Origin: Cyanidioschyzon merolae
Taxonomy: Eukaryota
Direction: 5' to 3' (one strand)
Assembly: GCA_000091205.1 (NCBI GenBank)
Contig: AP006501.2
DNA: 64,000 bases
Shown: one piece after another, positions 1 to 64,000 of the stretch
How positions within the stretch are numbered: the stretch's first letter is position 1
Layout: every line of letters begins with the position of its first letter
Notes under the pieces: generated by a model
The model's database searches: none
What the model was told of the DNA's origin: nothing
The model's input: the letters and a program-made list of their open reading frames with translations, nothing else
Position numbers and translations under genes: made by a program

Positions 1-19
1 CTGACTGTGTCGTCTTCGT

Positions 20-310
20 CCCTTTTTTCCGGCTTTAAACACCCCGATCGCTCCTCTCCCTCCGTTCCGGGTGTCAGCAGTCCGAGAATATTGATGACAA
101 CCCGTAAGTCTCAATTTCACAGCTCCCGGATGTTTTTGCCGCGTGCCAGGCGATGTGTTTATCGCAACGCGGGCCTATGCGTGAAAATCATAGACTACAA
201 CCGGAAGTGGTGTAATTGAGACTTAACTGTTTTCATTAATATTCTCGGACTGCTGACACCCGGAACGGAGGGAAAAGAATGTACAGCACGTCAAAAGCCG
301 GCGAAAAAGA
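20..310. repeat. Long imperfect palindrome / hairpin (MITE-like or hairpin-RNA locus). Perfect 36-bp arms at 57-92 and 238-273; further matching patches at 22-38/291-308 and 104-117/214-228
   Basis: Read directly: revcomp of 57-92 (tccctccgttccgggtgtcagcagtccgagaatatt) equals 238-273 exactly. Outer and inner patches also pair. Centre is near position 165. Confidence 0.8.
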
Positions 311-857
311 GTCGATCAGCAAGCAATCACGGAAATATCCCGCAATGGCTAGTGCTCATAACAGAGTGCTAATACCCAAATTTTAGAGTAGCCGCTTTCA
401 CTCGCGAACTCTGTCGGCATTGATGAAATATGTCCATAATCCAAACAAAAAGGATATTTTAATGCGAGAAGCTTTCGTAACTCTTTCGCTCTAGCCGTGA
501 CTCCAGCGTAGAGATCTTCCACCATCACTACTGAGGTTGGAAACGAAGGTGCACTCGGGGTTAGGCGACGGGATCGTTCCGGCTTTCGAGTTCGAGTACA
601 CTTGTAGGCCGGGCTCTCAGAAGTTACTTCGCAAAGGCGATCGGCAATAACATCTGGGCAGCTTTCGAGTCCAGCTGCTTCCTTCAAGTTCTTTTGGGAC
701 GGAGAATCTTTTACGTTAACTAAGGGTGTCCGATCGCGCGATTGATATCATTTTGTGCAGTGCTTCTCTCCAAAGTACGGCCGCCAGAAACAGAGGCGCA
801 TCAGTACGATCCAGCAACCCGCTTTCGGGGTATTTGGTAAGAGACGGCTTCTCCTGA

Positions 858-3800
858 ATGACGCACGCTCAACAAACCACTGGTACCGTTCTATCCGAGT
901 CGGAAACCCGACACCTGACAGAAACGCTTCTTCAGATTCTGGAGCCGCATCTTCAATCCTTCAACAGTGCAATAACGCAGGGCCTGCAGCAGGTGCTCCA
1001 CGATATCGAGCCACTTATCCTTGAAGGAACCGTTCAGCAAGCAGCTGACCACGTGTCCAAGGAACGACTTGAGGTCTGGTTTGAAGACCTCCGCCTTCAA
1101 AAGCCGCGTCTGCCCAGGGCTCGCGCGTTGCAGTCTACAGGCAACCTCAGAGCGCGCGGCTTTGCAGATGAACTCGAACTGGGTCTAGATCCTTCAGCGA
1201 TACTCCCGCACCAGTGTCGCGCCCTGCAGTCGTCGTATACAGGCTCGCTAAGCGTCGTTCTCTGCTGGCGAGCGACGCGCATCTCGCACGGCTGTTACCG
1301 GAAAGACAGCACGCTATGTAATACAGCGCTCTGGACAAACGGCTCCTACGCGGAAGATGTTTATCGCAGCGAACGGCATCTGGGCGAGGTTCCCATACTA
1401 GTGGGATCCAAGTTGTGCCACTTAGACGGACTGAGTCCAAACGAGCGCGTTGCACTTCACGAAGAGGAGTACGATTACGGTGGCTACTTCATCGTGAATG
1501 GTGTCGAAAAGCTGCTGCGAATGGTGATTATGCCGCGAGCCAACCATGTGATGGTCATAGCGCGTGATGCAAACGTCCGACGTGGAGAGCACTTCACTCG
1601 CTTCAGTGCAATGATTCGCTGTCGACGCGCTGACCGAGTTCGAGTTGTTACCAATCATCTCCACTACCTTCAAACTGGTCTTCTTAGGCTTCGATTTTCC
1701 GTCAAACGCCAAGAATACTTGCTACCGTTAGGGCTTGTGCTGAAAGCCCTTTACGATCTGGCTGATCGGGAGCTATTTTTGCTGCTCACAATGCCAAGTG
1801 GATGCTGCGGAACTAACGCAGATGAAAACCTCCGCTATATCCGCGAGCGAGCGCTCATGACGGTTCGTGAGCTGCATGTACTAACTGGTGGTGAGGGTAC
1901 CCAGCACGCAGCGCTGTCTTACTTGGGTGCTCGTTTCCGTTGCCTGTTTCCAGAGTACCTGTCTTCTGACGATTCCGATGAGCGCTGTGGCGCGTTTATT
2001 TTGCGTCGATATGTGCTCATTCACCTCGACGATCCACTTCAAAAACTAGAGCTCCTCGCCTATATGTCGCGGAAGCTTTTGCATTATATGACTGGCTGTC
2101 TCGCAGAGGACGATCCAGATTCGCTAGCGAACCAGGAGCTCCTCTTGCCCGGACAGCTTTGGCTGCTTTTCCTCCAGGAGAAGCTCCAAGACGCCCTGTT
2201 CGCGCTACGGGATGAAATTTCCCGGCAGTTGACTCAGCGAGCCAATCAGGGAAGCTTACTAGACCCAGATTTTGTCCGCAAATGTGTAAGCAAACCTCGC
2301 AGTGGTATCAGAGTAGGCGAAAGGATGTTGCACCTGCTATCCACGGGAACAGCGTCCCTGCGGGATGGTGCAGAGTTGCTACAGACGTCGGGTTACAGCA
2401 TCATAGCGGATCGGATCAACTTCCAACGCTTCCTTTCCCACTTCTACAGCGTCCATCGAGGGCAGTACTTTTTGAATCTGCGCACGTCGGAGTCTCGCAA
2501 ACTCAAGCCGGAGACTTGGGGCTTCATCTGTCCGGTGCACACACCCGATGGAGCACCCTGTGGAATTCTCAATCATCTCACGCGAATGTGCCGCGTCGTC
2601 GCGGATCAACAACAGGTACTGCAGGAGCAGAAGCGAATCGAATGGATCTTGGAGACGCTGCCACTGGAGCATCCTCTCGCTCACAACGATGCACTGCTTA
2701 TGCCACCGGCGAATGCAAGACCAGTACTGGTGGATGGTCGGATTCGAGGCTATGTGCATGGAGATGTACCGCTGGGGAAGCTTTTGCGTCAGCAAAAACT
2801 CGAGCATTTCCCCCAAACAGAAATTGTGGATGTGGAGATCCCGCGTCTCTTCCCGAGCGTCATGGTGTTCTCGACACCGTCACGGCTCATGCGCTCAGTG
2901 TGGAATATGCCGCAAGCTGGCATAGAATGGATAGGCACCATGGAGCAACTTTTCATGCCCGTTGACCTGTGCAAGTCGCAGTCGATGTCTCGTGCTGGAA
3001 ACGCAGCCATTCATCGTGAGCTGAGCGCAACGAACATTTTCAGTCTACTGGCCTCGTTTATTCCCTTCAGCAACATGAATCAATCACCGCGAAATATCTA
3101 CCAGTGCCAGATGGGCAAACAAGCCATGGGCGTTCCCTTTCACGATTGGGATCGGAGGTTCGACACCAAGTCCTACCGATTACTGACGCCCCAGCAACCT
3201 TTGGTGCAGAATCGCTCTGAGGCCCAAGCCGGTTGGTCCAAGGTCTTCGGATCGAGCTTCAATGCAGTAGTCGCTGTGATCTCATACACTGGTTACGATA
3301 TGGAGGACGGTATGGTGATCAACCGAGCGAGTCTGGATAGGGGTCTCGCCCACGGAGCGATCTACGGCTGCGAATTCGTGGATCTGGATCAGCTCAATGT
3401 CGCAAAGGATGCCCGGTTCAGCCGACTGCCAGCTGTAGGCGAGCGCATGACACCCGGCTCGGTGCTCTATAGTATTCAGGGCCGGAGACCTCATCTTTAT
3501 CGGAATAGTGAGACGAGTTATGTCGACGCTGTGCTCCTCGCCGAGAATCAACGGCGCGTTGCTATCCGGACCCGGACGCCTCGGCGACCCGTCATCGGGG
3601 ACAAGTTTGCCTCTCGACATGGCCAGAAAGGGGTGCTGTCTGCAATCTGGCCCGCTGAGGATATGCCGTACACGAGCGACGGGATCGTTCCGGATATTCT
3701 CTTCAATCCGAATGGCTTTCCGTCGCGGATGACCATCGGTATGATTGTGGAGTCTATCGCAGGGAAAGCTGCAGCCGTTCACGGCGCTGTGCCAATTGAC

Positions 3801-4385
3801 GCGAGTGCTTTTGAACGAGAAACGGAGGACGCAAGTGATCGCAGTAACGAGCCACCGCACGACTTCTTTGGAAGATTGTTGCTTAATACCGGATACACGT
3901 ACCACGGAACAGAAACGATGTACAACGGTTACACGGGCGAGCCGTTTGTTGTCCAAATATTCATCGGCGTGATTGCCTGGCAGCGACTTCGTCACCATAT
4001 TGCAGACAAGTTTCAGGTGCGAACTGAGGGTATTGTTCACCAGACACTCCGACAACCGCTGCGAGGCCGAAAGCGAGGTGGCGCTATTCGGCTCGGTGAG
4101 ATGGAGCGTGATGCGTTGCTTGCCAGTGGGGCTGCCTACACCCTCCAGGATCGGTTACAGAGCTGTTCAGACTTGCACACTGTATACGTTAGCGCTCTCG
4201 ACGGATCGCTACTCGCACCCATCGCAGCTCCGAACGAACGTCTGGGGGCTACCTCGCGGATCTCGGTCAAGTCCCGGACGAACACCCGCTCCCCAGTCGT
4301 TCGCGTGCACATGCCGTACGCTTTCAAGTATCTTGTTTACGAACTAGCAGCGATGAATATTAGGGTATCGCTTCCCGTTAAGTGA
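858..4385 (+). CDS. RPA2: DNA-directed RNA polymerase I second-largest subunit (A135/RPA2), intronless 1175 aa
   Basis: Motifs GDKFASRHGQKGV, SPRNIYQCQMGKQAMG, FIVNGVEKLLRMVIMPRANH and AVVAVISYTGYDMED align closely with yeast Rpa135 rather than the Pol II or Pol III paralogues. Confidence 0.92.
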   Translation: MTHAQQTTGTVLSESETRHLTETLLQILEPHLQSFNSAITQGLQQVLHDIEPLILEGTVQQAADHVSKERLEVWFEDLRLQKPRLPRARALQSTGNLRARGFADELELGLDPSAILPHQCRALQSSYTGSLSVVLCWRATRISHGCYRKDSTLCNTALWTNGSYAEDVYRSERHLGEVPILVGSKLCHLDGLSPNERVALHEEEYDYGGYFIVNGVEKLLRMVIMPRANHVMVIARDANVRRGEHFTRFSAMIRCRRADRVRVVTNHLHYLQTGLLRLRFSVKRQEYLLPLGLVLKALYDLADRELFLLLTMPSGCCGTNADENLRYIRERALMTVRELHVLTGGEGTQHAALSYLGARFRCLFPEYLSSDDSDERCGAFILRRYVLIHLDDPLQKLELLAYMSRKLLHYMTGCLAEDDPDSLANQELLLPGQLWLLFLQEKLQDALFALRDEISRQLTQRANQGSLLDPDFVRKCVSKPRSGIRVGERMLHLLSTGTASLRDGAELLQTSGYSIIADRINFQRFLSHFYSVHRGQYFLNLRTSESRKLKPETWGFICPVHTPDGAPCGILNHLTRMCRVVADQQQVLQEQKRIEWILETLPLEHPLAHNDALLMPPANARPVLVDGRIRGYVHGDVPLGKLLRQQKLEHFPQTEIVDVEIPRLFPSVMVFSTPSRLMRSVWNMPQAGIEWIGTMEQLFMPVDLCKSQSMSRAGNAAIHRELSATNIFSLLASFIPFSNMNQSPRNIYQCQMGKQAMGVPFHDWDRRFDTKSYRLLTPQQPLVQNRSEAQAGWSKVFGSSFNAVVAVISYTGYDMEDGMVINRASLDRGLAHGAIYGCEFVDLDQLNVAKDARFSRLPAVGERMTPGSVLYSIQGRRPHLYRNSETSYVDAVLLAENQRRVAIRTRTPRRPVIGDKFASRHGQKGVLSAIWPAEDMPYTSDGIVPDILFNPNGFPSRMTIGMIVESIAGKAAAVHGAVPIDASAFERETEDASDRSNEPPHDFFGRLLLNTGYTYHGTETMYNGYTGEPFVVQIFIGVIAWQRLRHHIADKFQVRTEGIVHQTLRQPLRGRKRGGAIRLGEMERDALLASGAAYTLQDRLQSCSDLHTVYVSALDGSLLAPIAAPNERLGATSRISVKSRTNTRSPVVRVHMPYAFKYLVYELAAMNIRVSLPVK

Positions 4386-4752
4386 GTGTGCTCGTGGAAA
4401 CGATTACGTCCATGCAGAACAGACTAAAGAGGTGTCGTTTCCGAGTAAATTTGATGGCCTGTATTGACTGGAGGGGTTACGGATGAAGCGGCAATAAGGG
4501 TAGCGAACTGCTCACAGCAGGTAGGTTCAGCTCGAGTCTCACAGGAAGCCCACGGAAAGTTTTGTTGGCCTGGAGGAAACGCTTTCGCCGAATTTCGTAC
4601 CGAACGAGAACGGCAGCTCGCACTTTGGTTTTTATATACACGGCAGATAGGCTGTTTTCAGCGTTGTGTGGCTTTCAAAAGTGCTGGAGAGCTACCAGTG
4701 CACGCGACAGCTTCCAGACACTGTTAGAGTATACTGCAGAAGGGTGCTTGCT

Positions 4753-6636
4753 CTAAAGCAGCGCGATAAGTTCGCATGCTCTTGCTCGATACGCTTCTGG
4801 CGGGCGCTTCCTTTGCATTTTTTGGGCCACGAGTTCAAATGCGGCAGATTCGCTCATGGAGCCTAGATACTGTCGAGCGAGAAGAAGAAGCTCGCGATCC
4901 TCCTGCGGCGAAAATGGTTCCCACATCAGCTCCTGACAGCGCTCGGTCTGAGCGTGTCGGGCTTCTGTACCGTCCGTCCGTGGGCGTTCCGTTACGTGAC
5001 GGCTGTCGTGAACAACAACTGGAGCTGGCGTTCGCTGCAACCCCTCGCCCGACGCCTGACGTAAAGATGCCTCTTGACGTCGGCGCCTTCGACGAAGTTC
5101 CTTGCGAGCCCTGATGGAAACGCGTCTCCAAACGCGCTCGAGTAGAACCTTATCACGACCCGGAAGGAGGAAGGCTTGGATTGCATCCCAACACTCACCA
5201 TAGGTCATCACGCCGTGACGCAGCAATTCTATTTCCTGTACCGACAGCGGCTGCTGTGCCTTCAACTTCAAGGTTTTGATAGGATTTGCGGGGGCATCCC
5301 GGCGAGTCAATAGTCGATAGCGACCGACGCATTCTTCGAGGTTCCTGTGCGGTAGATAATCGTCGATGTGCTCCTGCCACATAACGCCGTGCCTGCTCAA
5401 ACACCGCTCCAAGAGCGTATCCTCGGCCTCAGTCCAGAATAGTTCTGCATCGGCGCTGCTAGCCAGAGCTCGTAAAATATTCGGATCCGACTCGATATCG
5501 ACGCCGTATGCTAAACGGTATTCTGGTAAAATCATGCTTGGATGGCTCTCGAGGACGGCATAGGCACGTTTTGCCTCTACTGCTGTTACGAGGCCATCCG
5601 GATTCGATAATGCCGGTTTGACAAGCAGCTGCTCGATTTGTTCCAGCAAATCAAGGGGCATCGCGTCGAAAAACGTTCGCTCGATACCACCCAGCGCTCT
5701 GCGGTACTCGCGGGCGACGTCCCGCTTTCGCCGCAAGTCATCAAGCATCATCCAAGCTGCTTCCCGAGCACGTTGGCGATGAACAACATGTTCAGGCGAT
5801 AGGTCAATATTCGCGCGACGTTGCGAAGAAATCAACAGAATGTGAAGAAGAAGCTGCACGTGAATGTGGAGTTGCTTCGAGAGCTCTCTTTCTTGCTCCG
5901 GTTTGAAGAGCTTGAACTTGAGCATCTGGAAAAGCCGTTCGCGTTCACATGAAGCGTTTCCGACCGACGGCGATTCCCGGTGCACTCGTGGCCGTCTTGG
6001 CGTTGCTTCAGTAAAAGCGCGGTGCGGCGTTGTCGTCGACCGAAAACTTTCTGCGCTCTCTTTCATTTCATTTCCTGGAAGCGTTCGCTGGCAGTCCTCT
6101 GCAACCAATTGGTAGAGTTCTTCAGAGCTGATGCGTGCGCCTGTGTCTGCGCGGTATTCTTCGTTGGGTTCAGAGTTCTCAAAGTCGACCTGTCTGAGTT
6201 CGAAGTCCCCATCATCCTCGAAAAGCAGCTCATCTAGTGCAGCCGTAGCAGAAGGAGCCAGCAGTGACGCACAAAACTTTTGGAAAAGTGCCTCGTCGTT
6301 ATCAGCGGTCTCCGCGGAGACAGCACCAGCGCTGCGTTCGCTTTGGACACCTCCCGCCAGAGAAAATGACGTTCCAGAGCGCTCCATAGATGTCATTCGC
6401 CTAGTTCCCTGCGAGGCATCGAACCTTTGATACCGTTCCTGCTTCTGATCTCGCCGCGCTCGCTCAATCGAGTCTGGAACACCTCCCAAAGAGCGTGGTG
6501 CATTTTGCGCTGCGGAAGGCAGTTTTTCGTCCCGCTCCGAACAAGTTGCGCTCGTCGATTCTACTTCATCGCTACTATCTGTCAGCACGTCGTGTTCAAA
6601 AACGACGCCAACTTGATAAATCCTATCCCTGGACAT
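4753..6636 (-). CDS. Myb/SANT-repeat DNA-binding protein (three or more Myb-like repeats), acidic N-terminal region
   Basis: Tryptophan-spaced repeats: WTEAEDTLLERCLSRHGVMWQEHI, LSVQEIELLRHGVMTYGECWDAIQ and WEPFSPQEDRELLL. A long ORF on the strand opposite RPA2. Confidence 0.6.
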   Translation of the reverse strand: MSRDRIYQVGVVFEHDVLTDSSDEVESTSATCSERDEKLPSAAQNAPRSLGGVPDSIERARRDQKQERYQRFDASQGTRRMTSMERSGTSFSLAGGVQSERSAGAVSAETADNDEALFQKFCASLLAPSATAALDELLFEDDGDFELRQVDFENSEPNEEYRADTGARISSEELYQLVAEDCQRTLPGNEMKESAESFRSTTTPHRAFTEATPRRPRVHRESPSVGNASCERERLFQMLKFKLFKPEQERELSKQLHIHVQLLLHILLISSQRRANIDLSPEHVVHRQRAREAAWMMLDDLRRKRDVAREYRRALGGIERTFFDAMPLDLLEQIEQLLVKPALSNPDGLVTAVEAKRAYAVLESHPSMILPEYRLAYGVDIESDPNILRALASSADAELFWTEAEDTLLERCLSRHGVMWQEHIDDYLPHRNLEECVGRYRLLTRRDAPANPIKTLKLKAQQPLSVQEIELLRHGVMTYGECWDAIQAFLLPGRDKVLLERVWRRVSIRARKELRRRRRRQEASLRQASGEGLQRTPAPVVVHDSRHVTERPRTDGTEARHAQTERCQELMWEPFSPQEDRELLLLARQYLGSMSESAAFELVAQKMQRKRPPEAYRARACELIALL

Positions 6637-8012
6637 TTAGCACGAAAGATTCCAGCCTTGTCCACTGGAGCGCGGGCCAGCTTAGAGAACTCGCCTCGTG
6701 CCTCAGCTAAGCAAGTTCCGCAAAGTTTCGTGCCTATTCTCCGCGAGCACTCCTCGAACAAACCAGTTCCGCCCCAGAAAACTTTCGAACAGAAGTCAGC
6801 AGAGCAATTGGGCTTCAGAAACAGCGCGAACGCCCTAGTCCTCACTCACGAGGTATCCCAGCTCAGCACGGACACAGGTAAACGTCCGTATCCGGTACAG
6901 GAATGCGCGGTAGCGATCCACCGGTGCGCATCGCGCCAACGCGCACTGCGTCCGCGTTCCCGCTGTGCGTGCAGTGCAGGCACTGCAGGAGCTATTCGCC
7001 CGGTTCATCAGGGCGAATGCGCTGGGTGGCCGCCCGCTGCGGGTGCCCGTGTCAAAGATCATTTGTATAGTTTTATACCGTTTCATAAGCACTGTAGAGC
7101 GAGCCTCTGCCTTCACTCTTCGATGGTGCCCGAAAGCGAAAACGACAACATCCGGCTCATGTAGACGGTACACGCGAATGTTTCACTTGCAATCGACTTC
7201 AGCTTGCGCTCTCTGATACTGTTCGGCAAGGAATGAATCTGTTCGGTGTACGACCGAGTGTCGGGAAACCACCCGGGGCCCTCTCGCGCTGGTGATGCTC
7301 CTCTGCAAGGACTTCACTAAAGCAAGGATCCGCTCAGACATGTCCATGAATGGATTCATTTGTCCGGTTCAAAGTGGAAACGGATTCGGTTGATAGGGTC
7401 TCGTAATTCAGGCGCATTACGCATAGAGTCACAGGTTGGGCTTAGATTTCCGACACGGATCTATCTATACTCGCCGAGAGATGCAAATGATGCCAAATCA
7501 GAGAGCATTCTTCTAAAATACACGTATAACAGCTTCGGCAAGCAGCCAGCAAGACGAGACTAGAGATGTTGCCAATCAGAGATGTTTAACTGTATTCTCG
7601 TTCTTATGCGCAACCGTCGAAAAGTGTCATATTCAGGGCCGATTTCAACTCCACAGACTCCAGTGGGCAGCACAGTGTGGACTAGGTGGCTTGCGGAAAG
7701 GCCAGCGAGCGCGTCCCAAACCGATATCGTTACGTGCTTGGGAGCGCCTCGCAGAAGCCTTACTCCCGCAAACGAACTCGGCCAGGCCCAAGCTCTGGAG
7801 CAATTGATCAACACTAGCGTGCATACCCAACCCCATATGCATTAAAAGGCTTGCTGTGTAAGCGTGGATCTCCGACTAGACCCTGTTTACACGAAACACC
7901 GCGCAGCCCGTCGCTCGCCTCCCTCGTCGGCGACGCAGCAGCCGCTGCCCTGGAACGGCGTCTCGGACGGATTGCCTTCCCACCCCCAATACGGCGCCTT
8001 ACAAGACACGAT

Positions 8013-8216
8013 CTAACCCAGAAGGATATTATTGATGGGAATATGGATTAAACGAATGAAGTACCCAATCAAACCCAGAAGCAGAATACCTAGCAAAACC
8101 GCCTGAGCGACACGTGCATACTCCTTCTGATCTGGTTTCGTACATCGTTTCCAAAGACGCACAGACTTTTCTGCAAAATCAACAATTGGTTTCGATAGTA
8201 GAGAAAGCGCCTCCAT
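8013..8216 (-). CDS. SEC61G: Sec61 translocon gamma subunit (Sss1/SecE family), 67 aa
   Basis: IRLWKRCTKPDQKEYARVAQAVLLG..LIHIPINNILLG matches the Sec61-gamma consensus (VKRCTKPDRKEF...KLIHIPINNIIVG). Confidence 0.85.
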   Translation of the reverse strand: MEALSLLSKPIVDFAEKSVRLWKRCTKPDQKEYARVAQAVLLGILLLGLIGYFIRLIHIPINNILLG

Positions 8217-8688
8217 CCGTGTAACTGCCGCAGGGTCAACACCAAGAAGCGTTATGAATGTTCATCGTGCACTCGTGTTCGGCAGGTATGATGGCGACGA
8301 TGTGCGGCCCGCGAAACCGCTCCAGGGCATCGCTCCTCAACTTCATAAACGTTTTCTTTGAGCGACGCAGCTTCTTGACTGGCCTTGGATACCCGATTGC
8401 ACAAGCAATATCGACACCTGGGAGAACTGCAGAGGTGTTGTCGCAAGTATACTCAACATACCATTGGTGCTGAGTTGAAACGAACCCCAGGAATAGCGTC
8501 GGCAACCCTCTCGTGCCGTTCAAGACTCACGTGTACGCTTGCCAACTTGGTGTCTGCTGGTTTTTCTAGCACGCATTGCAAGCGCACTGCTGGAGTCACT
8601 GCAGTAATTTTGAGGCTATAATGCCCAATACACTGGAAGTTTTGCACGCGGCTTCGAAAGTAGAACGTTCTCACAAAGATAGATCGCG

Positions 8689-10053
8689 GTGATGCCTCGC
8701 CCAGAGCGGGAACTTGCCCGAAAGAGGCGTTTTCTTCCCTGGGTAGGGTTTGTTGTGCTGCTGTTGCTGGCACAAGTATGGTTGCAGGCTCGCCAGCCTC
8801 TTCCATACATGGACGAACTCTACCACATACCCGCAGCGAACGCGGTGTGTTGCAGAGTCGTTAGCGTAGCTTGCGAGCAAAATAAGCTATCTGTCGAATG
8901 GGGACGTATCACGACACCACCGGGCGCCTACTACTTTGGCTGTCCTCTATGCTTGCTGTGGCGGGTTTGGCGGTATGCAACATGTCCACCATGGCTCTGG
9001 CGCCTCGCAGTCGGCACGATACCTCTCGCTCTTGCCACAAGGGAATTGATGCTCTTCCCTGGGATGAGTGCCGAGGAAGCAATCACCCTGGCAACGTTTC
9101 TGCCTCTCTTTTTTTCGAGTCTGCTGTGCTACACCGATACTTTGGCTTTCATGCTCTATGTGCGAGCTTGGCGTCAGCAACGCGGGCAACACCCGACTTC
9201 GCCGCTTCAAAGCGCCGTGTTTGGGATGCTCGCTTCATTAACGCGCCAGTCCTACATCGTCTGGCATACTTTTCTGGGGCTCACCGCCCTAGGAGCTGCC
9301 GCAAGCACCACCGCGCAACTGGAGATCATCTTCGCCCACGGAACTGCGGGTCTCGCATATGTGGCCTTTTTCGTATGGCACGTTCTCATCAAAGGAGGGA
9401 GCATCTATCTGGGGGATGCTGAGCGACACGGACTTTCTACACACTGGTCAAACTGTCTCTACTTTGTCACGACCTGGTTTATACTGGCTGGTGGCTGGCG
9501 CGCCTTGTTTCTCCAATCCGCAGGCAACTCATCAGTAGGGAAATACTTGGCTGTAAGAGCGGAAGCCATTCGACAATCCTGGAGAAGATTCATTTGTCTC
9601 ACAACCGTAGCTGCTATAGCTGTACGTCGAGGCACGTGTATTCACCCATTCGTCCTCGCAGATAATCGACACTACGTATTCTATTTCTTTCGGTATTTTA
9701 TCATCCCGGGTAATCTAAGGAGATACACACTGGTCCCGCTGTATGCCGTCAGCATGGCATGCTGGCTGAGTCACTTGCGATCTACAGGCCGCATGGAGCG
9801 TCTCTTGCTATTTTCGGCGACTGCATTGACGCTAGTGCCCAGCAGACTGGTCGAACCAAGATATTTTATTCCACCGGTTGTCGCAACCGAGCTTCTAGCA
9901 GCGCAGCGGCAGCGTAGAACGTTGAGCACTATCCGTATGATTTTGAACCTGCTATTGGCATTCGTCTGTTTATGGTTCTTTCTCGAGAGACCCTTCGAAA
10001 GAACGCCTGATCTGCATATTTCTGATCCAAGTCCAGGTCGTTTTATGCCATAA
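8689..10053 (+). CDS. ALG10: ALG10/DIE2 Dol-P-Glc alpha-1,2-glucosyltransferase, multi-pass membrane protein
   Basis: N-terminal MDELYHIPAANAV resembles the DIE2/ALG10 DExFHxPQA motif. The protein is polytopic and hydrophobic, about 450 aa. Confidence 0.7.
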   Translation: MMPRPERELARKRRFLPWVGFVVLLLLAQVWLQARQPLPYMDELYHIPAANAVCCRVVSVACEQNKLSVEWGRITTPPGAYYFGCPLCLLWRVWRYATCPPWLWRLAVGTIPLALATRELMLFPGMSAEEAITLATFLPLFFSSLLCYTDTLAFMLYVRAWRQQRGQHPTSPLQSAVFGMLASLTRQSYIVWHTFLGLTALGAAASTTAQLEIIFAHGTAGLAYVAFFVWHVLIKGGSIYLGDAERHGLSTHWSNCLYFVTTWFILAGGWRALFLQSAGNSSVGKYLAVRAEAIRQSWRRFICLTTVAAIAVRRGTCIHPFVLADNRHYVFYFFRYFIIPGNLRRYTLVPLYAVSMACWLSHLRSTGRMERLLLFSATALTLVPSRLVEPRYFIPPVVATELLAAQRQRRTLSTIRMILNLLLAFVCLWFFLERPFERTPDLHISDPSPGRFMP

Positions 10054-10705
10054 AGCCGTCTATGGACGCCAGAATCTCGGAGGTGTTTCAGGGATCCATT
10101 CTGGAAGAAGAGCCTGAAGCACTGGATACCGCTATGCACTTCAACGCCGAGCGCCTTTGGGCATCGAATCCGTGTATTATGACTTGCAGTTTGGTGGGCG
10201 GCTTGGTATATCGCGAACATTTCTCCCGTTTATATCGTAAGCCTGTGACGTATCATAACCTCCGTCGCCATCTCCAGGAGCATTCTGGCTCGCTTTACCG
10301 CTGGAACATGTGGATTGCTGCCCCAGACACGCTTAATATGCTCTTCCAGATTCAAATTCGGGTTTCTTATGGGTTTGGGACCAATTATTCACGCTGCCCC
10401 CGATGTCCGCACGGCGCCTATACTCAAGTTCTGAGACTACGAAGCTGTTTGTACAGTAATCAGGACAGACAAAGAAGAAATGGCATTTTTCACGTACCTG
10501 CGTCGCATGTAGTTGGTAATGAGCATTTTGCTCTATCGGAGCTGACCCGAATATGCCTTGTAGTAGATATTCGTTGGACAAGCCGCTTACTCTCCTGGAA
10601 GTAAAAAACGTTCCCGTGATACTCCTTGCAGCCCCCTGGAGTGGCGTTGTAGAGTCCTCGTGAGATGTCCTATCTTGACTCAGTGTGATGGTCAACTTCT
10701 GCCAG

Positions 10706-11761
10706 CTATAGCCTCGAAGTTCTTTCGAACGCGTTGCAGAGGACTTCACAAAAGTTACGCCAGGCAGAGCCCCTATCATACGGGAAGTGCACTGGAGGCG
10801 GATTGCTGTCCTGAAGATCCAACCCGGTTCCCGGAGGCGCTCCACGATGATTCCATGGCCAACTTTGATGTGTAGACGAAACCAGATCTGCAGCCTTTGC
10901 GTGCTCATGCTTATCACCCAAATTTTCATCTCGTTCCTGGAACATAGACCTGTGGGAATCATCCACAAATTCTAAAGTTGGAAATGTTTCGAAGATCAAA
11001 TCCTGCGGCTCAGGAGCTTCTAACCCTTCTCTAGTAGTCTGAAGCTCCTTCCAGGCGAAGAGCACTGCTTTCCACTTGTAGTACTCCTTAAATGTCATGT
11101 TTTTGCTCGCTAGATAGAGATGGAAACCAAATAAGTACACAACTACACAGAGCAAAAACGAGAAGCTAAGCACACAAAAAAATTCATCGAAATACATGCA
11201 TTCTAGTCTTTGGGTATCCACTCTGCGGCTTCCTGTCCAAAACGCCTCAAAAGGCGGCCCACAGCGCTGTATTTGATCCAAGAGAGCGGAGGCGCTGATG
11301 AGAAACCCATGGATAACGGCACAGACATGCAGGAACAAAAACAAAATAAAATGGGGGCGGTTTCTCCGCCCAATATCGTTATTCACCCATAAACAATAGT
11401 GATCATGGCACTCGATGCAGCGATCCGTCACACTTGAGTGTGAAACGCGGGGCAGTCGCCCCAGTCCGCAGAACTCGCACTTGACACCTGCTACGTACAA
11501 AACGCCGTCATATCTGGGTTCCCTCTCTGCAGCCGACTTGACAGCTGCTGCGGTAACAGTACCGGGGTCACGCAAAGATACGCTCAATAAGGCCCCAAAC
11601 AGCACGACTTGCCAGCAAAAAATATGCCAGTGCGCTGCGTAAGGGAAAGTTTTCTGCGGCAAGTCCCTGTCCAATGCGAGGAAGAGTACGCAGAAAGTAA
11701 GACCTGAGACTAAGGGATAGGCGAAGGGTCCGTACCTTTGCAAACGGGATTTCGGAAGCAT
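10706..11761 (-). CDS. DHHC-family protein S-acyltransferase (DHYC variant)
   Basis: Cys-rich domain CIECHDHYCLWVNNDIGRRNRPHF flanked by transmembrane segments. Confidence 0.85.
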   Translation of the reverse strand: MLPKSRLQRYGPFAYPLVSGLTFCVLFLALDRDLPQKTFPYAAHWHIFCWQVVLFGALLSVSLRDPGTVTAAAVKSAAEREPRYDGVLYVAGVKCEFCGLGRLPRVSHSSVTDRCIECHDHYCLWVNNDIGRRNRPHFILFLFLHVCAVIHGFLISASALLDQIQRCGPPFEAFWTGSRRVDTQRLECMYFDEFFCVLSFSFLLCVVVYLFGFHLYLASKNMTFKEYYKWKAVLFAWKELQTTREGLEAPEPQDLIFETFPTLEFVDDSHRSMFQERDENLGDKHEHAKAADLVSSTHQSWPWNHRGAPPGTGLDLQDSNPPPVHFPYDRGSAWRNFCEVLCNAFERTSRL

Positions 11762-13362
11762 TGAGTTCGGGGTTTCCCTGCAGCCATAACTTGACTGTTT
11801 CTCGTGAAGGTCTCAACAAGCGCAACGCCCTTCAAGTCTGGATTGGAGGAGCCGCGAATGATAGAGCCTTGGCATGATCAGAGTGACCACTAGGCCCGAA
11901 ACCCTTGGCGGAATGAAATTGAGTGGATCGTCTGGCTCGGGTGTACACTCTTAAGTTTGGGTCGTTCCGATTGTCATTAACACAAGCACTTTTGGGCTTT
12001 TTTGTGACTGCTTCCTTTTCTTCTCTCTCATCTTCCTCTCTAGATACGCCGATCACTCCTTTCTCTCCAGCTTTGTAGTCAGCAACAGAAGGGTATTACT
12101 GATATCATTCAGGTGCTTGGTTCGCTTCTTGCGGATGTTGTCGACCCGTGTCATACACGAGCGTGAGCTGCGAACTACCCGGTGATTCCCACTTTGCATC
12201 TTCTCAGAATGCAGCCTTGGTGCTAACTTCGCAGCGGTGACACTTGACTGTGGTCGAATATTCCCATAGGTCCACAATACCTCCTCCAATTCCGAGGGTC
12301 AATATGTGCCCCGTGGAGGCTTGTCTCATTGCATCGTTCATGTCCTGGACGGGTTTAGAAGCCACGCCTCGATTCCCTCTCTCCGTTCCTGTGCCTCTTG
12401 TCGTGCACTGAGTTCATGAAGTTTCCTGCCAGTGGTTCCCTTGGCGAGTGCTCTGTCGGCTGCACGTGTCAGCGCTTGCTGTTCAAATCCACAAACGTAT
12501 GTGGAACGAGATGTTTTCCATAATGAAACACGTATCCGAAGAAAACGATTGGCCACAAATCAAATGCAGAGATTTGGACCCATCCACGCATAGCTCATGC
12601 GACGCTGTGACGCACTCTCTACTGGAAATGAACGGTTTTATGACTGAAATCCGACTGCAAGGCCTCTCTCCATGCAAAACAGAAGACATGCGAGCACAAG
12701 GGAGAATATCCCATGAGCGGTATCACGCAGGTGTCGAACGTCGCATCGTGGCGGGCCACAAAGAGATGGGGATATCCGATAGGGACAGGATCGATTATTT
12801 GAGGTGACAATTTGGGTGGACTTCTGTCATGCGTTTGTGAATGAGCTGCCAAGGGATGACGCTGCGTTTTCTCCTTGTCAATGCACCGGTACGAGTTTAT
12901 GCGCCCTGGAGCTGCTTTGCACCAGAAAGATCATAAATTTTGAGAATGCGTGATTTGAGCGCGCGACACGTGAGAGAAGGTGAGACTTAGGGACGTGTGC
13001 GTGCAAATAGGAAAACAATATCATATGCTATTTGACGCACCCTAGCTCGAGGGCGTCGCGAATAGACTTGATTTCGGTGACGCAAAGAATTCCGAGATTA
13101 AAGTTTTGGAGACACTATGCGGATCCGAATGCGAAGAAGACCTAGAGTAGGACTGAATCCGTATGCCACCGTTACTGCACACTGAACGTCGAGGCTGTCA
13201 TTCTAAACCTAGTTCGAAAAAAATTTTAAGGCAGAATGAGGGCAAGCATTTCAATGTCCCATTTTTACCCGACACGGACACTGGCTATGCGCCGTTCTGT
13301 ATCCTGGAGTACCTATTCGAACCATGAACCTCTTGGTGGACTAAAGTGCTCTCTAGAGCGTA

Positions 13363-15900
13363 ATGGGGGACCTTTCGCTGGGATTTGAGAAGTCCTGCGT
13401 TGAAATCGAACAAAAGCTGGTCGGTTGCCGCCGAGCTGGGTACCACGCTCTAGACTGTATTCGGTTGAAGTGCAGTTCCGAAGGTGCTGCTGTCACACAA
13501 TCGTTGCTTGCTTTCAGCAACGATCGAGCAGTTTACGTCACGAACCTGACAGGAATTAGGTACTCACTCGTTAGCCACGAAGGCATCGTAAACTGTCTGC
13601 GTTGGCAGCGACTCGGAGGTCAGGGCAACCTTTACGGCACGGGAGTACTCGTGAGTGGCGACGCAGCCGGCGCTCTGTGCGTTTGGCGCCCGCAGGGCTT
13701 GATTCATCGTTTCGACCTGGCGAAGCTATTCTCAACGACAGATTCTGCGACGGATCACTCACTCTTTTCGATTGTTTGTTTAGCAGTTCCGCCTGGTGCC
13801 GGCGAAGTGGCAACTGTTGGTACGAGCGGGCCGCTCTTCAGTTGTACTTCTGGTGGCTATCTTTATGCATTTGAGTATGCGAACACGGCATCGGCAGTAC
13901 AACTTACAGCCTTGCCTGAGAGTGTAGACTGCTTGCCTTTGGGTTCTGGAGCGATACGATCGGAGCAATCTTTTGATGGATGCTATCTCGTGTTTGTTGG
14001 CAATACCATAGGTACCATTGAAGGTTTTTTGTATAACAGCAAGCACCAAACATTCGCAAGAACAACAACAATCGAAGGACATGCAGACTGTATTCGAGAC
14101 GTGGCGCTGCACGTGATGGACATCCGAAATCAATGCGCCGATCAACTGCAAAATCGACGGAATGCTACTGGGCACGTCTTACTCGCGTCTGCGAGTCAAG
14201 ACGGCACAGCTCGCTTGTGGCTCGTCGCGTCGAGCACGCATCAGGGACATTTGGATTTAATAGATGACCCGGAGTGCCTTACGGTGCTCTATGATCATCA
14301 GTCAGCTGTTACCACTGTGAAATTTATCCGGGGCTCGTGTTGTGCAGACGAGAGGCCTCGTTTGTTGACGGCAGCCTTTGACCGCACCGTGAAGCTCTGG
14401 GAGCTGAGTGGGGATTCAGCGCCAAGGATTCAGCGTGTTGCAGAGATGGGTGTTATCGGTGAGCAAAGCTCCTTCCATGGGTTCTACAGCGCCGCCTACG
14501 GGGAATGGGATGACGGTCAAAGCGTTGTTTTCGCAACAACCTACACTGGTGCCGTCTTCCAGTGGCGGAATGCATCATCTCAGAATCTGTGGCGTAACGA
14601 TGAGCCGTGCATTAGGGGGCACAACCTGGGCGTTACTGATTTGGACTGGTGCCCCCCTGATGGCTTGATGCTCGTCACCGTTTCGCGGGATATGACGTGC
14701 AGACTCTTTGCTAAGGCGCAGGTCACCACTGCGTATCAGTGGGTGGAATTAGCACGCCCTCAGGTGCACGGTCACGAAATTTTCGCTGTTCGCTTTGTCG
14801 GAAAAAGTGGGCTGAAACTAGCATCTGCTGCAGAAGAAAAAGCGGTGCGTTTGTTTGATGCTCCCCAGCAGTTTGTCGAGGAATTATCTGGTATATTGCA
14901 AACAACGAGGCCGGAGGCCTGTTCTGACGGAAAGCCGCGTCCCGTTCGAGCGTCCCGCATCGCGCTTTCCCTTACGAACCAACCTGAGTATGAAGCATCA
15001 GAATCAAACGAGGGTGAGGAGATTCATAGGGACCTGAGCCCCAGCGCCGGACGACTCGGAAGGTTCCCTGCATCGGGCGCTTCGCCTCGAACGGAGGCGA
15101 CACTTCAGCAAGACACTCTATGGCCAGAGTGCGAGCAACTATTTGCTCATCCAAACAATGTTCAGCGGTTGGATTCCATCGAGCAACAGGACGGCTCTTT
15201 CATCCTAGCCTCTGCCTGTGTCGCACAATCTATGCGGGAATCCGCTATTCAGCTGTGGGAGATTCAAGATGCGGCTGTTGAACTCCATGATCTTCGTTGC
15301 CATGATCTGACCGTGACGGACCTTCGTTTCGCGTATAGGATCGTAGGAAAAACCCGACGGAACCTCCTGCTGTCCGTGGCGAGGGATCGCTCGTGGATTG
15401 TGTGGAATGTGCATTCCCGAGAGGTTATCTCGCGGAGAAAGAATGCACATGCGCGAATGATCCTCACATGCGCTTGGGTGGATCCCCAACAAGGGCTTTT
15501 CGCCACTGGTGGACGGGACAAGTGCATTCACTTGTGGCAAGTTTCGAATTTCGATGCTCCAGAAGCAGAATCCTTGGCAGAGCCTCTTCAGTCGTGGCGT
15601 CTGCACAGTGCCGTCACGGCGATGGATGTGTTCAGTGACAGGCCGGATCGCGCCATCGTCCTCGCTGGCCTTGAGTCCGGAGCTCTTCACGGTTTCAGCG
15701 TGAGCACGGTGGCGCCTTACTGCTCGAAAGCGCTCCAGATGTCTGAAAACGTCCGACACGTTCGAGCGGTAAGTCGAATTCGTTTTCGACCCCGATCGAG
15801 AGGTGTGTTTGCGTCCTGCAGTGAAGATGGTAGCGTGATGATAGCGCGTATACTCACTACGGAAAAGAACGAGGTTGCTGACACCGTTTCTACTTTCTAA
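13363..15900 (+). CDS. ELP2: WD40-repeat protein, probably Elongator subunit 2 (ELP2-like)
   Basis: Multiple WD repeats (LLASASQDGTARLW, DRTVKLWEL). N-terminal LLAFSNDRAVYVTNLTG..HEGIVNCLRW parallels human ELP2 LLAFGTSCSVVLYDP..VVTNLNGHTARVNCIQW. The ~845 aa length fits. Confidence 0.55.
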   Translation: MGDLSLGFEKSCVEIEQKLVGCRRAGYHALDCIRLKCSSEGAAVTQSLLAFSNDRAVYVTNLTGIRYSLVSHEGIVNCLRWQRLGGQGNLYGTGVLVSGDAAGALCVWRPQGLIHRFDLAKLFSTTDSATDHSLFSIVCLAVPPGAGEVATVGTSGPLFSCTSGGYLYAFEYANTASAVQLTALPESVDCLPLGSGAIRSEQSFDGCYLVFVGNTIGTIEGFLYNSKHQTFARTTTIEGHADCIRDVALHVMDIRNQCADQLQNRRNATGHVLLASASQDGTARLWLVASSTHQGHLDLIDDPECLTVLYDHQSAVTTVKFIRGSCCADERPRLLTAAFDRTVKLWELSGDSAPRIQRVAEMGVIGEQSSFHGFYSAAYGEWDDGQSVVFATTYTGAVFQWRNASSQNLWRNDEPCIRGHNLGVTDLDWCPPDGLMLVTVSRDMTCRLFAKAQVTTAYQWVELARPQVHGHEIFAVRFVGKSGLKLASAAEEKAVRLFDAPQQFVEELSGILQTTRPEACSDGKPRPVRASRIALSLTNQPEYEASESNEGEEIHRDLSPSAGRLGRFPASGASPRTEATLQQDTLWPECEQLFAHPNNVQRLDSIEQQDGSFILASACVAQSMRESAIQLWEIQDAAVELHDLRCHDLTVTDLRFAYRIVGKTRRNLLLSVARDRSWIVWNVHSREVISRRKNAHARMILTCAWVDPQQGLFATGGRDKCIHLWQVSNFDAPEAESLAEPLQSWRLHSAVTAMDVFSDRPDRAIVLAGLESGALHGFSVSTVAPYCSKALQMSENVRHVRAVSRIRFRPRSRGVFASCSEDGSVMIARILTTEKNEVADTVSTF

Positions 15901-16300
15901 CTGTTGTACCGTGGCGAAACAACTTGCTGCTATTATGCGTTTAGGTAATATGCACGAAATCATTCTTTCTTGACATCGCGGATTCGATAATCAGGCACCC
16001 GGTACCCGATCCATTCTGAAGCAGGGACGATGCAGTATCGAACCAGAATCAACTGGAGTGTGACTGCCAGAAGGCTCGTGTGCGAAAAACTGCCACCAGC
16101 GTGCGCGCCGAATGCCCACGACGTATGCGGGTCTGTCTAGTCCCGCCTGCCAACGCAACCCGACATGGCCTCCGTACGCTTGAAGGTACCCAATGTGCCG
16201 CTATCTGGAGTGCGCTGCTCCCTATAACCATGTCTCTTTTCATCAAGCGCGAGATCTCAATCAAATACTCTTCCCGCACAACTCCCCCCGCGACAGCCGC

Positions 16301-19300
16301 TCACTCATCCTCGTTGTCGGCGTCTTCCACCTCATGTTCAAGAAGACTACCGGCCATAGACAAGATCTCTACCTCGCCTGACTTGAGCCGTGCTAGAGTC
16401 TGGGCATATGACGACATGGCATGGGTCTCGTTGCCGCCAAGATGGTCTCGTACCCGACAGGTCTCAAGAACGTCCTCGAATGCAAGCAAACGCGTTCGCA
16501 ATCGTTCAATCTGATACTTGTCTTGCACAAGGATTTCAAAGAATAGTATCGCAGTATCTCTGGATATGCGGCTGGATGATCCCACAATCGAGATGCCCTC
16601 ACTCGAGATCGTACCTGCAATCCGTGACAGTAGACCAGGGCCATCGCGCGCCATCAGCGCGAGGCGCACTGGATAGCGTGAACGCGGCGCGCACCAGCGC
16701 ACGCTCACGCATGCCTCGGGATCACCGCGGAGGCTCGCGAGGCAGCGCACGCAGCGGAGGCGATGGACTTCAAAGGCGGCGGGTACTCCGTGGCTTGCCG
16801 GCCGAATTCGGATCGCAACAATACGATCGCCTGGTACGGGATTGCAGCAGCACGCAGCGAAACACTCTGGGTGAATGTCCTCACACGCTTCAGCTGCATT
16901 ACTTGCACCACTGGACAAGGTTCGACTTGAAGACGAATCCGTTCCAGGTTGACGCTCACGTTCAGGAAGTGAGCGTTCTAGGTATCGCTCAGCGTCCTTT
17001 TCTGGAAATTCGGCTGCTTCGAGGGTCTGGTAATTGGCTGGCGGATCGCGAGCACTCGACCTCAAGTAAAGAGGACTTGTTTCCTCTTCCGCAAATGTTC
17101 CATCGATTTCTGTATCAGGGACGCCAGTGTCAGCTGCAGCGTGCACATCGTTGTTACTTGCTGCAGTTGTATGCAGCTCTTCAAGAGTGCGGATGCGATC
17201 TGGATCAATATCCCGACAAAAATGGCATAAAATTTTTGCGGCAGCTGTTAATCCTCCGAATCGATGCACATAAACGAGCAGATCTTCCAAACATCGGATT
17301 TCAAGGGCTCGGGCCGGTGCGCAAACTTTCGGCACCAGTATAGGGAGGGCTGATTCCAAGACCAAGTCATTTGGAATCTCGTTCTCGTCCACACAAAGAT
17401 GCCGCGCTGCTGCTTGAAGAAGCTCTCTACCTCGCTCGCATGCCTCCTTCACTTCACGAGATCGAAGGAATCGGCGAATCTTCTGCTTGGCAGTGCGTGA
17501 ACGCGCGTAACGAAGCCACTCGCGGCTAGGCCCAGGTGCAGCCGGCGATGTAATGATTTTGATGCTATCCGCATTGCTGAGCTCGTAATCGAGCGGCACA
17601 AACCGGCCGGCTACACGAGCCCCGATCATTTGATTTCCTACGTCTGAGTGAATATGGTAGGCAGCATCTACGACAGTAGAGCCTTTCGGAAGATCCAAAA
17701 TGTAATTTTTCGGCGTGAATACGTAGACTCGATTCCCCAGGAGATCCTTCTGAACCGCATCAACACAGTCCTTGGAGTTCCCCGAATATTCCTTGCAGTA
17801 CTCCAGAATGTTGCGGAGCCAGTCTTCTGAGTGTTTTTGCCAGTGGTTTTGCGGTGAATGCAGCGTCCCATTTCCTGCCGCTTGTTGTCCACTTCGGAGC
17901 CTCGTTTCTGGCCAGAATTCCATAGCAATACCATATTCTGCTTGAACGTGCATGCTATCTGTGAAGATCTGCACCTCCACGGGGTGGAATCCACCCTTCG
18001 GACCCAGAAGCACCAGCGTGTGTAAACTCTGGTAGCCATTCGGTTTCGGATACGCAACAAAATCCTTCACATGCCCTGGAAATGGTCGGAAAAGCGAATG
18101 TACACGCCCCAGGATATGATAGCAGATATTTCTACCGAATGAAGGATCATAGTGCTCCTCGCTGAGTCCGACAATAATTTGCACAGTAGCGAGGTCATGG
18201 ATATTTTCCAGCCGTGCACCCTGCAAAATTCTTTGGTAGATGGAGAACAGATTTTTGAGAGCTACCTTCGTGCAGATCTCCCGCACCAAGGGTTTCAAGA
18301 TAGAGTCGTTCTCCAGAGAATCCACTAGAGCGTCCGCCGCGTGAGCCAGATTCATCTCAAGGTTCGTGCGATCTTTGTATATTCGCACTTGTTCGGAAAG
18401 TAGGCCATACTCTTTTGGATGCAAAAAGCGGAACGATAAGTCTTCCAACTCGGACGCTATTCGAGCCAGCCCGAGACGATGTGCGAGCGGCACAAATATC
18501 CCCAAGGTCTCCTGCGCGATGCTCTGCTGCTTGAGTGGTGGCATATGCTCCAAAGTTCGCATATTATGGAGTCGATCTGCCAGCTTCACGACTATAACCC
18601 GAATATCCTCCGCCATAGAGACAAACATGCGACGGATATACTCTGCCTGTTGCTCCTCTTTGCTGGATTTCCGAAAGTTCGGAGCTGCTCCGTTCGGCGA
18701 GTGCTCGGTCACAGTGCCGTTCGCGACTGTAGCCCTAATCTCGAAGTTCTGGTCAAGAGTTGAGGCGTCTATTTCTTCGCCTCCAGCCAGGTCATGATCG
18801 AGCCGTAAGCCCTTGAACTTGCTCCGAACTGCTGCAGCTGCGGCAGTTGCTGCCGCGGCTGCCGCTGATGCCGCTGCAGCAATCATGGAGACCGGAGCCA
18901 TGAGTGCACCATTGGCACCGCTAACAGCGTTGCTCGGTTTCATCTTTCTGGCTATTTTGGAGACTTTGGTTTCCGATTCAACAATATTTCGAACAACATG
19001 GCCAAAAAGACTTTCAACAGCATCAAGAGTGAGGTCTGTGTCCTCGACGGTATCGTGTAAGAGCCCAGCGATGAGTGTGTCAACGTCCATCCGAAGTTCC
19101 GCGAGAAGAAGAGCAACTGCGACGGGATGTGTGATGAAGGGCTCACCAGACCGACGAAGCTGCCCACTGTGCGCCGCAAATGCCACTTCGAGGGCACGGT
19201 GCAGACTCTCTATGGCCTCCTTGTCAAGGTAGTTCGCCTTTTCCCGTAAGCTGTGGAAAGACTGTGTAAACAACTCCCTCTCCGCGTGTGTAAGCGTCCG

Positions 19301-19540
19301 AGGCTTGCTCTCTGGAGAAACACCATCTAAGCTGCCTTTCGTGATCTGAAAGTCACTACCCGAGAGCAACAGGTCCTTCAAGACTTTTCGACAACGGGGA
19401 CGACGAATAGTTGGTCTCTCGAAGCGTCTTTGATTCGGAGACCAAAAGAGCGTCTTCGTTGTACTCAGATTGGTTGCGTAATTGTTGCTCTCGCGATAGC
19501 TCCTGGGAGCGTACACTGAAATGAAAGAAGGGCACTCCAT
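16301..19540 (-). CDS. RSH: RelA/SpoT homologue (RSH), a (p)ppGpp synthetase/hydrolase with HD, synthetase, TGS and ACT domains; possible organellar presequence; internal poly-Ala insertion
   Basis: HD motif FITHPVAVALLLAE..LIAGLLHDTVEDTDLT, synthetase GYQSLHTLV, TGS VYVFTPKNYILDLPKGSTVVDAAYHIHSDVGN, and a C-terminal ACT-like region. Confidence 0.9.
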   Translation of the reverse strand: MECPSFISVYAPRSYRESNNYATNLSTTKTLFWSPNQRRFERPTIRRPRCRKVLKDLLLSGSDFQITKGSLDGVSPESKPRTLTHAERELFTQSFHSLREKANYLDKEAIESLHRALEVAFAAHSGQLRRSGEPFITHPVAVALLLAELRMDVDTLIAGLLHDTVEDTDLTLDAVESLFGHVVRNIVESETKVSKIARKMKPSNAVSGANGALMAPVSMIAAAASAAAAAATAAAAAVRSKFKGLRLDHDLAGGEEIDASTLDQNFEIRATVANGTVTEHSPNGAAPNFRKSSKEEQQAEYIRRMFVSMAEDIRVIVVKLADRLHNMRTLEHMPPLKQQSIAQETLGIFVPLAHRLGLARIASELEDLSFRFLHPKEYGLLSEQVRIYKDRTNLEMNLAHAADALVDSLENDSILKPLVREICTKVALKNLFSIYQRILQGARLENIHDLATVQIIVGLSEEHYDPSFGRNICYHILGRVHSLFRPFPGHVKDFVAYPKPNGYQSLHTLVLLGPKGGFHPVEVQIFTDSMHVQAEYGIAMEFWPETRLRSGQQAAGNGTLHSPQNHWQKHSEDWLRNILEYCKEYSGNSKDCVDAVQKDLLGNRVYVFTPKNYILDLPKGSTVVDAAYHIHSDVGNQMIGARVAGRFVPLDYELSNADSIKIITSPAAPGPSREWLRYARSRTAKQKIRRFLRSREVKEACERGRELLQAAARHLCVDENEIPNDLVLESALPILVPKVCAPARALEIRCLEDLLVYVHRFGGLTAAAKILCHFCRDIDPDRIRTLEELHTTAASNNDVHAAADTGVPDTEIDGTFAEEETSPLYLRSSARDPPANYQTLEAAEFPEKDAERYLERSLPERERQPGTDSSSSRTLSSGASNAAEACEDIHPECFAACCCNPVPGDRIVAIRIRPASHGVPAAFEVHRLRCVRCLASLRGDPEACVSVRWCAPRSRYPVRLALMARDGPGLLSRIAGTISSEGISIVGSSSRISRDTAILFFEILVQDKYQIERLRTRLLAFEDVLETCRVRDHLGGNETHAMSSYAQTLARLKSGEVEILSMAGSLLEHEVEDADNEDE
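18829..18888. repeat. (GCN)n trinucleotide microsatellite encoding a poly-Ala tract inside the RSH gene
   Basis: gctgcagctgcggcagttgctgccgcggctgccgctgatgccgctgcagc encodes AAAASAAAAAATAAAAAV on the minus strand. Confidence 0.85.
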
Positions 19541-20399
19541 AACTCAGGCCAGCAGCCCTGTCGAGAGCCAAACGTCAGGTCTTCCCAAGCACAGCCTGTC
19601 CCAGAGGTAGCGTCCTCCAAAGGAGAACAACAGTTGGATTCGAGCTCCGTCCGAGACCGATTAACTCTCTAGATTGTACATACCGCTGCGAACGGCGCTA
19701 TCATGGATTCCGTCACGCGCGTCTGGGCCGCGATGGAAGCGAATTTCGCGAGGGCGCGATTTTTCTTTAATCATTGACGAAATGTTTACCTGGGCCAGCG
19801 TTCTCCGATTATGCGCATTTTTCTTTTCTTACTTTTTTTGTGTTATTTTTCAGTGCGCGGTGAAGTATCCACCAAATGCCCTACCTCCAAGTTACATCAC
19901 CTATACTTATTCTCGGATATTCTGGTCGTTTCATACGTCCTATCGTGTGCCGAGCCTGCGGCATGCGACCGCAATGGCGCCAATAGCGCCGGTGCAGTCG
20001 CTGCACGGAGACAGAACGGCGTTGGCGAACTGCGAGGGCGCGATGGGGACTTCCTGTACTTCACCTCAACTGTATTCCATCCTATGTGAATGTTACCATA
20101 TGCTTTTTCGCAGTTTTATAGCATATGCGTTCGAATCGCGTACATTTGAAGGGACAAAAAAACCAAGGGACGCTATGGACATGGAATTCGGGGATCCTGG
20201 AGGCCCGGTGTCGCTGGCTGCCGGAGAAAAGGGAAAATAGTAACAAGCCCAGGGAACGGTAGAAGACGAAGAAGCAGAAGCAGAAGGCCAGACGTCAGAA
20301 GCGACTCGAAAAATGACGCAACTACGAGAATTTCGTGGAAGCCTTTCTTCGACGCAATATCAAGGATCCCTAAAAGCAAAAGAAGCAAGAGGCCAACAG

Positions 20400-22220
20400 A
20401 AACAGTGTCGCGTCCCACTTCATGAGTGTTTGTAACGCTTCCCTAGAAAAGATGCATTTTGTGAGGGACATGTACCACGACGTAGCGGATACCAAAACAG
20501 TCAAAGTTCCGGAAGAATTTTTCACGGTTACCTCCATCTGGCACCTGATGGCTGCCACAGGGGAAATGTCGGGGAGGAACGATCCAGTGCACGCCTTCTA
20601 CGAAAACTATCCCTTCTGCAGCATCAACGGTACTCGATGCAGGGCTGACTCGGGTATTTACACTTACGAGGCGATAGAGTATCTCACGAACCTGGGGAAC
20701 CAAACAATCGTAAACCACGAACGGTTCATCAAAGGCTGCATCTTTGCGCTCTACTCGGCCTGTCTCATAGGGTGGGTGACCATCATCGATAGCTCGACTA
20801 GAGATCGCCAGTATGAATAAGAGATCGAATTCTTCGACGAGGAGACATCACACAGGAGCACTACTGAAGGTTCTGTGATCCGTGCGGCTATTAAAGAGCA
20901 ACGTGGGGCCTCGAGGCTAGCGGATCAGCAGAAAACGTATCAGATATGAAAAAACATGAAAAGGAATTTTATCCCCTATCCTGCGCTATGTCGTATTTTT
21001 GAACAGAGAACTCGAGCGCAGGGCCAAAACGGAGCAGGGTGTGGAAGAAAATGAGGAGTCGATGGGGCGGCGGACTGCGCCTTTGGGGAAGCGCTTCAAA
21101 ATCGTACTGTTATGCAACATCAAGTCATATTTTGTGAAAATCGACCCCAGAGTCCTTTACGGCACACTGAAGGAGGTAAGTTCGGATTTCGATGTAAGCA
21201 ACTTGGAATTTACGGGCGAAAACCTGGAGACTCATTGGAAGCACATCTTCGATTTCAAACGTCTCAAAATGAGCAAGAAAAAGGTATTCAAGGAGATGAT
21301 CGAAAGCGATGGAGTATCCATACGCGTTGACTACAGGTGCTTGAAGGTGGATCGTCCTGTTTTGTCCTCGATATCGCGGGTGACGAAGCGTGACGAAATG
21401 AATGATGCGGACCCTACGACGTAGGAGGTGCAGGCGAAGGACCTCGTCGCCGGCGTGGACCGTGGGAACACGAATATCATGACCATTGCTGTTTCCATGC
21501 ATGGGAAAAATGCAAGGGCTCCCATCGCACAGGTGCAGCAAATGGAGAGCATAACCTCTGGACTTGTGACGACGCGGTTAACGACTTTTGCAATGAAACC
21601 CGCAGCGTATGGCACATTTACCTGAGCGGTTATACTCAGACCAGTGGATTTTGGAGTACATGTGCCAGCAACCCATTTTGTTATTGTTTCTTTTGCTCCC
21701 AGGCATTCAAAGAAAGCAATGGATCCCTTAGATTCGATAATTGTGGAGAAGAGACCTCAAACTGTCACTTTTAGCCTGCGAGCAATGATCTGACTCGTTC
21801 AATTCGGTCATTCTGCCATCAGCAGGTGGATGGATCACCTTTATCGTCGTCTTTGACTTGAACTTCGTGCATGAAAGGCAAAACTTAACAAACTCCCTCA
21901 CATAGACAGAATCGGCATCGATCCGTTCCACTCCATACACTCTCGCAGAAATTCTGCCGAAGAACCCAAATCGTGTGGAGTCCCCAGTCCTTTGATGCGA
22001 GGGATGATGAAGAGACACGAATGGACGAAGGAAAAAGCATGCTTCTTTGGGAGTTAATTGCGTGTTTGACGGGCCATTACCGACTCTGTACCGATGTAGA
22101 AGGCTTTTTCCAGAAGCGATATGTTTCGGCCTCTTACGATGAGACCTCTTTCGGAAGAAATGCGAAAGATGTTGATGAATACTTCACGAAGAAGGACAAC
22201 AAATGTTGTTCGTAATGAAG
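20400..22220 (+). mobile_element. Degenerate TnpB/Fanzor-like element, copy 1. N-terminal region, RuvC-I and zinc-finger segments are present; the RuvC-III tail appears absent
   Basis: Homologous at nt and aa level to 46066-47940. GKRFKIVLLCNIKSYFV matches GKRFKVVPLCNIKSYFV; LVAGVDRGNTNIMTIAVS matches VVGADPGDTNIIAIAVS (RuvC-I GxDxG). 21973-22215 (ACLTGHYRLC..KRYVSASYDE) matches copy 2's AGCWASKKWC..RRFATIPIDE. Confidence 0.65.
20999..21625 (+). pseudogene. Fanzor/TnpB-like nuclease ORF fragments of copy 1, interrupted by an in-frame TAG at ~21422
   Basis: ORFs 20999-21424 and 21428-21625 are in the same frame, separated by a stop; the RuvC-I motif lies in the second piece. Confidence 0.6.
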
Positions 22221-24552
22221 AGACAAGCTAGAATAATGACGACATCAGCCCATGCGCAGATTCCATCGAGTGGTAGTACGCAGGTCGCCAAACCTAGGGG
22301 ATCCCTCAGCAACCCATGCATCCTCGGGGCGCTATGTGGCACCTCCATTGTATATTTTTCTTGATTTGAGATGAAGTTGCTTTCCATAACTCTCTAGCGA
22401 TCAAGGAATAAGCAGCTGAGATAAGCGTTGAGCTGCCCTACATATCGGTCCATTCTTGCATGCAAAATCCGGTCGAGTGCGTCCTCTCGATTGCTATACG
22501 ATATTTTCTCGGCCTCGAATTCATAGACGAGACGTTTGCGTCCGTAACAAAGCAGTTCTTCGATAGATCCTTCTTCAACAAGTAATTCTCTACCTTAACC
22601 AGCTTTCAAATGCCCTGTGGCTCTTCCGATCTTTCGGACAAGGGTGTGCAAAAGCGCGCTCTGGCAGTGGAAGTGCCCGCGGCGAAGAAGATGCAAGAAG
22701 GTCACGGAGCATAGTAGAGACACATCTGCATTGTGGTTAGCGTCCGTCCCGCCGTCCTTCTAGTGTATCCAAGTCCCCGGGAGAATAAGATTACAAATAT
22801 AGCTACCGGATCTATGCTACTCTGCTAAGAAAAAGAAAAGGCGAGGAAGCAGAAGAACAAGCGACCAGACAGAGAAAGATACTGTCTGAAAGAAGAGGAG
22901 GAATAGGAAGGGATAACAGTAGGACACGGATTCAATCTTAGAATACCTTTAAGGTCTCTCTGCTAAAAATTGCCAAGAGGATATTTTTCCAATCGTTGAG
23001 ATTAAGGACGCCGTTAGGGACCGTATTGCACCTTGCTCGAGGACAATTCACCAGGCCTGCATAACATTGACACATCTCGTCAATGAATTGCTCGGCGTTC
23101 CAGGTGCGGAACTCCAAGGTACCCGCATTCCAATGGAATTTTTCGATCAAATATTCGTGCCAGAACTGAGACCCGGGACAGAAGCTGCGATACGACCTGA
23201 TATATCCAGAGCTCTAAATCATCATGAACCGGGCGGAATAGACACCAGGGGGCATACCAATATCGGGAATTTCAGTAGCTAGACCTCCATCTCGACGCTC
23301 TGCTTACGGTATTGATCTGAGAGGGATGATTTGTGCGCTTCTCTCACGGTATATGATGGTTCGGATGGCGCATGAGGACGATCCTTGGCTGGGATACCTG
23401 AGACGGTGCTGGTTTCGCCGCAAGTCTTGTTTGTATGGAGGTAAAACGTGCATTTGCGAAATTCGGGAATGGAAGAAATAGAAAATATCTGATAAGTTGC
23501 GTTGTTCGGGGGTTGCCTATGTCGCTTAACTTGCCGAAGAGCGCAAGGGCTCCACCCCTGCTCCTTCACAAAAAGCGCACAATGAGTGAAGGAATCGCTT
23601 CTGTTCGATTCCAATCGATGCTTTTGAGAGAACACTGACGCATCATGAGCTCGAGTGCACGCTGGAAAAGGTACAGAAACAAAGGGGGAAACAGAGCCGA
23701 ATGCAAGTGATGATACACAGTAAGTTGATCGAACTTCAAACGGCAAGGGAATCGAAGTAAAGAGGCTTGCTATGGATAATTTCACTAGGATCCATGAGCG
23801 TAAGCATGTCCTGCACCAGGACTTGAATGCTTCGAGAATCATCCGGAAATGTCTCGTACTTTCGGAACTTCCTGCCGCTGCTGGCGAGCGACGATTCAAG
23901 GGAATCATTTAGCGCTCAGTCTGGGCATTCTGATGAAACGTTGAGAAGCACGGATGAAAAACGTGAGTCGCCCGGAGAGATTGGAAGTGATTCCCGCCTG
24001 GAGCGAGTCACTGGTATGGCACAGTTCAGCAAACCACCAAGACCTAAACTCGATATCCATTCACGGAAAACGGTTTTCCATGAGACTAGCTAAACGATAT
24101 CTCGAGTTCGACTATTTGGTTTTAAATAGTATATTTTAACTTGTCCTGGCAAGCATGATCGTTTCTTCGAACGCCCTGCTGGGCATGAAGGTAGCCTCTA
24201 CATACAGCGGAGCTATGAGTCGGCGAGCTTCTCTCAGCCTCGTGAAAAGCCATTCAACACAAATACGTTTCAAATCAATGGCATGCCTCAGATTATCTTC
24301 ATCATACACAGGTCATCCACTACATACAGCATGAGTAGGCATTGATACTCCGCCAATCCTCCGTTTGGAGCGTCTGCCTGGAACGCCAAGCGTATCTTTC
24401 TCCGGGTGGCACAGTGTGCGGCCCAGCACGAGGACCAGATCCGACCGAAATGCACAGCGAACAGAATGTTTCGCAGCTGTTCCGCGATGTGTCGCAAGCT
24501 CTAGCAACGGGAGAGCTGTCGCAGATCGCACTTTTGACTAACTATTACTTCA

Positions 24553-25938
24553 ATGGCACAAAATGTCGAAGATGCAAGGCTCAAAGCTGAAGAGGAGGAA
24601 CAACTGCAGCGGAGCTTGTTGAGCATATTCCTACGGCGTCGCGATATTTGGGAGGAAGTTTGTGGCGACTTGCTCTTCGATCCGCTTTACGAATGGTGTG
24701 ATTACCCGACAGCTAAGGACCAGCGTGCAGTTGAACGTGCTATCATCGATGTTGATTTCGGACGGGCGGTCGTGCTGCTTCGACAGAAAAGATTCACGGA
24801 CGACGACGATAGCATCCTGGAGCGACGACTCGTCGGGCTGCTTCGCTGTTTATATCTGCAAGAGCCTCCATCGTCTTTGGTCCAAGACTTAGAGGCAGAA
24901 TTCTGCCAAGAGCACTTCACAAGGGAAAAGCACTTTAACTTTATGGACGGTGTACTGGACTCTCGTCGCGAGCTCGGAGAGGAATACCTCAGCCTTGAGG
25001 CCAGCCAGACTTGGATATTGTACTGGATTGCACACTCGCTGAATATTTTGGGCCGTAAGCTAACTGAATCTGAAGCCCGGGGCATCACTCGGTTCTGCTT
25101 GGAATGCCGAACGGAACAAGGTGGCTTTGGTGGGGGTATCGGCCATCATCCTCACGCAGCCGCGACGTTTGCAGCGACGTCGGCCCTTTTCATTGCCGGC
25201 ACTGTGTTGCCTGAAGCATTTGAGGTCTTGGATAGGCGGAAGTTCTTGCACTGGGTTCTGAGAGATCTGAAAATATCTCTGCCGGAGGGCGCCGCTTTTC
25301 GTGTGACAAGAGACGGAGAATCCGACGTTCGAGCAACGTATTGCGTTCTTGCTACAGCCTCGCTTTTGGGTGTACTAACAGAAGAGCTTGCCTCCGGAGT
25401 AGCTTCATGGATCTCTTGTTTACGTGCATTCGATGGAGGTTTCGGAGGTGAACCTTATAATGAGTCTCATGGAGGCTACACGTTTTGTGCTTTGGCTAGC
25501 CTGAGAATTCTGAACGATTCTGGGTTTTTATCCGAAAAGGAATTTGAAAGTTTGGTTAATCCATGCAGAAAATGGCTTCTCCTAAGACAGCGGCAGTTCG
25601 AGGGAGGATTCCAGGGAAGACCGAATAAACTTGTGGATGCTTGTTACGCGTATTGGATTGGAGCTTCTTGCAAAATAGTGGACGTTGAGTTCAACGCATC
25701 AGCGTTGGCAAGGTATCTGCTGCGCTACTGCCAGGACTTCGAGACAGGTGGCTTTCGGGACAAACCGGGTTCAGACCCTGATTTTTATCACACGTGCTAT
25801 GCTTTAAGCGGCTTGTGTCTCACGGGTTGGCATGCTCTCGGCGAAAATGGAACCAAAGTCGAGCTACTTGAATTAGACCCCATTTATAATCTCACAACGA
25901 ATGCGCTCAAACAAGCGAAGGAGTTTTTCGCAGACTAG
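24553..25938 (+). CDS. FNTB: Protein farnesyltransferase beta subunit
   Basis: Prenyltransferase beta repeats: GGFGGGIGHHPHAAATFAA, FDGGFGGEPYNESHGGYTFCALASL, RQRQFEGGFQGRPNKLVDACYAYW, DKPGSDPDFYHTCYALSGL. The N-terminal extension is typical of the FTase-beta type. Confidence 0.9.
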   Translation: MAQNVEDARLKAEEEEQLQRSLLSIFLRRRDIWEEVCGDLLFDPLYEWCDYPTAKDQRAVERAIIDVDFGRAVVLLRQKRFTDDDDSILERRLVGLLRCLYLQEPPSSLVQDLEAEFCQEHFTREKHFNFMDGVLDSRRELGEEYLSLEASQTWILYWIAHSLNILGRKLTESEARGITRFCLECRTEQGGFGGGIGHHPHAAATFAATSALFIAGTVLPEAFEVLDRRKFLHWVLRDLKISLPEGAAFRVTRDGESDVRATYCVLATASLLGVLTEELASGVASWISCLRAFDGGFGGEPYNESHGGYTFCALASLRILNDSGFLSEKEFESLVNPCRKWLLLRQRQFEGGFQGRPNKLVDACYAYWIGASCKIVDVEFNASALARYLLRYCQDFETGGFRDKPGSDPDFYHTCYALSGLCLTGWHALGENGTKVELLELDPIYNLTTNALKQAKEFFAD

Positions 25939-26014
25939 ATATACTATTATTTAGTCGTCGATTTGATTTGGGAATAGACGCTAAAGCAGCTTAAACCAAC
26001 AAAACTCTAAGATT

Positions 26015-26497
26015 TTACTTGCCTTTCTGCTCACGGGACGATTTCTTGCTGGACTGAAAGTCGAGGGCCCATAGGCTTGGAGGAATACTGATACGCATCA
26101 ACACGTAGTGAAAATCTAGGTGTTCGCAAGGTCTTAGTTCTTCTTTTGGTCTTATGTACAAAGAATGCTGACCATGTGCTGAGTATGACGACATAGCTCC
26201 AGATGCATGCAGAGTAAGGTACTCTCTTATGTAGCGTCCACTAATTTGGATAGTATGTTTGAGATTGCACGGAGACGAAACAGAAAACCAATCGCATAAT
26301 TCGCGCGCGGCGTACGGAAGATTTTTGTGCTCGATCTCAATTACTGGCCGGCGCGCCAGCCCAAATTTCGGTCTCGCTGGCAATCGTACAGGAGAGAACA
26401 ATATTTTCTCGACATGGGAAAATGTATTCGTGTGGTAGCACTTAGACTGAAATCTCGATCTTACCCGTAAATCTATTCCTCGTAACCAATCTCTCAA
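26015..26497 (-). CDS. Hypothetical small basic protein, 160 aa, product unknown
   Basis: An ORF filling the gap between convergent FNTB and the large gene; no recognisable motif. Confidence 0.3.
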   Translation of the reverse strand: MRDWLRGIDLRVRSRFQSKCYHTNTFSHVEKILFSPVRLPARPKFGLARRPVIEIEHKNLPYAARELCDWFSVSSPCNLKHTIQISGRYIREYLTLHASGAMSSYSAHGQHSLYIRPKEELRPCEHLDFHYVLMRISIPPSLWALDFQSSKKSSREQKGK

Positions 26498-27214
26498 AGG
26501 TTGCGGCAGCGGATGTTACGTTTTTTTCGCTTAAAAGCTCTCACACGGAGTTTCCATTTGCTTGGTTTTTATTCGATCCATGCCTCTCGCATATGCTGCA
26601 AATTATTCGTATACGTGAAGCTTCAGCTTCTCTTTGATTTTTGGTTCTGCTATGTTTCGCTAGCAAGCATTCGAGTCTGTTCTTTGGCTCCTGCAGAGCA
26701 GCGCTTGCTAAGGTCTATGCATTGATTTCAAATGAACACTGGAGGCCCGCTTGCAGGAGTGCGGGCTGTGGAAATCCCCAACATGCAGGTGCCTGTCATA
26801 CTTTGCTGAAGGCCAGTAGAATCACGCTCGGAACCGGTTACCCTTTACTGACGGCAGCAAGTATCCTCTTGAATTCTGAGATTTGGTACAGTGGAGCATA
26901 AGCGTCGGCGATGAGCTCGTAGCCGATACGTGCAGCCCTTGAAAAAATCAGCTTTTTAGAACTCAGTCAACCGCCTCCACACGCCTTTCCCTGCTTGTTT
27001 TACTCACTCCTGACAGCGAACGCATGTCTTTTCTGTCTCTGGCTGGAAGCCAACGTCTGGATAGGCACTAGCCGCGTTGCCAGGAAGCGAGGATTCCAAC
27101 AGAAGTTCGTTCCAGAGTTTGAGAGTAAAGCATCAAATTTTGGGTTCGGATTTCTGCATTACTGCTCACTTGAGAACAACATCCGACCTTGAAAAGATGC
27201 CATACATTCGCGGC

Positions 27215-30200
27215 CTAGAGGGCATTTCGCGAGGTGATAGATTTGTTGAAACGTATTGAGACTGTCGCATGAGCCGAATCCTTCTCGAGTGCAGGACAAC
27301 CAAATCCGCCGCGCACATAGAACTCCTGCTCGGATTGCTCGCTTGCTTGAGTTCCATCCTCGTCTGAGCCTTCATCATAGACGCTATCTATGTCGCACCT
27401 TTCAGAGGCCTCAATGTCGTCAGAGAAACTGTCTTCCGAATCTAAGAAATCTGTTTGGCTTGCGTCTGAAACGATGTCAGTACTGTCTCGGTCTTCACCG
27501 CCGAAGATGAGCTCCAATGCATTGTTCGTTCGGGTAGAGGATGTTGGGCCGTGCAGAAGCCCTTCGATATCATATGAATACAGTTTGCACCATGAAATAA
27601 TTTCGCCGCGGAGCTCCTCTGTTCGAAGCAATATTCGTGGAGAAAGTTTCATGAGCCGCTTATTCGCAGAGTTGTCAAAACTGCCGACTTCAGTGAACGA
27701 ATTAGACATCTTTGTTGCTTCACATAAAGTTTCACACAAGTTCAGCGCTTTCGCGAAAACGAAAGCGATCGCATCGCGGACGGTGACGAGCTCCATCCCC
27801 TGTGGCGGTTGAACACGATTGAGGCGGTCCAGTCGAGAACGTAGTACAGGCAAGACTGCGAGAAGCTCACTGAAGAAGACCACCCTACAGGTTTGACGGT
27901 CGGATCGAGCATTCTGTACCACCGCGAATACCCGCCTGCAAACCTCAATGCTAAAATGGGAGGATCGAAGTTGATTTCGCAGGTGACCGTGTGATTCTCG
28001 AATGAGCAATCGAGGGAGGCATAGCGCAATCCACGGGATTGACGCATTCGTCACACAGTTGAAACGAGGATGCGTACTCGGTGAGCTCCAGTTTTCAAGT
28101 ACATCTAGCAACTGCCCGACCTCATTCGGTAGGCAACTTTCCGGCAGACTGTATAACCATTTCCAAACGCGATAGCGCTCCGAAAGAAAAGGATGTCGAG
28201 AGTTGCCCCCACATGGCGAATTCAAATACTTCCGAACTATCTTAGCATTCGGTTCTGCATCGAACTTTCTGGTAAGCGCGTACTTCCGAAGCATTGTACA
28301 GCGCTCCCGCAATTGCAATGCAAAGGAGCACGATGGATGAGTTTGTTTCCAGTGCTTGATACGCAGCTTTGCACAGGTCTCGAACACGTTAGTGGCCAGG
28401 ATAGCCTCCAGGACTGTTCGAGCACCGTGTGTCAACGTCTCAAAATATTCAAGCACATCGAAAACCAGATTCTGTTCGATCTCTGTGCCGCCGGCGCCTA
28501 TGTAGTACCAGACAGTCAGGTGCCAAAGACGCAGGAGTGCCGGCGCCAACGCCATACACAGCGGACTCGTTTCACGCATGCATAGACATGTTTTCTCGCA
28601 CAGGTAGCTCAGCCAGGCGGGATTCCACAGATCTGCAAAGTGCTTCAATCCGCCAAGATCTTCAGTGATACCTGTTTCGAGTTCGTCTAGGAGGCAGAAA
28701 ATCTGACCTGTGCTATGCAAGAGATCAGACTTAATGATCCGCTGAACTAGCAGAGGGACATTTGTCTCTTCAGAAATGGATCTATATAGGGCCTCGATTC
28801 TTGTCATGGCATTTCTAGAATCAGGAGCGCGCTCAAGGAAAATGAAGATTCCAACAGCTATCGCCCTCTCCAGCTGGTCTAACGCATGAGCAAAGACCCA
28901 AGCAAGCTCAGGTGGAACGGGTCTGCGACAATGTTCCATTGCACCTAGCAGAATTTCCCGTCCGTGAATTGCACATTCCACAGCTTTTGAGACCTCAACA
29001 GTTTGCATAGAGCATATGTCGGTCGCAAGCTCAGTGAGGACACTGCTGAAATTCTCAGAGGGGCCTGTAGGCTCCTGCTCGTATGCCGCAAAAATAGATG
29101 CCTCGTAGAGTTTGAAAACGTTTCGAGGTACAGCCACCTGAAAGTCTCTCCATGAGCTATCTGTGCACGCAATATACGCACGAAGCGCTTGCCGCGTGAA
29201 ATGAGGCATGCTCTTCGAGAGTGATTTCGTCCGAAATATTCGACAGCCATGAAATATGTCGCTTGGGATGATTTTCTCTAGTATAGCAGCAAAACCATCC
29301 GGATTGATTCCATGTTCAGCAGAATCAGCAATGAGGCCGAGCAGGCTCGCCGCGAAAACTTCTTGAGCATCCATAGGAACGTTTTCCAGAATACTCCTGA
29401 GAACGACAAGTCGCTCCTGCTCGTCGCATCCGCGCGTAGTTGCTCGAACGTACAGTCGAGCCATGCTGCAAGCAGTATTCCACTGCCATAACGCTTGTTT
29501 CCGTATCAGCGAGCTTAAATTTGAAAGAATCCTCGAATCCTTTTCCCCCAGCGTTTGAAAAACGAGTGCGAACATATCAAGCATTGTCTCTGTCTGCAGC
29601 ATGTGCGAGAACGAAGAGACGCGATCCAGAATGAGTGGGGCGAATGGTAGCATCGTTTGCGTACGCGATCGACATAGCTCAAGTAAGGCAGAGGCGGCCT
29701 TGATTCTAAAAGCTCCCCCATGCTTTCGTGAGCTGCGGTACTTCGCAGATTGAAGAGGTACTGCACCACTGAAACACACTCCAAGAAGGTCTTTCACGAT
29801 ATCGGATCTTATGGACGCGTAAGAATCAAAAAATGTTGGCAAGCATACCTCAAGAACATCCCAGGATTTCTCGTGGGAACACAGAATTCGCAGAAAACGC
29901 AGCGCCCCAGTCGGAAATCTTTCAAATGCCGACATGTATGTTGCTAAGATACCGCGCAAGCACATTGCGTTCAAGCGTCGTGCAATCAGACTCTCTGAGA
30001 TAGCAATCTCAGCTATCCTGTCCATCCGAATTCGAGAAAGCATAAACAGCCAAAGACAGAAATCAAATGGCGAGATTTGGTCTGGAGACGGCCTATATCG
30101 AAACCTATTACGATGCCCATTCCGCGCATTCGAAGCCTTGCGTGGATGCCCCAGATCATCAAGGCACTTTTTCTCATCGCGCCCTTCGGTAAAACTATCA

Positions 30201-30820
30201 CTGAAGATCCTCTCCAGAACGTAACGGTCTATTCGTGAAACATCATCCAGCACTTCCACGACGAGAAAAAGAAGTTCAGGGGATGCGTCTTTCAGGTACT
30301 CGCGGATACGCTTGAAAAAAAGACCGCTCTTGGAACCTGACAGTTTGAGAAGTGCTCGAATAAGCGACGGAATTTCATTCTCTTCTACGTTGCCTAAGGA
30401 CTGCAGCGCAAGTTCGACTACGCCAGCGTGGAGTTTTCCTGACAGAGGCAACTCGCTGGCTGAAGCCAGTACTGGCACGAGCAAACTGCGGTCTAAAGCG
30501 ACGAGTTCCTTGTAGACTAGGAACGCGTTGTTGACGTCTTCCTGGCTACCAGATATAATATGCGCGGAGTAAGGCAGCAAGGTCCTAGGGTACAACGGCA
30601 GCAGCTCGAGAAAACGCTCCGTTACGGCTGGGGACGGTTGGCAGACGTGCTGCTTGATGATTTTGCAAGCTTCATCGAGAGCTTCTTCCTCTCCCAACTC
30701 CGAGGCAATCTCTAGCAGAAACAGTCCTGCTTCAGAACAAGTATCCCGTTGAGCTAGTAGTGAAATAGTTTCAGTAAGTTGCGCAGCGCCTATGGCCCGT
30801 AGCAGGTTTTTTGTGCTCAT
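27215..30820 (-). CDS. Large alpha-helical (HEAT/ARM-like) protein with an acidic Ser/Asp/Glu C-terminal tail. A FANCD2/FANCI-like identity is possible but unverified
   Basis: Uninterrupted 1201-aa ORF with helical-repeat character and a C-terminal DSEDSFSDDIE..DEGSDEDGTQASEQSEQE tail. Confidence 0.6.
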   Translation of the reverse strand: MSTKNLLRAIGAAQLTETISLLAQRDTCSEAGLFLLEIASELGEEEALDEACKIIKQHVCQPSPAVTERFLELLPLYPRTLLPYSAHIISGSQEDVNNAFLVYKELVALDRSLLVPVLASASELPLSGKLHAGVVELALQSLGNVEENEIPSLIRALLKLSGSKSGLFFKRIREYLKDASPELLFLVVEVLDDVSRIDRYVLERIFSDSFTEGRDEKKCLDDLGHPRKASNARNGHRNRFRYRPSPDQISPFDFCLWLFMLSRIRMDRIAEIAISESLIARRLNAMCLRGILATYMSAFERFPTGALRFLRILCSHEKSWDVLEVCLPTFFDSYASIRSDIVKDLLGVCFSGAVPLQSAKYRSSRKHGGAFRIKAASALLELCRSRTQTMLPFAPLILDRVSSFSHMLQTETMLDMFALVFQTLGEKDSRILSNLSSLIRKQALWQWNTACSMARLYVRATTRGCDEQERLVVLRSILENVPMDAQEVFAASLLGLIADSAEHGINPDGFAAILEKIIPSDIFHGCRIFRTKSLSKSMPHFTRQALRAYIACTDSSWRDFQVAVPRNVFKLYEASIFAAYEQEPTGPSENFSSVLTELATDICSMQTVEVSKAVECAIHGREILLGAMEHCRRPVPPELAWVFAHALDQLERAIAVGIFIFLERAPDSRNAMTRIEALYRSISEETNVPLLVQRIIKSDLLHSTGQIFCLLDELETGITEDLGGLKHFADLWNPAWLSYLCEKTCLCMRETSPLCMALAPALLRLWHLTVWYYIGAGGTEIEQNLVFDVLEYFETLTHGARTVLEAILATNVFETCAKLRIKHWKQTHPSCSFALQLRERCTMLRKYALTRKFDAEPNAKIVRKYLNSPCGGNSRHPFLSERYRVWKWLYSLPESCLPNEVGQLLDVLENWSSPSTHPRFNCVTNASIPWIALCLPRLLIRESHGHLRNQLRSSHFSIEVCRRVFAVVQNARSDRQTCRVVFFSELLAVLPVLRSRLDRLNRVQPPQGMELVTVRDAIAFVFAKALNLCETLCEATKMSNSFTEVGSFDNSANKRLMKLSPRILLRTEELRGEIISWCKLYSYDIEGLLHGPTSSTRTNNALELIFGGEDRDSTDIVSDASQTDFLDSEDSFSDDIEASERCDIDSVYDEGSDEDGTQASEQSEQEFYVRGGFGCPALEKDSAHATVSIRFNKSITSRNAL

Positions 30821-30900
30821 GTGTACTAGAGCTCATGGAAAATAAATGAATTTTTCGCGCGCAAATTTCTTCGCGAAGCGCAGTTCTCGTTCGGCAGTGT

Positions 30901-33063
30901 ATGCCGTCGCAAACTTTAAGGCACTGGAGCGGGCGTGCCGACAGTCCAGAGTTTTTGAGTTTTGTCAGACAATTGGTAGAAGATCAAGGCGAAGTTGAGA
31001 AAACAAGTTTAGATCAGCTCGTAACCGAGATTTCCAAGGTCTTTGTTGGTTTCTCACGTCTGCCTACCCGGGCAAAGTTCCAGGCAGCCGCGAAAGCTCT
31101 TACGCTCGTGCAAAGTGTCGAACAGAACGTGAACACGGAGGTTTATCGTGCCGCAGGTTGCGCTCGCCTACCTTCCAAAGTTGGATCGCGGATCCCTGAT
31201 GGTAACCACTTCGTCACTTCCGTTCAGGAGAGTTCCCGTGAGACGACAGCATCAGTAAAAAGGCACCGACAAGTAGACCCCAACATGCCCCATACGCCGC
31301 CGAGGGCGCCCTTAAGTCGGAGTTCTTTTTTAACTGCCCGCCCGAAACAACGATATGAAGACATCGGAGGTATCGAAAGCATACTGAGTCATATTCGTGA
31401 GCTTGTAGAATGGCCGCTTCGGTACACAGAGCTCTACAAACATCTCGGAGTTGATCCACCTCGAGGTGTGCTGCTTCACGGGCCCCCTGGCTGCGGTAAA
31501 ACTCTCCTTGCCAATGCAATTGCCGGCGAGCTCGGTGTTCCGTTCTTGCGATTGTCGGCGCCAGAACTTATTGCGGGAATCTCGGGAGAATCAGAGCAAC
31601 GTGTCCGTTCCTTATTTGACGAGGCGAAGTCGTTGGCGCCTTCACTTATCTTTATTGATGAAATCGATGCAGTCACATCAAGAAGAGAGACTTCCAGCAG
31701 AGAGATGCAAAATCGTGTTATCGCCCAGCTTCTTTCGTGTTTGGATTCTATATCTTTGCAGGAGACTGGCGACCGGTTGGTGATCGTTATCGGCGCAACA
31801 AACAGAGCTGAAGCACTAGACCCCGCTCTTCGACGCGCAGGACGATTTGACCGAGAAATTGAAATAGGGGCCCCTGATGAGGAAGCACGTGAAAAAATAC
31901 TGCGGAATGTAACCAGGAGAATGCTTCTCTCCGAAGATTTCAACTTCAGAACGATTGCGCGCCGTACCGCCGGATACGTGGGTGCGGACCTCGCAGCACT
32001 GGCCACAGAAGCGGCGTCGACGGCGATAAGACGTATCGGAAATGACCTATTGCCGACTGATACCACAGTGAACGGCGCCGCCTCCGTGGATTTTGCCAAT
32101 ATAAGCATGTTGCGTATAACAATCGATGATTTCCTTGTTGCCATCGGAAAAGTTCAGCCCTCGGCGTTGCGTGAGGGATTCGCCACCGTGCCAGACGTTT
32201 CCTGGGAGGATATAGGAGCTCTGGATGACATCAGAGAGGAGCTCGAGATGGCTGTGATTGAGCCGCTTCGAGAACCGGAAAAGTTCGCGAGGTTCGGAAT
32301 CGGAATCTCTGCTGGTGTGCTTCTGTATGGCCCGCCTGGGTGCGGGAAAACTTTGTTAGCCAAAGCAGTTGCAAATGAAAGCGGCGCCAACTTTATCTCC
32401 GTCAAAGGTCCGGAGCTTCTCGACAAGTACGTCGGTGAGAGTGAGCGCGCCGTCCGTCGACTTTTTCAGCGAGCCCGCTCCAGCGCACCATGCGTGATCT
32501 TTTTCGACGAATTGGATGCACTCGCGCCGCGAAGAGCATTCGGTAGCTTCGGTGCTTCAGCGAGCGCCGATAACGATGCCGGGGGAAGCAACGCTAGTGA
32601 AAGGCTAGTGAACCAGCTACTCACGGAGCTAGACGGCATGAATCCCCGCCGACAAGTTTTCGTCATTGCGGCAACGAATCGGCCGGACTTAATCGACGCG
32701 GCGATGCTCCGACCTGGACGTTTCGACAAACTTCTTTACGTTCCACTGCCAGACGAAACTGGAAGACATGCGATCCTGCAAACTGGCCTTCGGGGAATGC
32801 CCCTGGACTCCCGCGTGGACCTGAGAGCGGTTTCTGGTGCAACGAAAGGATTCTCCGGCGCAGACATTGCTGCACTCATTCGAGAAGCGGCTGTACGTGC
32901 ACTGCGTTCTGAGGCGCCGGCGATCGGCGCTGAGCATTTTCGCAAGGCTCTCGAAAATATATTTCCGTCAGTGAGTCCCGGAGACGCCGCCCGTTACGAT
33001 TCTATGAGGCAAAATTTACGCAGAGCAAGAGGGCACGTGAACGAAAATATTTTCACGATATGA
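30901..33063 (+). CDS. NVL: Double AAA+ ATPase of the CDC48 subfamily, NVL/Rix7-like ribosome-biogenesis ATPase
   Basis: Two Walker A motifs (GPPGCGKTLLANAIAGELGVPF and GPPGCGKTLLAKAVANESGANF). The D1 region AIAGELGVPFLRLSAPELIAGISGESEQRVRSLFDEA and RVIAQLLSCLD closely parallel NVL. Confidence 0.85.
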   Translation: MPSQTLRHWSGRADSPEFLSFVRQLVEDQGEVEKTSLDQLVTEISKVFVGFSRLPTRAKFQAAAKALTLVQSVEQNVNTEVYRAAGCARLPSKVGSRIPDGNHFVTSVQESSRETTASVKRHRQVDPNMPHTPPRAPLSRSSFLTARPKQRYEDIGGIESILSHIRELVEWPLRYTELYKHLGVDPPRGVLLHGPPGCGKTLLANAIAGELGVPFLRLSAPELIAGISGESEQRVRSLFDEAKSLAPSLIFIDEIDAVTSRRETSSREMQNRVIAQLLSCLDSISLQETGDRLVIVIGATNRAEALDPALRRAGRFDREIEIGAPDEEAREKILRNVTRRMLLSEDFNFRTIARRTAGYVGADLAALATEAASTAIRRIGNDLLPTDTTVNGAASVDFANISMLRITIDDFLVAIGKVQPSALREGFATVPDVSWEDIGALDDIREELEMAVIEPLREPEKFARFGIGISAGVLLYGPPGCGKTLLAKAVANESGANFISVKGPELLDKYVGESERAVRRLFQRARSSAPCVIFFDELDALAPRRAFGSFGASASADNDAGGSNASERLVNQLLTELDGMNPRRQVFVIAATNRPDLIDAAMLRPGRFDKLLYVPLPDETGRHAILQTGLRGMPLDSRVDLRAVSGATKGFSGADIAALIREAAVRALRSEAPAIGAEHFRKALENIFPSVSPGDAARYDSMRQNLRRARGHVNENIFTI

Positions 33064-33088
33064 TTTGCTTGAATCTTGATGCCCATCT

Positions 33089-34309
<1,221 letters not shown>

Positions 34310-35054
34310 CTAGACACTTGGACGAACGCTTCGCGGTCCTCGGAGCTCACAACAGAAGCTCACATGTCTGGAGCGCACACTGCCGTCTCAAAATGCAGCC
34401 GCCGTTGTGGCTGCACTGCACAAGCTTCACACCGGGCATTTGCGGCGACTAGAAAACGTAGAGGCTTTGAGGCAGCAAAGGAAAGAACAGAATATGACCG
34501 CTAACTAGCTATTCGCCAACACATTCTTCCCGCCTCTATCGTAAGGTTTTCAAGTGGGAAAAGGTTTTCGTAGTTCAGAAAGCTTACCTTCTATGCGCAC
34601 CGTCCGGCTAGTGCTTCATGCTACCAGTGGCGGGTGCAGTGGCGCGACCTGATCAGCTCGTTTGCAAAGCAATTTCACCTGGGACTAGCAGTGGGTAGGC
34701 AGCGTATCTCCGTCACCGTGGTCTCGGTGGTCTCCTAGCATAACGCCTCGCGCTGCAGAAGGCAGCACGTCTTTCTACCCAGCTTGCTGGCTCCCAGAGT
34801 GACGATGAATCCCTATTCCGTGTCGGGTGAACGACGCCTCGAGCCGACACCCTCAGCGGCATGGCAGAGCCGTTCTGTCTTCGTGCTGCATTCGCGCTAG
34901 TGGTTTAGGCGCTCCGGAGGGTGCGCACGGTAGGATCGGCGCACGAGAGAATGTACGGAAAATTCCAAAGGCGGGCGTTTTCTCGTAGCTATTTAAAAAA
35001 GAGGCGAGAAAAGGAAGCACTTGAAGTGAGCTGTGAAGTTGCATCAAGACTACT

Positions 35055-38000
35055 TCAAGTATATGCATCGAACTTCATAGATCGTGGTTCTAGAGAAATC
35101 TTACCACAAAATGAACCGCTTCGTTTCCTCTTAGTTTTCATTTTGCGAAACGCTTTTCCTTGGTATGCGGAGAGTTCCGCCCAGGTTTTCTGGGCATGCT
35201 GATCTCTCGGGGTGGGATCAATGAGGGTAACATCCGAAGAAAAGAAACGTTCCTCTTGAATCCTCCGGAAAGGTGTGTTAGCCTGGGGGACTCTCTTCGC
35301 TCTGTCGGATTTTGGGGCAGCCTGTGGGTGAGGATTCAGCTTGGAGCTAGAGGCACCAGCCACGTCGCACTGACTTTTGTCACCAGAGCCTTCTACAATG
35401 ATGCTTCCTGCTGAGTCATCTCTGGGGTCGGACAAAATGGTTTGCGTGGATGACTGACTTTTGCGCCCCATCGCAGACACGGGTTTCGTTACCCGAGGCG
35501 CCATATCAGTAGATTGCGCTAGCATTCCTGGATGGGAATCAATTTGTGATGCACTGAAAGCGCTCCCTATTTGTTCGTTTGAACTGCAAGCGCGCAGTCC
35601 ATCAAATGCGATCCCATTTCCACCGTCTTCCATCGCTGCGCGCGGCTTGTATCTAGGATCCGCATCTTTGCTAGAGTGAAGTCTCTCTGGTTTCCTGAAA
35701 CCTGCGCAAACGTTTGACTTTTGAGCTTTCGTATGGCAATTCTCAGTTAAGGAATGCCAGCTTGAACAAGGAGATCCGTGCTCTCTACGCGTTCGTTTGT
35801 CTAAAGGTTTCCCCGTATCTCTTTTCTGATGATTTTGGATCTGATTTGCACAGACTGGCAAGTCTCCTCCGTCTTGCGCATGAAACCGATATTGCTCTTC
35901 TAAAGAATCCCATTTCATCGTTTTGTTCTGGCCGACCATGAGGCTAGAGTTATGCGGTTTCGACGTATTCGAGGGTCCACACTGGACGTCGTCACTTATA
36001 CATGATTCCGTAACAGCAGCCGGAGCTGAATCCGTGCCTATTAGTACTTTTCGCTGGGAAGTACGCTCAGTGCCTTCGGCAGGGTTCTGTGATTGAGCAA
36101 CGTTCCCTTTCCGAGAGCTCGCATCCCTAGAAGCTCTGCCATTCGCGATTTCACTTCCAGCATGGTTTGTCCGAACCCCGCGATTCCGAGGGGCCTTGCC
36201 CTCACCTTCAGGGATGTGTTGCGTTGCATGTCGTCCTAATGGATTCCTTCCATGGAGCTCTCCATGAAAATATTGCGACCCGCTGGACGCAGCATTCCCT
36301 GTTCTCTGTTCCTGCACTTTCCCGGAAGCAAGATCTTCAGCATGGTAGCTGTTCATTTGCATTTTCATCTCACGCGATTCTAATGATGGACTTATTCCAT
36401 CAGTATTACCATTCGCGAGAGATCCATTGATTTCATGATAATGCCTAGATGGCTCGCATGAGCTGCCTCCAGTGGAATGCACTGATATGTTATCATTTCT
36501 GTCACAATGAGATGCTATCAGCTGATGGTCTGAGGTGTTGGGAAGGGAATCCTGGAATCGTTCCTCTATCCTGCCAGGAGCCGTGCGACTTGCTGATATC
36601 TTTCCAGGCGGAACTGGTAAATTCGGCTCGCTGCTGGTTCCAAAGTCACTCATATTCATACGCGCTGAGCATCTACTGCAGCCGCTGCTCGATGACGACT
36701 CAGAAGTCGACTCCGAAGTGGAGGACGCAACACCTGCCGTCCTCGGTGGCACCTTTCGCGCCTCCGTAGCCTCTAGTGAGCTCGATGAGCTCGATGAGCT
36801 CGACGATGTTGCCGTCGACGCTAGCGCACGCTTCGCTGAGGCCCGATGTGGCGGTTGGACGCTCCCAGCGCGCCTTGTGACTCGCTCGCCGTCGCTCGAT
36901 GACGACTCAGAAGTCGACTCCGAAGTGGAGGACGCAACACCTGCCGTCCTCGGTGGCACCTTTCGCGCCTCCGTAGCCTCTAGTGAGCTCGATGAGCTCG
37001 ATGAGCTCGACGATGTTGCCGTCGACGCTAGCGCACGCTTCGCTGAGGCCCGATGTGGCGGTTGGACGCTCCCAGCGCGCCTTGTGACTCGCTCGCCGTC
37101 GCTCGATGACGACTCAGAAGTCGATTCCGAAGTGGAGGACGCAACACCTGCCGTCCTCGGTGGCACCTTCCGCGCTTCCGTAGCCTCTAGTGAGCTCGAT
37201 GAGCTCGATGAGCTCGACGATGTTGCCGTCGACGCTAGCGCACGCTTCGCTGAGGCCCGATGTGGCGGTTGGACGCTCCCAGCGCGTCTTGTGACTCGCT
37301 CGCCGTCGCTCGACGACGACTCAGAAGTCGACTCCGAAGTGGAGGACGCAACACCTGCCGTCCTCGGTGGCACCTTTCGCGCCTCCGTAGCCTCTAGTGA
37401 GCTCGATGAGCTCGATGAGCTCGACGATGTTGCCGTCGACGCTAGCGCACGCTTCGCTGAGGCCCGATGTGGCGGTTGGACGCTCCCAGCGCGCCTTGTG
37501 ACTCGCTCGCCGTCGCTCGATGACGACTCAGAAGTCGACTCCGAAGTGGAGGACGCAACACCTGCCGTCCTCGGTGGCACCTTTCGCGCTTCCGTAGCCT
37601 CTAGTGAGCTCGATGAGCTCGATGAGCTCGACGATGTTGCCGTCGACGCTAGCGCACGCTTCGCTGAGGCCCGATGTGGCGGTTGGACGCTCCCAGCGCG
37701 CCTTGTGACTCGCTCGCCGTCGCTCGATGACGACTCAGAAGTCGACTCCGAAGTGGAGGACGCAACACCTGCCGTCCTCGGTGGCACCTTTCGCGCCTCC
37801 GTAGCCTCTAGTGAGCTCGATGAGCTCGATGAGCTCGACGATGTTGCCGTCGACGCTAGCGCACGCTTCGCTGAGGCCCGATGTGGCGGTTGGACGCTCC
37901 CAGCGCGCCTTGTGACTCGCTCGCCGTCGCTCGATGACGACTCAGAAGTCGATTCCGAAGTGGAGGACGCAACACCTGCCGTCCTCGGTGGCACCTTTCG

Positions 38001-39527
38001 CGCCTCCGTAGCCTCTAGTGAGCTCGATGAGCTCGATGAGCTCGACGATGTTGCCGTCGACGCTAGCGCACGCATCGCTGAGGCCCGATGTGGCGGTTGG
38101 ACGCTCCCAGCGCGCCTTGTGACTCGCTCGCCGTCGCTCGATGACGACTCAGAAGTCGATTCCGAAGTGGAGGACGCAACACCTGCCGTCCTCGGCGGCA
38201 CCTTCCGCGCTTCCGCAGCCTCTAGTGAGCTCGATGAGCTCGATGAGCTCGACGATGTTGCCGTCGACGCTAGCGCACGCTTCGCTGAGGCCCGATGTGG
38301 CGGTTGGACGCTCCCAGCGCGCCTTGTGACTCGCTCGCCGTCGCTCGACGACGACTCAGAGGTCGACTCCGAAGTGGAGGACGCAACACCTGCCGTCCTC
38401 GGTGGCACCTTCCGCGCTTCCGTAGCCTCTAGTGAGCTCGATGAGCTCGACGATGTTGCCGTCGACGCTAGCGCACGCTTCGCTGAGGCCCGATGTGGCG
38501 GTTGGACGCTCCCAGCGCGCCTTGTGACTCGCTCGCTGTCGCTCGATGACGACTCAGAAGTCGACTCCGAAGTGGAGGACGCAACACCTGCCGTCCTCGG
38601 TGGCACCTTCCGCGCTTCCGCAGCCTCTAGTGAGCTCGATGAGCTCGATGAGCTCGACGATGTTGCCGTCGACGCTAGCGCACGCTTCGCTGAGGCCCGA
38701 TGTGGCGGTTGGACGCTCCCAGCGCGCCTTGTGACTCGCTCGCCGTCGCTCGACGACGACTCAGAGGTCGACTCCACCAGGACCACAGATTCAGGAAGCA
38801 ATTTCAGAGAAGATGATGAGAATACATCTGGTTGGGGTCGTTCATTATCTAAGACGCTGCCTTTTTTCCGGGGAAACGCCGACGCGTAGAATCGCGACTC
38901 GGCTGAGCCGACAGCACCGGAGTCTGCTCTCGCGCGCCTCTCACGCTCTTGTGGAGCTGACTCGTTTTTTGAGATCGCCACTGCTTCCGAGACAGCGCCC
39001 GGCCCACCAGAATCTGGAATAGACTGAGCAGGGGCCCTTACTGAAACCTTTTCACTTCGCCTTCGACCGGTTAGGGCCGCACCTGCGGCTGACAAACTCA
39101 ATACAGGAGACACGCTCCATTTCGCATCTGTTTCAGAGGCCCATTTGTATGTCCGAGCGTCGATCCCACTTTCTTCCAGTAATCTTGCGTCTAACTCTTC
39201 TATTGCAAAGCTCAAGCGCTTTGATCTCTGTATCGAAAGTCCAGCAGTATGCGAACTGCTCGAGTCGCTTGAGTTGTCTGCAATTTCAGAGCTTGATTCG
39301 GCTCTATGAATAGTCGCATCACATTCGCAGCGTGCACGCTTCTTTGCAAGCTTTTCCGCTGATTCATGCGCCAAAGATTCAGCTGTCCGTTTTAAACCTA
39401 CACTGTGAAGAAACTGAAACAGCGCACCGAGAAGGCCACTGTTTCGCAAACGACCTCCATGCAGTCGGGAATCGCCAGCTTCCTCTTCTGATAGGTGCTT
39501 GTCCCCTTGAGAACATTTTGATTCCAT
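35055..39527 (-). CDS. LisH-domain protein with a long Ser-rich region containing ~10 tandem 69-aa repeats
   Basis: N-terminal LisH-like motif LLGALFQFLHSVGLKRTAESLAHES. Repeats read ...ESTSESSSSDGERVTRRAGSVQPPHRASAKRALASTATSSSSSSSSSSLEATEARKVPPRTAGVASSTS. Unique flanks of >500 aa support this strand as coding. Confidence 0.75.
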   Translation of the reverse strand: MESKCSQGDKHLSEEEAGDSRLHGGRLRNSGLLGALFQFLHSVGLKRTAESLAHESAEKLAKKRARCECDATIHRAESSSEIADNSSDSSSSHTAGLSIQRSKRLSFAIEELDARLLEESGIDARTYKWASETDAKWSVSPVLSLSAAGAALTGRRRSEKVSVRAPAQSIPDSGGPGAVSEAVAISKNESAPQERERRARADSGAVGSAESRFYASAFPRKKGSVLDNERPQPDVFSSSSLKLLPESVVLVESTSESSSSDGERVTRRAGSVQPPHRASAKRALASTATSSSSSSSSSSLEAAEARKVPPRTAGVASSTSESTSESSSSDSERVTRRAGSVQPPHRASAKRALASTATSSSSSSSLEATEARKVPPRTAGVASSTSESTSESSSSDGERVTRRAGSVQPPHRASAKRALASTATSSSSSSSSSSLEAAEARKVPPRTAGVASSTSESTSESSSSDGERVTRRAGSVQPPHRASAMRALASTATSSSSSSSSSSLEATEARKVPPRTAGVASSTSESTSESSSSDGERVTRRAGSVQPPHRASAKRALASTATSSSSSSSSSSLEATEARKVPPRTAGVASSTSESTSESSSSDGERVTRRAGSVQPPHRASAKRALASTATSSSSSSSSSSLEATEARKVPPRTAGVASSTSESTSESSSSDGERVTRRAGSVQPPHRASAKRALASTATSSSSSSSSSSLEATEARKVPPRTAGVASSTSESTSESSSSDGERVTRRAGSVQPPHRASAKRALASTATSSSSSSSSSSLEATEARKVPPRTAGVASSTSESTSESSSSDGERVTRRAGSVQPPHRASAKRALASTATSSSSSSSSSSLEATEARKVPPRTAGVASSTSESTSESSSSDGERVTRRAGSVQPPHRASAKRALASTATSSSSSSSSSSLEATEARKVPPRTAGVASSTSESTSESSSSSGCSRCSARMNMSDFGTSSEPNLPVPPGKISASRTAPGRIEERFQDSLPNTSDHQLIASHCDRNDNISVHSTGGSSCEPSRHYHEINGSLANGNTDGISPSLESREMKMQMNSYHAEDLASGKVQEQRTGNAASSGSQYFHGELHGRNPLGRHATQHIPEGEGKAPRNRGVRTNHAGSEIANGRASRDASSRKGNVAQSQNPAEGTERTSQRKVLIGTDSAPAAVTESCISDDVQCGPSNTSKPHNSSLMVGQNKTMKWDSLEEQYRFHAQDGGDLPVCANQIQNHQKRDTGKPLDKRTRREHGSPCSSWHSLTENCHTKAQKSNVCAGFRKPERLHSSKDADPRYKPRAAMEDGGNGIAFDGLRACSSNEQIGSAFSASQIDSHPGMLAQSTDMAPRVTKPVSAMGRKSQSSTQTILSDPRDDSAGSIIVEGSGDKSQCDVAGASSSKLNPHPQAAPKSDRAKRVPQANTPFRRIQEERFFSSDVTLIDPTPRDQHAQKTWAELSAYQGKAFRKMKTKRKRSGSFCGKISLEPRSMKFDAYT
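36687..38775. repeat. Tandem minisatellite, 207-bp unit x ~10 (one 198-bp variant), inside the LisH protein gene
   Basis: Unit starts at 36687, 36894, 37101, 37308, 37515 and so on, with >95% identity. 207 = 3 x 69, so both strands stay open. Confidence 0.95.
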
Positions 39528-40393
39528 GACTTTCGGAACTATGATATCTCAAAAGGACGAGTATGTGCACGAAGTGCCTTCTGAACAGGTTTATGTACCT
39601 CCTAGGGTGACGTCGACTTGGTATGCACCGTCTACCAACGGCGATGTCGACGCCGACGTCTCCCGGCGACGCCGTCGCATGCTACCGGCGATCATCGGCG
39701 TGGGGCATATTGTTGCAAGACGTGAAGATCGGATGTTCAGCTAGAGCGCCTCTCCTGGAACATGCTCTAGAGGCAAAAGTAGCATTGCACTGCATCCGCC
39801 ACATACGACGTCGTCTATCGGGACGTGATTGGGTGTGGAGGAATACGCATGCGCTTTTCGACTGTAGTCTAAGGTTCGGCGTCTTGTACGAAGCATCCTG
39901 TCTTTCTGCTGACTGCGGGCAGTGAAAGGTAGTCAACGAAATAGAGCTGCAGATCAGGCAAGCACTGGTCAGTTGTTCGTTCGTTCAAGCCTCTATACCC
40001 GTGCCAGACGAAACAGGAACACACTGATCCTCGTTCTGTTACCGTACGTCGATATTTTCCAAACCTTTGTCTAGAGTTACAGTGTAGATATGTGAAGTGG
40101 ATCACCACTGACTTACAGATTCGTACGTATGTAAAGGATTCTCCGTCGCAATTTCGGTCTGGCTCCTTCGACTCCCTTCGGCCGGTACTTTTCCAGTCTA
40201 GGGATTCAAGATGATTCGCAACGCAATCGAACGAAGGCTGCTAGAGTAACAGATATCAGCATCCAACCCATGCGTACAGGCCTGTAAGCTTTTCTTTTGC
40301 AAACGTGTAGCGTGCAGGAATCACGCACCCTTCGTATGTTCGATCTGTCCGTTCCGAGGCGATTCTTGGGCGCGACAAGTTGCGTCGCTGTAT

Positions 40394-41056
40394 TCACGAC
40401 GACGAGAACTCGGCTTTAAGCCCTGACGACCTGCTCGCATACTCACTCCGCAGGTGTACTGAACGGATAAGGTCGAATAATCGAGTATGGTCGAAAGACA
40501 TAATCTCCTCTTTTTTCGCCATCGAAGAAAAAGCATTCGACAGCATCAGCACGATACCTCTCAGGGAGTATGCTCCCAGATGCATGCGTCTCTTCTGTTT
40601 GCTTGGAAAAGTGTCTTGGGATAGGACTTCAGTCATCGCAGCAACAGCTGCCAGAGAAGGGTGCGTCACCGCTTGGGGCAAAGCGATTGCAGACGCAGCG
40701 GTGCAGTCGACTTGCTCCCCAGTCGGGATTTTCCTTCCGGTACCTGTTTTATCGAATGGAATGACGCATTCCAAACAAGCCCCAACTGGAAGGTGCGGAG
40801 TGCGTACGCGTATGCAACGGACAGTGTTCTCGACTAGGGGATCGCCCAGGAGAAGCCCCTGATCGTAAGGCACAGCAACGATGACGAAAACGGATGCAAA
40901 CATCGCGGGGAGCGTATTTCTACAGATTAGCGGCATCTTCGGAGCTGCGAAGCTAGCCTCCATGCGCCAGAGAGCGGCCTTTGTAAGAGACGATGTTGCA
41001 GGCACGTGAGAACGCCTCAGGGCAGCCAAGCGTTGGCGCCGCTGCGCGGGCTTCAC
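40394..41056 (-). CDS. Hypothetical protein; it overlaps a plus-strand ORF (40380-40862), so either could be the real gene
   Basis: 220-aa ORF with an internal hydrophobic segment; no recognisable motif. Confidence 0.25.
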   Translation of the reverse strand: MKPAQRRQRLAALRRSHVPATSSLTKAALWRMEASFAAPKMPLICRNTLPAMFASVFVIVAVPYDQGLLLGDPLVENTVRCIRVRTPHLPVGACLECVIPFDKTGTGRKIPTGEQVDCTAASAIALPQAVTHPSLAAVAAMTEVLSQDTFPSKQKRRMHLGAYSLRGIVLMLSNAFSSMAKKEEIMSFDHTRLFDLIRSVHLRSEYASRSSGLKAEFSSS

Positions 41057-42382
41057 CGAGGCTCTCCACTACGGAGGTGCAAGCGGCGAGCGAAGCGCAG
41101 CTCGCAACTCGCGCCTGTCCGTGGTATGCGTGGACATTTACCGGAAGGCGCGAGCTCGGGACATTAGCGTTGCCATCAAATCCTTCGGCGCTCACACCCG
41201 AGCTGGATGGACCGGTGAAACTGGCGCACCTCAGACCGGAAATAAGAGAGAAAAAAGGGGTAGGCGCGGAAAAATCCCACAAATGCTTGTATTGTTAACA
41301 GTTGGATGATTTTCAAACTTTGTACTGCATGCTCGAGTCAGGTTTGCGGACCCGTTCCGTTTGACTCTAAGATGCGCGCGGACTCGGCGGCGGACGCGAA
41401 ATGGTATACATCTTGAGAGCTTGAACAGAAACAATTAGATTCTTAACTTCCTGAGCGTCAAAATTTCCATTCGGGGCGGAATGATACCTCCCGCAGGAAC
41501 GGCTGCTCGAACCTTCCGCTTTTTCGATTGCGGGTTCCCGGTCCCGCACTAGCGTTTCCCGTACTATCTTTTGACTAAGGAAACGCTGCTTGTGGTTCTG
41601 GTGCATGCTCCGCGATGGCTTACTGGGGTTCGCTTTTGGCCCACTGGTTGATGAATTCCCGAACCGAAATGTATTCTATCTAACACATGCTATACGTTAG
41701 AATTGCTGTAGCTGTCCCTAAATGCCTTCTTGCCATGCAATGATGATCAAATTCCTGCGGTAGTCTGGTAAAATCTGCACATGGCCAGTTCGTAAGAACA
41801 TGGTCTTTTGGTCTTCTCACTTGATCAAGACAGCAAAGTCACGTAGGCTTGTGAAAAGCAATCATACGTAAGCGCCTTGATCCATGAATAGGTGACGAAA
41901 ATCTCTCGTTTACAATGAAATGTCGAAAAATCCGGAAGAGATGATGATGTTGTGACGCACAGCTCTGCTATAATTTTGAGAAGCCTCATCTTATGATCAG
42001 CCGATTAACGGTTACACGCTGTTTTGCCGTCCCCTGGACTACGTGCGACTGCCTTGCGCTTATTCGGATTCTTGTTAGTTCAGTGTCATTTATTCTTGGC
42101 GATGGAGGCTAGCGTGGGGTCCAAAGTACCTCCGAAAGAACACTCTGGCTTGACGTGCCTATTACGCGCTCTTCTGAAGCTTGAGTACACCAGCGCTAAC
42201 TTTTCCCTTGTATGCAATCCAGCACGATCGTTGCTGCACAGGAAAGGATCGAATTCGACGACGCGCAGTTCTCATTAGCAATTCGAAGGACTGTGCGGTT
42301 GGGATTTGTCCTGCGATCCGCATATCTATTTCAGGGGCATCTCGCCTGATGCAACACCAAAAGAGCAGCACCTGCTGCTGTG

Positions 42383-45043
42383 TTAAAGATCATGCTCTTC
42401 CTTTTTCGCCTCTCCAACGTCATGGTTTGGCTCGATTTCAAGCGTTGCCCCGCTCAAACTTTCCGCTTGTTTGCTAATGCGCACGCGAACATCTTCTCCG
42501 TGCCGCACTGTTCCCTGCAAAAGGTGGCGAGACAATGGCTCGAGAATTGCCCTCTGGATCACCCTTCTTAGCGGCCGTGCGCCATAGACAGGATCGTATC
42601 CATGTTCAACAAGCCACTGTATTACATCGTCGGAAATGTCTAGGCGGAGATCTGCTCGCTCGCGGAGTAGTTTCTGCAGCGCGTCAAGCTGTACACGAAC
42701 CACATCTTTCAAGATTTCACGTCCAAGTCGATTGAACAAAATGATGTCATCAAGTCGGTTAATGAACTCCGGGGGAAAGAATTGCCGGACCTGAACCATG
42801 ACTTCGTCACGTGCGAAGCTGCTCGGAACACCATCTGGCAGAGAGGCTAAAATATCTGCGCCGATATTACTCGTCATCACAATAATCGTGTTTCGGAAAT
42901 CGACCGTTCTTCCTTGACCATCTGTAAGACGGCCATCGTCTAGAACTTGCAAAAGCACTGTACATACAGCCCGGTGAGCCTTTTCAAATTCGTCGAAAAG
43001 TACCAATTGATAGGGCCTGCGCCTCACCGACTCGGTGAGTTGTCCGCCCTCCTCGTAGCCGACGTAACCGGGTGGTGCACCAATGAGACGAGCGACTGAA
43101 TGCCGTTCAGAGTACTCACTCATGTCCAGGCGACACATTGCATCGGGGCTGTCGAAAAGAAACTCAGCCAGACCTCTACAAAGTTCGGTTTTCCCCACGC
43201 CAGTGGGCCCTAGAAACAGAAATGATCCTATTGGTCGATTGTGAGCGTGAAGCCCTGCTCGCGAAAGACGAATAGCAGACGCGACCGTGCGGACGGCCTC
43301 AGGCTGCCCGACTACCCTCTTCGAGAGGTGATCTTCGAGATGCAGAAGTCTCTCTTTCTCGCTCGACATTAGCGCCTGAACCGGAATTCCTGTTGCTTTC
43401 GAGATCACTTGCAGAATATCTTTCTCAGTCACAGCCTCTGCTACGAGTTTGCCCGACGTTTCTGCCTCATTCTGAGCGACGTTTAACGTAGTCGCGGTCG
43501 TGCCTTGGGCGGAATCCGATAGCAGAATCGTTCGATGCTCAGCGGGAATGCGCGATTCAATCTCTGGTATCGTTTTGTACCGCAGCATCGCCACTTTCTC
43601 CCACTCGCCGCGTCGCTCAGCCATTTCCATCTCATGTAACGCCTTTTCCAACTCCTCTTTTGCTTGTTTCATCGCCTGCAGTTGAGCACGCTCACGTTCC
43701 CATTGGAGAGCCAGTTGTGACCGTTGGTGTTCAAGCTCCCTGACTTCTCCCTCGACTGCGCTCAGCCGCTTTCGCGAGACAGGGTCGCGCTCTAGGCGCA
43801 GTGCTTCTAGCTCGACACGCAGTCGGATCAAGCGGCGATCCAAATCGTCAATAGCTTCAGGTTTGCTCTCTTGCTGCATTTTCAGCCTTGCTGCGGCTTC
43901 ATCAACCAAATCTATTGCCGAGTCAGGTAGTTTCCTCTCTGTCATGTAGCGATGTGCGTTCACTGCCGCAGCAACAAGAGCTCGATCCGCAATACGGACA
44001 CCGTGATGCACTTCATAGCGATTGCGGAGGCCTCGCAAAATGTTGATCGTGTCTTCGACAGAGGGTTCTGCGACGAAAATCGGTTGAAATCTTCTCGCTA
44101 GTGCTGCATCCTTTTCGATATACTTGCGGTATTCAGCGAGGGTTGTCGCACCAACGCAGTGAAGATCGCCCCGGGCAAGCGCAGGCTTCAACAAGTTGCT
44201 CGCATCCAGGCTACCTTCGGCAGCACCAGCACCGACGAGCATATGCAACTCATCAATAAAAAGAATGACGCTTCCTTGGAGCTCCTCGACGTCTCGAAGC
44301 ACACTGCGAAGCCGCTCTTCGAACTCTCCCCGAAACTTTGCCCCCGCAACGAGTGCGCCTAGATCCAGAGCTACTACGCGCTTATTCTTCAAGGACTCGG
44401 GGACGTCACCCCTCGCAATACGCTGCGCCAAACCCTCGACAACAGCCGTCTTGCCGACTCCCGGCTCACCTATAAGGACAGGGTTGTTCTTTGTTCGGCG
44501 CGATAGCACTTGGATTGTTCGGCGAATTTCCTCATCGCGCCCAATCACGGGATCAAGCCGATTCAGCGCAGCCGCGCTAGTAAGGTCTCGCCCGTACTTT
44601 TTCAGTGCTTCTCCAACTGGAACGTTTTCCGGATGCACCCAACCCGGCGGTTGTCCCGTCGCTCCGGTGCGATCGTTCGTGTGCCCCATTCCCGTGGCAA
44701 AACCCCTGATACCAACGACACGTTCCAAGTTCCTGCTGGAAACATTGAACCTGTTTAAAACGGCGCCACGCAAGCTCTCTAGCCTCCTGCACCGTTCCGA
44801 CAACGCCAAGACGCCGGCCTGATGATTGAAAAACATAGTCAGGCGCCTTACAGAATGCCACCTTCGCAACGAACGGGACGCATGCAGCAGAGGCCCTGCA
44901 GGAGCATCCCCAACGAGCGCCCTCGGCCAACTCTCAGACCTGCCAACTGAAGTCCCGAGAAGGGCTGCCCCTCCCCAAGGCGCTTTCGACGAGTTCCTCA
45001 AGGTACGTAGCACTAGAGCCACCATTGTGACAGGAGACGTCAT
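42383..45043 (-). CDS. CLPB: ClpB/Hsp104-family disaggregase with an Arg-rich N-terminal presequence (organellar Hsp78/ClpB type)
   Basis: [32 protein letters not shown], a coiled-coil middle domain, a second [22 protein letters not shown], and a [17 protein letters not shown] sensor region. Confidence 0.92.
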
Positions 45044-46065
45044 AGCGAAGCTGTACGGTCTAACTTGCGAACAAACCGCTCATTCCTTTTCTGGAACAAT
45101 CTCGTGGTGGAGGTCAAAAATTGCGGGGCTCTGCGAGGCGCACTGGCCCCATGCCATATCCTATCTGGGGGGTATTGCAGCGCTCGGCGGATGCACGCTG
45201 ATCTCGAGTGTCAAGCACGGTGCTGAGTTTGTGATGATGCAGGTATTTAGTTTTTGAGCGAGACTCATATTCATCGATACGTACTGTGTGTAATTTCACC
45301 GCGAATGGCGTGTTTCTTGTCGACAACTTCTGCATCAAAGCAAGTCATTGAGCTCGAAACTGGTAGGACTTGTGAGCTGTACGAGCGCCGTAAACATCGA
45401 ACACCTTACTCTGGATTCAGCAGGACACTCCGGTTACGTGAAGCACCTGCTGGAGAGAAGGGTTCAGGGTCTAGTCCGGAAGAGCACGTGGATGCTTTCG
45501 GACGCGATCCAAAGAAGGAGGCAGAGGCCTGGAAGGAGACGGCGCGCGAGCTCCTAGAAACAGATACTGTGCAGGAAGCTATCCACAAGCACATCGAGCG
45601 GGAACATTCGGGAGCGCAAGACGCTCCTGTGGATGTAACGGAAAAGCCGCAGCAGAGCAACTAGTTTTAGAAGGACAACTAGGGGTTAGAAATAGATTTG
45701 GAATTTAGCAGTTAAGAGTTCCGAGCGCCTACGTGGATGCACATAGCTCTCGTTATTCCGCCCGGGACGTATGCTCGCCAGAGCCGTGTCGATGGGAAAA
45801 GGAACACGGAACTGCAAGCTCTGCTCCTGTCTTTGCATGTTTGGAAACTATAGATGTGCAGCCTCGGCACAGAAAGTGCGGCGCTCTTGGCTCACGGTTT
45901 CATACGACGTGTAAGAATTCTCAATCATATTTCTGGAGTGGCACCTTCGACGCTATGAAGCAGGAATTCGTTACATCAATGCCTGCAAGATGATTTTCGA
46001 CACCTTCGAACAAGGGTCCGTAATATAACCAATACCATTATCTAGTCAATTCGCACAAGCCTCAA

Positions 46066-47940
46066 TTGCTCTCCGTTCTTCACGTGCAGTATTCTCAAAT
46101 CACGCGTTCTTCATGTTTTAGTCTTTCTTCTTCAAGGTACTTCGGGGGTTCTGCAATGTGCCCCGATGGATTGGTGAGGAACAACATGAGATGTCGACCT
46201 TTGACGACTTGTTCACAAGGTCATGCCGAAAGTCAGCTGAACCTTCCACGCCAAGTAATAAATTCTGTACGAAAGACATGTCCTTCTCTATTTGCAAATT
46301 ACGAAGAAACCGTATTTTACAACAGCACAATGGTTCCCAGAGAATATGCTCCCAGCGGCTTTCGTCTCTTGTGCTTTAATGGAAACGGGTCTTGGACCCG
46401 GGCCTCTCTCGAAAAGGCATTTGGGCCATCGTCACTGCCATCACCAACGATCGGCAGCATGAACAGGCGAAAGAATTTTTCGACAAGAAGACATCACGCA
46501 GGGGAAAGAATGAAGCTTATGTGATCGGTTCGGCTATTCAAGAGTACCGTGCGGTCTTGGGGCTAGCGAATCTCGCAGAAAAGTCATCAGATATGAAAAA
46601 AAGGTGATGAAATGCGCTGTCCCCTCATCCTGCGCTATTTCTTGTTCTTTGACCGAGAACTCGAAGACAAGGCCGGAAAGGAGCTGGGTGTAGGAAAAAA
46701 AGAAGAGTCGGAGAGACAGAAGGCTGCCCTAATGGGGAAGCGCTTCAAGGTCGTTCCGTTATGCAACATCAAGTCATACTTTGTGACAATCAACTCCAGA
46801 GTCTATTTCGGCATCATGAGGGATATCTATGAGGAGTTCGGCGTAAACAGGGAGGAGTTCAGCGGCGAAAATCGGGACACGTACCGGAAGAGTATCTTCT
46901 ATTTAAAAAGTGTCAAAACGAGCAAGCAAAAGAAATTCACATGGATGGTCGAAAGCGATGAAGTATCCATGTGTGTACACTTTCGGCGCTTGAAGGCGAA
47001 TCGTCCTGTTCCGTCCTCGGCTTCGCCCCTGAGGAAGCATGCAGAAAAGAAAGAGGCGGATCCTGCTACGCAGAAAGTGCAGGATAACGACTTTGTCGTT
47101 GGCGCGGACCCAGGGGACACGAATATAATAGCCATCGCAGTATCGAAGCGTATGGTAGATGTGACTGACGGCAACTTACGTCATAAAGACATGCGTCTCT
47201 TAAAGTTCTCGAGAACGAGATATCACCGAGAATCGGGAATAATGAGTGCGAGGGAAAAAATTTAGGAAGAGAATTCAGGAGTGAAAGAGCGCCTGGAAGC
47301 TATGAGCGAGGTGACTAGCCGAAAAGCGGACTTTCGAGCTTTTCTGAAATTCATGGAAGTTCGCGTTGCTCTTTGGGAGGCGCTGTGGAAAGAGTATACA
47401 AAGCCACGATGGGCTCGTTTGTGAATGAGCTTGTACTGTGTGAAGCAGCGGGCATTCGCCAACTTTTTCAATGAGTTGAGTGCCTTGAAAGAGGACGAGA
47501 GTCAAAGGCACGTAGTAGCATTCGGAGCAGGGTGCTGGGCATCGAAAAAATGGTGTACACCAGCTCCAACGACGAGAACGTACAAGGAGCGTGCACGGCG
47601 TTTTGCCACAATACCAATAGATGAGTTCCAATCGTCCAGTATTCACCATGAGTTGGGATGTACACTTCAGACGGTCGAGATGGATTAGTGTCAGCGGCGC
47701 GGTGACGATATAAAACAGTACGGAGCGCTGACGGAAGAGCAAATGGAAAGGACGGCGAAAGTTCGAGGATTGCTTACGTTAGTGAGTACAACCACCGGGA
47801 GGAAACGTGTGAAGTTTGTGAACAGGGAATTTAACGCCGCCATCAATATAAGGAGATGTGCGGTGATGGAAATAAGACCTCCAGAGTTGACAAGAGTGAA
47901 TTTTTGGGAGAACCTCTCAAATTATACGAGAAGAAATTGA
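46066..47940 (+). mobile_element. TnpB/Fanzor-like RuvC nuclease gene, copy 2. Full-length architecture but broken by in-frame stops and one frameshift
   Basis: Same-frame ORFs 46066-46524, 46612-47265, 47425-47688 and 47743-47940. RuvC-I VVGADPGDTNIIAIAV, Cys/His cluster GCWASKKWC..HHELGC, and a C-terminal VNREFNAAINIRR (RuvC-III signature with D to E). Confidence 0.7.
46612..47265 (+). pseudogene. Largest intact segment of Fanzor/TnpB-like copy 2 (N-terminal/WED-like region plus RuvC-I)
   Basis: 217-aa ORF ending at a stop. The sequence continues in another frame (EENSGVKERLEAMSEVTSRKADFRAFLKFMEVRVALWEALWKEYTKPRWARL), which indicates a frameshift. Confidence 0.6.
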
Positions 47941-48058
47941 AGCCAGTAGTAAGTGGCCAGTCTAAAAAGGCTGGGAAGCGTCTGCACATCGGCTGGAGAC
48001 GTCTAGCGTAGAGCGCGAGGCGCGCAACTACTGCACCGCTGGTGGCAACGTCTGACTT

Positions 48059-48799
48059 TTGAGGCGTTCGTTATTGCCAGCGTTGGCTGTGATGGAGGGC
48101 CCGGAGGCAAACCCTTCGTGTTCAGAGGTCTTGACACCCTCAAGCGCACTGCCTAGAGCTGAAGCGACACGCACGGCGCTCGGGTGGTTCTGGTTCCGGG
48201 TGCGGACGTGTTTTGGACAAGGTGACGCTGCGACTCAAAAATTAGAGCAACGATCTTTCGTTCAGCGACTGTTACCTCTGTGCACACTAGTGCTCACTTT
48301 GTGCTTAGCGTTCACGCTTTGGAGGGCTTTGGTCCTGTGGACCTACTCCGAGTCCCCAGTCGTTGTGGTGCTCAGTGGCAGCATGGAGCCAGGTATTCAC
48401 CGCGGGGATATCCTATTTCTTTACAACCGCACCGCAGCTGAAAGGCCTTTACGTGTCGGTGATATGGTTGTTTACAGTTTGCGTGACCGCAGTCTGCCGA
48501 TAATCCATCGCATTATTGAAGTTCATAGACGAGCTTCCGAGAGCATAGGCGATGGCACAAGGGCATCAAACTCTAGTATCCTGGAATATTTCCTTACAAA
48601 AGGGGATAACAACTTCGGTGACGATCGAGGTCTCTACCCTGCTGACAAGAAATGGCTGCTACGCAGTGACGTCATTGGACGGGTTATCTTTACTATCCCG
48701 AAAGTTGGCATGCTGACGATCCTGATGAATACACACAAATGGTTAAAATACGCCCTGATAGGACTGCTGTCACTCACCCTGCTCTTCATATCAGAGTGA
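48059..48799 (+). CDS. SEC11: Signal peptidase complex catalytic subunit SEC11; the true start is probably an internal Met
   Basis: SESPVVVVLSGSMEPGIHRGDILFL (Ser-His catalytic region) and a C-terminal GDNN..DDRGLY motif. Confidence 0.88.
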   Translation: MRRSLLPALAVMEGPEANPSCSEVLTPSSALPRAEATRTALGWFWFRVRTCFGQGDAATQKLEQRSFVQRLLPLCTLVLTLCLAFTLWRALVLWTYSESPVVVVLSGSMEPGIHRGDILFLYNRTAAERPLRVGDMVVYSLRDRSLPIIHRIIEVHRRASESIGDGTRASNSSILEYFLTKGDNNFGDDRGLYPADKKWLLRSDVIGRVIFTIPKVGMLTILMNTHKWLKYALIGLLSLTLLFISE

Positions 48800-48819
48800 G
48801 TCAAAGAGGCAGGCCGCCC

Positions 48820-49782
48820 TTATGCAACTCCAGGGCCACTGTGTGCTTCAATCGGTGTGAGCGTTATGATGCTCAGTGCATGGATTCTTCTGGAATTAAG
48901 CTCCTCGCTCAAAAGAGCATAAACCAGCTTGTGTCGTTTCACCTCGGGCATGTCTTTGAAGGTATCGCTCACAATTTTGATTGTAAAATGCGTCTCGCCT
49001 CGTCGCTCATGGGCACCTTCGTGACCTCGATGCTTTGCGGAGTCATCACGAATTTCAATCAAGTCTGGTTTCAATACCTGAAGCTTGTTTTCGATGACCT
49101 CCTTCATGGATACCTTGCCATTTGCTGTGGACTGCATAGAGTTTGCCTCACCCATGCCGAGCATTCTGGCCTTTTCTTGCATTGTCCGTAGCATGTTCAG
49201 AAAACCGTTCGTACGGCCTGGAGTCAAACTCACACCCAGACCCGACTCTTTGATAAAGTCAGGCGTCACCGCACATACCTCTTCCACACTGTATCCACTG
49301 AGGCCTCGAATAAGGAAAGCAACAAGCCCCTTGGTAAGCTGTGAGTCAGAGTCACCAATAAACTCAACTTTGCCTTCCTTATCCAAGAAGGCATCTACGT
49401 GCACGACGCTGAGACAGCCCCGTACGCGGTTTGCGAGCACTCTGCGCTCGCGCGGAAACGGTGGCAGGGTCGACGCCATGTGCAAAAGCTGCTGAACCCT
49501 CAGCTTTTGGTCGCCAAGTTTCTTGAAGGCATCCACAAGCCCTTGGAGTTTTTCAGTTGTCCTGCTCTGTCCACTGTGGTTGCCGGGGTCCTCATTCCCA
49601 CAGGCTCGCAAAAGAGCGAGTCTTGCCGTTCGCCGCCTTTGCGCCCGCACAAAGCGCGGCTGAGAGAAACTCGGACGCTCTCCAGAACTCGAACAACCTC
49701 GAAACCTTCTCTGGGTTCGCAGAGCAGTTGGATTACAGGCAAAAGCAGGACCTGAACAGCCGCCACCGCATAAGCGCGCCAT
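48820..49782 (-). CDS. SUFE1: SufE-BolA fusion protein (plastid-type SUFE1 cysteine desulfurase activator) with a transit-peptide-like N-terminus
   Basis: SufE domain (RVRGCLSVVHVDAF..EFIGDSDSQLTKGLVAFL) followed by a BolA domain (RDDSAKHRGHEG..HFTIKIVSDTF..RHKLVYALL). Confidence 0.85.
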   Translation of the reverse strand: MARLCGGGCSGPAFACNPTALRTQRRFRGCSSSGERPSFSQPRFVRAQRRRTARLALLRACGNEDPGNHSGQSRTTEKLQGLVDAFKKLGDQKLRVQQLLHMASTLPPFPRERRVLANRVRGCLSVVHVDAFLDKEGKVEFIGDSDSQLTKGLVAFLIRGLSGYSVEEVCAVTPDFIKESGLGVSLTPGRTNGFLNMLRTMQEKARMLGMGEANSMQSTANGKVSMKEVIENKLQVLKPDLIEIRDDSAKHRGHEGAHERRGETHFTIKIVSDTFKDMPEVKRHKLVYALLSEELNSRRIHALSIITLTPIEAHSGPGVA

Positions 49783-50866
49783 AGTGGGTGCCTCACGAGA
49801 AAATAAGCGCGCTCCGCTTGACGAGTTTCAAGACAGAGTTTCTTTGTCGCAAAAATTTATACGCTACGATCCGAGGTCTTTCGCGAGGAGTCGCTGTCAA
49901 GAGACGCACCCCCAGCCGCGTAACGCATGGTATTTTAGATACTTCCGAGCGATACACGGTTTAAATCAATCATGAGGCAAGGGGGTTAGATATTCGACGT
50001 TTGAGCAGCAATGATATGGGCAGTTTTTGGAGAGTGAAAAATGCGTCCAAGGGGCTCCTCTATACGGCCATAATGATGGTAGTGCTTTCTCTGTGGGTGC
50101 CATGCACTGTTGACGAGGGATCCAGAGCTAGCAGCAGGACATTCGTGGCGAGTATTCAGGCGAAGGACACCTTCACGATCATAGGCGATCCATGTGCTAT
50201 GAAAGACTCGTACAATGCGCAGCGAGCTTCGATTGCAGACTTTGCTACGCAGCCAAGCATGCCGCTGGCTGCCGCGCAGTATGCGGGGTTCTTTTTCGGA
50301 GTCAAAGCCCCAGCACATGCGATACTTGGATGCAAAAAATTCATTGTGTTTATAGAAGTGCGGGCTTGTTCGTACCTTGGGGAATTCTCATAGCGCCTCT
50401 TAGACAAACCTGACGGCTACTTGCTTCAAAATTCGAGGCAGAAGCATTCATTCTAGACAATCTTTAGAATTGCGGAATCGAATCCAGATCTTTGTGGGCG
50501 CCCTAGATGGCTTCCCTCGTCGCTGGAGGTTCAAAGCGCAGCGCGATCTCCGGAGTATCTTCGTTTGGTGGGGCATCGCGCCTGGCATCCATTCCGCAGT
50601 CTTCCCGGTCTGTGAAGAATCGATCACTGGGGCCAGTCCCACAGGCAGACAGGAAAGCAGAAAGCCACGCGCAGAAGTTGGGCTACCAGGTAGGAACGCC
50701 CGCAAGCCTGCGCGGATGCAGACATGAACGTAGGCACGCGTCCGTGCATTTACACACACTAACGGACATAAAGGCAAACAGCAGGATAAAAATCCTGGAA
50801 GGAGGGGAGTTCAGCTCTTGGATAGCCCATGTGAAAGGAACGAGGCCGAACTCGCTTGCATATGCA

Positions 50867-52681
50867 TCAAGCTGAGGGTTCAGCGCACAATTCGGAACGA
50901 TTTGCCGAGGCCAAAACTGGCAGCGTTGCATACTGGCTATCAGCCATGCCGATAGCTTCCGCAATACCCCGGAAGCTCGGTTCTTCACCGTTGAGAACCG
51001 TAGCAAGAATTTCTCGCGGTTCTTTGGAAGCGCCGAAACGGAAAAACCCATTCCGTAAAAGCTCCCCTGCAGCCGCCATAGATAACTTGGAATCACGAAA
51101 CAGCCGATTCCATACTTCTGCTGCGAGTATTCTTGCCAAAAGGTAAGAATAGTAGCATCCTCCATAACCAATGATATGCGGCATATATGGGATTCCATCC
51201 CGATACAAGACTTGTTCCAAGCGCCCGTATTCCCGAACGACCTCAGCGATAATTCTTTTGATCTTCGATCGCGCCTCATTACCCCATCCAAAATGATCAT
51301 GGGAGTGGAGTGCCAGGTCCAGCGCCGCGAAAGGCGTCTGCAGAGCTATCTCCGCGACAACGGCCTCCTGTCTCGCCTCTTCAAGTTCTGCCAAAAATTG
51401 ACGTGGCCCATTTGGGGCGAAACGGCGCATCCAAGCAGCATCCCACGCAAAGTTTTCCATGAGATGGCTCGGGATTTCCACAAAATCCATTGGACCGCGA
51501 GTTCCAGAGAGGTGCTGGAAGCGCGTTCTCGACATAATCGTATGTAAAACATGTCCAAGTTCATGCAGGAGAGTCTCCAACTGATAATGTTGCATCCCCG
51601 CTTTTCTTATTATAGGCGGAAAATCACAGACAATGGCAGCGCTCGGCAGCTGACTGGAGCCATCACGTAGTCGACGACTCCCTCGTAACGCGTAGTGCGC
51701 TGCTCCCGGCATCTTGCCATCGCGAGCAAACAAATCAAAAAACACCTCGCCGACGAAGTTCCCGTTCCGCGCGTCCACCAACATAGCGTGCTCTACGCTT
51801 GGATGCCAGATGACTCCCCTGACTTGGTTTTGACGGAGCCGATAAATGCGAATTCCAAACAACTCACAGAGTAAGCCGCTCAACACTTCTAGAACCGAAT
51901 CAACACCAAGATATGGCTGGAGTCGGCGAGCCAGCGAGCTGCATCGTGAGCGTTGAAGGGAAAGGCTATCATGCTGGCGCTTCCTTCGCACCTCATTCAA
52001 CATCGAAGAAACTGAGTTGAGAAACGATACTACGCCATGGGGGTGGCGAAGCAACTTGTCGAGAGCTACGAAGTGAGCATATGATGGGTACGATAGCACC
52101 TGTGCGAGCTCTGATCGCTTATTTAGCAAAGCAGTGAGCGAGTTCCAGGCGATGTTCACATTTGCGGACCCGAAACGCTTCCCGGGGCTTTTCTCCGCAT
52201 CTCGGAATACCGCTGTGACGCGCATGCTCCATTCGAGGATTTCATTCTGTACTGCGGCGACGTGTTTACGCTTTGATGGCGATAAACTTGCTCCTCCGCG
52301 CAAAGCAAAGTCGCGTTGCAACGAGCGGACCAGTGCTTGCTCCTCGCAGGTTACTGCGTCCTGCTTGCGGAGCAGTGCTCCACACAGATTCTCGTCACAG
52401 TTCAGCTCTTGCATGTATTGAGAGAGTTCCCTAAACACACTCTCGCTCGCCTCCACGTGTTCAGGCTCCGCTGATACGTTCCGAGCCAGTTCGGAAGCAT
52501 CGAGTACCTGGCAGAGAGTGTCTGAGAGCTCGTCGAAATCCTGGAGCACGCTGCCTTCGCGGTTAGAGAGGATCTTGTATACCAGATCATTGCACGCTTT
52601 GAGTGTCTGGTGCTTAATTGTTTGCCAGTCTTGAGGCACGTGTAGACCTCTCAAGCCAAACAAGCCTCTGGAGCATAGCAT
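50867..52681 (-). CDS. M3-family zinc metallopeptidase (oligopeptidase or mitochondrial-intermediate-peptidase-like)
   Basis: HELGHVLHTIMSRT..FVEIPSHLMENFAWD (HExxH plus a downstream Glu). Confidence 0.85.
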   Translation of the reverse strand: MLCSRGLFGLRGLHVPQDWQTIKHQTLKACNDLVYKILSNREGSVLQDFDELSDTLCQVLDASELARNVSAEPEHVEASESVFRELSQYMQELNCDENLCGALLRKQDAVTCEEQALVRSLQRDFALRGGASLSPSKRKHVAAVQNEILEWSMRVTAVFRDAEKSPGKRFGSANVNIAWNSLTALLNKRSELAQVLSYPSYAHFVALDKLLRHPHGVVSFLNSVSSMLNEVRRKRQHDSLSLQRSRCSSLARRLQPYLGVDSVLEVLSGLLCELFGIRIYRLRQNQVRGVIWHPSVEHAMLVDARNGNFVGEVFFDLFARDGKMPGAAHYALRGSRRLRDGSSQLPSAAIVCDFPPIIRKAGMQHYQLETLLHELGHVLHTIMSRTRFQHLSGTRGPMDFVEIPSHLMENFAWDAAWMRRFAPNGPRQFLAELEEARQEAVVAEIALQTPFAALDLALHSHDHFGWGNEARSKIKRIIAEVVREYGRLEQVLYRDGIPYMPHIIGYGGCYYSYLLARILAAEVWNRLFRDSKLSMAAAGELLRNGFFRFGASKEPREILATVLNGEEPSFRGIAEAIGMADSQYATLPVLASANRSELCAEPSA

Positions 52682-52960
52682 AGGCGTGAGTGCTGCTACC
52701 GCGCTAACTAGGTACGCTACTTTGGGTTAAGCGTACTCGCCGCGTCACAGGTGCACGTCCGAGAACCTCAAACGGCAGTCACAGGAGACATATTCAAAGA
52801 GACTGGTAAACTAGTTTCATTTTGCCCTTATTTCGGCCCAGTAGGTGCTTTCTAAATACGAAACTCCCCGGACGCAAGCACAGCAAAAATAAAACCCACA
52901 AGCGAAAGAATCTAATAGATGCTAATCTGAGGAGCGAAAATCGTATCAAAACCATAGTGG

Positions 52961-53314
52961 TCAATAAATGTATTCACGCGCAGACGATTCCCAGCCTTTT
53001 TCGACCGGCAGACTGCTGTCGGCCGGTCGAAAAATGTACACTTCGGGTCTGCGAGGCTTCCACACGAAGTTAGATCGCCTCAGCTCTGCGGCCCTCGTCT
53101 CCAGCACCGCAAATCGTCTGATATTAATAGCAGTGCTGAAGTCTCGGTTCACAAACTCCATGCGTTTGTTGCCGCTGGTTGAACTCACTAGTCTAAGGAT
53201 TCCTCGAACTCGAGCGCTCAGTGCCATTTGGTGCTCTGTCAACTCTGCGTGATTTTCTATCGCCGAGCCGCTCCACCGGCTCCTCTCCATCTCGTTCTTC
53301 TGAAGTATACGCAC
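52961..53314 (-). pseudogene. TnpB/Fanzor-like C-terminal fragment, copy 3, carrying the RuvC-III motif
   Basis: LSARVRGILRLVSSTSGNKRMEFVNRDFSTAINIRRFAV aligns with copy 2's TAKVRGLLTLVSTTTGRKRVKFVNREFNAAINIRRCAV. A TGA stop lies immediately upstream, so it is a fragment. Confidence 0.65.
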
Positions 53315-54538
53315 AGTTCATCCAAAGGGTTTTTTTCCTGAAACGAACGTACTTCCTCCCGTCCTTAAGTCAGGAGTTTCCCGGAGGATCGAAAGACTTG
53401 GAAAGTAAAGACAAAATGTGTCCCGATGTGTTACCGTGTGCTGAAAGCTTCAGCGATTCGCCCACTAGAACGATCACTACGTTTCACGATAGAAAACACT
53501 CCTTCGATGAGCTTTAACGACCGAGCGCATGCAGAGATAGAAAGCAGCTCTTCCCCGATTGCATTGGTAAAAGCTCAAACGCAAGAAGAATGGTGAAATA
53601 CCACGTTTTCCAATAGAATGACGTCGCTGGACGTCAGGAGAAAGTCTTCAATGATTCGCCAAAGTGGTCGGTGCTGTTGTATGAGCCTTTTCGATGAGCG
53701 AAACTGAGGCCGCAAAATGAATCTACTGCAGTTAGAACAGATAATGATGTCCTCGTTCTCATCGAGCTCGATCGTACATACAATGCGATTCCTCTCCGCA
53801 AATACTCATACACGCTTCGAGCGTATCGTTTGAAGTAAGTCATATTGACTGAAGAAACAAACCGACGTCCCCGTGCTTCATACCGATCGCGACGTGTCAG
53901 GACTTGTGTTCGAGCGATTCGGCGGAAGATGGCCATGCATGCATTTGGACTTTTTTTGCGACTGGATCTCAGTATTTTGATGACCACATATACAGTCTGG
54001 TGTGAAACAGGAACACCAGTAGTAAATCGTATCGACGCCTTTTGCTTTCCCTAGAGTGATCAACGGATCGTCTTCTAGCGTTGAGAGCAATCATGCTTTA
54101 AGAATATCGATTTTGGCACGAAATGCTTTCAATCTTTTCTTTCAGTGTTCCACCACCATCTGTGTTCTCCGCTACGAATGAGCTGAAGGTAAATGCAGTC
54201 CTCGTTGCAATTTTCAGTAAATGATATATCTTGTAAGCAATTCGTCTGTGATCTATGCGGTACATTGATCTGTAATATCCATCTCCATCTAGACAACACA
54301 GCGGAGCCGAAACAGAATTGAGTTGAAAGCCGCTCGCGTACGGCACTGAGCGCCGCGCACGCAATTTCGGGATTCCTTGCGCGTTGCAGACCGCACTCTG
54401 CAGTTGAACGCGTTGAGGCCAGTGGACGCATTCATAGTGTCGAGTGCGTGGACGTATTGTTTGCATAAAAAGCGAGCTCTCTATGAGGTGTTTACGTAAG
54501 TCACTGCTAGATTTGTAGCTCCTGGACTCCTCTATTCG

Positions 54539-55408
54539 ATGGAGAATCTTAGTTTTAGGGAAATTCGAGAGAAGAACGCTTCCAGAGGTGTTCCTTCCCG
54601 TACAGTTCGGTGCACAACGAGGTGGACCGAGGCGCCTCAGGTGAGACGGCAGAGTTTTTCAACGCCTGAAGCCGTCTTTGCTTCAGAAAAGACACGCTTT
54701 TGTGGTGAGCGTCAACTACAGCGCCGCCGCAGGACGCAGCTGTGTGCGTGGGGACTCGTCGAGGGCTCCGCTGTGATTGGAATTCTCGGAATCCTTGTAA
54801 CGCTGAATATTGTTTCCCGAATTTCGGACTCTGCCCGAGGGACGCGCCTCTGGTCTCGGGAGCAAAGAGGCCTCTTTGTTCGCCGCAGGCCACCACCACG
54901 TGAACGCTGCACAAAGTGTGGTGGGTTTGGCATCGTTCGGTGCTCTTTGTGCCGTGGTTCAGGTTTTGTGCTCTACGAGAAGAAGCTCCAGCATAGTGAC
55001 CCGTGCCCGCTATGCACTGCTCGGCGATACATACGTTGCGGCATGTGTCATGGCAGTGGACGGCGGAAACTAGTCAGAAGGCATGACCCTGCGCTGAGCA
55101 GCATTCGCCTCAGCGATCCGACTTCACTGTACAATGCGTTTAGGGCGTGGAGAGAAGAGTTTGTGCGCCGCGGATCGCTTTCAGTAGGCTTTCTGAATCA
55201 CGAGGGCCTCTTGAACCGTGCGTTCCGAGTAGCTTCGGCATTCGCTGACTCGCTCAAAAGCGGTATTGGTCGCAGCTGGTGCACAGTCCAAGAACGTGTT
55301 CGTGCGGGAATTGAGCAACATTTAGAAGCCCGCAAAAAAGCTCGAATGAGTCGAATTGCACGAGCACGCAGTTTCCTTGAAGAGCGTTTACAAAAAGAGT
55401 CACAATGA
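54539..55408 (+). CDS. DnaJ-like CxxCxxG zinc-finger protein, reminiscent of plastid BSD2/LQY1-type proteins
   Basis: CTKCGGFGIVRCSLCRGSGFV...CPLCTARRYIRCGMCHGSG gives four CxxC pairs. Confidence 0.55.
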   Translation: MENLSFREIREKNASRGVPSRTVRCTTRWTEAPQVRRQSFSTPEAVFASEKTRFCGERQLQRRRRTQLCAWGLVEGSAVIGILGILVTLNIVSRISDSARGTRLWSREQRGLFVRRRPPPRERCTKCGGFGIVRCSLCRGSGFVLYEKKLQHSDPCPLCTARRYIRCGMCHGSGRRKLVRRHDPALSSIRLSDPTSLYNAFRAWREEFVRRGSLSVGFLNHEGLLNRAFRVASAFADSLKSGIGRSWCTVQERVRAGIEQHLEARKKARMSRIARARSFLEERLQKESQ

Positions 55409-56524
55409 TCTGAGCCTTAAAGTGCAATTTTCTTGTCCTGACTAATAAAAGGAATATAGCTTTCGCTTCTTGCCTGCATTGCGCCACCGAAGGCAGGTTA
55501 CCGCTGCGGAAACCTATCGGAAAACTTGGCAGCGAGGGAGACCCTGGGGCCATATGAATGATCAGCTGCGTCGCCTTGCACGGTGGCCCACTGGAGCGAG
55601 GGATGCATGCGCATAGAGGGATGTTCCCTTGAGCCTTCTAGATGAGATCGGAGATATGAGCATTACAAGAGCGGCACTGTTGATATCAATGCGCAGGAGC
55701 ATTTGCTTCCAACGGGTGCATTCCCCCTCGATGCATAAACATAAACTAGTGGCCGACATTCGGCCAGAGTTTCCAAATCCTACTCGTTTCGCACAGCGTT
55801 TGAAAAGAAAAGCTTCTTGAAGTAGCTGCATATCGGCAGCGAGAGCACGTGAGCCTGCTGCAGAAGCGCCACGTCGAAAGGAGCGGTCCCGCAGCGCCTG
55901 CGGACGTCGACAGGCCCACTCGCTTGACTGGTTACAAAAGTTTGATGCCAACGCCGTTGAGATTATTCAGCCAAACACGTACCTTCTGCCTCGGAAAACA
56001 ACGGGCTTCCAAGACCTCAAATCACATGGCGATGTCTCATTTTTCTAACCATACAACAGGTAGTTTGCACTGCACGAGAAAGGAATGCAAGATATTTGCC
56101 GTCATCATCTTGTTCTTTGTTGCACGAAAGGACGAATCCTCATCTGGGAATGCTCCAGCGGGCCACCGCCAGTTGGGATCTTGAGCTGGACGATTGTAAG
56201 CGCCCCGTCCCACGAATGCGCCTGGGAAACTAATCTTCTCCTCTCGACGAATTTCTGGCTCAAGGCCTGAATCTCGCGCTAGGCTCGCTCGCCTGCAATA
56301 TCGATTCGCCGGACAGACATCCGCAAAACGCATGGAAAGCATCTTCGATCAGAAATGAGCCCTTCGCTCCGGCTCCTGCACCAAGTCAGGCCATTCGGAA
56401 AATGCACTTGAAGCATCATCAATCAGAAACGAGTCATTCGCTTCCAGTTAAGTGTCAAAAGTGCTTCCACGAGGAACGCTAGAAAAGACTAAACAGCTGG
56501 CGAACCACAAGGCTCAGGTCCTGT

Positions 56525-57295
56525 CTAGTTCTCTGCTCGGTGTTGTTTGAGCCATTGCGCTACAGCCAACCGCAGAAACGCAGGCACAGACTGGTGCGCC
56601 GTCGCAACGTTAAACGCCTGATTGGTGTTCAGTAAGTCGGAGGAGAGCCTATCCGTTTCCAGGTCGCTGGTTTCTAGTGATAACGGGTAGTCTATGCTTC
56701 GCAACCGAAAGTTGAGCAGGTCCTTTCGTGTCCATGCAAAACCGATACCTCGCGCTACACCCGATCCAAACCCTATCCCGAATGCAACTCCACAAAAACA
56801 CCCAACAACAAGCCCATCTTGTGCAAATGGTTCAAGAGAAGGCACCACAACGCACTGCTGCCTCCGAAAACGGTAAGGCCTCCCCAGGCCGAAGCAAACC
56901 CCGTAGCCAGCTCCCACGAAGCAGCCTACGGAAAGACCCACCCCAGCTCGGGGCCAGAACCGTCGATAGTTGTCCCGTGGATCGAACTGCACAGGCCACA
57001 CCTTCTTCGGCTCATTCATGAGAGCCAAGCCTAGCCAACACACACCACAGTTCAAAGGGAGGCAGTTCAGAGACTCGTACCTCTTCCGTCCAGTGCAGCA
57101 TCTCTGAGCGCGCTCATCTGGACGGCGGCGCCAGGCATCTCGCACAAGCAAAGCGCTTGTGCTGTATACTTCAACGCATCGAGTATTCTCGCTTTCGCCG
57201 TGCGAATGCAAGTCGACGTATGCTGACGTGCAACGTATCAAACTTGCGTAAACTATGAGCAATGGGGGTTCTCCCGATCGGAACAGTCTGCACAC
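56525..57295 (-). CDS. Hypothetical membrane protein with two glycine-zipper segments
   Basis: VGCFVGAGYGVCFGLG and VGCFCGVAFGIGFGSGVARGIGFA. Confidence 0.45.
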   Translation of the reverse strand: MCRLFRSGEPPLLIVYASLIRCTSAYVDLHSHGESENTRCVEVYSTSALLVRDAWRRRPDERAQRCCTGRKRYESLNCLPLNCGVCWLGLALMNEPKKVWPVQFDPRDNYRRFWPRAGVGLSVGCFVGAGYGVCFGLGRPYRFRRQQCVVVPSLEPFAQDGLVVGCFCGVAFGIGFGSGVARGIGFAWTRKDLLNFRLRSIDYPLSLETSDLETDRLSSDLLNTNQAFNVATAHQSVPAFLRLAVAQWLKQHRAEN

Positions 57296-58571
57296 CGTTG
57301 GTAGAAATGTGGTGCTGCGGGTTCGACGCGTAGGAAAAGGAAAACAGTCCGTGTCGGCGGATGAACACAGCTCTGCAGGACACGAAGAATCTGAACAGCC
57401 CTCTGAAGTCTCAGAATTCTTGCCTAATAGTCTTTTGCTGATTTTAGGACAAACGAACAGCAGTTTAAGCGCGGGCGGTGCGTTTCAACCTATCCGCGAG
57501 ATGCAGCGGACGTTGTCCGCTCACGCTGACGTGGACTTACAAGTGAGCATTACTGACGACGAGGCGGCCCCGACGCACAAGTCCCTGAAGCTGTTTCCGC
57601 TACGCCAGTACGCAACCGATATACGATGTGAGGGACAGCCGGAATCAGTTGAGCCTGCGCAGGTAACCGGTGTACAGTGGACAAGGTCAGAGCGAGCTCG
57701 GATGAAACGTTCGCCGTCGGGTTGTGCGTCCTCAACAGAGACTGGTGCTCCCGCGAGCAAGCCTCTGGAAGTCGAGGCAGAGCGATCCCTGGAGCATACT
57801 GTGGATGCAATCGGCGCTACGAGAAGCTGGAATTGGCAGGAGCAGCGCTTTTACCGACTGCGAAATCCGCGGCTCCTCCTCGATCTTGTGGGTCAACCGC
57901 TGTTTGTGGATATTCAGTTGCCGCCCAGTGGTGCGAGCTATGGTCAGGTGCGCAGGCGTGTCCAGTTTGCGGATGATGATTATGACTATTATGTCTCATG
58001 CGATTTGCTTTCTTCTGTGCAGACGGACTCTGCGGATCTGGATCATTCAGATGCCTCGGACTCGGAAATCGTCATCATGGTAGACGAGCCTGTTTCGACC
58101 GCAAATGCAGGTCAATCAGCGTCGTACGGGCATTCCCATGAGCAGTCGAGCGTTGAAACCCAGACCCATCGGAGCGCTTCGGTAGCGCCGTGGTCTTTGC
58201 TCCGCTCCAGGATTCGGCGGGCGTCTTCGGAATGCGGCGAAACAGTTGTTACTCAGGATGCGGATGCGGATAAATGCGAGACATCGACACAAACTTCGGA
58301 AGGCTCTAACACGGACTGGTGGGAAGATTTCGAATACAGGGGCGAGCCGTACCAGGCAGATGATCTTCAGCCTGTTAACGGGATATCGAGGGACGCTGCG
58401 TACGCACCAGGGCAAGGTCTCGCGACATCGACCTCCACGAGCCCGTCTATAATTGCCGCTGCTGTGACGCACTCACTGCGGGCATGGGCTGCATATGGCT
58501 CTGACTGCCACGATTCCGAAGAGCACTCGCCGTGTAGCTCGCCCGCGTGGTCGCCCGACATTGATAACTAA
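57255..58571 (+). CDS. Hypothetical acidic low-complexity protein, 438 aa
   Basis: Long ORF rich in D/E/S with no known motif. Its 5' end overlaps the start of the neighbouring divergent ORF, so the true start is probably downstream. Confidence 0.4.
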   Translation: MSNGGSPDRNSLHTVGRNVVLRVRRVGKGKQSVSADEHSSAGHEESEQPSEVSEFLPNSLLLILGQTNSSLSAGGAFQPIREMQRTLSAHADVDLQVSITDDEAAPTHKSLKLFPLRQYATDIRCEGQPESVEPAQVTGVQWTRSERARMKRSPSGCASSTETGAPASKPLEVEAERSLEHTVDAIGATRSWNWQEQRFYRLRNPRLLLDLVGQPLFVDIQLPPSGASYGQVRRRVQFADDDYDYYVSCDLLSSVQTDSADLDHSDASDSEIVIMVDEPVSTANAGQSASYGHSHEQSSVETQTHRSASVAPWSLLRSRIRRASSECGETVVTQDADADKCETSTQTSEGSNTDWWEDFEYRGEPYQADDLQPVNGISRDAAYAPGQGLATSTSTSPSIIAAAVTHSLRAWAAYGSDCHDSEEHSPCSSPAWSPDIDN

Positions 58572-61500
58572 GCGCCGGCGCCTGCAGTGCTTGGCTTTCT
58601 CGAGTAGCTGCTATGTGCTCCGGGCAGAGGTGGCGAATAGAGCAGGAACCAAGCTCGCCAAAAAACGGAAGCGAGCTCCTGAGTTATTTCCTGGTTTTTT
58701 ACGAACACTATGGAGGTATTCCAATTCTTTGTTCAGGTTTCGGATCGTGGCCAGCACTGACGGCGGCAGCAGTAAGCCCGTGCGCTCAGCATAGCAATAA
58801 GCGGGCTCAAGGTCGTCATCACGACTAGATGCTCCCTAATCAGAATAATGACTTGCTGAGCTGATAGCCTTCACTGCATTCACCCTCAATATTGGATGCT
58901 GACTACCTCATGCACATCGTCGCCTCTTTGATCGATGGGAAAGCGGCGCTATCATACTGCTGTCCCATGGATTTCCGACGAGAAACTCTCGAAAGCGGTC
59001 CGGTTTCGTGAAAAGATAGAATGGTGCATCTTTTTGACGGAAATATGATGCTTCCAACACTTGCAAGGCCAGACGTTGCGACATTGTTTCAGACGTAATC
59101 CACACGGGCCGAGCAGCATCTGCAGAAAGCTGGATTCGCGCAACCGACCAGAGAGACATCTTCTGTACTTCTGTCCCTTCTCGGCTGAATCTGGGAACCC
59201 ACTCACACACTATATAAAGTCGCTTAATTGGGATCAGGCTTTCTTAGATTCTCTTGATTGTTTTAATAAAACGACTTGCAGCTCGCACTAATTGTGGAGT
59301 CGTTTGCGTGGCTCTCCGTTGCAGAGCGGAGTTACGCGACAGCCCAAAACATTCATGATGTTCTACATACAGCTGTGAGTTATAGAACGCGTCTCCAAAT
59401 AAACCTTGTTCTTTTGCTCGTTTCTCTCACAGATATCGAAAACCAGGAATGCATCGTTGGACTGAAGAATGGACGCGGAATTTTTTTTGCTTTAAGTGCT
59501 GGCTGGCAGTTGAAAGCCTCAGATTTTCGAGTACTTCGTGCTTCGCTCAGCTAGTGGATGAGCGAACCTTCTTGTTGTCAATCTCTTGAACATTGTCTAC
59601 TCTTGAAAAAGATCAAATCAAAACCTATCCAGATGACTGGCTCCTCAGCAATCCATTCCACCCCAGACTCTCGCTCAAAAAAATAAATGCGAGAGGAGCC
59701 ACAGGATCCGAGTTTTCCCGTTCTTTGACGTGAACCATGATAAAGCGACACGCTTGGAGAACGAAAATGGGACCCTTCTATTCGAGACAGGCGCGCGTGA
59801 AACAACACACCATCGACTTCGTCCTGAAACGCGAATGCGTATTTCGAGAGGCAAGGGCGGTGATCTCGCTCAACGAGACTCCCTTCGGAAGCGATGATGG
59901 TCCTTTGCGTGGGCGCCCAGAGGGCGGCAAATTACTGTTCATGAAGGAAACGCTGGCGGGAATGATCGCAGCATCAGCGCTAGCGGGGATTCAGTCGAAT
60001 GTTCGCCGCCAAATCGCCAAACGGAAAGAATCGTCCAACACCGCATCATAGGTTGAACCACTCTTCGTGGCTTCTTTTCCGCGAACTCATCCATCCTGCT
60101 CTCGCACAACATAGCTTTCCACCGCCCATATGGTGTCGTCTAACACGCTGCTTGCATTCATGTTGGGCTGCTCCTCGTGCCGGTCTCTACTTCGTGGTAT
60201 GATCGAGTCGAACGCGCATTCTATGGCATCAAACGCTCTGTTGACGCTCACGAATCTCTAGACATGTCACTCGAACCGTCGCACCGTTCTTAAACAAGTC
60301 GTGCTCTCCCTTCATCTGCCATGAACTGCTGTGTTGCTTTAGTGCTCGTGCGCGGTATGGAGGTGAAATACGCTCCACGGTCCGTGAATATTCTCGCAAC
60401 CGAGCGGATCACCAGAGGATTCCTGAGGAGGAGGAGTAGATACATATACACCTACGCAGCAGAAGGCGGACTCGGTCCCACCGTCCATCAAGCGCGTCTG
60501 AGCTCCTAGGGGACAAACGTCCATGATATACAGCGCCGAAATCCAAGCCATCTCGCCGAGCAGATGTGAAGAAGGGAAACGCCACTGGGCAGAGAAAAGG
60601 AGGGTTCCCTTGAATAGAGGACTACGAGGGAGAGGACGGAAAATCTGCCGGAGCTGAAAGACCAGTCTGAAAGCGTTGTCAGGTCTTTTTTACCAAAACA
60701 TATTAACCTGGAGCATTCCCAGAAATTGAAGAGAATGACTTCAGTGGGAAGAGCGCAGCTTCACACACAAGGAAGGCTCACCTGATATTTCTCGCATTGA
60801 CGCACGTCGTCAAGCAGCATATCGTGGGAGTTCCGGACGCAGTGCTGCCAGCTGTCCACATTCTTATCGAAAGTTTTCATCATATCTTCCTGAGAAAATG
60901 CAGATGATGCTCTTGTCAGAAGGTTCACTGCGCTCCGATCGTTGGATCCGAGTTTTGGACACCCGCTATCCAGCACGCCTACAAGCATCCCCGCGCCAGT
61001 CAACGATCGGAACATCTAAAGCACAGGTACCAGAAGCCATCGAAGCAATCTCATGAAACGAAACCATTCGTGGGTTAATGTCGAGCGCTTCATGAGGCGG
61101 ACACTGTTGGTATTGTTGCAGTTGTACGCTTATTCCACTGGTCCGGAATTGTAGGAACTGATGCAAAGGGTTCCCGAGGTGTCGATAGATGAGAATGACG
61201 AGCTCGTGACGAAAGAGCTCGTGACGGTCGCGAGTTCTGAAGGGATATCGCAGTGAGAGAGAGAGAGTCGCAACGATGTTCCAAGCTAGCATCAAATGGC
61301 TAAGGTTTGTGGCACTTGTGCCCATCGCACTTGCTGGTGTCTCTCAGATGCTGCATGCGCATGCCCATGAAAGCTTTTGGTGCAGAAGCAGCCTCAAGAA
61401 GATCCGGAAAGTATACAATACGACCGATAGAGCATCAGGCGTCTGCAAAAGTGGTATATCAACAAGTATCAACTATGCTCGCGAACACTGGAGCTTCTTG

Positions 61501-62033
61501 CCTAGCTGCAGCTTTGCCGCCACGTGCGAAAGACAAAATTCGATCGACTCGAGACGAATCTTCTGCGGGGTACTGCGTCAGGGAGTGCAAACCAATTACG
61601 CAGATATAGAAGCTTCTGGGTCAGGGGCAGCCTTGCCGATTGCGAATCCGCAGGTGCTCGAATCTAGCAACACCCGATGATCAACTTTTGCAGCGGCAGA
61701 TTGGAGCGCACTTTGCGCATCACGAGAAGGTTGTACGGAAGCGATCATGCTAACAACTGACTTAAGCCCCGGAGAGTTGTCTTAGAAATCGAGGGGCGGT
61801 TTCGGTGGAACCAGGTTTGCTTATTTACACAAGCAGAGCGCATGTCTATTTGCGCGGGGAAACGCGAAATGCTCCGAAGCTGTGGTGCCCAGGATGCCGT
61901 CGAAGGCGGAACTCCGGCAACTTTGCCAGTCATCCGCCGTTGCCGCGATATGATGCATGCATGCATGCACGTAGCTCACGTGTCTTGTCTGTTTTTGTGA
62001 TGATGCCGGGTAGGACCTCATTTTTTAACTGGA

Positions 62034-63626
62034 TTATTTCCGGAAATGAGTGGCTTTCAGTGGCCCCCAATTCTTTGTAGGATGCGGTGGAAAACGAGGC
62101 TTCTTTGCGCCGGACGATGATGAACTCGCGGTCGTTCGCCTCGCAAAGTCGGCAGGTTCTAGTGGAGGGTCGAACTGCACGTCCGCGGTCGCCTGCTGAA
62201 TACGCTCGCGAACATCCTCCGGGCCTGGCGTTCGCTTCGTTGGCTCCAGCTGTGCCCACGTCCTTAGGATACCCCAGAGCAGTCTCAGAGGTGCGTTCGT
62301 CTTTAGAGCTAGCGGATCGTGGTGACTCTGGGAGCACCGGTACCCGAAACGCCTCTCCAAGATGTGACGAATCGCACTCAAAGGCGGCATAGAACAATGT
62401 AATGCTTTGCACGCTGTCGGCAAATGCAGGTAGAATGGTGGCGTATCGAGCTCCTCATGCGCCAAAGTGAGCAACGCCTGAACGCGCTTATAAGCGGCCA
62501 AATGGGGGGTGAGTTCGCGCAACGGCGGCCTCAGCTCTCCGCTGGCGTCATCAGTACCGCTCTCGAGCGCTTGTCTCAAGGCCCTGACCCAGTCCAAGGA
62601 GTGTAATGCACCCAAATAAAAAGGCCCACCTAGCACCATACGATCCCTAGCGTTGCACACAGTGCAGTGTTGATGCACGGGGGGTCCCAGTGCAACCGCG
62701 AGCCGATCACGCTTTGCATCACAGTTGCTTGTTGCACGTGCAGTCTTGATTCGGCCCAAAGGCTGTACCCAGTAGGAACTGCAATCCATGCAGTGATAAA
62801 TGCTGCCCGTCTTTGCTACCTGATTGAGGACTGCAGCACGGTCATCATGAATACGGACGAATACGCGCACGTAAAAGTCAATGTAAAGGCTCAGCAGAGG
62901 CTCCATGTGACGGCCATGGCGATTCGCTTGTTGGGCTATCGCACCGAGGACGAGTCGGATGGCCTCCTCGTGTGCGTACGGTGCCGCGAGCGATGTCGCA
63001 TGATACCTAGCAAAGCATACTTCTGGCTGAGTCCCACAGAGAACTCGCGAATCCGTGCAAGTTACACATAGTAGACCTCCGTGCCGAATGGCTCGCACTG
63101 CAGGATCCAAAAAGGAGACCGCGGAACCAAAAGGGTCTAAATCGATGACATCAAACGTATCCGAGTGGCTTGCCATGTATGCGTACGCATCTGCACAGTT
63201 CGGAACAAGAATTTCGTTCAGGTCAGCGTTCTCCTGCAAGTTTCGGCAAATTATAGTGTGGGCTTGCGGATCAATATCGTTGGCTACAATACGCTCGATG
63301 CAGTTTGTCTCGCGACAGTAGCGCAAAGCGCGCAGGCCCGTTGCAGAAAGCGCCTCCAGCACGTGAAGCTTTGCTGACGCAGTTCCGTTTTCGCCGTGCT
63401 TTTCGCGCTCACTACGTACCAGCTGCCAGAACTGACGAATCACTAGCACGCTCAAGTCACGATTCACGACCTGAGCAGGATTGATAAAGTTCTCGCCTTT
63501 GCGATAGAAGACGCTGGCGAGGCCTTCACGAAACTCTGCCAGTACCGCTCCCCCGCCAGACACCATTCCGTGCCGTATACAGCGTTCTGCAATAGGCGGC
63601 GGCGGCGGAACGAAGCTGTCCAGCAA
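62034..63626 (-). CDS. TRM1: tRNA (guanine26-N2)-dimethyltransferase TRM1
   Basis: FYRKGENFINPAQVVNRDLSVLVI..VLEALSATGLRALRYCRE..IVANDIDPQA matches the TRM1 family signature. Confidence 0.9.
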   Translation of the reverse strand: MLDSFVPPPPPIAERCIRHGMVSGGGAVLAEFREGLASVFYRKGENFINPAQVVNRDLSVLVIRQFWQLVRSEREKHGENGTASAKLHVLEALSATGLRALRYCRETNCIERIVANDIDPQAHTIICRNLQENADLNEILVPNCADAYAYMASHSDTFDVIDLDPFGSAVSFLDPAVRAIRHGGLLCVTCTDSRVLCGTQPEVCFARYHATSLAAPYAHEEAIRLVLGAIAQQANRHGRHMEPLLSLYIDFYVRVFVRIHDDRAAVLNQVAKTGSIYHCMDCSSYWVQPLGRIKTARATSNCDAKRDRLAVALGPPVHQHCTVCNARDRMVLGGPFYLGALHSLDWVRALRQALESGTDDASGELRPPLRELTPHLAAYKRVQALLTLAHEELDTPPFYLHLPTACKALHCSMPPLSAIRHILERRFGYRCSQSHHDPLALKTNAPLRLLWGILRTWAQLEPTKRTPGPEDVRERIQQATADVQFDPPLEPADFARRTTASSSSSGAKKPRFPPHPTKNWGPLKATHFRK

Positions 63627-64000
63627 GAAATAAGTTCTTCAAACCTAAGAAACAGATCCCTTGACAGAAGAAGCTCACTGGATTGGACACCCGTTTCGTC
63701 AGTGAGCACCCATGGACCGATGTTATACATTATTCCACTGTTTGCAATCGTGGAGGCGGTTGGCTCAGCACCCGTCGCCGCTGCGGCAAACCGCTCGGTC
63801 CGATGGGAAAGACTTGCCTGGTCCTGATGGGACACACGTGCGACTGGAGAGAAGAAGTGGACTTTTCTATGATTACCGGTAGCGTTTGCGTATCTCTGGC
63901 GGATCTTGTGCGATGAATCGATCTTCCAACAGAAAAAATGCGATTGGCAACCCCAATGCCATAAAGTGGAAAGGATCTACGTACGTTAATCGGACGCGCA

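What the first reader, a model, noticed from the sequence alone, without database searches (positions are those of the whole stretch)
20..310. ~290-bp imperfect palindrome at the window start
- A perfect 36-bp inverted repeat (57-92 and 238-273) is nested inside further pairing blocks (22-38/291-308 and 104-117/214-228), so the whole segment folds into one long hairpin.
- It sits in a gene-free stretch upstream of RPA2.
- It could be a MITE, a hairpin-RNA or miRNA-like precursor as described in some algae, or a replication or regulatory element.
- The element may continue beyond the window start.
Basis: seen in the sequence. Interest (0 to 1): 0.5.

Follow-up and report, generated by a model that had tools for sequence, protein, structure and literature searches.

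The report
Single-copy degenerate palindrome upstream of RPA2
The long hairpin-forming repeat is real and larger than reported (about 458 bp, running 63 bp past the window start), but it is a one-off, species-specific inverted duplication between two genes of the red alga Cyanidioschyzon merolae, not a transposon family or a microRNA-type precursor, and most likely an ordinary relic of DNA repair.

Summary
The perfect 36-bp inverted repeat (57-92 / 238-273) and the nested blocks exist. With the left flank recovered from public contigs, the arms run from 63 bp left of the window start to 133, and from 197 to 394. They align over 198 columns at 73% identity with one 1-nt gap, around a 63-nt spacer. 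Either strand folds into one hairpin (z about -16 to -18). It is the only long inverted repeat in about 71 kb.

The organism is Cyanidioschyzon merolae 10D. The palindrome lies in the 1.1-kb spacer between a conserved 180-aa membrane-protein gene (minus strand, off-window) and RPA2 (ATG 858).

- It is identical in six independent assemblies, so it is not an artefact.
- It is absent from the syntenic spacer of two related cyanidiophytes.
- No second copy was found in any sequence I could reach.
- Published work reports no MITEs and no Dicer or Argonaute in this alga.
- The arms alone are unstructured and show no coding signal.
- The core motif does not recur nearby.

Best reading (about 45%): an old fold-back inverted duplication whose inner part is kept identical by conversion between the arms. 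A regulatory or hairpin-RNA role is not excluded. Interest is low.

The parts
1..133 (.). Left arm of the palindrome. It really starts 63 bp before the window start (window -63), so the full arm is 197 nt. It is C-rich on the + strand (52.8% G+C).
   Evidence: Gapped alignment of the left flank (from L003, identical to the window) against the reverse complement of the right side. Composition.
57..92 (.). Perfect 36-nt core, left copy (TCCCTCCGTTCCGGGTGTCAGCAGTCCGAGAATATT).
   Evidence: A perfect run this long has P = 2e-4 if the 53 non-matching columns (52 mismatches and one gap) were spread evenly.
104..117 (.). Inner conserved block, left copy (pairs with 214-228).
22..38 (.). Outer conserved block, left copy (CTTTTTTCCGGCTTT; pairs with 291-308). 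Its T-run (23-28) is one T shorter in one JGI contig.
134..196 (.). 63-nt spacer at the tip of the hairpin. It has small off-axis stems of its own.
   Evidence: spacer alone: z -1.2 and -1.8.
197..394 (.). Right arm, 198 nt, A-rich on the + strand (44.9% G+C).
238..273 (.). Perfect 36-nt core, right copy (reverse complement of 57-92).
214..228 (.). Inner conserved block, right copy.
291..308 (.). Outer conserved block, right copy.

Best explanation
The element is a single-copy, lineage-specific, degenerate palindrome. About 197 bp has been duplicated in inverted orientation around a 63-bp spacer. It lies in the 1.1-kb spacer between two divergently oriented genes of Cyanidioschyzon merolae: a conserved 180-aa membrane-protein gene on the minus strand, just left of the window, and RPA2 on the plus strand.

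Inferred origin: one fold-back or template-switch event during DNA repair or replication. A 3' end snaps back on its own strand and copies it, which produces an inverted duplication with a short unique centre.

Inferred history: the arms have since drifted apart, to about 65% identity in the outer 120 columns. The inner part (about 86%, including the perfect 36-bp run) has been kept alike by short-tract gene conversion between the arms, or by quasi-palindrome correction through intra-strand template switching. Such processes keep working only where the arms are still similar.

On this reading the element has no transposon or RNA-silencing role and probably no essential function. It persists because it sits in the tolerant middle of an intergenic spacer.

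Shown: the structure, its extent, its position, its absence in relatives and the uneven identity along the arms. Inferred: the mode of origin, the conversion and the lack of function.
For: - The structure is real and is identical in the reference and in six independent assemblies.
- It is the only long inverted repeat in about 71 kb of this genome, with none in 46 kb of two relatives.
- No second copy of any part was found in the window plus 5 kb. The core 20-mer is found only at this locus in the JGI scan, not in viral contigs, and only as a bare 20-nt chance match in a prokaryote.
- Gene order (ORC1-like, 180-aa gene, RPA2, Myb, SecE...) is the same in Cyanidiococcus (L001) and in a second relative (L002), but neither spacer holds a palindrome or any similarity to it. 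The element therefore looks like a local event in the C. merolae line.
- Identity is a mosaic: 145/198 overall, with a 36-nt perfect run that has P = 2e-4 under evenly spread mismatches. Conversion limited by divergence would produce this.
- Several checks for function found nothing. The arms alone are not structured (z -1.4 to +0.5). Mismatches show no codon periodicity (21/13/18). No Rfam family reaches its threshold. There is no tRNA. Core 10-12-mers are not enriched elsewhere in the window (5 against 7 expected). There is no coding or sequence similarity to the relatives' spacers.
- From my own knowledge, not tested here: C. merolae is highly proficient in homologous recombination, which makes conversion between arms plausible.
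Against: - Only one 1-nt gap in 198 aligned columns at 27% divergence is fewer indels than I would expect for free drift. This is a rough expectation with no local calibration.
- The 36-nt perfect core could equally reflect selection.
- There are 18 transitions that give G-U pairs in the minus-strand RNA against 7 in the plus-strand RNA, and the minus-strand fold is 35 kcal/mol more stable. That is what selection on a minus-strand hairpin RNA would give.
- Against that last point, transversions show the same excess of C in the left arm (9 against 2). The bias therefore looks compositional.
- No direct evidence for a fold-back origin or for conversion can be obtained from one genome.
- Uniqueness in the whole 16.5-Mb genome was not tested directly.
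Confidence: 0.45

Rival explanations
1. It is a symmetric cis-regulatory module. The two arms present the same DNA sequence in the same orientation relative to each of the two outward-pointing genes. The conserved blocks, above all the 36-bp core, are protein-binding sites of a shared bidirectional promoter, enhancer or boundary element.
For: - It lies in the spacer between divergently oriented genes, with ATGs at about -278 and at 858.
- It has islands of high identity (36/36, 12/12, about 15/17) separated by stretches near 45-50%, and almost no indels. This resembles footprints with fixed spacing.
- The core run has P = 2e-4 under even divergence.
Against: - The core is 335-370 bp from one ATG and 585-620 bp from the other, so the arrangement is not symmetric with respect to the genes.
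- Core 10-12-mers do not recur in other spacers of the 64-kb window.
- Nothing similar is found in the orthologous spacers of two relatives, whose spacer is only 284 bp in Cyanidiococcus.
- A 36-bp perfect stretch is far longer than a typical binding site.
- The only recognisable motif (E2F-like TTTGCCGC, 135-142) occurs at chance frequency in the window.
Confidence: 0.2
2. It is transcribed, most likely on the minus strand from the RPA2 side, into a long hairpin RNA of about 460 nt that acts without RNAi. For example, it could be an RNase III substrate that ends or destroys upstream antisense transcripts, or a structured regulatory RNA.
For: - The folds are very stable, and more so on the minus strand (-256 against -221 kcal/mol).
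- There are 18 against 7 transitions that preserve pairing as G-U on the minus strand.
- There is a near absence of indels between the arms.
Against: - C. merolae has no Dicer or Argonaute (PMC11376382).
- No Rfam family reaches its threshold; MIR5048 scores 43 bits against 160.
- Transversions show the same directional C excess (9 against 2), so the G-U bias is probably compositional.
- No orthologues are available to test covariation, and no transcript evidence was obtainable.
- The hairpin is absent in relatives.
Confidence: 0.12
3. It is a dead, solitary relic of a non-autonomous DNA transposon (MITE or foldback element) that inserted into the spacer in the C. merolae lineage.
For: - It has a small size, no coding capacity and a long inverted-repeat architecture.
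- It is present in C. merolae but not at the syntenic site in relatives.
- A 5-nt direct repeat ACTCG lies near both ends, at -70..-66 and 400-404.
Against: - No other copy was found in any reachable sequence.
- De novo searches found zero MITEs in this genome (PMC3964958).
- The ACTCG pair is not flush with the ends of the repeat. By my rough estimate a 5-mer match within the about 15-nt windows searched happens about one time in five by chance.
- Identity is highest inside the arms rather than at the termini, the reverse of transposase-bound ends.
- There are no tandem subrepeats in the arms.
Confidence: 0.08
4. It is a DNA-structural element, such as a cruciform-forming replication origin or a recombination hotspot.
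For: - The single-stranded DNA fold is -113 kcal/mol, z -11.9.
- It has an intergenic position of the kind where many eukaryotic origins lie (general knowledge).
Against: - The 63-nt spacer, 27% arm mismatch and a centre that is not A+T-rich (52% G+C) all disfavour cruciform extrusion from duplex DNA.
- No data on origins are available.
- It is unique rather than one of a class.
Confidence: 0.05

Closest known systems
Quasi-palindromes and inverted duplications made by fold-back (snap-back) synthesis or template switching, homogenised by conversion between arms
   Same: Single locus, an inverted duplication around a short unique centre, no coding capacity, and a mosaic of identical and diverged segments between the arms.
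   Different: The mechanism is inferred from the end product only. The element is old (about 27% arm divergence), and its spacer of 63 nt is longer than typical fresh fold-back events leave.
MITEs and foldback transposons
   Same: A few hundred bp, non-coding, inverted-repeat architecture, and lineage-specific presence at the site.
   Different: Single copy, no flush target-site duplication, termini less conserved than the interior, and a genome reported to have no MITEs.
Plant and algal long-hairpin small-RNA precursors (hpRNA loci and long MIR precursors such as Rfam MIR5048)
   Same: A long, nearly continuous hairpin of comparable length; weak structural match to RF04207 (43 bits).
   Different: The score is 117 bits below the family threshold with no sequence similarity, the host lacks Dicer and Argonaute, and there is no small-RNA evidence.
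Bidirectional promoters with mirrored elements
   Same: It lies between divergently oriented genes, and each arm faces its gene in the same orientation.
   Different: The distances to the two start codons are unequal, the motif does not recur, and there is no conservation in the orthologous spacers.

Membership tests
MITE (miniature inverted-repeat transposable element) | Several to many related copies dispersed in the genome | tested here: not met
   No other copy in the 64-kb window plus 5 kb. The core 20-mer occurs only at this locus in the JGI scan, which covers two samples holding this genome. A published de novo search found 0 MITEs in C. merolae (PMC3964958).
MITE (miniature inverted-repeat transposable element) | Target-site duplication directly flanking the terminal inverted repeats | tested here: not met
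   The best candidate is a 5-nt ACTCG that is not flush with the repeat ends; this is chance level by my rough estimate.
MITE (miniature inverted-repeat transposable element) | Terminal inverted repeats as the best-conserved part; small and non-coding | tested here: inconclusive
   It is small and non-coding (no codon periodicity). However, the outermost 40 columns are 75% identical while the interior core is 100%.
Foldback transposon | Long arms built of tandem subrepeats; multiple copies | tested here: not met
   No direct repeats above trivial 10-20-nt matches in 1-1500; single copy.
miRNA or hairpin-siRNA precursor | Host has Dicer-like and Argonaute proteins | tested here: not met
   From the literature: C. 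merolae lacks Argonaute and Dicer (PMC11376382). Not re-derived from the proteome here.
miRNA or hairpin-siRNA precursor | Transcribed, with discrete 20-24-nt small RNAs mapping to the stem | not testable with these tools
   No RNA data were accessible. Look-ups that might have given transcript contigs found nothing on record.
Rfam RF04207 (MIR5048) | Covariance-model score at or above the gathering threshold (160 bits) | tested here: not met
   43.4 bits. The match rests on hairpin shape alone.
Structured ncRNA gene pair (snoRNA, snRNA or tRNA copies head to head) | Each arm has its own significant fold or a family match | tested here: not met
   Arms alone give z -1.4 to +0.5. No Rfam hit and no tRNA.
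Local inverted duplication (quasi-palindrome) | Two arms alignable end to end in reverse complement at one locus, unique in the genome, absent at the orthologous site of relatives | tested here: met
   Arms -63..133 / 197..394, 145/198 identical. Unique in all reachable sequence. Absent in L001 and L002 despite conserved gene order.
Local inverted duplication (quasi-palindrome) | Origin by fold-back or template-switch synthesis; later conversion between arms | not testable with these tools
   It needs polymorphic intermediates or experimental evolution. The available strains are 99.9% identical and invariant in the element apart from a T-run length change.

The most novel reading that the evidence does not exclude
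The palindrome is a selected functional element of a minimal, RNAi-free eukaryote. One version is a roughly 460-nt minus-strand hairpin RNA handled by an RNase III-type enzyme to stop or destroy antisense transcription between RPA2 and its neighbour. The other is a palindromic DNA module that coordinates the two divergent promoters. In both, the 36-bp perfect core and the near absence of indels reflect purifying selection on pairing or on protein binding.
Probability: 0.1. Interest if true: 0.55.

Novelty: new member of a known kind. Interest (0 to 1): 0.2.

Why it matters
C. merolae is a model 'minimal' photosynthetic eukaryote. Its genome is very compact and repeat-poor, and it has no RNAi and no reported MITEs. 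A 458-bp palindrome in it is therefore a rarity: one in about 71 kb examined here.

If it is only a repair scar, it is a small datum on how inverted duplications arise and are homogenised in a recombination-proficient genome. It is also a caution for primer or targeting-construct design upstream of RPA2.

If the core were shown to be under selection, it would be a handy, genetically tractable case of a palindromic regulatory DNA or of RNAi-independent hairpin RNA. Nothing found here makes that likely.

Tried and rejected
- **Known RNA families.** Rfam had no hit in the whole window at gathering thresholds. A permissive search of the spacer found only MIR5048 at 43 bits against 160, rejected as a shape-only match.
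- **tRNA or permuted tRNA.** ARAGORN found none.
- **Two head-to-head ncRNA genes.** Each arm folded alone on both strands was not better than shuffles. UGAUGA at 92-97 has no matching box D or terminal stem (read by eye).
- **Hidden coding duplication.** Mismatches show no 3-nt periodicity. The ORF 349-687 (-) has no Pfam family. A tblastx comparison of the whole spacer against the relatives' spacers found nothing.
- **Recurrent regulatory motif.** Core k-mers are not enriched in the window. The E2F-like site occurs at chance frequency. The sigma-70-like hits simply mirror the palindrome and are irrelevant to a nuclear gene.
- **Foreign origin.** No hit in viral contigs. The single Mycobacterium hit is a bare 20-mer, about the number I expect by chance for a collection of that size.
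- **Constraint from polymorphism.** The available strains differ by only 0.02-0.1%. Zero SNPs in the element against four just to its right is not significant against my tally of the mean non-coding rate from the differences (about 1.9 per kb; expected about 0.8). The four are alleles private to the reference.
- **Transcript ends.** The reference RPA2 and the 58-aa ORF are not on record in the contig index.
- **Assembly artefact.** Rejected, because the same structure is present in six independent assemblies.

Full report
**1. Is it there?**

Yes. The sequence of window 1-1500 and the repeat finder show arms 23-133 and 197-307: 111 nt, 78% complementary, 63 nt apart. A 32-nt piece of the core occurs exactly twice in the 64-kb window, once per strand, against 0.00 expected from shuffles. 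The blocks 22-38/291-308 and 104-117/214-228 are also paired.

Window 1-330 folds as one hairpin, and no shuffle folds as well:

| Strand and molecule | Energy (kcal/mol) | z-score |
|---|---|---|
| + strand RNA | -164.7 | -16.0 |
| - strand RNA | -180.5 | -17.1 |
| DNA | -90.9 | -13.3 |

With a 12-nt seed and arms within 2 kb, this is the only inverted repeat of at least 25 nt in the whole window.

**2. Whose genome, and what lies to the left?**

ORF 858-4385 has the five Rpb2 domains. It is 100% identical to the RNA polymerase I second-largest subunit of Cyanidioschyzon merolae 10D, on a 1,282,939-bp record. The Myb-domain gene at 4753-6636 (-) is carried by many public contigs. Four of them (L003-L006) are 99.9% identical to the window and supply the sequence left of the window start.

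In window orientation the neighbours are:
- an ORC1-like gene (BAH + AAA, + strand) ending about 1.18 kb left of the window start;
- a 180-aa gene on the - strand at about -820..-278, which is real because its C-terminal 120 residues are 53% identical to the gene at the same place in Cyanidiococcus yangmingshanensis (E = 1e-38);
- RPA2, with its ATG at 858 on the + strand.

The palindrome therefore lies in the 1,136-bp spacer between two genes that point away from each other.

**3. True extent.**

I aligned the recovered left flank against the reverse complement of the right side. This extends the repeat to arms -63..133 and 197..394: 198 columns, 145 identical (73%), with a single 1-nt gap. 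The full element folds at -221.2 kcal/mol (+ strand RNA, z -16.5), -256.1 (- strand RNA, z -17.7) and -113.3 (DNA, z -11.9).

**4. Internal anatomy.**

Identity along the arms is a mosaic. It is about 75% in the outermost 40 columns and 45-50% in two stretches. It is 80% (16/20) over the 20 columns that hold the CTTTTT-CCGGCTTT block, and 38/40 around the core. If the 53 non-matching columns (52 mismatches and one gap) were spread evenly, a perfect run of 36 or more would occur with P = 2e-4. The core is therefore kept alike by something, either selection or conversion between the arms.

Mismatches show no codon periodicity (21/13/18). Each arm folded alone is no more stable than shuffles (z -1.4 to +0.5). 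So the arms are neither coding duplicates nor two structured RNA genes.

There are 18 transitions that would be G-U pairs in the minus-strand RNA against 7 in the plus-strand RNA. But transversions show the same excess of C in the left arm (9 against 2). The arms also differ in G+C (52.8% against 44.9%). I therefore read this bias as compositional rather than as selection on an RNA helix.

**5. Is it repeated anywhere?**

- A sensitive BLAST of the 458 bp against the window and 5 kb upstream finds only itself.
- The 20-nt centre of the core, scanned through the JGI metagenome collection, hits two contigs. Both are this same locus, and each carries both arms.
- There is no hit in viral contigs.
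- One hit among prokaryotic genomes is a bare 20-mer in a Mycobacterium MAG. That is about the number I expect by chance for a collection of that size.

One caveat applies. Two further JGI contigs that do carry the locus (L010, L011) were not returned by the scan. That collection therefore does not hold every sample, and a diverged copy would escape an exact 20-mer search. The published P-MITE survey found no MITEs in the C. merolae genome with two de novo programs (PMC3964958).

No flush target-site duplication exists. The best candidate is a 5-nt ACTCG that is offset from the repeat ends.

**6. Is it conserved?**

Gene order around the site is the same in Cyanidiococcus (L001) and in a second cyanidiophyte from a JGI metagenome (L002). 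Their RPA2 proteins are 68% and 72% identical to the C. merolae protein. Their spacers contain no comparable inverted repeat and no nucleotide or six-frame similarity to the palindrome. The Cyanidiococcus spacer is only 284 bp.

Within the species, the reference and six independent assemblies carry the element unchanged, apart from one T fewer in the T-run at 23-28 in one JGI contig. That rules out an assembly or cloning artefact. But overall diversity is only 0.02-0.1%, which is too low to say anything about constraint.

**7. Known RNA classes.**

No Rfam family reaches its threshold in the window, and there is no tRNA. In a permissive search the only match is the plant MIR5048 precursor at 43 bits against a gathering score of 160. 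The aligned positions show shared pairing but hardly any shared sequence. Any long hairpin would score like this. C. merolae lacks Argonaute and Dicer (PMC11376382, citing Casas-Mollano 2008 and Cerutti 2011). A canonical small-RNA precursor therefore has no machinery to act through.

**8. Regulatory motif?**

Core 10-12-mers are not enriched elsewhere in the window (5 hits against 7 expected for 10-mers, none for 11- or 12-mers). An E2F-like TTTGCCGC sits at 135-142, but that motif occurs at chance frequency (17 against 14.8). The cores are 335-370 bp and 585-620 bp from the two start codons, so the arrangement is not symmetric with respect to the genes.

**9. Verdict.**

The two concrete interpretations, MITE and miRNA-like precursor, fail their defining tests.

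The explanation I think most likely (about 45%) is an old, local fold-back or template-switch inverted duplication in a tolerant spot of the spacer. Its inner part is still homogenised by conversion between the arms, or by quasi-palindrome correction. This accounts for uniqueness, lineage specificity, lack of any coding, RNA-family or motif signal, and the mosaic identity.

It does not easily account for the near absence of indels. The perfect core could equally be selected. I therefore keep four rivals:

| Rival | Probability |
|---|---|
| Mirrored cis-regulatory module | about 20% |
| RNAi-independent minus-strand hairpin RNA | about 12% |
| Solitary transposon relic | about 8% |
| Origin or cruciform element | about 5% |

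These can be separated by a whole-genome BLAST, strand-specific RNA and TSS mapping, and targeted deletion. All are feasible in this organism but not with the tools here.

As a kind of feature it is a new instance of a known class. Interest is low.

Noticed in passing
window 36687-38775: A 207-bp tandem repeat, 10.1 copies at 97% identity. It lies inside a 1490-aa ORF on the minus strand (35055-39527) and coincides with the G+C peak of the window (0.57-0.59). Each unit is 69 codons.
   Followed up: partly
window 19757-20030 and about 5.1-5.4 kb left of the window start (L007 11747-12019): A 274-bp stretch is repeated at 88% identity in inverted orientation about 25 kb apart. ORFs over it have no Pfam family. 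A dispersed repeat is unusual in this repeat-poor genome.
   Followed up: partly
window 20803-21495 vs 46449-47144; also window 53034-54247 vs about 3.9-5.1 kb left of the window start: Diverged paralogous stretches (74% and 68% nucleotide identity over 0.7 and 1.2 kb), probably duplicated genes.
   Followed up: no
window 417, 526, 740, 780, 1170, 1171, 1350, 6424: At these positions the reference sequence differs from all six metagenome-derived copies of the locus. This gives RPA2 E105I and A165T in every non-reference copy. They are either alleles private to strain 10D or errors in the reference.
   Followed up: partly
L003 16915-17457 (window about -820..-278, minus strand): A conserved 180-aa protein with a hydrophobic C-terminal half. 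It has no Pfam family and is 53% identical to the Cyanidiococcus gene at the syntenic place. It is the palindrome's left neighbour.
   Followed up: partly
L010, L011 (JGI contigs Ga0209012_1001286 and Ga0123519_10001402): These JGI contigs contain the core 20-mer, but the metagenome-contig scan did not return them. That scan is therefore not exhaustive over JGI samples, which limits negative conclusions drawn from it.
   Followed up: yes
window 349-687 (-): A 112-aa ORF (TTG start; gene callers take a 58-aa part) overlaps the outer end of the right arm. It has no Pfam family, and a six-frame comparison of the spacer with the relatives' spacers found nothing. It is probably not a gene.
   Followed up: yes

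What the first reader, a model, noticed from the sequence alone, without database searches (positions are those of the whole stretch)
20400..22220. Second, diverged TnpB/Fanzor-like copy (copy 1), 3'-truncated
- About 65% aa and 70-80% nt identity to copy 2 over the N-terminal region.
- Shared blocks: tcagatatgaaaaaa...atcctgcgctat upstream, then GKRFK(I/V)V(L/P)LCNIKSYFV, the RuvC-I block and the Cys cluster.
- No RDxNAAxNI tail could be found in any frame downstream of 22215.
- The divergence means this is an old family, not a single recent insertion.
Basis: seen in the sequence. Interest (0 to 1): 0.7.

Follow-up and report, generated by a model that had tools for sequence, protein, structure and literature searches.

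The report
Dead Fanzor1 transposon copy (CMe-1A)
This is a broken, tail-less copy of CMe-1A, a Fanzor1-carrying transposon family of the red alga Cyanidioschyzon merolae that was described in 2013, so it is an ordinary genomic fossil and not a new finding.

Summary
The window is Cyanidioschyzon merolae 10D nuclear DNA: three flanking proteins are identical to BAM82752, BAM82758 and BAM82760.

The two-copy similarity is real. It runs 20803-21495 vs 46449-47144 at 73.6% nt, but only 51% aa, not 65%.

Both copies belong to CMe-1A, the Fanzor1 element family published by Bao & Jurka (2013): about 150 copies, each about 80% identical to the consensus. I took that consensus from the paper's supplement.
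- Copy 1 is 19772-21512, not 20400-22220.
- It keeps the element's 5' terminus.
- It has an internal deletion of about 590 bp in the non-coding 5' part.
- It matches consensus 837-2250 at 77%.
- It stops just after the RuvC-I motif. The last 919 bp are missing: RuvC-II, the TNB region, RuvC-III and the 3' end, where Fanzor guide RNAs are normally encoded.
- It carries 5 premature stops and at least 8 frame-breaking indels.

The claimed shared "Cys cluster" is not supported: 21513-22860 matches nothing.

A degenerate RuvC-III tail (QDLNASRII, 23826-23843) does lie downstream. It belongs to a separate, much older relic (22862-23905).

Fanzor1 identity of the family is confirmed by a profile search against solved structures and by the predicted fold.

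Verdict: already known, non-functional, low interest.

The parts
19772..20040 (+). 5' terminal module of the CMe-1A element. It corresponds to the part of the consensus shared with the short element TE-N2_CMe.
   Evidence: - Published CMe-1A consensus 60-245 aligns to 19858-20040, and 84-228 to 19880-20024 at 78%.
- Consensus 1-18 resembles 19772-19789.
- The same roughly 290-nt repeat recurs in 32 of 80 related loci.
- Short-read assemblies of related strains break at 19768 and 19813.
20041..20100 (+). Junction left by an internal deletion of about 590 bp of the element's non-coding 5' region (consensus about 246-836).
   Evidence: Consensus 246-836 has no counterpart between the two aligned blocks.
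20101..21512 (+). Remnant of the Fanzor1 gene: the end of the 5' UTR plus codons 1 to about 448 of 734.
- Start codon at 20175.
- Premature stop codons beginning at 20258, 20312, 20369, 20816 and 21420.
- At least 8 indels whose length is not a multiple of three.
- GKRFK block at 21086-21136.
- RuvC-I block at about 21443-21496, with the Asp codon at 21458-21460.
   Evidence: - blastn to published CMe-1A 837-2250: 77.2% over 1424 columns.
- Codon-aligned comparison: 438 codons, 58.9% aa identity, with the stops and indels listed.
- nhmmer with the family DNA profile: E=1.9e-257 and 1.7e-23.
- Protein HMM hits 20260-21505.
21513..22860 (.). It is not part of the element.
   Evidence: - No blastn match in 80 family loci with 4-kb flanks.
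- No Pfam hit in six frames.
- Smith-Waterman scores against the family C-terminal half fall within the shuffle range.
- No Rfam family and no tRNA.
22862..23905 (+). Separate, older, internally deleted Fanzor1 relic ('copy 3').
- RPDR motif at 22862-22873.
- N-terminal piece at 22998-23300.
- C-terminal piece at 23320-23799, with IPIDAFERT (RuvC-II remnant, Glu lost) at 23614-23628.
- QDLNASRII (RuvC-III remnant) at 23826-23843.
   Evidence: - tblastn and HMM hits.
- Only 57% nt identity (nhmmer E=1e-9) and 35-37% aa identity to family members, against 77% nt for copy 1.
46396..48062 (+). It is also a pseudogene, with stops in the codons ending at 47265, 47424 and 47688 plus frameshifts.
   Evidence: blastn to CMe-1A 1486-3163 at 83.7%. 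Codon analysis. Frame translation.
34482..34960 (-). Solo copy of the 5' module (TE-N2_CMe-like).
   Evidence: blastn to CMe-1A 133-636 at 74.4%, E=1e-91.
52976..53321 (-). Fragment of a further CMe-1A copy: the C-terminal end of the ORF, with FVNRDFSTAINIRR, plus part of the 3' end.
   Evidence: blastn to CMe-1A 2749-3020 and 3055-3088. tblastn. nhmmer E=2e-42.

Best explanation
Window 19772-21512 is a dead copy of CMe-1A, the Fanzor1-encoding transposable element family of Cyanidioschyzon merolae.

What intact copies look like:
- They are about 3.2 kb long.
- They encode a 734-aa Fanzor1, a eukaryotic relative of bacterial TnpB.
- In characterised Fanzors this protein is an RNA-guided DNA endonuclease. 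Its guide (omega RNA, or fRNA) is transcribed from the 3' end of the element.

What this copy retains and lacks:
- It keeps the element's 5' terminus.
- It has lost about 590 bp of the non-coding 5' region.
- It carries the N-terminal 60% of the gene, up to and including the first catalytic motif (RuvC-I).
- It ends there. The 919 bp that hold RuvC-II, the TNB region, RuvC-III and the 3' terminus are gone.
- What remains has 5 premature stop codons and several frameshifts.

Consequence: it can make neither the nuclease nor a guide RNA. It is a neutral relic, fixed in the sampled populations.

Shown here: family identity, extent, lesions and the Fanzor1 fold.
Inferred from other Fanzors: RNA-guided nuclease activity of intact family members and the 3' location of their guide RNA.
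For: - Host: three flanking proteins are identical to C. merolae 10D entries BAM82752.1, BAM82758.1 and BAM82760.1, on a 1.28-Mb record.
- Published family: Bao & Jurka 2013 (PMC3627910) describe CMe-1A as about 150 copies, about 80% identical to consensus, 3169 bp, with no TIRs and undetermined TSDs. Its 5' 635 bp equals TE-N2_CMe.
- Direct match: the published consensus from their supplement aligns to 20101-21512 at 77.2% and to 19880-20024 at 78%.
- Lesions: 5 premature stops and at least 8 indels not divisible by three in 438 aligned codons. Mismatches are spread almost evenly over codon positions (0.235/0.212/0.297), against 0.096/0.082/0.19 between two intact members.
- Truncation: homology ends at 21512 in blastn, nhmmer and protein HMM searches.
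- Fanzor1 identity of the family:
  - Profile search of solved structures hits PpFz1 2e-20, SpuFz1 1.7e-12 and GtFz1 4e-7.
  - The AlphaFold model has pLDDT 82 and pTM 0.81.
  - The top seven Foldseek PDB hits are all Fanzor1, best E=1e-15 with target TM 0.72.
  - The D/E/D columns are invariant or nearly so in 78 relatives.
- No constraint: SNP density against a related strain is 9.1/kb in the copy, 9.0/kb in the adjacent spacer and 5/kb further on.
- Not annotated: none of its ORFs is a catalogued protein.
Against: - Nothing contradicts the assignment.
- The exact 5' end (19772 +/- 20) is uncertain. Consensus positions 19-59 align poorly, and related copies of the 5' module extend to 19754.
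- No empty site was found, so target-site duplications cannot be read. All three related-strain contigs covering this region carry the copy.
- The origin of the truncation cannot be told: a deletion after insertion, or an incomplete insertion.
Confidence: 0.93

Rival explanations
1. Copy 1 is not truncated but interrupted. Its missing C-terminal part would be the Fanzor-like stretch at 23320-23905, separated from it by a 1.8-kb insertion.
For: - The stretch lies on the same strand and in the right order.
- 23320-23905 covers family residues from about 555 to the RuvC-III remnant.
- The lysine-rich N-terminal regions of the two relics are 2575 nt apart, close to one element length.
Against: - The downstream piece has its own N-terminal segment (RPDR at 22862-22873; residues 48-152 at 22998-23300). 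It is therefore a separate, internally deleted element.
- It is far more diverged: 57% nt and 35-37% aa, against 77% nt for copy 1. In this family the 3' half is, if anything, the better conserved part (copy 2: 83-85% in the 3' half against 76-79% in the 5' half).
- Residues from about 450 to 555 would still be missing.
Confidence: 0.04
2. The region encodes a functional product. This could be an intron-containing Fanzor gene whose stops lie in introns, or a domesticated N-terminal (REC-like) fragment.
For: - The host is a eukaryote, so introns are possible in principle.
- ORFs of 132 and 141 aa survive.
Against: - The stops sit inside blocks that align codon-for-codon with the consensus protein, for example TT*EVQ against TQEVQ.
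- There are several frameshifts.
- C. merolae genes almost never have introns (my own knowledge of the genome paper, not tested here).
- The catalytic RuvC-II and RuvC-III motifs are absent.
- Substitutions are spread over all codon positions.
- SNP density equals that of the neighbouring non-coding DNA.
- The ORFs are not catalogued proteins.
Confidence: 0.02
3. The similarity between the two copies is chance or low-complexity sequence.
For: None. Some lysine- and glutamate-rich stretches exist near the N-terminus.
Against: - blastn E about 1e-116 over 697 nt.
- 77% identity to an independently published consensus over 1.4 kb.
- Conserved RuvC-I motif.
Confidence: 0.005

Closest known systems
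CMe-1A / Fanzor1 'CMe-1' of Cyanidioschyzon merolae (Bao & Jurka, Mobile DNA 2013; PMC3627910)
   Same: - Same genome.
- 77% nt identity to the published 3169-bp consensus over positions 837-2250, plus the 5' module.
- The divergence is typical of the family, whose copies are about 80% identical to the consensus.
- The same 5' module is shared with TE-N2_CMe.
   Different: This copy is defective. It has an internal 5' deletion, has lost the last 919 bp, and carries 5 stops and several frameshifts. The paper notes that some copies still encode intact protein, and this one does not.
Characterised Fanzor1 RNA-guided endonucleases: SpuFz1 (PDB 8GKH, 9CEU-9CEZ), PpFz1 (9CF0-9CF3), GtFz1 (9CER-9CET). 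Saito et al. 2023 (PMC10432273), Jiang et al. 2023 (PMC10530073), Xu et al. 2024 (PMC11423790)
   Same: Intact family members share the overall fold (Foldseek E=1e-15, target TM 0.72) and the RuvC D/E/D triad. They are multi-copy and transposon-borne.
   Different: - Only 12-15% sequence identity.
- The family consensus has no CxxC...CxxC zinc-finger cysteines between RuvC-II and RuvC-III (TSYTHHELGC...C, then RGLLALVSTT).
- No guide RNA or nuclease activity has been shown for this family.
- Copy 1 retains only RuvC-I.
Bacterial TnpB of IS200/IS605 and IS607
   Same: Same superfamily: a split RuvC nuclease with the RDxNAAxNI-type RuvC-III motif in intact family members.
   Different: - Eukaryotic nuclear host.
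- Much larger N-terminal region.
- No Pfam OrfB_IS605 or Cas12f1-like_TNB hit at threshold. There are no hits for window copies or close members, and one sub-threshold hit (E=0.002) in a distant relative.
- No TnpA gene alongside.

Membership tests
CMe-1A transposable element family (C. merolae) | Nucleotide similarity to the published consensus along its length, at the family's typical divergence (about 80%) | tested here: met
   77.2% over consensus 837-2250 and 78% over 84-228. The consensus was taken from the paper's supplement.
CMe-1A transposable element family (C. merolae) | Host genome is C. merolae | tested here: met
   Three flanking proteins are identical to BAM82752.1, BAM82758.1 and BAM82760.1 of strain 10D.
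CMe-1A transposable element family (C. merolae) | Complete element with both termini (3169 bp) | tested here: not met
   The 5' terminus is present. Consensus about 246-836 and 2251-3169 are absent. This is a truncated member, not a full copy.
Fanzor1 | Sequence-profile homology to experimentally solved Fanzor1 proteins | tested here: met
   Tested for the family, not for this copy alone. A profile of 78 relatives hits 9cf0 (E=2e-20), 8gkh (1.7e-12) and 9cer (4e-7). A single sequence and a shallow profile found nothing.
Fanzor1 | Fanzor1 fold (REC/WED plus RuvC with inserted TNB) | tested here: met
   AlphaFold model of intact member P0003 (pLDDT 82, pTM 0.81). The top seven Foldseek PDB hits are all Fanzor1, and the next hits are Cas12 with E>0.006.
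Fanzor1 | Complete RuvC catalytic triad D...E...D | tested here: not met
   The family has it: D484 and E656 are invariant and D725 is at least 90% conserved. Copy 1 keeps only the RuvC-I Asp (21458-21460). RuvC-II and RuvC-III are deleted.
Fanzor1 | Zinc-finger (CxxC...CxxC) in the TNB region | tested here: inconclusive
   - By inspection of consensus A2 and the CMe-1 protein, the cysteine pairs are not present.
- The model has lower confidence there (pLDDT 52-81).
- The region is absent from copy 1.
Fanzor1 | Guide (omega/fRNA) encoded at the 3' end of the element | tested here: inconclusive
   - The family's 3' 300 nt are well conserved, and the extreme end carries palindromes that differ between subfamilies.
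- RNAalifold found no convincing consensus structure.
- There are no RNA data.
- Copy 1 lacks this region entirely.
Fanzor1 | RNA-guided DNA cleavage | not testable with these tools
   Needs biochemistry. No paper in the library tests a C. merolae Fanzor.
Bacterial TnpB (IS200/IS605, IS607) | Match to Pfam OrfB_IS605 / Cas12f1-like_TNB at the gathering threshold, and linkage to TnpA | tested here: not met
   There are no Pfam hits for either window copy or for six close members. One sub-threshold hit occurs in a distant relative. No transposase ORF was found nearby.

The most novel reading that the evidence does not exclude
The locus holds two independent Fanzor1 relics of very different age on the same strand, about 2.6 kb apart. 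In related genomes a second same-strand CMe-1A 3' end lies 3.9-4.9 kb upstream in 3 of about 48 unique loci. This could mean that CMe-1A-type elements insert preferentially next to existing copies, for example by guide-RNA-directed homing or a sequence-specific target. That would give a first handle on the unknown transposition mechanism of this TIR-less, TSD-less family.
Probability: 0.08. Interest if true: 0.5.

Novelty: already known. Interest (0 to 1): 0.08.

Why it matters
It matters little in itself. It is one of about 150 decayed copies of a family catalogued in 2013, and it cannot produce a nuclease or a guide RNA.

The useful outcomes are corrections for annotation:
- True boundaries are 19772-21512.
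- It is a pseudogene.
- 21513-22220 is not part of it.
- An unnoticed older relic lies at 22862-23905.

The family may deserve attention as a possible heat- and acid-adapted RNA-guided nuclease. Intact ORFs are present on metagenome contigs that carry the same genes, and its TNB region lacks the usual cysteines. That is a property of the family, not of this copy.

Tried and rejected
- Pfam on both window copies and on close family members: no hits. The precomputed label PF26935 is only 'DUF8286 (weak)' and appears in no paper.
- Single-sequence and shallow-profile searches of solved structures found nothing. Only the deep profile worked.
- Empty sites: all three related-strain contigs covering this region are 99.5-99.6% identical and collinear. 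No target-site duplication could be read.
- Looking for the missing 3' half in 21513-23000 gave nothing:
  - permissive tblastx against copy 2;
  - Smith-Waterman against the family C-terminal half with shuffles;
  - family HMMs;
  - Pfam in six frames.
- An 18-nt repeat at the breakpoint (21505-21522 / 23536-23553) briefly suggested an internal deletion joining to the 'KGTTPAP' region. I rejected it as chance.
- I first took the roughly 290-nt repeat at 19754-20044 for an independent element. The published consensus showed it to be the 5' module of CMe-1A.
- My own majority consensus carried frameshifts, so the codon-position counts were discarded. I used an intact ORF and the published consensus instead.
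- I considered copy 3 as a distinct Fanzor1 lineage because of its RPDR motif. Its C-terminal part carries the CMe-1-specific THHELxCTL signature, and its best hits are CMe-1A members, so it is better described as an older relative.
- Rfam and tRNA scans of 19.5-24.5 kb were empty.
- RNAalifold on the family 3' end gave no convincing structure.

Full report
**Where the window comes from.**
The large ORFs around the finding are intron-free eukaryotic genes:
- an RSH (p)ppGpp synthetase/hydrolase at 16301-19540 (-);
- ClpB at 42383-45043 (-);
- a signal-peptidase-like ORF at 48059-48799 (+);
- SufE-BolA at 48820-49782 (-).

Three of them are residue-for-residue identical to Cyanidioschyzon merolae 10D proteins BAM82752.1, BAM82758.1 and BAM82760.1, on a record of 1,282,939 bp. 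The window is therefore nuclear DNA of this red alga.

**Checking the observation.**
- blastn aligns 20803-21495 with 46449-47144 at 73.6% over 697 columns. In the coding frame this is 51% amino-acid identity over 173 residues, not about 65%.
- The quoted DNA blocks occur exactly once in each copy.
- The GKRFK...NIKSYFV block and the RuvC-I block (GVDRGNTNIMTIAVS against GADPGDTNIIAIAVS) are present.
- Similarity to copy 2 stops at about 21496-21512. Permissive tblastx of 21500-23000 against copy 2's tail gives only noise.
- Local alignment of all three forward frames against the family's C-terminal half scores within the range of shuffled controls.
- The 'Cys cluster' is therefore not shared, and 21513-22220 is not part of the element.

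**What the family is.**
- A conceptual translation of copy 2 finds 149 or more homologues, up to 752 aa long, almost all from metagenomes. They carry only a weak precomputed DUF label. Pfam gives nothing for the window copies or for close members.
- An exhaustive profile search finds 1477 relatives.
- A 78-sequence alignment of the long relatives has invariant Asp and Glu and a nearly invariant Asp at the three RuvC positions.
- That deep profile hits solved Fanzor1 proteins: Parasitella 9cf0 at E=2e-20, Spizellomyces 8gkh at 1.7e-12 and Guillardia 9cer at 4e-7.
- An AlphaFold model of intact member P0003 (pLDDT 82.3, pTM 0.81) has the seven Fanzor1 entries as its top Foldseek hits. The best is E=1.2e-15 with target-normalised TM 0.72. 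Cas12 proteins follow far behind.
- The family is Fanzor1.

**It is already published.**
- Bao & Jurka 2013 (PMC3627910) list one Fanzor1 family in C. merolae, CMe-1A. It has about 150 copies, each about 80% identical to the consensus. The consensus is 3169 bp and encodes a 734-aa protein. There are no TIRs, and TSDs are undetermined. Its 5' 635 bp is 95% identical to a separate short element, TE-N2_CMe.
- I took the consensus from their supplementary file and aligned it to the window, with this result:

| Window | Strand | CMe-1A consensus | Identity |
|---|---|---|---|
| 19880-20024 | + | 84-228 | 78% |
| 20101-21512 | + | 837-2250 | 77.2% |
| 46396-48062 | + | 1486-3163 | 83.7% |
| 34482-34960 | - | 133-636 | 74% |
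| 52976-53321 | - | 2749-3088 | 74-85% |

- A local alignment extends the 5' module to consensus 60-245 = 19858-20040. Consensus 1-18 resembles 19772-19789.
- Short-read assemblies of related strains break at 19768 and 19813. This fits a repeat that starts there.

**Anatomy of copy 1.**
- It spans 19772-21512 on the + strand.
- It keeps the element's 5' terminus and lacks consensus about 246-836, which is non-coding.
- It then runs from the end of the 5' UTR through the start codon (20175) to codon about 448, just past RuvC-I.
- Consensus 2251-3169 is missing. That part holds RuvC-II, the TNB region, RuvC-III, the stop codon and the 3' terminus.
- Codon-aligned to the consensus ORF, it shows 58.9% identity over 438 codons and five premature stops (20258, 20312, 20369, 20816, 21420). 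At least eight indels within the ORF are not multiples of three.
- Mismatches against an intact member are nearly even over codon positions: 0.235/0.212/0.297. Between two intact members they are 0.096/0.082/0.19.
- Against a related strain the copy has 9.1 SNPs/kb. The adjacent spacer has 9.0 and the following 5.6 kb has 5.2.
- None of its ORFs is a catalogued protein.
- It is a pseudogene evolving without visible constraint.

**What lies downstream.**
- 21513-22860 matches nothing:
  - not the 80 family loci fetched with 4-kb flanks;
  - not Pfam;
  - not Rfam or tRNA models.
- From 22862 a second Fanzor1 relic begins on the same strand. It has an RPDR motif (22862-22873) and residues about 48-152 (22998-23300). 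It then continues directly with residues from about 555 through the RuvC-III remnant (23320-23905).
- That second part includes IPIDAFERT (RuvC-II with the Glu lost), THHELEC and HQDLNASRIIRKC (RuvC-III remnant).
- This piece is not copy 1's tail. It has its own N-terminal part. It is also much more diverged: 57% nt and 35-37% aa. The 3' half of this family is normally the better conserved part.

**How it works, or no longer works.**
- In characterised Fanzors the protein is an RNA-guided DNA endonuclease. Its guide is transcribed from the 3' non-coding region abutting the element's right end (PMC10432273; PMC10530073).
- For CMe-1A this is inferred, not shown. Intact members have the triad and the fold.
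- Their 3' 300 nt are strongly conserved, with short terminal palindromes that differ between subfamilies. RNAalifold gave no convincing consensus structure, and no RNA or activity data exist.
- Copy 1 has lost two of the three catalytic motifs and the whole 3' end. It can supply neither component.
- All three related-strain contigs covering the region carry it at 99.5-99.6% identity. It is therefore old and fixed, and no empty site was available to define target-site duplications.

**Verdict.**
This is a Fanzor-type, 3'-truncated copy from an old family.
- The family and its presence in this genome are already in the literature.
- This copy is an ordinary relic, several details of the finding were wrong, and nothing about it is surprising.

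Noticed in passing
window 22862-23905 (+): A second, much older and internally deleted Fanzor1 relic lies directly downstream of copy 1 on the same strand. It has remnants of RuvC-II (IPIDAFERT, Glu lost) and RuvC-III (QDLNASRII).
   Followed up: yes
window 34482-34960 (-): A solo copy of the CMe-1A 5' module (consensus 133-636, 74% identity). This is a TE-N2_CMe-like short element.
   Followed up: partly
window 52976-53321 (-): A further CMe-1A fragment covers the C-terminal end of the ORF (FVNRDFSTAINIRR) and part of the 3' end.
   Followed up: partly
window 60612-61115 (+): A weak match to the N-terminal region of the Fanzor1 profile (HMM E=0.0025; tblastn 25% identity to P0158). It may be a very old relic or chance.
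   Followed up: no
window 36681-38775: A tandem array with a 207-bp period, about 10 units, 95-98% identical between units, in a stretch of 57-59% G+C. I did not examine what it encodes.
   Followed up: no
family loci L017-L096 (alignment A3); window 48040-48095: The extreme 3' end of CMe-1A carries a short palindrome. It differs in sequence between subfamilies but stays self-complementary (TTCGA-CTT-TCGAA against TTTTTC-TTTT-GAAAG). It is preceded by an almost invariant GGCG...CGCCACTACTGTACAC block. This could be a terminal hairpin of the element or of its guide RNA. RNAalifold did not pick it up.
   Followed up: partly
L049 1400-1645, L068 3355-3624, L096 3394-3671, L018 1650-1918; window 19754-20044: In several related loci the roughly 290-nt 5' module sits in the opposite orientation, 20-40 nt from the start of the remainder of the element. 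In the window, in L075 and in the published consensus it is in the forward orientation. The 5' part of the family therefore seems to exist in two orientations.
   Followed up: partly
L078 (2351-2647 and 6216-6510), L083 (2046-2342 and 5987-6282), L089 (1153-1447 and 6066-6364): Three related loci carry a second CMe-1A 3' end on the same strand 3.9-4.9 kb upstream. This echoes the same-strand pair of relics in the window.
   Followed up: no
CMe-1 protein and alignment A2 (region between RuvC-II and RuvC-III): This Fanzor1 clade lacks the usual CxxC...CxxC cysteines of the TNB zinc finger. The CMe-1 consensus reads TSYTHHELGC...C, then RGLLALVSTT. Many full-length ORFs remain open on metagenome contigs.
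   Followed up: partly
window 22096-23637 compared with L008: There are no SNPs against a related strain over 1.5 kb, between flanks that have 5-12 SNPs/kb. The RSH gene is also SNP-free. This probably reflects patchy recombination between strains, but I did not examine it.
   Followed up: no

Follow-up and report, generated by a model that had tools for sequence, protein, structure and literature searches.

The window, a 64,000-nucleotide stretch of Cyanidioschyzon merolae contig AP006501.2, carries on its minus strand a complete gene for a 1490-residue protein (Table 1), with an in-frame stop upstream of its ATG. A coding minisatellite specifies residues 254-947, or 47% of this protein, and a long open frame runs antisense to it. 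Both the 1490-aa minus-strand ORF and the 784-aa plus-strand ORF (36535-38889) listed by the initial annotation are present as claimed. The gene is presumably BAM82757 in the reference annotation. At least six of the proteins flanking it are equal to entries within BAM82746-BAM82761 of C. merolae 10D, which assigns the window to this strain, and public metagenome annotations call the gene only "hypothetical protein."

Table 1. Features of the locus (positions in the window)
Feature	Position	Strand	Basis or remark
Complete intronless CDS, 1490 aa + stop, Nopp140/Srp40-family protein (very likely)	35055..39527	minus	ORF, domains, syntenic ortholog
Conserved N-terminal island, aa 28-65, LisH-like helix-turn-helix then KKRxR; putative dimerisation motif	39333..39446	minus	Ortholog alignment
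Coding minisatellite, 10 units + 21-bp partial	36687-38775	minus	Tandem Repeats Finder
Unit 2, 198-bp variant	38364..38561	minus	66 aa; junction occurs once in window
Non-repetitive fast-evolving linker, aa 953-1418 (466 aa)	35274..36671	minus	Weak/partial ortholog similarity
SRP40_C domain, aa 1419-1486, family-defining C-terminal tail	35070..35273	minus	Pfam PF05022
Non-coding antisense frame (open for 787 codons), by-product of the repeat	36526..38889	plus	No ATG

Tandem Repeats Finder identified a single array (period 207, 10.1 copies, 97% matches, no indels, score 3954), and no other tandem repeat in the 64-kb window reached a score of 80. The full units, nine of 207 bp and one of 198 bp, lie head-to-tail at 36708-38768, with start-to-start distances of seven times 207, then 198, then 207 bp. 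In gene orientation they read as 10 full 69-aa units, one of them shortened, followed by a partial eleventh; both periods are in frame (69 and 66 codons), no frameshift occurs and the whole array lies within the CDS. Unit 2 has only 66 residues because one of three TCGAGCTCA copies is missing, a loss of 9 bp that reads as Ser-Ser-Ser on the minus strand and as "ELD" in the plus frame; it also carries a Gly-to-Ser change. The repeat program, the spacings and this 9-bp loss all agree with the 207-bp array and single 198-bp variant described initially.

The nine 207-nt units differ from one another by 3.5 nt on average (1.69%), with six of the 36 pairs identical, and the markers that tell units apart amount to 10 variable sites and one 9-bp indel. 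Units u5, u7, u9 and u10 have the same sequence, and four sites are common to u1 and u3. Within each 69-aa unit two Ser-rich stretches alternate with two basic stretches of Arg, Lys, Pro and Ala; one unit holds 29 Ser/Thr, 9 Lys/Arg and 6 Asp/Glu, and the array region as a whole is 32% Ser, 10% Thr and 10% Arg. About 21 Ser-rich stretches alternate with basic ones across the centre of the protein. By consensus count, each unit holds 5 minimal CK2 sites ([ST]xx[DE]), and the array has 50 of the 72 found in the whole protein.

The identity of the gene is indicated by its C-terminus, where the SRP40_C model (PF05022) is matched over all of its positions (1-76 of 76) with E = 2.3e-9 and 38.4 bits, against a curated cutoff of 28.6. 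This tail, which is decisive for a Nopp140/NOLC1/Srp40 identity, was overlooked in the initial annotation. When the last 110 residues were used for an exhaustive phmmer search, the only matches were the 1490-aa protein, two canonical Srp40/Nopp140 tails (P0117 and P0118, of the form "KTKKKRGSYRGG.I..NS.KFD") and the ortholog; the canonical tails linked in this way carry "KKKRGSYRGG...KFD." That the search yields one gene in C. merolae is consistent with a single family member. The central domain of this family, expected to hold about ten or more alternating Ser-rich and basic stretches, is represented here by 10 units and a partial one, albeit with few Asp/Glu. We therefore regard the array as very likely the central domain of the C. 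merolae ortholog of Nopp140 (NOLC1) and yeast Srp40, a nucleolar phosphoprotein, which would make it an unusually young and regular case of a known design and no new type of element. The earlier suggestion of a Ser-rich, phospho-regulated scaffold protein is probably right. Our literature search found no paper tying Cyanidioschyzon to Nopp140, NOLC1 or SRP40.

The other conserved part of the protein is the N-terminal island, in which 28 of 47 aligned columns are invariant between C. merolae and the ortholog, the remainder of the N-terminus having diverged. A single-sequence AF2 model places helices at residues 33-42 and 46-79 with a turn between them, at low confidence (pLDDT ~64-71). LisH_WDR26 (E 0.0049-0.019, 15-17 bits against a cutoff of 27) and LisH_TPL (E 0.01-0.16, 12-16 bits against 30.7) both match at residues 37-56 below threshold. 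No LisH match was obtained for the ortholog N-terminus in Pfam, and neither phmmer and profile searches of the PDB nor a Foldseek search recovered a LisH protein. The LisH N-terminus proposed at first reading thus stands as a strongly conserved segment, whereas its Pfam assignment stays at 12-17 bits where 27-31 are needed; a LisH domain at this place is plausible.

In a related cyanidialean alga the ortholog (L002 8672-11518; also GCA_041825655.1, contig JBBELT010002060.1) is flanked by the same neighbours, in perfect synteny. It encodes 948 residues and ends in an SRP40_C domain scoring 42.3 bits, above the Pfam cutoff. Conservation between the two proteins is limited to residues 28-65 and the C-terminus, and the neighbouring AAA-ATPase is 66% identical. 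The centre of the ortholog likewise alternates Ser runs with basic stretches, but it has no 207-bp array; in its place are three decayed "KRVAA-Ser(n)" repeats, 46 and 56 residues apart, with cores of 86 nt at 73-88% identity. No homology between these repeats and the 69-aa unit could be demonstrated, the alignment of the centres being no better than composition controls, and a Pfam search of the linker that follows the array in C. merolae found no domain. Since no more than three decayed repeats occur in the ortholog, the array of near-identical units seen today is specific to the C. merolae lineage, in line with the original view that high unit identity reflects recent amplification or homogenisation.

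The repeat was at first described as open on both strands, from which one might read the acidic plus-strand ORF (784 aa as listed, from a GTG; peptide stretch DSEVEDATPAVLGGTF...) as a real antisense gene overlapping the array, with the repeat coding both ways. The 787 codons are indeed open, and their codon-usage score exceeds that of the minus frame (0.267 vs 0.033 per codon), but composition accounts for the excess, and the frame stays open in 54% of cases when the unit is randomly recoded with synonymous codons. Codon usage gives no independent backing to the minus strand either. Whole-protein Pfam E-values are nominally significant (EipB_like 8e-14), yet zero stretches pass individually, the values being sums of repeated low-complexity matches to unrelated families. 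No ATG was found anywhere in the open frame, which argues against a eukaryotic nuclear gene; the frame runs on for only 161 bp and 114 bp beyond the array edges, and antisense ORFs in the ortholog reach 61 and 108 aa at most. We reject the plus-strand ORF as a gene, the chance that it is one being practically negligible: it is confined to the array and short flanks and is open by composition. Both frames are open as described, but the plus frame was over-read, and the choice of the minus strand as coding strand holds. A different concern is that the array exists while its count of ten is an expansion or collapse from Sanger/BAC finishing, the true allele having a different number of units, perhaps as few as two or three. 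Every other C. merolae assembly gives one unit (872/846 aa) or two (941/915 aa), a 15-billion-protein collection that includes the neighbours of the 1490-aa protein lacks that exact protein, the 198-bp junction was not found in JGI metagenome contigs, and over 20 kb of the earlier genome version had been misassembled and needed correction (PMC1955436). However, with k-mers (e.g. k141) that do not reach across one 207-bp period, the other assemblies cannot count units, and the units they show mix sequence from the first, second and last units of the window, a signature of collapse; the one- and two-unit versions in short-read assemblies are chimeric collapses. That the array itself is real is supported by independent environmental contigs, which repeat the same markers, a u1 type followed by the u2 head marker and a u10-type tail, an order consistent with u1 and u2 at the 5′ edge. 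The variants among units are structured as described above, unlike random errors, and the reference was finished by BAC-based PCR and subcloning (PMC1955436). A wrong count thus appears unlikely.

It could also be that the SRP40_C tail is all that the protein has in common with Nopp140 and that its role is a different one, for example that of a lineage-specific Ser/Arg-rich nuclear or RNA-binding scaffold that does no snoRNP chaperoning. The sub-threshold LisH matches, a length twice the usual with a unique 466-aa linker, repeats rich in Ser, Arg, Ala and Thr and poor in Asp/Glu, and centres that cannot be aligned between the two species would fit such a protein. On the other hand, the order of parts, a conserved N-terminal helix-turn-helix, Ser/basic repeats and an SRP40_C tail, is that of Nopp140; the exhaustive tail search yields one gene in C. 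merolae; and fast turnover of the central repeats is reported within Drosophila too. We consider a role unrelated to Nopp140 quite improbable. Two further features speak against the Nopp140 identity: the basic stretches are Arg-rich and not Lys-rich, and neither the linker nor the total length has a counterpart in human (~700 aa) or fly Nopp140.

Among known family members, yeast Srp40 has in common with the algal protein the C-terminal domain from which the Pfam family takes its name. It has about 400 residues with very long Ser/Asp/Glu clusters, Ser-rich acidic clusters of this kind being typical of the family, and is not known to contain a regular long-period DNA repeat. Nopp140 has been described as consisting of a LisH domain, ~10-16 repeats of basic and acidic-Ser stretches phosphorylated by CK2, and a conserved C-terminus (bioRxiv 10.1101/513978; PMC8336889), with ~80 CK2 serines (PMC8336889). 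The algal protein resembles rat and human Nopp140/NOLC1 in its conserved SRP40_C tail, in a short conserved helical motif at the same N-terminal position, and in a large disordered centre of about ten repeats where Ser-rich CK2 targets alternate with basic stretches. The units of human NOLC1 are degenerate and spread over exons 3-10, whereas those of the alga are ~98% identical in DNA and lie in one exon. The alga also differs in acidic blocks that are nearly pure Ser/Thr with few Asp/Glu, in basic blocks with more Arg than Lys, in its additional 466-aa linker (1490 aa vs ~700 aa) and in a LisH motif below Pfam thresholds. Closer in genomic form is Drosophila melanogaster Nopp140, whose central domain likewise lies in a single exon, is encoded by tandem DNA repeats of basic/acidic units and is poorly conserved between related species (bioRxiv 10.1101/513978). 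The unit is 96 bp (31 aa) long in the fly, where it occurs 2-3 times, and 207 bp (69 aa) long in the alga, where there are 10. A 96-bp length polymorphism, P′, with alleles one unit apart has been demonstrated in exon 2 of the fly gene (bioRxiv 10.1101/513978), whereas for the algal array the copy-number variation between strains proposed by the initial annotation is a prediction. Treacle (TCOF1) also combines an N-terminal LisH, a repeated acidic-Ser/basic centre and a nucleolar role with RNA polymerase I (bioRxiv 10.1101/513978), but it is restricted to vertebrates and has a different C-terminus. Given that the organism is a red alga and that the C-terminus is SRP40_C, membership of treacle was rejected in favour of Nopp140.

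Unequal recombination or replication slippage in the C. merolae lineage would have created or homogenised the present array, with the interior and 3′ units held near-identical while those at the 5′ edge (u1-u3) drift. CK2 probably acts on the Ser runs, by analogy with animal Nopp140; phosphorylation would begin at Ser-x-x-Glu/Asp sites and spread hierarchically. Once modified in this way, the disordered chain, net basic as it stands, would consist of acidic and basic blocks in alternation, and with 6 Asp/Glu per 69 residues the acidity of the Ser-rich stretches would hang almost wholly on phosphorylation. Such blocks may, again by analogy, serve as a multivalent nucleolar scaffold for snoRNPs and RNA polymerase I. 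We suggest only tentatively that recent amplification or homogenisation raised the copy number of the bipartite 69-aa unit to ten in the C. merolae lineage, about doubling the valency of Ser clusters relative to the sister species, and that the number may still vary among natural populations.

On the practical side, short-read assemblies of C. merolae shorten the 1490-aa protein to 872 or 941 aa, and the long antisense ORF, as a composition artefact that scores above the true frame in codon usage, could mislead gene finders. The Nopp140/Srp40 assignment, very likely as it is, names the ortholog in a red alga that serves as a model and whose genome is exceptionally simple. The comparison with the sister species suggests that a central domain can be quickly rebuilt by tandem amplification with only two terminal motifs held constant, which supports a centre acting through composition and valency, not sequence. 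C. merolae has only three rDNA units (PMC1955436), and together with its minimal nucleolus and genetic tractability this would, if our suggestion is true, make its alleles a natural and engineerable series in which to test how the repeat valency of a disordered phosphoprotein sets the properties of nucleolar condensates.

The minus-strand gene that contains the array is a single ORF with an in-frame stop upstream of its ATG; because almost all C. merolae genes are without introns (PMC1955436), ORFs in the window are long and uninterrupted. Pfam identified SRP40_C (PF05022) at residues 1419-1486 with the full model covered (E 2.3e-9, 38.4 bits vs a curated cutoff of 28.6). When the last 110 residues served as query in an exhaustive HMMER search (1.84 billion representative proteins, E <= 0.001), four matches were obtained, namely the same protein, one ortholog (62% identity) and two fragments with the canonical Nopp140/Srp40 tail at their ends, '...PFRRV...DNSF...WG.KA...QGK.FRHEKTKKKRGSY.GG.I...NS.KFD'. 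The ortholog was reachable solely in this way; with the non-repeat parts as queries (C-terminal 546 aa, N-terminal 253 aa), homology searches returned same-species sequences only. Members of the Nopp140 family are described as having an N-terminal LisH, a low-complexity centre with 10-16 basic versus acidic/phospho-Ser motifs and a conserved C-terminus (bioRxiv 10.1101/513978), the central motifs being CK2 phosphorylation targets (bioRxiv 10.1101/513978; PMC8336889). The C. merolae protein has its parts in the same order and, together with the SRP40_C domain and the canonical tail of the matches, this identifies the gene, on sequence grounds, as the representative of the Nopp140/NOLC1/Srp40 family in C. 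merolae. A literature search found no paper linking Cyanidioschyzon with Nopp140, NOLC1 or SRP40.

Each 69-aa unit reads TSESSSSD-GERVTRRAGSVQPPHRASAKRALA-STATSSSSSSSSSSLEATE-ARKVPPRTAGVA-SSTSES, that is, two Ser-rich and two basic stretches with 29 Ser/Thr, 9 Lys/Arg, 6 Asp/Glu and five minimal CK2 sites, amounting to 50 such sites in the array. With the gene so identified, the array is the central domain normal for the family, though unusually regular. Unlike known members, the C. merolae protein has units that are near-identical in DNA, "acidic" stretches with very few Asp/Glu, basic stretches with Arg instead of Lys, a unique 466-aa stretch linking repeats and tail, and about twice the usual length. 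What is new here is a Nopp140 ortholog with a young coding minisatellite for a central domain; the protein family itself is known.

Tandem Repeats Finder reports one array (period 207, 10.1 copies, 97% matches, no indels, score 3954), which is the sole tandem repeat scoring >=80 in the whole 64-kb window. Successive unit starts are 207 bp apart seven times, then 198 and then 207 bp. Read on the minus strand and counted in gene orientation, there are ten complete units, nine of them with 69 codons, followed by a 21-bp partial eleventh, and both the 69-codon unit and its 66-codon variant (unit 2) are in frame inside one ORF. The initial annotation of the 207-bp array is borne out in every particular of its sequence description by the repeat finder, the spacings and the unit comparison. 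Only 10 sites vary among the units; between two of the nine 207-nt units the difference averages 3.5 nt (1.69%). Units 5, 7, 9 and 10 are identical, units 1 and 3 have four marker sites in common, and divergence is greatest in the first three units (5' in the gene) and least in the interior and 3' units, except unit 8, which is four sites off the consensus. Unequal exchange that homogenises an array but misses its edge units would be expected to leave this pattern.

Coordinates of the gene, its array, its ortholog and neighbouring features (BAM entries are exact matches to window ORFs; L002 is the contig of the related alga)
Feature	Sequence	Position	Strand	Description
Nopp140-like gene	window	35055-39527	minus	single ORF, 1490 aa, holds whole array
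Array	window	36687-38775		207-bp units
Unit 2	window	38364-38561	minus	66 codons; one of three consecutive TCGAGCTCA copies (Ser-Ser-Ser) missing
Plus-strand frame	window	36526-38889	plus	open; closes 161 bp and 114 bp beyond array
Gap to ClpB	window	39528-42382		2.9 kb
BAM82746	window	858-4385		RNA polymerase I second-largest subunit (RPA2)
BAM82752	window			RSH1
BAM82753	window			Farnesyltransferase beta
BAM82754	window	27215-30820	minus	CYME_CMS123C
BAM82755	window			Valosin-containing protein (VCP)
BAM82756	window			Alcohol dehydrogenase class III (ADH)
BAM82758	window			ClpB
BAM82761	window			Mitochondrial intermediate peptidase
Dispersed repeat	window	20803-21495; 46449-47144	plus; plus	697 bp aligned, 73.6% identity
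Dispersed repeat, further pair	window	23512-23784; 47515-47787		
Ortholog ORF	L002	8672-11518		948 aa, SRP40_C at 42.3 bits
Ortholog Ser-run coding region	L002	9300-10000		
Gap to ClpB, related species	L002	7721-8672		~0.95 kb
CMS123C counterpart	L002	15545-19213		1222-aa ORF

Exact-protein look-up placed the ortholog, from a related cyanidialean alga, on a 200-kb JGI contig (L002) and an NCBI contig (GCA_041825655.1); a related-locus search of JGI metagenome contigs with the ortholog gave no match. The two loci share the gene order SufE-BolA, ClpB, Nopp140-like gene, ADH, VCP, CMS123C-like gene and farnesyltransferase, and the species are well separated, since the neighbouring AAA-ATPase is only 66% identical between them. 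Alignment with the ortholog is limited to an N-terminal island and the C-terminal region. The centre of the ortholog on L002 contains no long-period array, only three decayed 'KRVAA-Ser(n)' motifs, 46 and 56 aa apart, with 86-nt DNA cores 73-88% identical. From this, the near-identical 207-bp array in its present form is specific to the C. merolae lineage, with the caveat that L002 is a metagenome assembly that could be collapsed, and the recent expansion or concerted evolution proposed earlier from unit identity fits the same comparison. The 69-aa unit scored 2.5 SD above composition-preserving shuffles against the ortholog centre, with the reversed unit scoring higher, and descent of both species' units from one ancestral unit cannot be shown from these sequences. 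We also noticed that three further contigs of the related alga (L003, L004 and L005) all have their 5' ends where the Ser runs of the ortholog are coded, ~265-270 bp upstream of the truncated gene call. This suggests that the central domain of the related species likewise disrupts short-read assembly, and that L002 may contain too little of it.

The array had also been described as open on both strands. The plus frame is indeed open, but it contains no ATG and closes shortly beyond the array on either side. Among 5000 synonymous recodings of the 69-aa unit, with codons sampled according to the codon usage of this genome, the antisense frame was still open in 54% and some other frame in 71%. 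Once one unit is open, ten copies automatically make a long ORF. The plus frame matches several unrelated Pfam families (EipB_like, SAMD1_SHD, DUF937 and others), none with an individually passing stretch, and the antisense ORFs of the ortholog reach only 61 and 108 aa. Two kinds of evidence do not discriminate. Codon usage, higher in the plus frame (0.267 vs 0.033 per codon), was set aside as a reflection of GAN/GCN-rich composition. The variable sites of the units are 7 synonymous and 3 nonsynonymous in the minus frame; as third codon positions coincide in both frames, the sites that are silent in one are silent in the other and the strands are not separable by them. ORF extent, domains and conservation lead us to regard the minus strand as the coding strand, and peptides such as VTRRAGSVQPPHR or KVPPR would be expected from its translation. 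The long antisense ORF is a caution for antisense-ORF calls.

Public assemblies differ from the reference in copy number. In JGI, ENA and Logan assemblies, 15 proteins whose non-repeat parts are 99-100% identical to those of the window have 846 or 872 aa and exactly one unit, while two cluster members (915 and 941 aa) have two units each. An ENA contig (k141 assembly) matches the window at 99.75-99.8% identity over 22.6 kb, the collapsed array being the sole structural difference. The single unit of L001, another assembly's contig of the locus, joins the head markers of window unit 1 to a consensus tail; in the two-unit contig L006 the first unit is window unit 1 but for one site, and the second has the head marker of unit 2 (site 25) joined to a tail resembling those of units 5, 7, 9 and 10. 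A de Bruijn assembler working with k-mers below the period length produces such chimeric units. They say nothing on copy number; they show the coexistence of several unit types in natural populations, ordered in agreement with the 5' edge in strain 10D. A search of JGI metagenome contigs for the unique junction of the 198-bp unit, with a pattern validated in the window, gave no match, and this unit may be 10D-specific or may disappear when the array collapses. Finishing of the reference genome relied on BAC-based PCR and subcloning, and earlier misassemblies are reported by its authors (PMC1955436); we consider the array real and a count of ten units in strain 10D probable. Drosophila Nopp140 occurs with two or three 96-bp units (bioRxiv 10.1101/513978), a precedent that makes copy-number polymorphism plausible in C. 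merolae. All public predictions of the protein from metagenome or short-read assemblies (at least 15) are cut down to one or two chimeric units and carry the label 'hypothetical protein', and the collapsed array is a caution for short-read assemblies. Differences between strains in the non-repeat parts, too few for a dN/dS reading (5 nonsynonymous, 2 synonymous), indicate a fast-evolving protein and nothing further.

At the N-terminus, residues 31-58 (LLGALFQFLHSVGLKRTAESLAHES) look LisH-like to the eye, and the LisH tests are below significance. LisH_WDR26 matches residues 37-56 with E 0.019 for the N-terminal 253 aa and 0.0049 for a 40-aa fragment (15-17 bits vs a cutoff of 27), and LisH_TPL matches the same residues with E 0.16 and 0.01, respectively (12-16 bits vs a cutoff of 30.7). 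A single-sequence AlphaFold2 model of low confidence (mean pLDDT 57.6) has two helices, a short one (33-42) and a long one (46-79), separated by a turn of three residues. Foldseek with this model found no match, no LisH protein was found in PDB by phmmer and a two-species profile, and the N-terminus of the ortholog has no Pfam match. In the N-terminal island 28 of 47 columns are invariant between the species while the surrounding N-terminus has diverged, which points to a conserved functional element; a LisH here is likely, though below the Pfam thresholds.

Window ORFs are exactly identical to at least seven C. merolae 10D NCBI entries, which puts the window on a 1,282,939-bp chromosome of that strain. 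The exact 1490-aa sequence is absent from a 15-billion-sequence protein collection, though all its neighbours are present, and the homology-search clusters of the protein contain no NCBI member. The accession order leaves room for exactly one CDS between ADH and ClpB, namely BAM82757, and the small ATG ORFs that were tested in the 2.9-kb gap upstream of the gene do not include any NCBI protein; BAM82757 is therefore probably the Nopp140-like gene. A literature search on the neighbouring locus tags gave no match. The gap to ClpB contains short ORFs only, with nothing else identified. CYME_CMS123C, whose counterpart in the related species keeps synteny, is a 1201-aa conserved hypothetical protein without a Pfam domain, its sole match being a faint FANCI_S1 (E 0.014). 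The RPA2 gene lies 31 kb from the Nopp140-like gene; Nopp140 is reported to interact with Pol I (bioRxiv 10.1101/513978), and the proximity is most likely a coincidence.

Elsewhere in the window, two pairs of dispersed-repeat segments were noted, with patchy translated similarity beyond the 697 aligned bp. Both copies lie in stretches that are ORF-poor, lower in GC (0.476-0.487) and positive in AT and GC skew; they carry paralogous broken ORFs of 141 and 217 aa ('GKRFK[IV]V.LCNIKSYFV...'), the longer ending in '...VGADPGDTNIIAIAVSK', for which a Pfam search gave no match. These are probably decayed mobile-element copies, in a genome reported to contain extremely few transposons (PMC1955436). 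Rfam and tRNA scans of the 64-kb window found nothing.

The structure and domains of the gene, the anatomy of its repeats, its pattern of conservation and the lineage specificity of the array are shown by the sequences, and a mechanism may be proposed by analogy with the family. The protein would dimerise via its N-terminal motif. Phosphorylation by CK2 would begin where each Ser run ends on its C-terminal side, at Ser-x-x-Glu/Asp sites, and spread hierarchically, so that a net-basic chain (+3 per unit) becomes an alternation of strongly acidic blocks and basic ones. The resulting multivalent phosphoprotein could gather box C/D and H/ACA snoRNPs and contact RNA polymerase I in the nucleolus, and unequal recombination or replication slippage would let the array grow, shrink and homogenise. 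The analysis provides an annotation for a Nopp140-family gene of C. merolae, and its array may offer a natural valency series for nucleolar condensates in a tractable minimal eukaryote.

Follow-up and report, generated by a model that had tools for sequence, protein, structure and literature searches.

A Cyanidioschyzon merolae locus that is very probably a dead, 5'-truncated copy of the Fanzor1-bearing element CMe-1A

The RNA-guided nuclease activity of Fanzor1 proteins was reportedly established in 2023, in species other than Cyanidioschyzon merolae. SpuFz1, GtFz1 and others have been demonstrated to cleave DNA in an RNA-guided, TAM-dependent manner (PMC10432273, PMC10530073), and in Fanzors the RuvC-II motif is rearranged: Gly or Pro stands at the canonical Glu position, and another conserved Glu lies downstream (PMC10530073). 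A C4 zinc finger was counted in the Fanzor/TnpB motif by Bao & Jurka (2013, Mob DNA 4:12, PMC3627910), who also described CMe-1A, an element of 3169 bp with about 150 copies in C. merolae that share about 80% identity with the consensus, and gave both its DNA and the CMe-1 protein; in the same paper CRe-1, CRe-2 and CRe-3 are carried in Helitron2 elements. The Fanzor1 family of C. merolae, including CMe-1/CMe-1A and the copy number, is therefore already published. A sequence-only reading of the locus described here had presented it as a nuclease family in need of characterisation. Since CMe-1 and CMe-1A were already characterised as Fanzor1 in this genome (PMC3627910), the case for novelty fails, and as a discovery the relic matters little, the family and its copy number having been known since 2013.

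The window (the whole 64-kb stretch of DNA analysed) contains genes with exact GenBank matches to the C. merolae 10D proteins BAM82758.1, BAM82752.1, BAM82760.1 and BAM82759.1. The locus is flanked by the consecutive accessions BAM82758 (ClpB) and BAM82759 (signal peptidase) and is itself without protein annotation. We are highly confident that positions 46396-48068 of the plus strand are a dead copy, truncated at the 5' end, of CMe-1A, the C. merolae transposable element that carries the Fanzor1 gene CMe-1. The CMe-1A consensus (3169 bp) matched the window with 83.7% identity over 1680 bp (blastn, consensus 1486-3163) and the published CMe-1 protein matched it with 74% identity over 437 residues (tblastn, residues 261-697), both far above chance level. 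Relic and CMe-1A belong to the same genome and the same sequence family, and the divergence fits that published for the roughly 150 copies, but the copy is incomplete, since it spans just the 3' 53% of CMe-1A and, though it still has the 3' end, is missing the 5' 1485 bp. Its extent and immediate surroundings are as follows.

46396..48068, plus strand: whole relic, consensus 1486 to about 3169 (blastn and full base-level alignment; 3' boundary from the multi-copy alignment)
46396..46601, plus strand: coding remnant, CMe-1 residues about 193-262, in a frame that differs from the first ORF piece (tblastn, 74% identity in frame 3; three-frame translation)
46066..46395, plus strand: excluded upstream part, not Fanzor; a different dispersed repeat, weakly matched by window 40492-40619 and loci L008 and L020
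48009..48011, plus strand: ancestral stop codon TAG of the Fanzor ORF (alignment to the consensus)

The four same-frame ORF pieces that had been reported do exist (46066-46524, 46612-47265, 47425-47688 and 47743-47940), but 46066-46395 is unrelated and from 46396 the ancestral frame is a different one. No similarity of 46066-46395 to CMe-1A DNA or to the CMe-1 N-terminus was found, and without a match to that N-terminus this part was rejected as a diverged Fanzor N-terminus. The end that had been placed at 47940 is also not that of the gene; the stop there results from a 1-nt deletion, and the ancestral frame runs to 48009-48011 and the element to about 48068.

With the solved Fanzor1 structures of SpuFz1 (8GKH, 9CEU-9CEZ), PpFz (9CF0/1) and GtFz (9CER), the CMe-1 family shares its predicted fold along almost the entire length (Foldseek E 5e-16 to 1e-13, target-normalised TM up to 0.72) and the catalytic layout of Asp, relocated Glu and Asp, at a sequence identity of just 12-14%. 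Unlike the solved proteins, members of the CMe-1 clade have no CxxC...CxxC zinc ligands, and RuvC-I is preceded in them by a disordered linker that varies in length. The green-algal Fanzor1 proteins (VCa-1, CVu-1 and CRe-1 to CRe-5) align to the CMe-1 profile across RuvC-I, -II and -III with 39-137 bits; CVu-1, CRe-1 and CRe-4 retain the C4 zinc finger that is missing from the CMe-1 clade, and the carrier transposon is known for CRe-1 to CRe-3, whereas CMe-1A has no TIRs and is unclassified. Structural likeness to bacterial TnpB (ISDra2, 8H1J) and Cas12f is distant and does not extend past the RuvC/TNB core (E around 1e-2). In contrast to these, the CMe-1 protein is much larger, its RuvC-II Glu is relocated, its consensus has a basic KKRK (a possible NLS) near the N-terminus, and there is no IS200/IS605 context.

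At the family level the Fanzor1 assignment made by the sequence-only reading holds. That reading had proposed a profile search of the repaired translation and had named its failure beforehand as a point against itself; neither the copy nor its close relatives gave a direct Pfam or PDB profile match. Pfam scans of the repaired translation and of near-intact relatives returned no significant family, and PDB sequence and profile searches with the copy and close relatives gave only chance-level matches (E around 0.5). Family membership consequently rests on transitive and structural evidence, homology being established in three ways: by the published CMe-1A consensus, by transitive profile matches and by predicted structure. 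The family profile scored 137 bits on VCa-1, 84 on CVu-1, 56 on CRe-4 and 39 on CRe-1, with all three catalytic motifs aligned, and gave no score on the Fanzor2 protein ACa-1. The full-length relatives P0189 and P0224 lie above the Pfam gathering score for PF07282 (Cas12f1-like_TNB), and the CMe-1 clade itself lies under it. Profile libraries such as Pfam thus miss the clade entirely, so that recognising it takes structure prediction or the Repbase consensus. Many homologues carry a precomputed assignment to PF26935.

The fold was assessed on a relative in place of the relic itself: P0005, which shares 55-62% identity with the translation from the window. Its AlphaFold2 model (pLDDT 81.7, pTM 0.80) showed the predicted bilobed WED/REC/RuvC fold of the solved Fanzor1 proteins. 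Fanzor1 structures came out on top: in a Foldseek search of the PDB they took all of the first seven places (E 5e-16 to 1.4e-13), led by SpuFz (9cez_P, E=5e-16, target-normalised TM 0.72) and followed by PpFz and GtFz, with Cas12b, Cas12o and TnpB ranking after them (E around 1e-2). The absence of direct Pfam or PDB sequence matches would be expected if the locus were not a Fanzor at all, its RuvC-like motifs having arisen by chance or having come with a separately acquired bacterial or organellar TnpB. We give this virtually no weight, given the 74-84% identity to the published Fanzor1 consensus, the whole-length structural match of the P0005 model to solved Fanzor1 proteins and not to TnpB, the profile matches to Fanzor1 and not Fanzor2, and the Fanzor-type rearrangement of the RuvC-II site.

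The motifs of the Fanzor1 copy are located as follows.

47095..47142, plus strand: RuvC-I motif VVGADPGDTNIIAIAV; catalytic Asp codon 47107-47109 kept; lines up with the Fanzor1 DPG motif
47512..47532, plus strand: VVAFGAG, the canonical TnpB RuvC-II Glu position; Gly there, as in Fanzors
47611..47637, plus strand: IPIDEFQSS, alternative RuvC-II Glu; Glu codon 47623-47625 kept, the following [TS][TS] motif degraded to QSS
47644..47661, plus strand: HHELGC, where canonical Fanzor1 has the first TNB zinc-finger CxxC; degenerate in the whole CMe-1 clade
47818..47856, plus strand: RuvC-III motif VNREFNAAINIRR; catalytic Asp changed to Glu (GAA at 47827-47829, consensus GAC)

The motif order expected of the family was recovered, with RuvC-I Asp, Fanzor-type RuvC-II, a degenerate TNB and RuvC-III. 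The Asp of the RuvC-I sequence GADPGD (47101-47118) is invariant in a 6-sequence alignment and nearly invariant across 87 relatives, and in the profile alignment the corresponding Asp of the CMe-1 family aligns with the LDPGR motif of Fanzor1 proteins. In RuvC-II the Glu of IDEF (47617-47628), nearly invariant in the family, lies 33 residues past the Gly of VVAFGAG; the rearranged feature typical of Fanzor1 is therefore present in the window copy. The RuvC-III signature had been correctly recognised for the family, in which the consensus and intact relatives read NRDFNAAINI, but this copy reads NREFNAAINI and has lost the catalytic Asp that the family keeps.

All four motif strings that had been pointed out (VVGADPGDTNIIAIAV, GCWASKKWC, HHELGC and VNREFNAAINIRR) are present, but one of them had been misread as part of a conserved Cys cluster. 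At the position of GCWASKKWC (47530-47556) the consensus reads GAGRWTTQKGTTPAP, and judging from this comparison the cysteines are a product of decay. In family and profile alignments no C4 zinc finger was found between RuvC-II and RuvC-III in the whole CMe-1 clade, which has TSYTHHELGC...LLALVSTT where CVu-1 and CRe-4 carry CxxC...CxxC. The clade seems to have kept the TNB domain but lost the zinc ligands in it, since more distant full-length relatives still reach the PF07282 threshold.

Alignment to the consensus gave a total of 3 in-frame stops, 2 frameshifts, 2 in-frame deletions and the D-to-E change in RuvC-III. The stops and frameshifts are:

46596..46602, plus strand: A7 homopolymer, +1 frameshift; A6 in the wild relative (list of differences from metagenome contig L004)
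47263..47265, plus strand: in-frame stop TAG; consensus GAG, Glu483; also in L004
47422..47424, plus strand: in-frame stop TGA; consensus CGT, Arg536; also in L004
47686..47688, plus strand: in-frame stop TAG; consensus AAG, Lys624; also in L004
47904..47940, plus strand: 1-nt deletion (about 47904) followed by a 6-nt deletion (about 47919) (alignment and indel list)

At the start of the relic the ancestral frame is 46392-46607, and the 1-nt insertion in the A-run at 46596-46602 joins it to the frame followed by the sequence-only reading. The wild relative has an open 290-aa ORF because its run is A6 instead of A7, and protein P0008 (290 aa, 100% identical) matches this open frame. At the other end the 1-nt deletion near 47904 shifts the frame into the TGA at 47938-47940, and the tblastn tail past the deletion runs on in another frame (47892-47996). 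The first 1485 bp are absent, and with them the promoter, the start codon, 193 codons and a putative NLS, the KKRK motif found close to the N-terminus in the CMe-1 consensus. Drift from the consensus is about 16%, and substitutions amount to 16.0%, 12.1% and 18.6% at the three codon positions. This nearly equal spread points to neutral decay; the slight deficit at second positions may stem from selection that preceded insertion or from weak constraint since then.

A live Fanzor gene, its stops and frameshifts being assembly errors or bypassed by readthrough or programmed frameshifting, would agree with the retained RuvC-I Asp and RuvC-II Glu and with the A7 run, possibly a homopolymer error or a polymorphism, as the nearly identical wild contig does not have it. 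The independent metagenome contig (L004) is 99.78% identical over 8.9 kb and has all three stops (TAG, TGA, TAG), the 47904 deletion and the D-to-E change, the length of the A-run being the sole lesion difference. The lesions are hence not sequencing error, since every one except the homopolymer frameshift is reproduced there. Further, the start codon, first 193 codons and 5' region are gone, substitution rates are nearly uniform over codon positions, and the neighbouring genes are long uninterrupted ORFs with exact GenBank protein matches, all of which makes a live gene highly improbable. An alternative genetic code was ruled out, as TAG and TGA both interrupt the relic, in addition to frameshifts and truncation. 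The relic has no uninterrupted ORF, no start codon and no pattern of purifying selection. It makes no nuclease today because of the truncation, three stops, two frameshifts, the Asp to Glu change in RuvC-III and drift of about 16%. What had been described as an unannotated nuclease gene in sub-threshold pieces indeed lacks a protein annotation, but it is a relic, truncated at the 5' end, decaying neutrally and mutated at a catalytic residue.

The dead copy might have been put to another use, either as promoter or 5' UTR of the downstream signal peptidase gene (SEC11) or through a truncated WED/REC-like protein made from the 290-aa ORF. The 3' end of the element (about 48068) is only about 23 nt upstream of the BAM82759.1 ATG at 48092 on the same strand, the wild strain retains the insertion with the ORF open in L004, and in a more distant relative the gene call P0118 joins Fanzor C-terminal sequence to a Peptidase_S26 domain. 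This exaptation is nevertheless quite unlikely, given that the ORF is broken in 10D, that near-neutral substitutions speak against constraint at the protein level and that in so compact a genome chance would be expected to put an element this close to a start codon.

By analogy with solved and experimentally tested Fanzor1 relatives, ancestral CMe-1A would have encoded a 734-aa, nucleus-targeted, RNA-guided DNA endonuclease. Its RuvC site would be of the TnpB/Cas12 type, formed by the Asp in GADPG, the relocated Glu in VDEFRTS and the Asp in NRDFNAAINI. The enzyme would be loaded with a guide (omega) RNA, a transcript of the 3' end of CMe-1A, and the complex would cut DNA beside a short target-adjacent motif, which may have aided persistence or spread of the transposon. 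The expected site of the transposon end or the omega-RNA scaffold is decayed in the copy.

48020..48066, plus strand: decayed 3'-terminal region; two stem-loops in the consensus (multi-copy alignment)

In the two stem-loops, which were drawn by hand, about 80% of cells were paired, and covariation was not above that of shuffles (31/500). RNAalifold gave essentially no consensus RNA structure for 22 independent 3' ends, an Rfam search of 45000-48600 returned only a chance lncRNA match, and the folding z-score of the consensus 3' 182 nt was only -1.74; an omega RNA is not claimed for the CMe-1A 3' end. CMe-1A has a 10-nt asymmetric inverted repeat (consensus 5-14 pairs with 3098-3107), with the two 3' stem-loops downstream of it, and the 5' flanks are T-rich. 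The 3' terminus of CMe-1A reads ...GAAAGGCG. It is possible, yet unlikely, that all of the following apply jointly: that the CMe-1 clade is a distinct Fanzor1 lineage that lost its TNB zinc ligands, that the element is hairpin-ended, Helitron2-like and non-autonomous, that the consensus can be resurrected as a thermo-/acid-adapted RNA-guided nuclease and that the relic is a SEC11 promoter or 5' UTR.

A search for further copies had been proposed, and such copies were found both in the window, with at least five CMe-1A relics, and in metagenome contigs, with 383 confirmed stretches of the family, which is thus multi-copy and transposon-borne. None of the best 80 metagenome loci had a clearly intact ORF, which suggests that the CMe-1 family is extinct or nearly so. 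In the two loci with the longest open frames (L007 and L024) the N-termini are disrupted, and in L024 RuvC-III is mutated as well. In practical terms, C. merolae genome annotation can mask this relic and its siblings or label them CMe-1A pseudogenes. Among those in the window is the locus that had been counted as the first copy.

19880..21512, plus strand: older CMe-1A relic, consensus 84-228 and 837-2250, 77-78% identical

This relic is 3'-truncated, with neither RuvC-II nor RuvC-III, and carries 5 stops and several frameshifts.

The putative Fanzor gene that the sequence-only reading placed at 46066-47940 is an ordinary transposon pseudogene, already catalogued, and its element has been known since the C. 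merolae Fanzor1 family was published in 2013 (PMC3627910). In this species the Fanzor1 protein CMe-1 (734 aa) is carried by CMe-1A, a transposon whose roughly 150 copies each share about 80% identity with the 3169-bp consensus; it has no TIRs, its TSD was not determined and its 5' 635 bp are common to TE-N2_CMe (Bao & Jurka 2013, PMC3627910). The CMe-1A DNA and CMe-1 protein sequences were taken from the supplements of PMC3627910. Consensus positions 1486-3163 matched window 46396-48062 at 83.7% (blastn). CMe-1 residues 261-697 were found at 74% identity in the frame of the earlier reading, residues 193-262 at 46392-46601 in another frame and residues 694-730 at 47892-47996 in a third (tblastn).

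Similarity to the element begins abruptly at 46396, and the first 1485 bp are therefore absent, including the 5' non-coding region, the ATG, the KKRK motif and 193 codons. The segment 46066-46395 was considered as the N-terminal part of the relic and rejected, since neither the element nor the CMe-1 N-terminus showed any similarity to it. The four ORF pieces reported earlier do share one frame (46066-46524, 46612-47265, 47425-47688 and 47743-47940), and the peptide strings quoted from them were located at 47095-47142, 47530-47556, 47644-47661 and 47818-47856. The lesions of the relic were as follows.

46596-46602, frameshift in an A-run, +1 nt
47263-47265, in-frame stop TAG, was Glu
47422-47424, in-frame stop TGA, was Arg
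47686-47688, in-frame stop TAG, was Lys
near 47796, 3-nt deletion
47827-47829, RuvC-III Asp to Glu, GAC to GAA
near 47904, 1-nt deletion
near 47919, 6-nt deletion

The final stop assigned earlier (47938-47940) results from the frameshift at 47904; the ancestral stop codon is the TAG at 48009-48011 and the relic ends at about 48068. Directly ahead of the RuvC-I Asp lies a unit of about 23 aa ending in ATQ(E/K)VQDNDFVV(G/D). Depending on the copy, it has undergone one to four tandem duplications (metagenome loci L007, L009, L024 and L034), and the window relic has a single unit, at about 47030-47100. This region is disordered in the model of the metagenomic relative P0005 (pLDDT <50, residues 380-469).

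At the first, second and third codon positions, the relic has substitutions relative to the consensus at rates of 16.0%, 12.1% and 18.6%, and a second copy at 19880-21512 at 23%, 21% and 23%, a pattern close to neutral decay. The insertion is also present in metagenome contig L004 from a near-identical wild strain (99.78% over 8.9 kb), which has all the lesions except the extra A (A6 there versus A7 in 10D at 46596-46602) and consequently an open 290-aa ORF (P0008). Given that the other lesions are common to both, the stops in the relic are real and predate the split of the strains; the A-run difference may reflect either polymorphism or a homopolymer error in one of the two assemblies. The relic is non-functional and derives from a Fanzor1-bearing transposon. 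No clearly intact gene was found in the best 80 metagenome loci, in which the longest open frames belong to L007, which has neither the start region nor the final ~38 residues, and L024, whose N-terminus is scrambled and whose RuvC-III motif is mutated.

The profile match anticipated in the sequence-only reading was not obtained by direct searches: the repaired translation hit no Pfam family even at E<=1, a PDB sequence search with the relic gave a chance match only, and near-intact homologues and a 16-sequence profile likewise found nothing significant in Pfam or PDB. Judged by the refutation test set in the sequence-only reading, the Fanzor call would have fallen, and other evidence was therefore needed for family membership. 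A homology search found >120 relatives, every one metagenomic, and the long ones, including P0005 (752 aa) and P0100 (699 aa), carry the motifs GADPGNTN, VDEFRTSYTHHE and NRDFNAAINI. A profile joining the CMe-1 and P0100 groups retrieved full-length relatives at E 1e-90 to 1e-128, two of which (P0189 and P0224) exceed the Pfam gathering score for PF07282 Cas12f1-like_TNB, and an exhaustive HMM search gave 2554 cluster representatives at E<=1e-3. An 87-sequence family HMM scored the Fanzor1 proteins VCa-1, CVu-1, CRe-4 and CRe-1 at 137, 84, 56 and 39 bits, with DPG, DEF/NEY-TS and RD-NAA superposed, and gave no score with the Fanzor2 protein ACa-1. An AlphaFold2 model of P0005 built with the family alignment (pLDDT 81.7, pTM 0.80) was compared with the PDB using Foldseek, and places 1-7 were all Fanzor1 (SpuFz, PpFz, GtFz; E 5e-16 to 1.4e-13, target-normalised TM up to 0.72), followed by Cas12b, Cas12o, Cas12i and ISDra2 TnpB at E ~1e-2. 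At RuvC-II the family has Gly (VVAYGAG) in place of the TnpB Glu and a nearly invariant Glu (VDEFRTS) 33 residues later, which is the rearranged layout described for Fanzors (Jiang et al., PMC10530073). The C4 zinc finger belonging to the Fanzor motif of Bao & Jurka (PMC3627910) is absent from the CMe-1 clade in the family and profile alignments, with THHELGC...LLALVSTT at its place. The earlier assignment to Fanzor from motifs alone was thus borne out, its boundaries were not, and one cited motif, the Cys cluster GCWASKKWC, is a decay product, its cysteines coming from substitutions in GAGRWTTQKGTTPAP without conservation.

By analogy with the biochemistry of SpuFz1 and GtFz1 (PMC10432273) and with PMC10530073, the ancestral protein would have been an omega-RNA-guided, TAM-dependent dsDNA endonuclease serving the transposon. 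Two stem-loops are present at the 3' end of the consensus, the terminal one differing between two subfamilies, and the folding z-score was -1.74. The tests for an omega RNA were negative: RNAalifold gave no consensus structure for element 3' ends, stem-loop covariation was not above controls, and Rfam gave no match.

CMe-1A is at present unclassified. Its consensus contains a perfect 10-nt inverted repeat (5-14 with 3098-3107, GACAAAACGT / ACGTTTTGTC), a length reached by only 1/2000 shuffles, and the decayed 3' arm lies at about 47998-48010 in the window. The repeat is similar to the asymmetric terminal inverted repeats found in Helitron2 elements, which in Chlamydomonas bear Fanzor1. Independent insertions are alike for the first 12-16 nt past the consensus 3' end and then diverge (L016, L023, L042, L078; L036, L054, L083; L026, L045; examples TTTGTTTYCAGKGGTG and TCGCTAGCAGC), and 5' flanks mostly finish in a T-run. 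A true terminus further out, subfamily-specific tails or a target-site preference are possible explanations.

Further relics were present in the window.

19880-21512, the copy 1 of the earlier reading, 25.6 kb upstream of the relic, found by repeat search and then alignment
22965-23903 (+), diverged Fanzor1, about 35% amino-acid identity
34482-34960 (-), 5' non-coding, TE-N2_CMe-like part of CMe-1A (consensus 133-636, 74%), just downstream of the repeat-protein gene
53036-53326 (-), short CMe-1A fragment, RuvC-III region (consensus 2749-3020, 74%)
60660-61223 (+), diverged Fanzor1

The two diverged relics have ~25-39% amino-acid identity to P0100/P0157-type relatives and 33% to CMe-1, which suggests an older or second C. 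merolae Fanzor1 lineage beyond the CMe-1 listed in 2013.

Four window ORFs exactly matched C. merolae 10D proteins on a 1.28-Mb record.

RSH, BAM82752.1
ClpB, BAM82758.1
signal peptidase I, BAM82759.1
SufE/BolA, BAM82760.1

ClpB and signal peptidase I lie on either side of the relic with consecutive accession numbers, and the relic ORFs had no entry in the protein collection, so that nothing is annotated as protein at the relic. As the relic ends ~23 nt upstream of the signal peptidase I ATG (48092) in the same orientation, the promoter or 5' UTR of this gene may be situated within it. In one gene call from a metagenome (P0118), Fanzor C-terminal sequence is fused to a Peptidase_S26 domain. 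Directly upstream of the relic, 45935-46395 is itself part of a weak dispersed repeat, with 65-70% identity to window 40492-40619 and to parts of loci L008 and L020. Ten 207-bp tandem repeats, 96-99% identical, at 36681-38834 within a 1490-aa ORF (35055-39527, -) encode Ser-rich units of 69 aa, with local GC raised to 57-59%, and an inverted repeat occupies the very start of the window (23-307), its two arms of 111 nt being 78% complementary and separated by 63 nt.

Follow-up and report, generated by a model that had tools for sequence, protein, structure and literature searches.

The analysed window is a stretch of 64,000 nucleotides from Cyanidioschyzon merolae (assembly GCA_000091205.1, contig AP006501.2). 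The locus considered here is intergenic, between a ClpB gene on the minus strand (42383-45043; an ORF of 886 aa and an exact match to BAM82758 of C. merolae 10D) and a SEC11 signal-peptidase gene on the plus strand (48092-48799; 235 aa, BAM82759). The following ORF, at 48820-49782 on the minus strand, encodes a SufE/BolA protein of 320 aa that matches BAM82760 of C. merolae 10D exactly. Since BAM82758, BAM82759, and BAM82760 are consecutive, the public annotation contains no gene between ClpB and SEC11. In this interval, at 46393-48066 on the plus strand, lies a decayed, 5'-truncated copy of CMe-1A, the Fanzor1-encoding element of C. merolae described by Bao and Jurka (2013, Mobile DNA 4:12; PMC3627910). 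The same paper reports a CMe-1A consensus of 3169 bp without terminal inverted repeats, a single-exon ORF of 734 aa, and about 150 copies, whose identity to the consensus is in each case about 80% (PMC3627910).

Using the consensus DNA and protein of CMe-1A from the supplementary files of that paper (PMC3627910; consensus in Additional file 2), we found by global alignment that the relic corresponds to consensus positions 1483-3169 of 3169. The 1681 aligned bases are 84.2% identical, and the alignment contains 265 mismatches and 9 indel events. At the protein level, it is 74% identical to the published CMe-1 protein over 530 codons. The 3' end is complete. At the 5' end, 1482 nt are missing, which correspond to the 905-nt 5' region together with the start codon and codons 1-192; a search upstream of 46393 for sequence like consensus 1-1482 gave chance-level matches only. 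Judged by nucleotide identity of at least about 80% over a long stretch, the relic belongs to CMe-1A; judged as a full-length copy it does not, as it has kept the 3' terminus and lost the 5' part, and it is best described as a truncated member. Next to the truncated 5' edge lies a weak 129-bp direct repeat (46270-46395 and 40492-40619; 70.5% identical, E = 5e-10) that does not resemble CMe-1A.

Translated in all six frames, the locus gives a protein-like Fanzor/TnpB reading in frame 1 from 46612 to 47937 with exactly three stops. The remaining five frames contain 9-37 stops over the same interval, and the frame-1 reading is therefore far beyond chance. With the consensus as a guide, the coding sequence, all on the plus strand, can be followed through three blocks. 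Codons ~193-261 lie at 46393-46596 in frame 3 (tblastn places residues 193-262 at 46392-46601 with 74% identity), where the upstream part of the protein can be read over 46392-46607. The central ORF block, codons ~262-697, occupies 46597-47900 in frame 1 and contains the three nonsense codons. The last 37 codons (~698-734) lie at 47901-48011, again in frame 3, and end at the original stop codon, TAG, at 48009-48011. The blocks are joined by two net frameshifts, namely a +1 shift from frame 3 to frame 1 in a run of seven A residues (A7; 46596-46602) and a -1 shift from frame 1 to frame 3, seen in the alignment to the consensus as a 1-nt deletion at 47900-47901. Further indels are a compensating +1/-1 pair at 46691/46701, an in-frame deletion of 3 nt at 47796, and another of 6 nt at 47919, within the C-terminal block. 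Because both net frameshifts sit near the ends of the relic, its pieces fall mostly in one frame.

This accounts for much of what had been reported in a preliminary description of the window, in which the locus was listed as the second of two Fanzor copies. The four large segments that it placed in frame 1 (46612-47265, 47281-47424, 47425-47688, and 47743-47940) are all in that frame, and they are parted by stops as it said (TAG at 47263-47265, TGA at 47422-47424, and TAG at 47686-47688). The stretch 47266-47424, which it took to be out of frame, actually reads in frame 1 like its neighbours, and position 46524, where its reported interval begins, falls in the frame-3 block of codons 193-261.

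We next consider the stops in the light of related copies. A protein search returned 149 relatives, nearly all in JGI hot-spring metagenomes, and the metagenome collection holds 487 stretches encoding relatives of the CMe-1 Fanzor1, of which 74 non-duplicate related copies (loci L003-L083) form our comparison set. The first nonsense codon, TAG at 47263-47265, replaces the GAG of Glu483 through a single G-to-T change; GAG is found at this site in 49/74 relatives and a stop in 0/74. The second, TGA at 47422-47424, stands at Arg536, which is CGT in the consensus and CGA in most relatives (CGA in 37, CGT in 26, and TGA in 3), and if it arose from CGA, the change is a CpG transition. The TGA recurs at three metagenome loci (L071-L073), which may be a single locus sampled in different metagenomes. 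The third, TAG at 47686-47688, replaces the AAG of Lys624 through a single A-to-T change, with AAG present in 64/71 relatives. No base is inserted at 47263, 47422, or 47686, relative either to the single-exon consensus or to the 74 relatives. The three stops are point mutations of sense codons. Nonsense mutation was one of four causes that the preliminary description offered without choosing among them, and it is the one that the data support.

Homology over the RuvC region places the relic in Fanzor1, whereas an uninterrupted full ORF is not found (codons 1-192 are gone, and there are 3 stops and 2 net frameshifts). Among named Fanzor1 proteins, the CMe-1 protein matches VCa-1 (E = 5e-13), CRe-1 (2e-5), and CVu-1 (1e-3). 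A joint profile of CMe-1 and published Fanzor1 proteins, four of them named green-algal sequences, matches the Fanzor1 structures 8GKH (1.8e-13) and 9CF0 (1.4e-6) in the PDB, followed by a mimivirus TnpB-like protein (1.3e-4) and ISDra2 TnpB (0.0095). Since this profile contains the green-algal proteins, the link between CMe-1 and the solved structures is transitive. Indeed, the PDB matches to Fanzor1 and TnpB emerged only once the published green-algal sequences had joined the profile, and searches of the PDB using phmmer with the relative P0003, or a profile of the close family alone, gave nothing meaningful. Pfam scans of the conceptual translation, of five longer homologues, and of the 290-aa metagenome protein P0030 found no family at E <= 0.1, and thus no OrfB or TnpB domain at that threshold; the precomputed match PF26935 is weak and denotes only a DUF (DUF8286). 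An AlphaFold2 model built on a 12-sequence alignment (pLDDT 31, pTM 0.18) was too poor to confirm the fold independently. Altogether, the match to CMe-1A and the homology to Fanzor1 bear out the earlier naming of the locus as Fanzor.

The relic resembles the solved Fanzor1 proteins of Spizellomyces punctatus (8GKH) and Parasitella parasitica (9CF0) through the C-terminal RuvC region of CMe-1, which is homologous to theirs and has in common with them the DPG motif, a "VVAYG" segment, the glutamate of (I/V)DE(F/Y)xTS, and NRD..AA..N. It differs from them in that the CMe-1 consensus lacks most of the zinc-finger cysteines, and in that the relic is not intact and has Glu in place of the RuvC-III Asp. 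In terms of the motif of Bao and Jurka, D-X(125,275)-[TS][TS]-X-X-[C4 zinc finger]-X(5,50)-RD, the relic has the D, reads SS at [TS][TS], and has RE for RD, and even the CMe-1 consensus lacks most of the C4 cysteines ("THHELGC..."). To the bacterial TnpB of IS200/IS605 (ISDra2, PDB 8BF8), the homology is distant and covers the RuvC-II/III and bridge region (E = 0.0095); CMe-1A, in contrast, is eukaryotic, its protein is much longer, and the N-terminal half is unrelated. No TnpA partner was found.

At the catalytic sites, the RuvC-I aspartate D431 (GAC at 47107-47109, in the GADPG motif) and the RuvC-II glutamate E603 (GAG at 47623-47625, in the IDEF motif) are retained. The RuvC-III aspartate D672, which is Asp in 65/69 relatives, has become Glu (GAC to GAA at 47827-47829), turning NRDFNAAINI into NREFNAAINI. 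The triad of Asp in DPG, Glu in DE[FY]xTS, and Asp in RD..AA is therefore incomplete at D672, and the substitution is a further sign of inactivation. Neither a protein product nor RNA-guided nuclease activity is expected of the relic.

Compared with the CMe-1A consensus, the relic comes from the same species, shares the single-exon layout, and ends within a few bases of the same 3' terminus. It differs in the absence of consensus 1-1482 and in carrying 3 nonsense codons, 2 net frameshifts, two in-frame deletions (3 and 6 nt), and the D672E change. Bao and Jurka reported approximately 150 diverged copies collectively, and the relic, as one of them, is an ordinary pseudogene of a family already described in C. 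merolae in 2013. We hold with high confidence that 46393-48066 is a non-functional, 5'-truncated CMe-1A (Fanzor1) remnant. As to how it arose, the start codon, codons 1-192, and all of the 5' region were lost, and the coding region then acquired the three nonsense substitutions, the two net frameshifts, the small in-frame deletions, and the substitution of the RuvC-III aspartate. The main use of this result is correct annotation, that is, masking the locus as a CMe-1A (Fanzor1) transposon remnant, with no gene prediction. "Hypothetical protein" ORF fragments from metagenome pipelines, such as P0030 and P0146, are likewise pieces of pseudogenes.

Although the preliminary description regarded the pattern of decay as unusual, both of its components match the family. 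Per 100 mismatches to the consensus, the relic has 1.21 stops, against a family median of 1.14 (n = 74), and 1.62 frameshift events, against a median of 1.29 (n = 74). Therefore, the pattern is typical of CMe-1A copies. Within the frame-1 block, which has 192 mismatches, 2.2 stops would be expected and 3 are seen, and 2.5 frameshift events would be expected and 2 are seen, which cancel each other. The same holds for the comparison with neutrally decaying transposon pseudogenes in general, which the relic resembles in its nonsense substitutions, small indels, truncation, loss of a catalytic residue, and homopolymer-length difference from its Yellowstone alleles (see below). There is no material difference from such pseudogenes, the sole nuance being a dN/dS of 0.44 against the consensus, reflecting history before inactivation.

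A neutral simulation of all 247 coding differences points in the same direction as this ratio, as it predicts 9.9 +/- 3.0 stops, with a probability of 0.007 for three or fewer. Part of the 16% divergence likely predates insertion or death and arose in active lineages under purifying selection, which would explain why there are fewer stops than the neutral prediction. On this simplest reading, a good part of the differences would lie between subfamilies of once-active elements, leaving only the rest to decay after death, and a 3-nt deletion shared with the fragment at 53035-53318 (see below) fits such subfamilies. The consensus is the closest relative found, and substitutions are therefore counted unpolarised. 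The low dN/dS and the stop deficit could in principle also reflect some selection on the relic after insertion. On a weaker, family-level reading, the value of 0.44 and the stop deficit might mean that selection still acted on Fanzor1 fairly recently in this extremely reduced genome of a red alga.

Among the 74 hot-spring copies, none is intact (0/74), and the best candidates each carry at least one stop or frameshift. This suggests that CMe-1A may be extinct, or nearly so, in this lineage. Two candidates for an intact copy were rejected. P0003 (752 aa) seemed intact, yet its locus combines an N-terminal frameshift with a premature stop, and the copy at L006 has no frameshift but a stop at codon 228. 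Some stop positions recur among copies, e.g., at codons 692, 574, and 298, which suggests either that dead copies multiplied by duplication or that the same ones were picked up in several samples.

The orthologous locus, with the same flanking genes, is present on two Yellowstone metagenome contigs, L001 (sample 3300005861) and L002 (sample 3300001340). Over 10.9 kb, 10D and the Yellowstone populations are 99.8% identical, and the aligned positions that differ from the window number 22 in L001 and 7 in L002 (single-base differences and 1-2-base indels). Given the single-nucleotide differences elsewhere in the locus, the two contigs are independent assemblies of a different population. Strain 10D is not known to have been isolated at the Yellowstone site. 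All three stops, the -1 shift at 47900, and D672E are identical in L001 and L002. The sole relevant difference is in the A-run, which has six residues (A6) in both Yellowstone assemblies, as in the consensus, and seven in 10D. With A6, the ORF runs from 46392 straight through the A-run to the first TAG, and this is the metagenome allele that encodes P0030 (290 aa). The A7 frameshift therefore either arose by mutation very recently in the lineage of 10D or reflects an error in the homopolymer.

Of the alternatives, the one that survives best is compatible with the pseudogene explanation and concerns the 3' end of the relic. Its non-coding terminus (48012-48066, consensus 3111-3169, plus strand) contains a degraded terminal hairpin, and 43/55 aligned bases equal the consensus. 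Only 26 nt separate the end of the relic (48066) from the SEC11 start codon downstream of it (48092; BAM82759). Therefore, the 5' UTR of SEC11 and probably its promoter would overlap the 3' end of the relic, and the relic could be transcribed, for example within the SEC11 5' region. Accordingly, the dead relic might have been co-opted as non-coding DNA or RNA, either as the SEC11 promoter/5' UTR or as an omega RNA-like 3' scaffold. This short distance favours co-option, as do the folding of the 3' 267 nt, which is better than that of shuffled sequences (z = -2.7, 1/200), and the modest covariation in the 3'-terminal hairpin across 21 copies (6/500 shuffles). However, conservation of the relic is lowest over its last 190 nt (74-76% against 81-88% elsewhere), and RNAalifold on the 3' ends of the 21 copies found almost no covariation (term -0.65) and weak structure only. 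In addition, none of the 74 copies (0/74) encodes an intact Fanzor protein that could use such an RNA, and in a compact genome, such closeness to a gene is to be expected. A search of Rfam over the whole window returned no match. We therefore consider co-option of the dead relic unlikely. An alternative worded to take in either a co-opted relic (SEC11 promoter/5' UTR or omega-RNA-like transcript) or the weaker family-level version, in which Fanzor1 was under selection until fairly recently, has in our estimate a slimmer chance still.

The terminal hairpin itself lies at consensus ~3150-3166, which corresponds to ~48048-48064 of the window (alignment columns 259-275). Among CMe-1A copy ends, some carry a perfect 7-bp hairpin (GTTCGA CTT TCGAAC) and others a weaker, T-rich version, with a G-C to T-A exchange at one pair, and the flank beyond the end usually starts with TT. 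These ends recall the subterminal hairpins seen in IS200/IS605 and at Helitron ends.

The remaining alternatives would restore a functional gene, and each fares far worse than co-option. The first, an active Fanzor gene in which each of the three stops falls inside a short spliceosomal intron that is removed from the mRNA, is suggested by Fanzor1 genes elsewhere, since those of Chlamydomonas (CRe-1 to CRe-3) have 5-10 exons (PMC3627910). It would also not lack candidate boundaries, as in-frame GT..AG pairs of 40-400 nt around each stop are plentiful by chance (143-202 candidates). However, the CMe-1 consensus ORF is a single exon, and the window is colinear with it through all stops, without an inserted base; consequently, any such "intron" would delete conserved coding residues. 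The single-exon consensus and the lack of extra bases together exclude introns. The extra non-coding sequence that a spliced gene would have at the stops is not present in the relic, and canonical signals around each interruption are also missing, in that none of the GT..AG candidates has a strong donor hexamer, although a GT..AG scan is by itself a weak test, given hundreds of chance pairs. The GT...AG boundaries that the preliminary description suggested looking for around each stop thus amount to chance pairs. A spliced gene is further at odds with the loss of codons 1-192 and the start codon and with the two real frameshifts. Only 27 introns have been reported in the whole C. merolae genome (PMC4829280). 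Short introns, the second of the four suggested causes, are in our judgement next to impossible here. The lesson for in-frame stops in transposon relics is to ask first whether the sequence is colinear with the consensus of its family, and only then to turn to introns or recoding.

Expression through recoding, by programmed ribosomal frameshifting or transcriptional slippage at A7 combined with readthrough of the stops, draws on the switch from frame 3 to frame 1 within a slippery-looking A7 run (GAT ATG AAA AAA AGG) and on the single frame shared by the other pieces. However, A7 is a one-base gain relative to the A6 of the consensus and the Yellowstone alleles and is therefore not a conserved recoding signal. 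Readthrough would be needed at three separate stops (TAG, TGA, and TAG), related copies have sense codons at these sites, and the frameshift at 47900 and the missing N-terminus would be left unexplained. Programmed frameshifting, the third suggested cause, is beside the point for stops that lie in frame in a relic without its first 192 codons, and we give recoding almost no credence. Finally, an intact gene in which errors of sequencing or assembly created the stops and shifts is scarcely credible: the extra A at 46596-46602 does differ from both other assemblies and is at an error-prone type of site, but the three stops, the 47900 shift, and D672E are repeated in two independent assemblies, which excludes error for the stops and with it the last of the four suggested causes, a base-calling error cannot produce a 5' truncation, and the 10D genome was reportedly finished to completion by Sanger sequencing.

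Beyond this pseudogene, the window holds further CMe-1A and Fanzor1-like remnants. Copy 1 of CMe-1A lies on the plus strand at 19868-20035 and 20084-21530, matching consensus 70-240 and 820-2268 with 77-78% identity. It lacks consensus 241-819, ends at consensus 2268, and is interrupted by 5 in-frame stops as well as by frameshifting indels, at least 8 in number. Its two segments had been described as sharing one frame, but 20084-21530 alone reads in frames 3, 1, and 2. Further downstream, at 23311-23793 on the plus strand, there is a much more diverged Fanzor1-like remnant in a single frame with 4 in-frame stops, whose amino-acid identity to CMe-1 residues 499-660 is only 33%. At this divergence it cannot be the 3' half that copy 1 lacks, and it may stem from an older insertion or represent a second family. 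On the minus strand, 34470-34969 represents the 635-bp module from the 5' part of CMe-1A (78% identical to consensus 120-645), corresponding to the non-autonomous TE-N2_CMe of Bao and Jurka (PMC3627910), and 53035-53318 is a short CMe-1A fragment (consensus 2740-3030, 75% identical). The latter shares with the relic a 3-nt in-frame deletion at consensus 2886, which hints at a subfamily common to the two.
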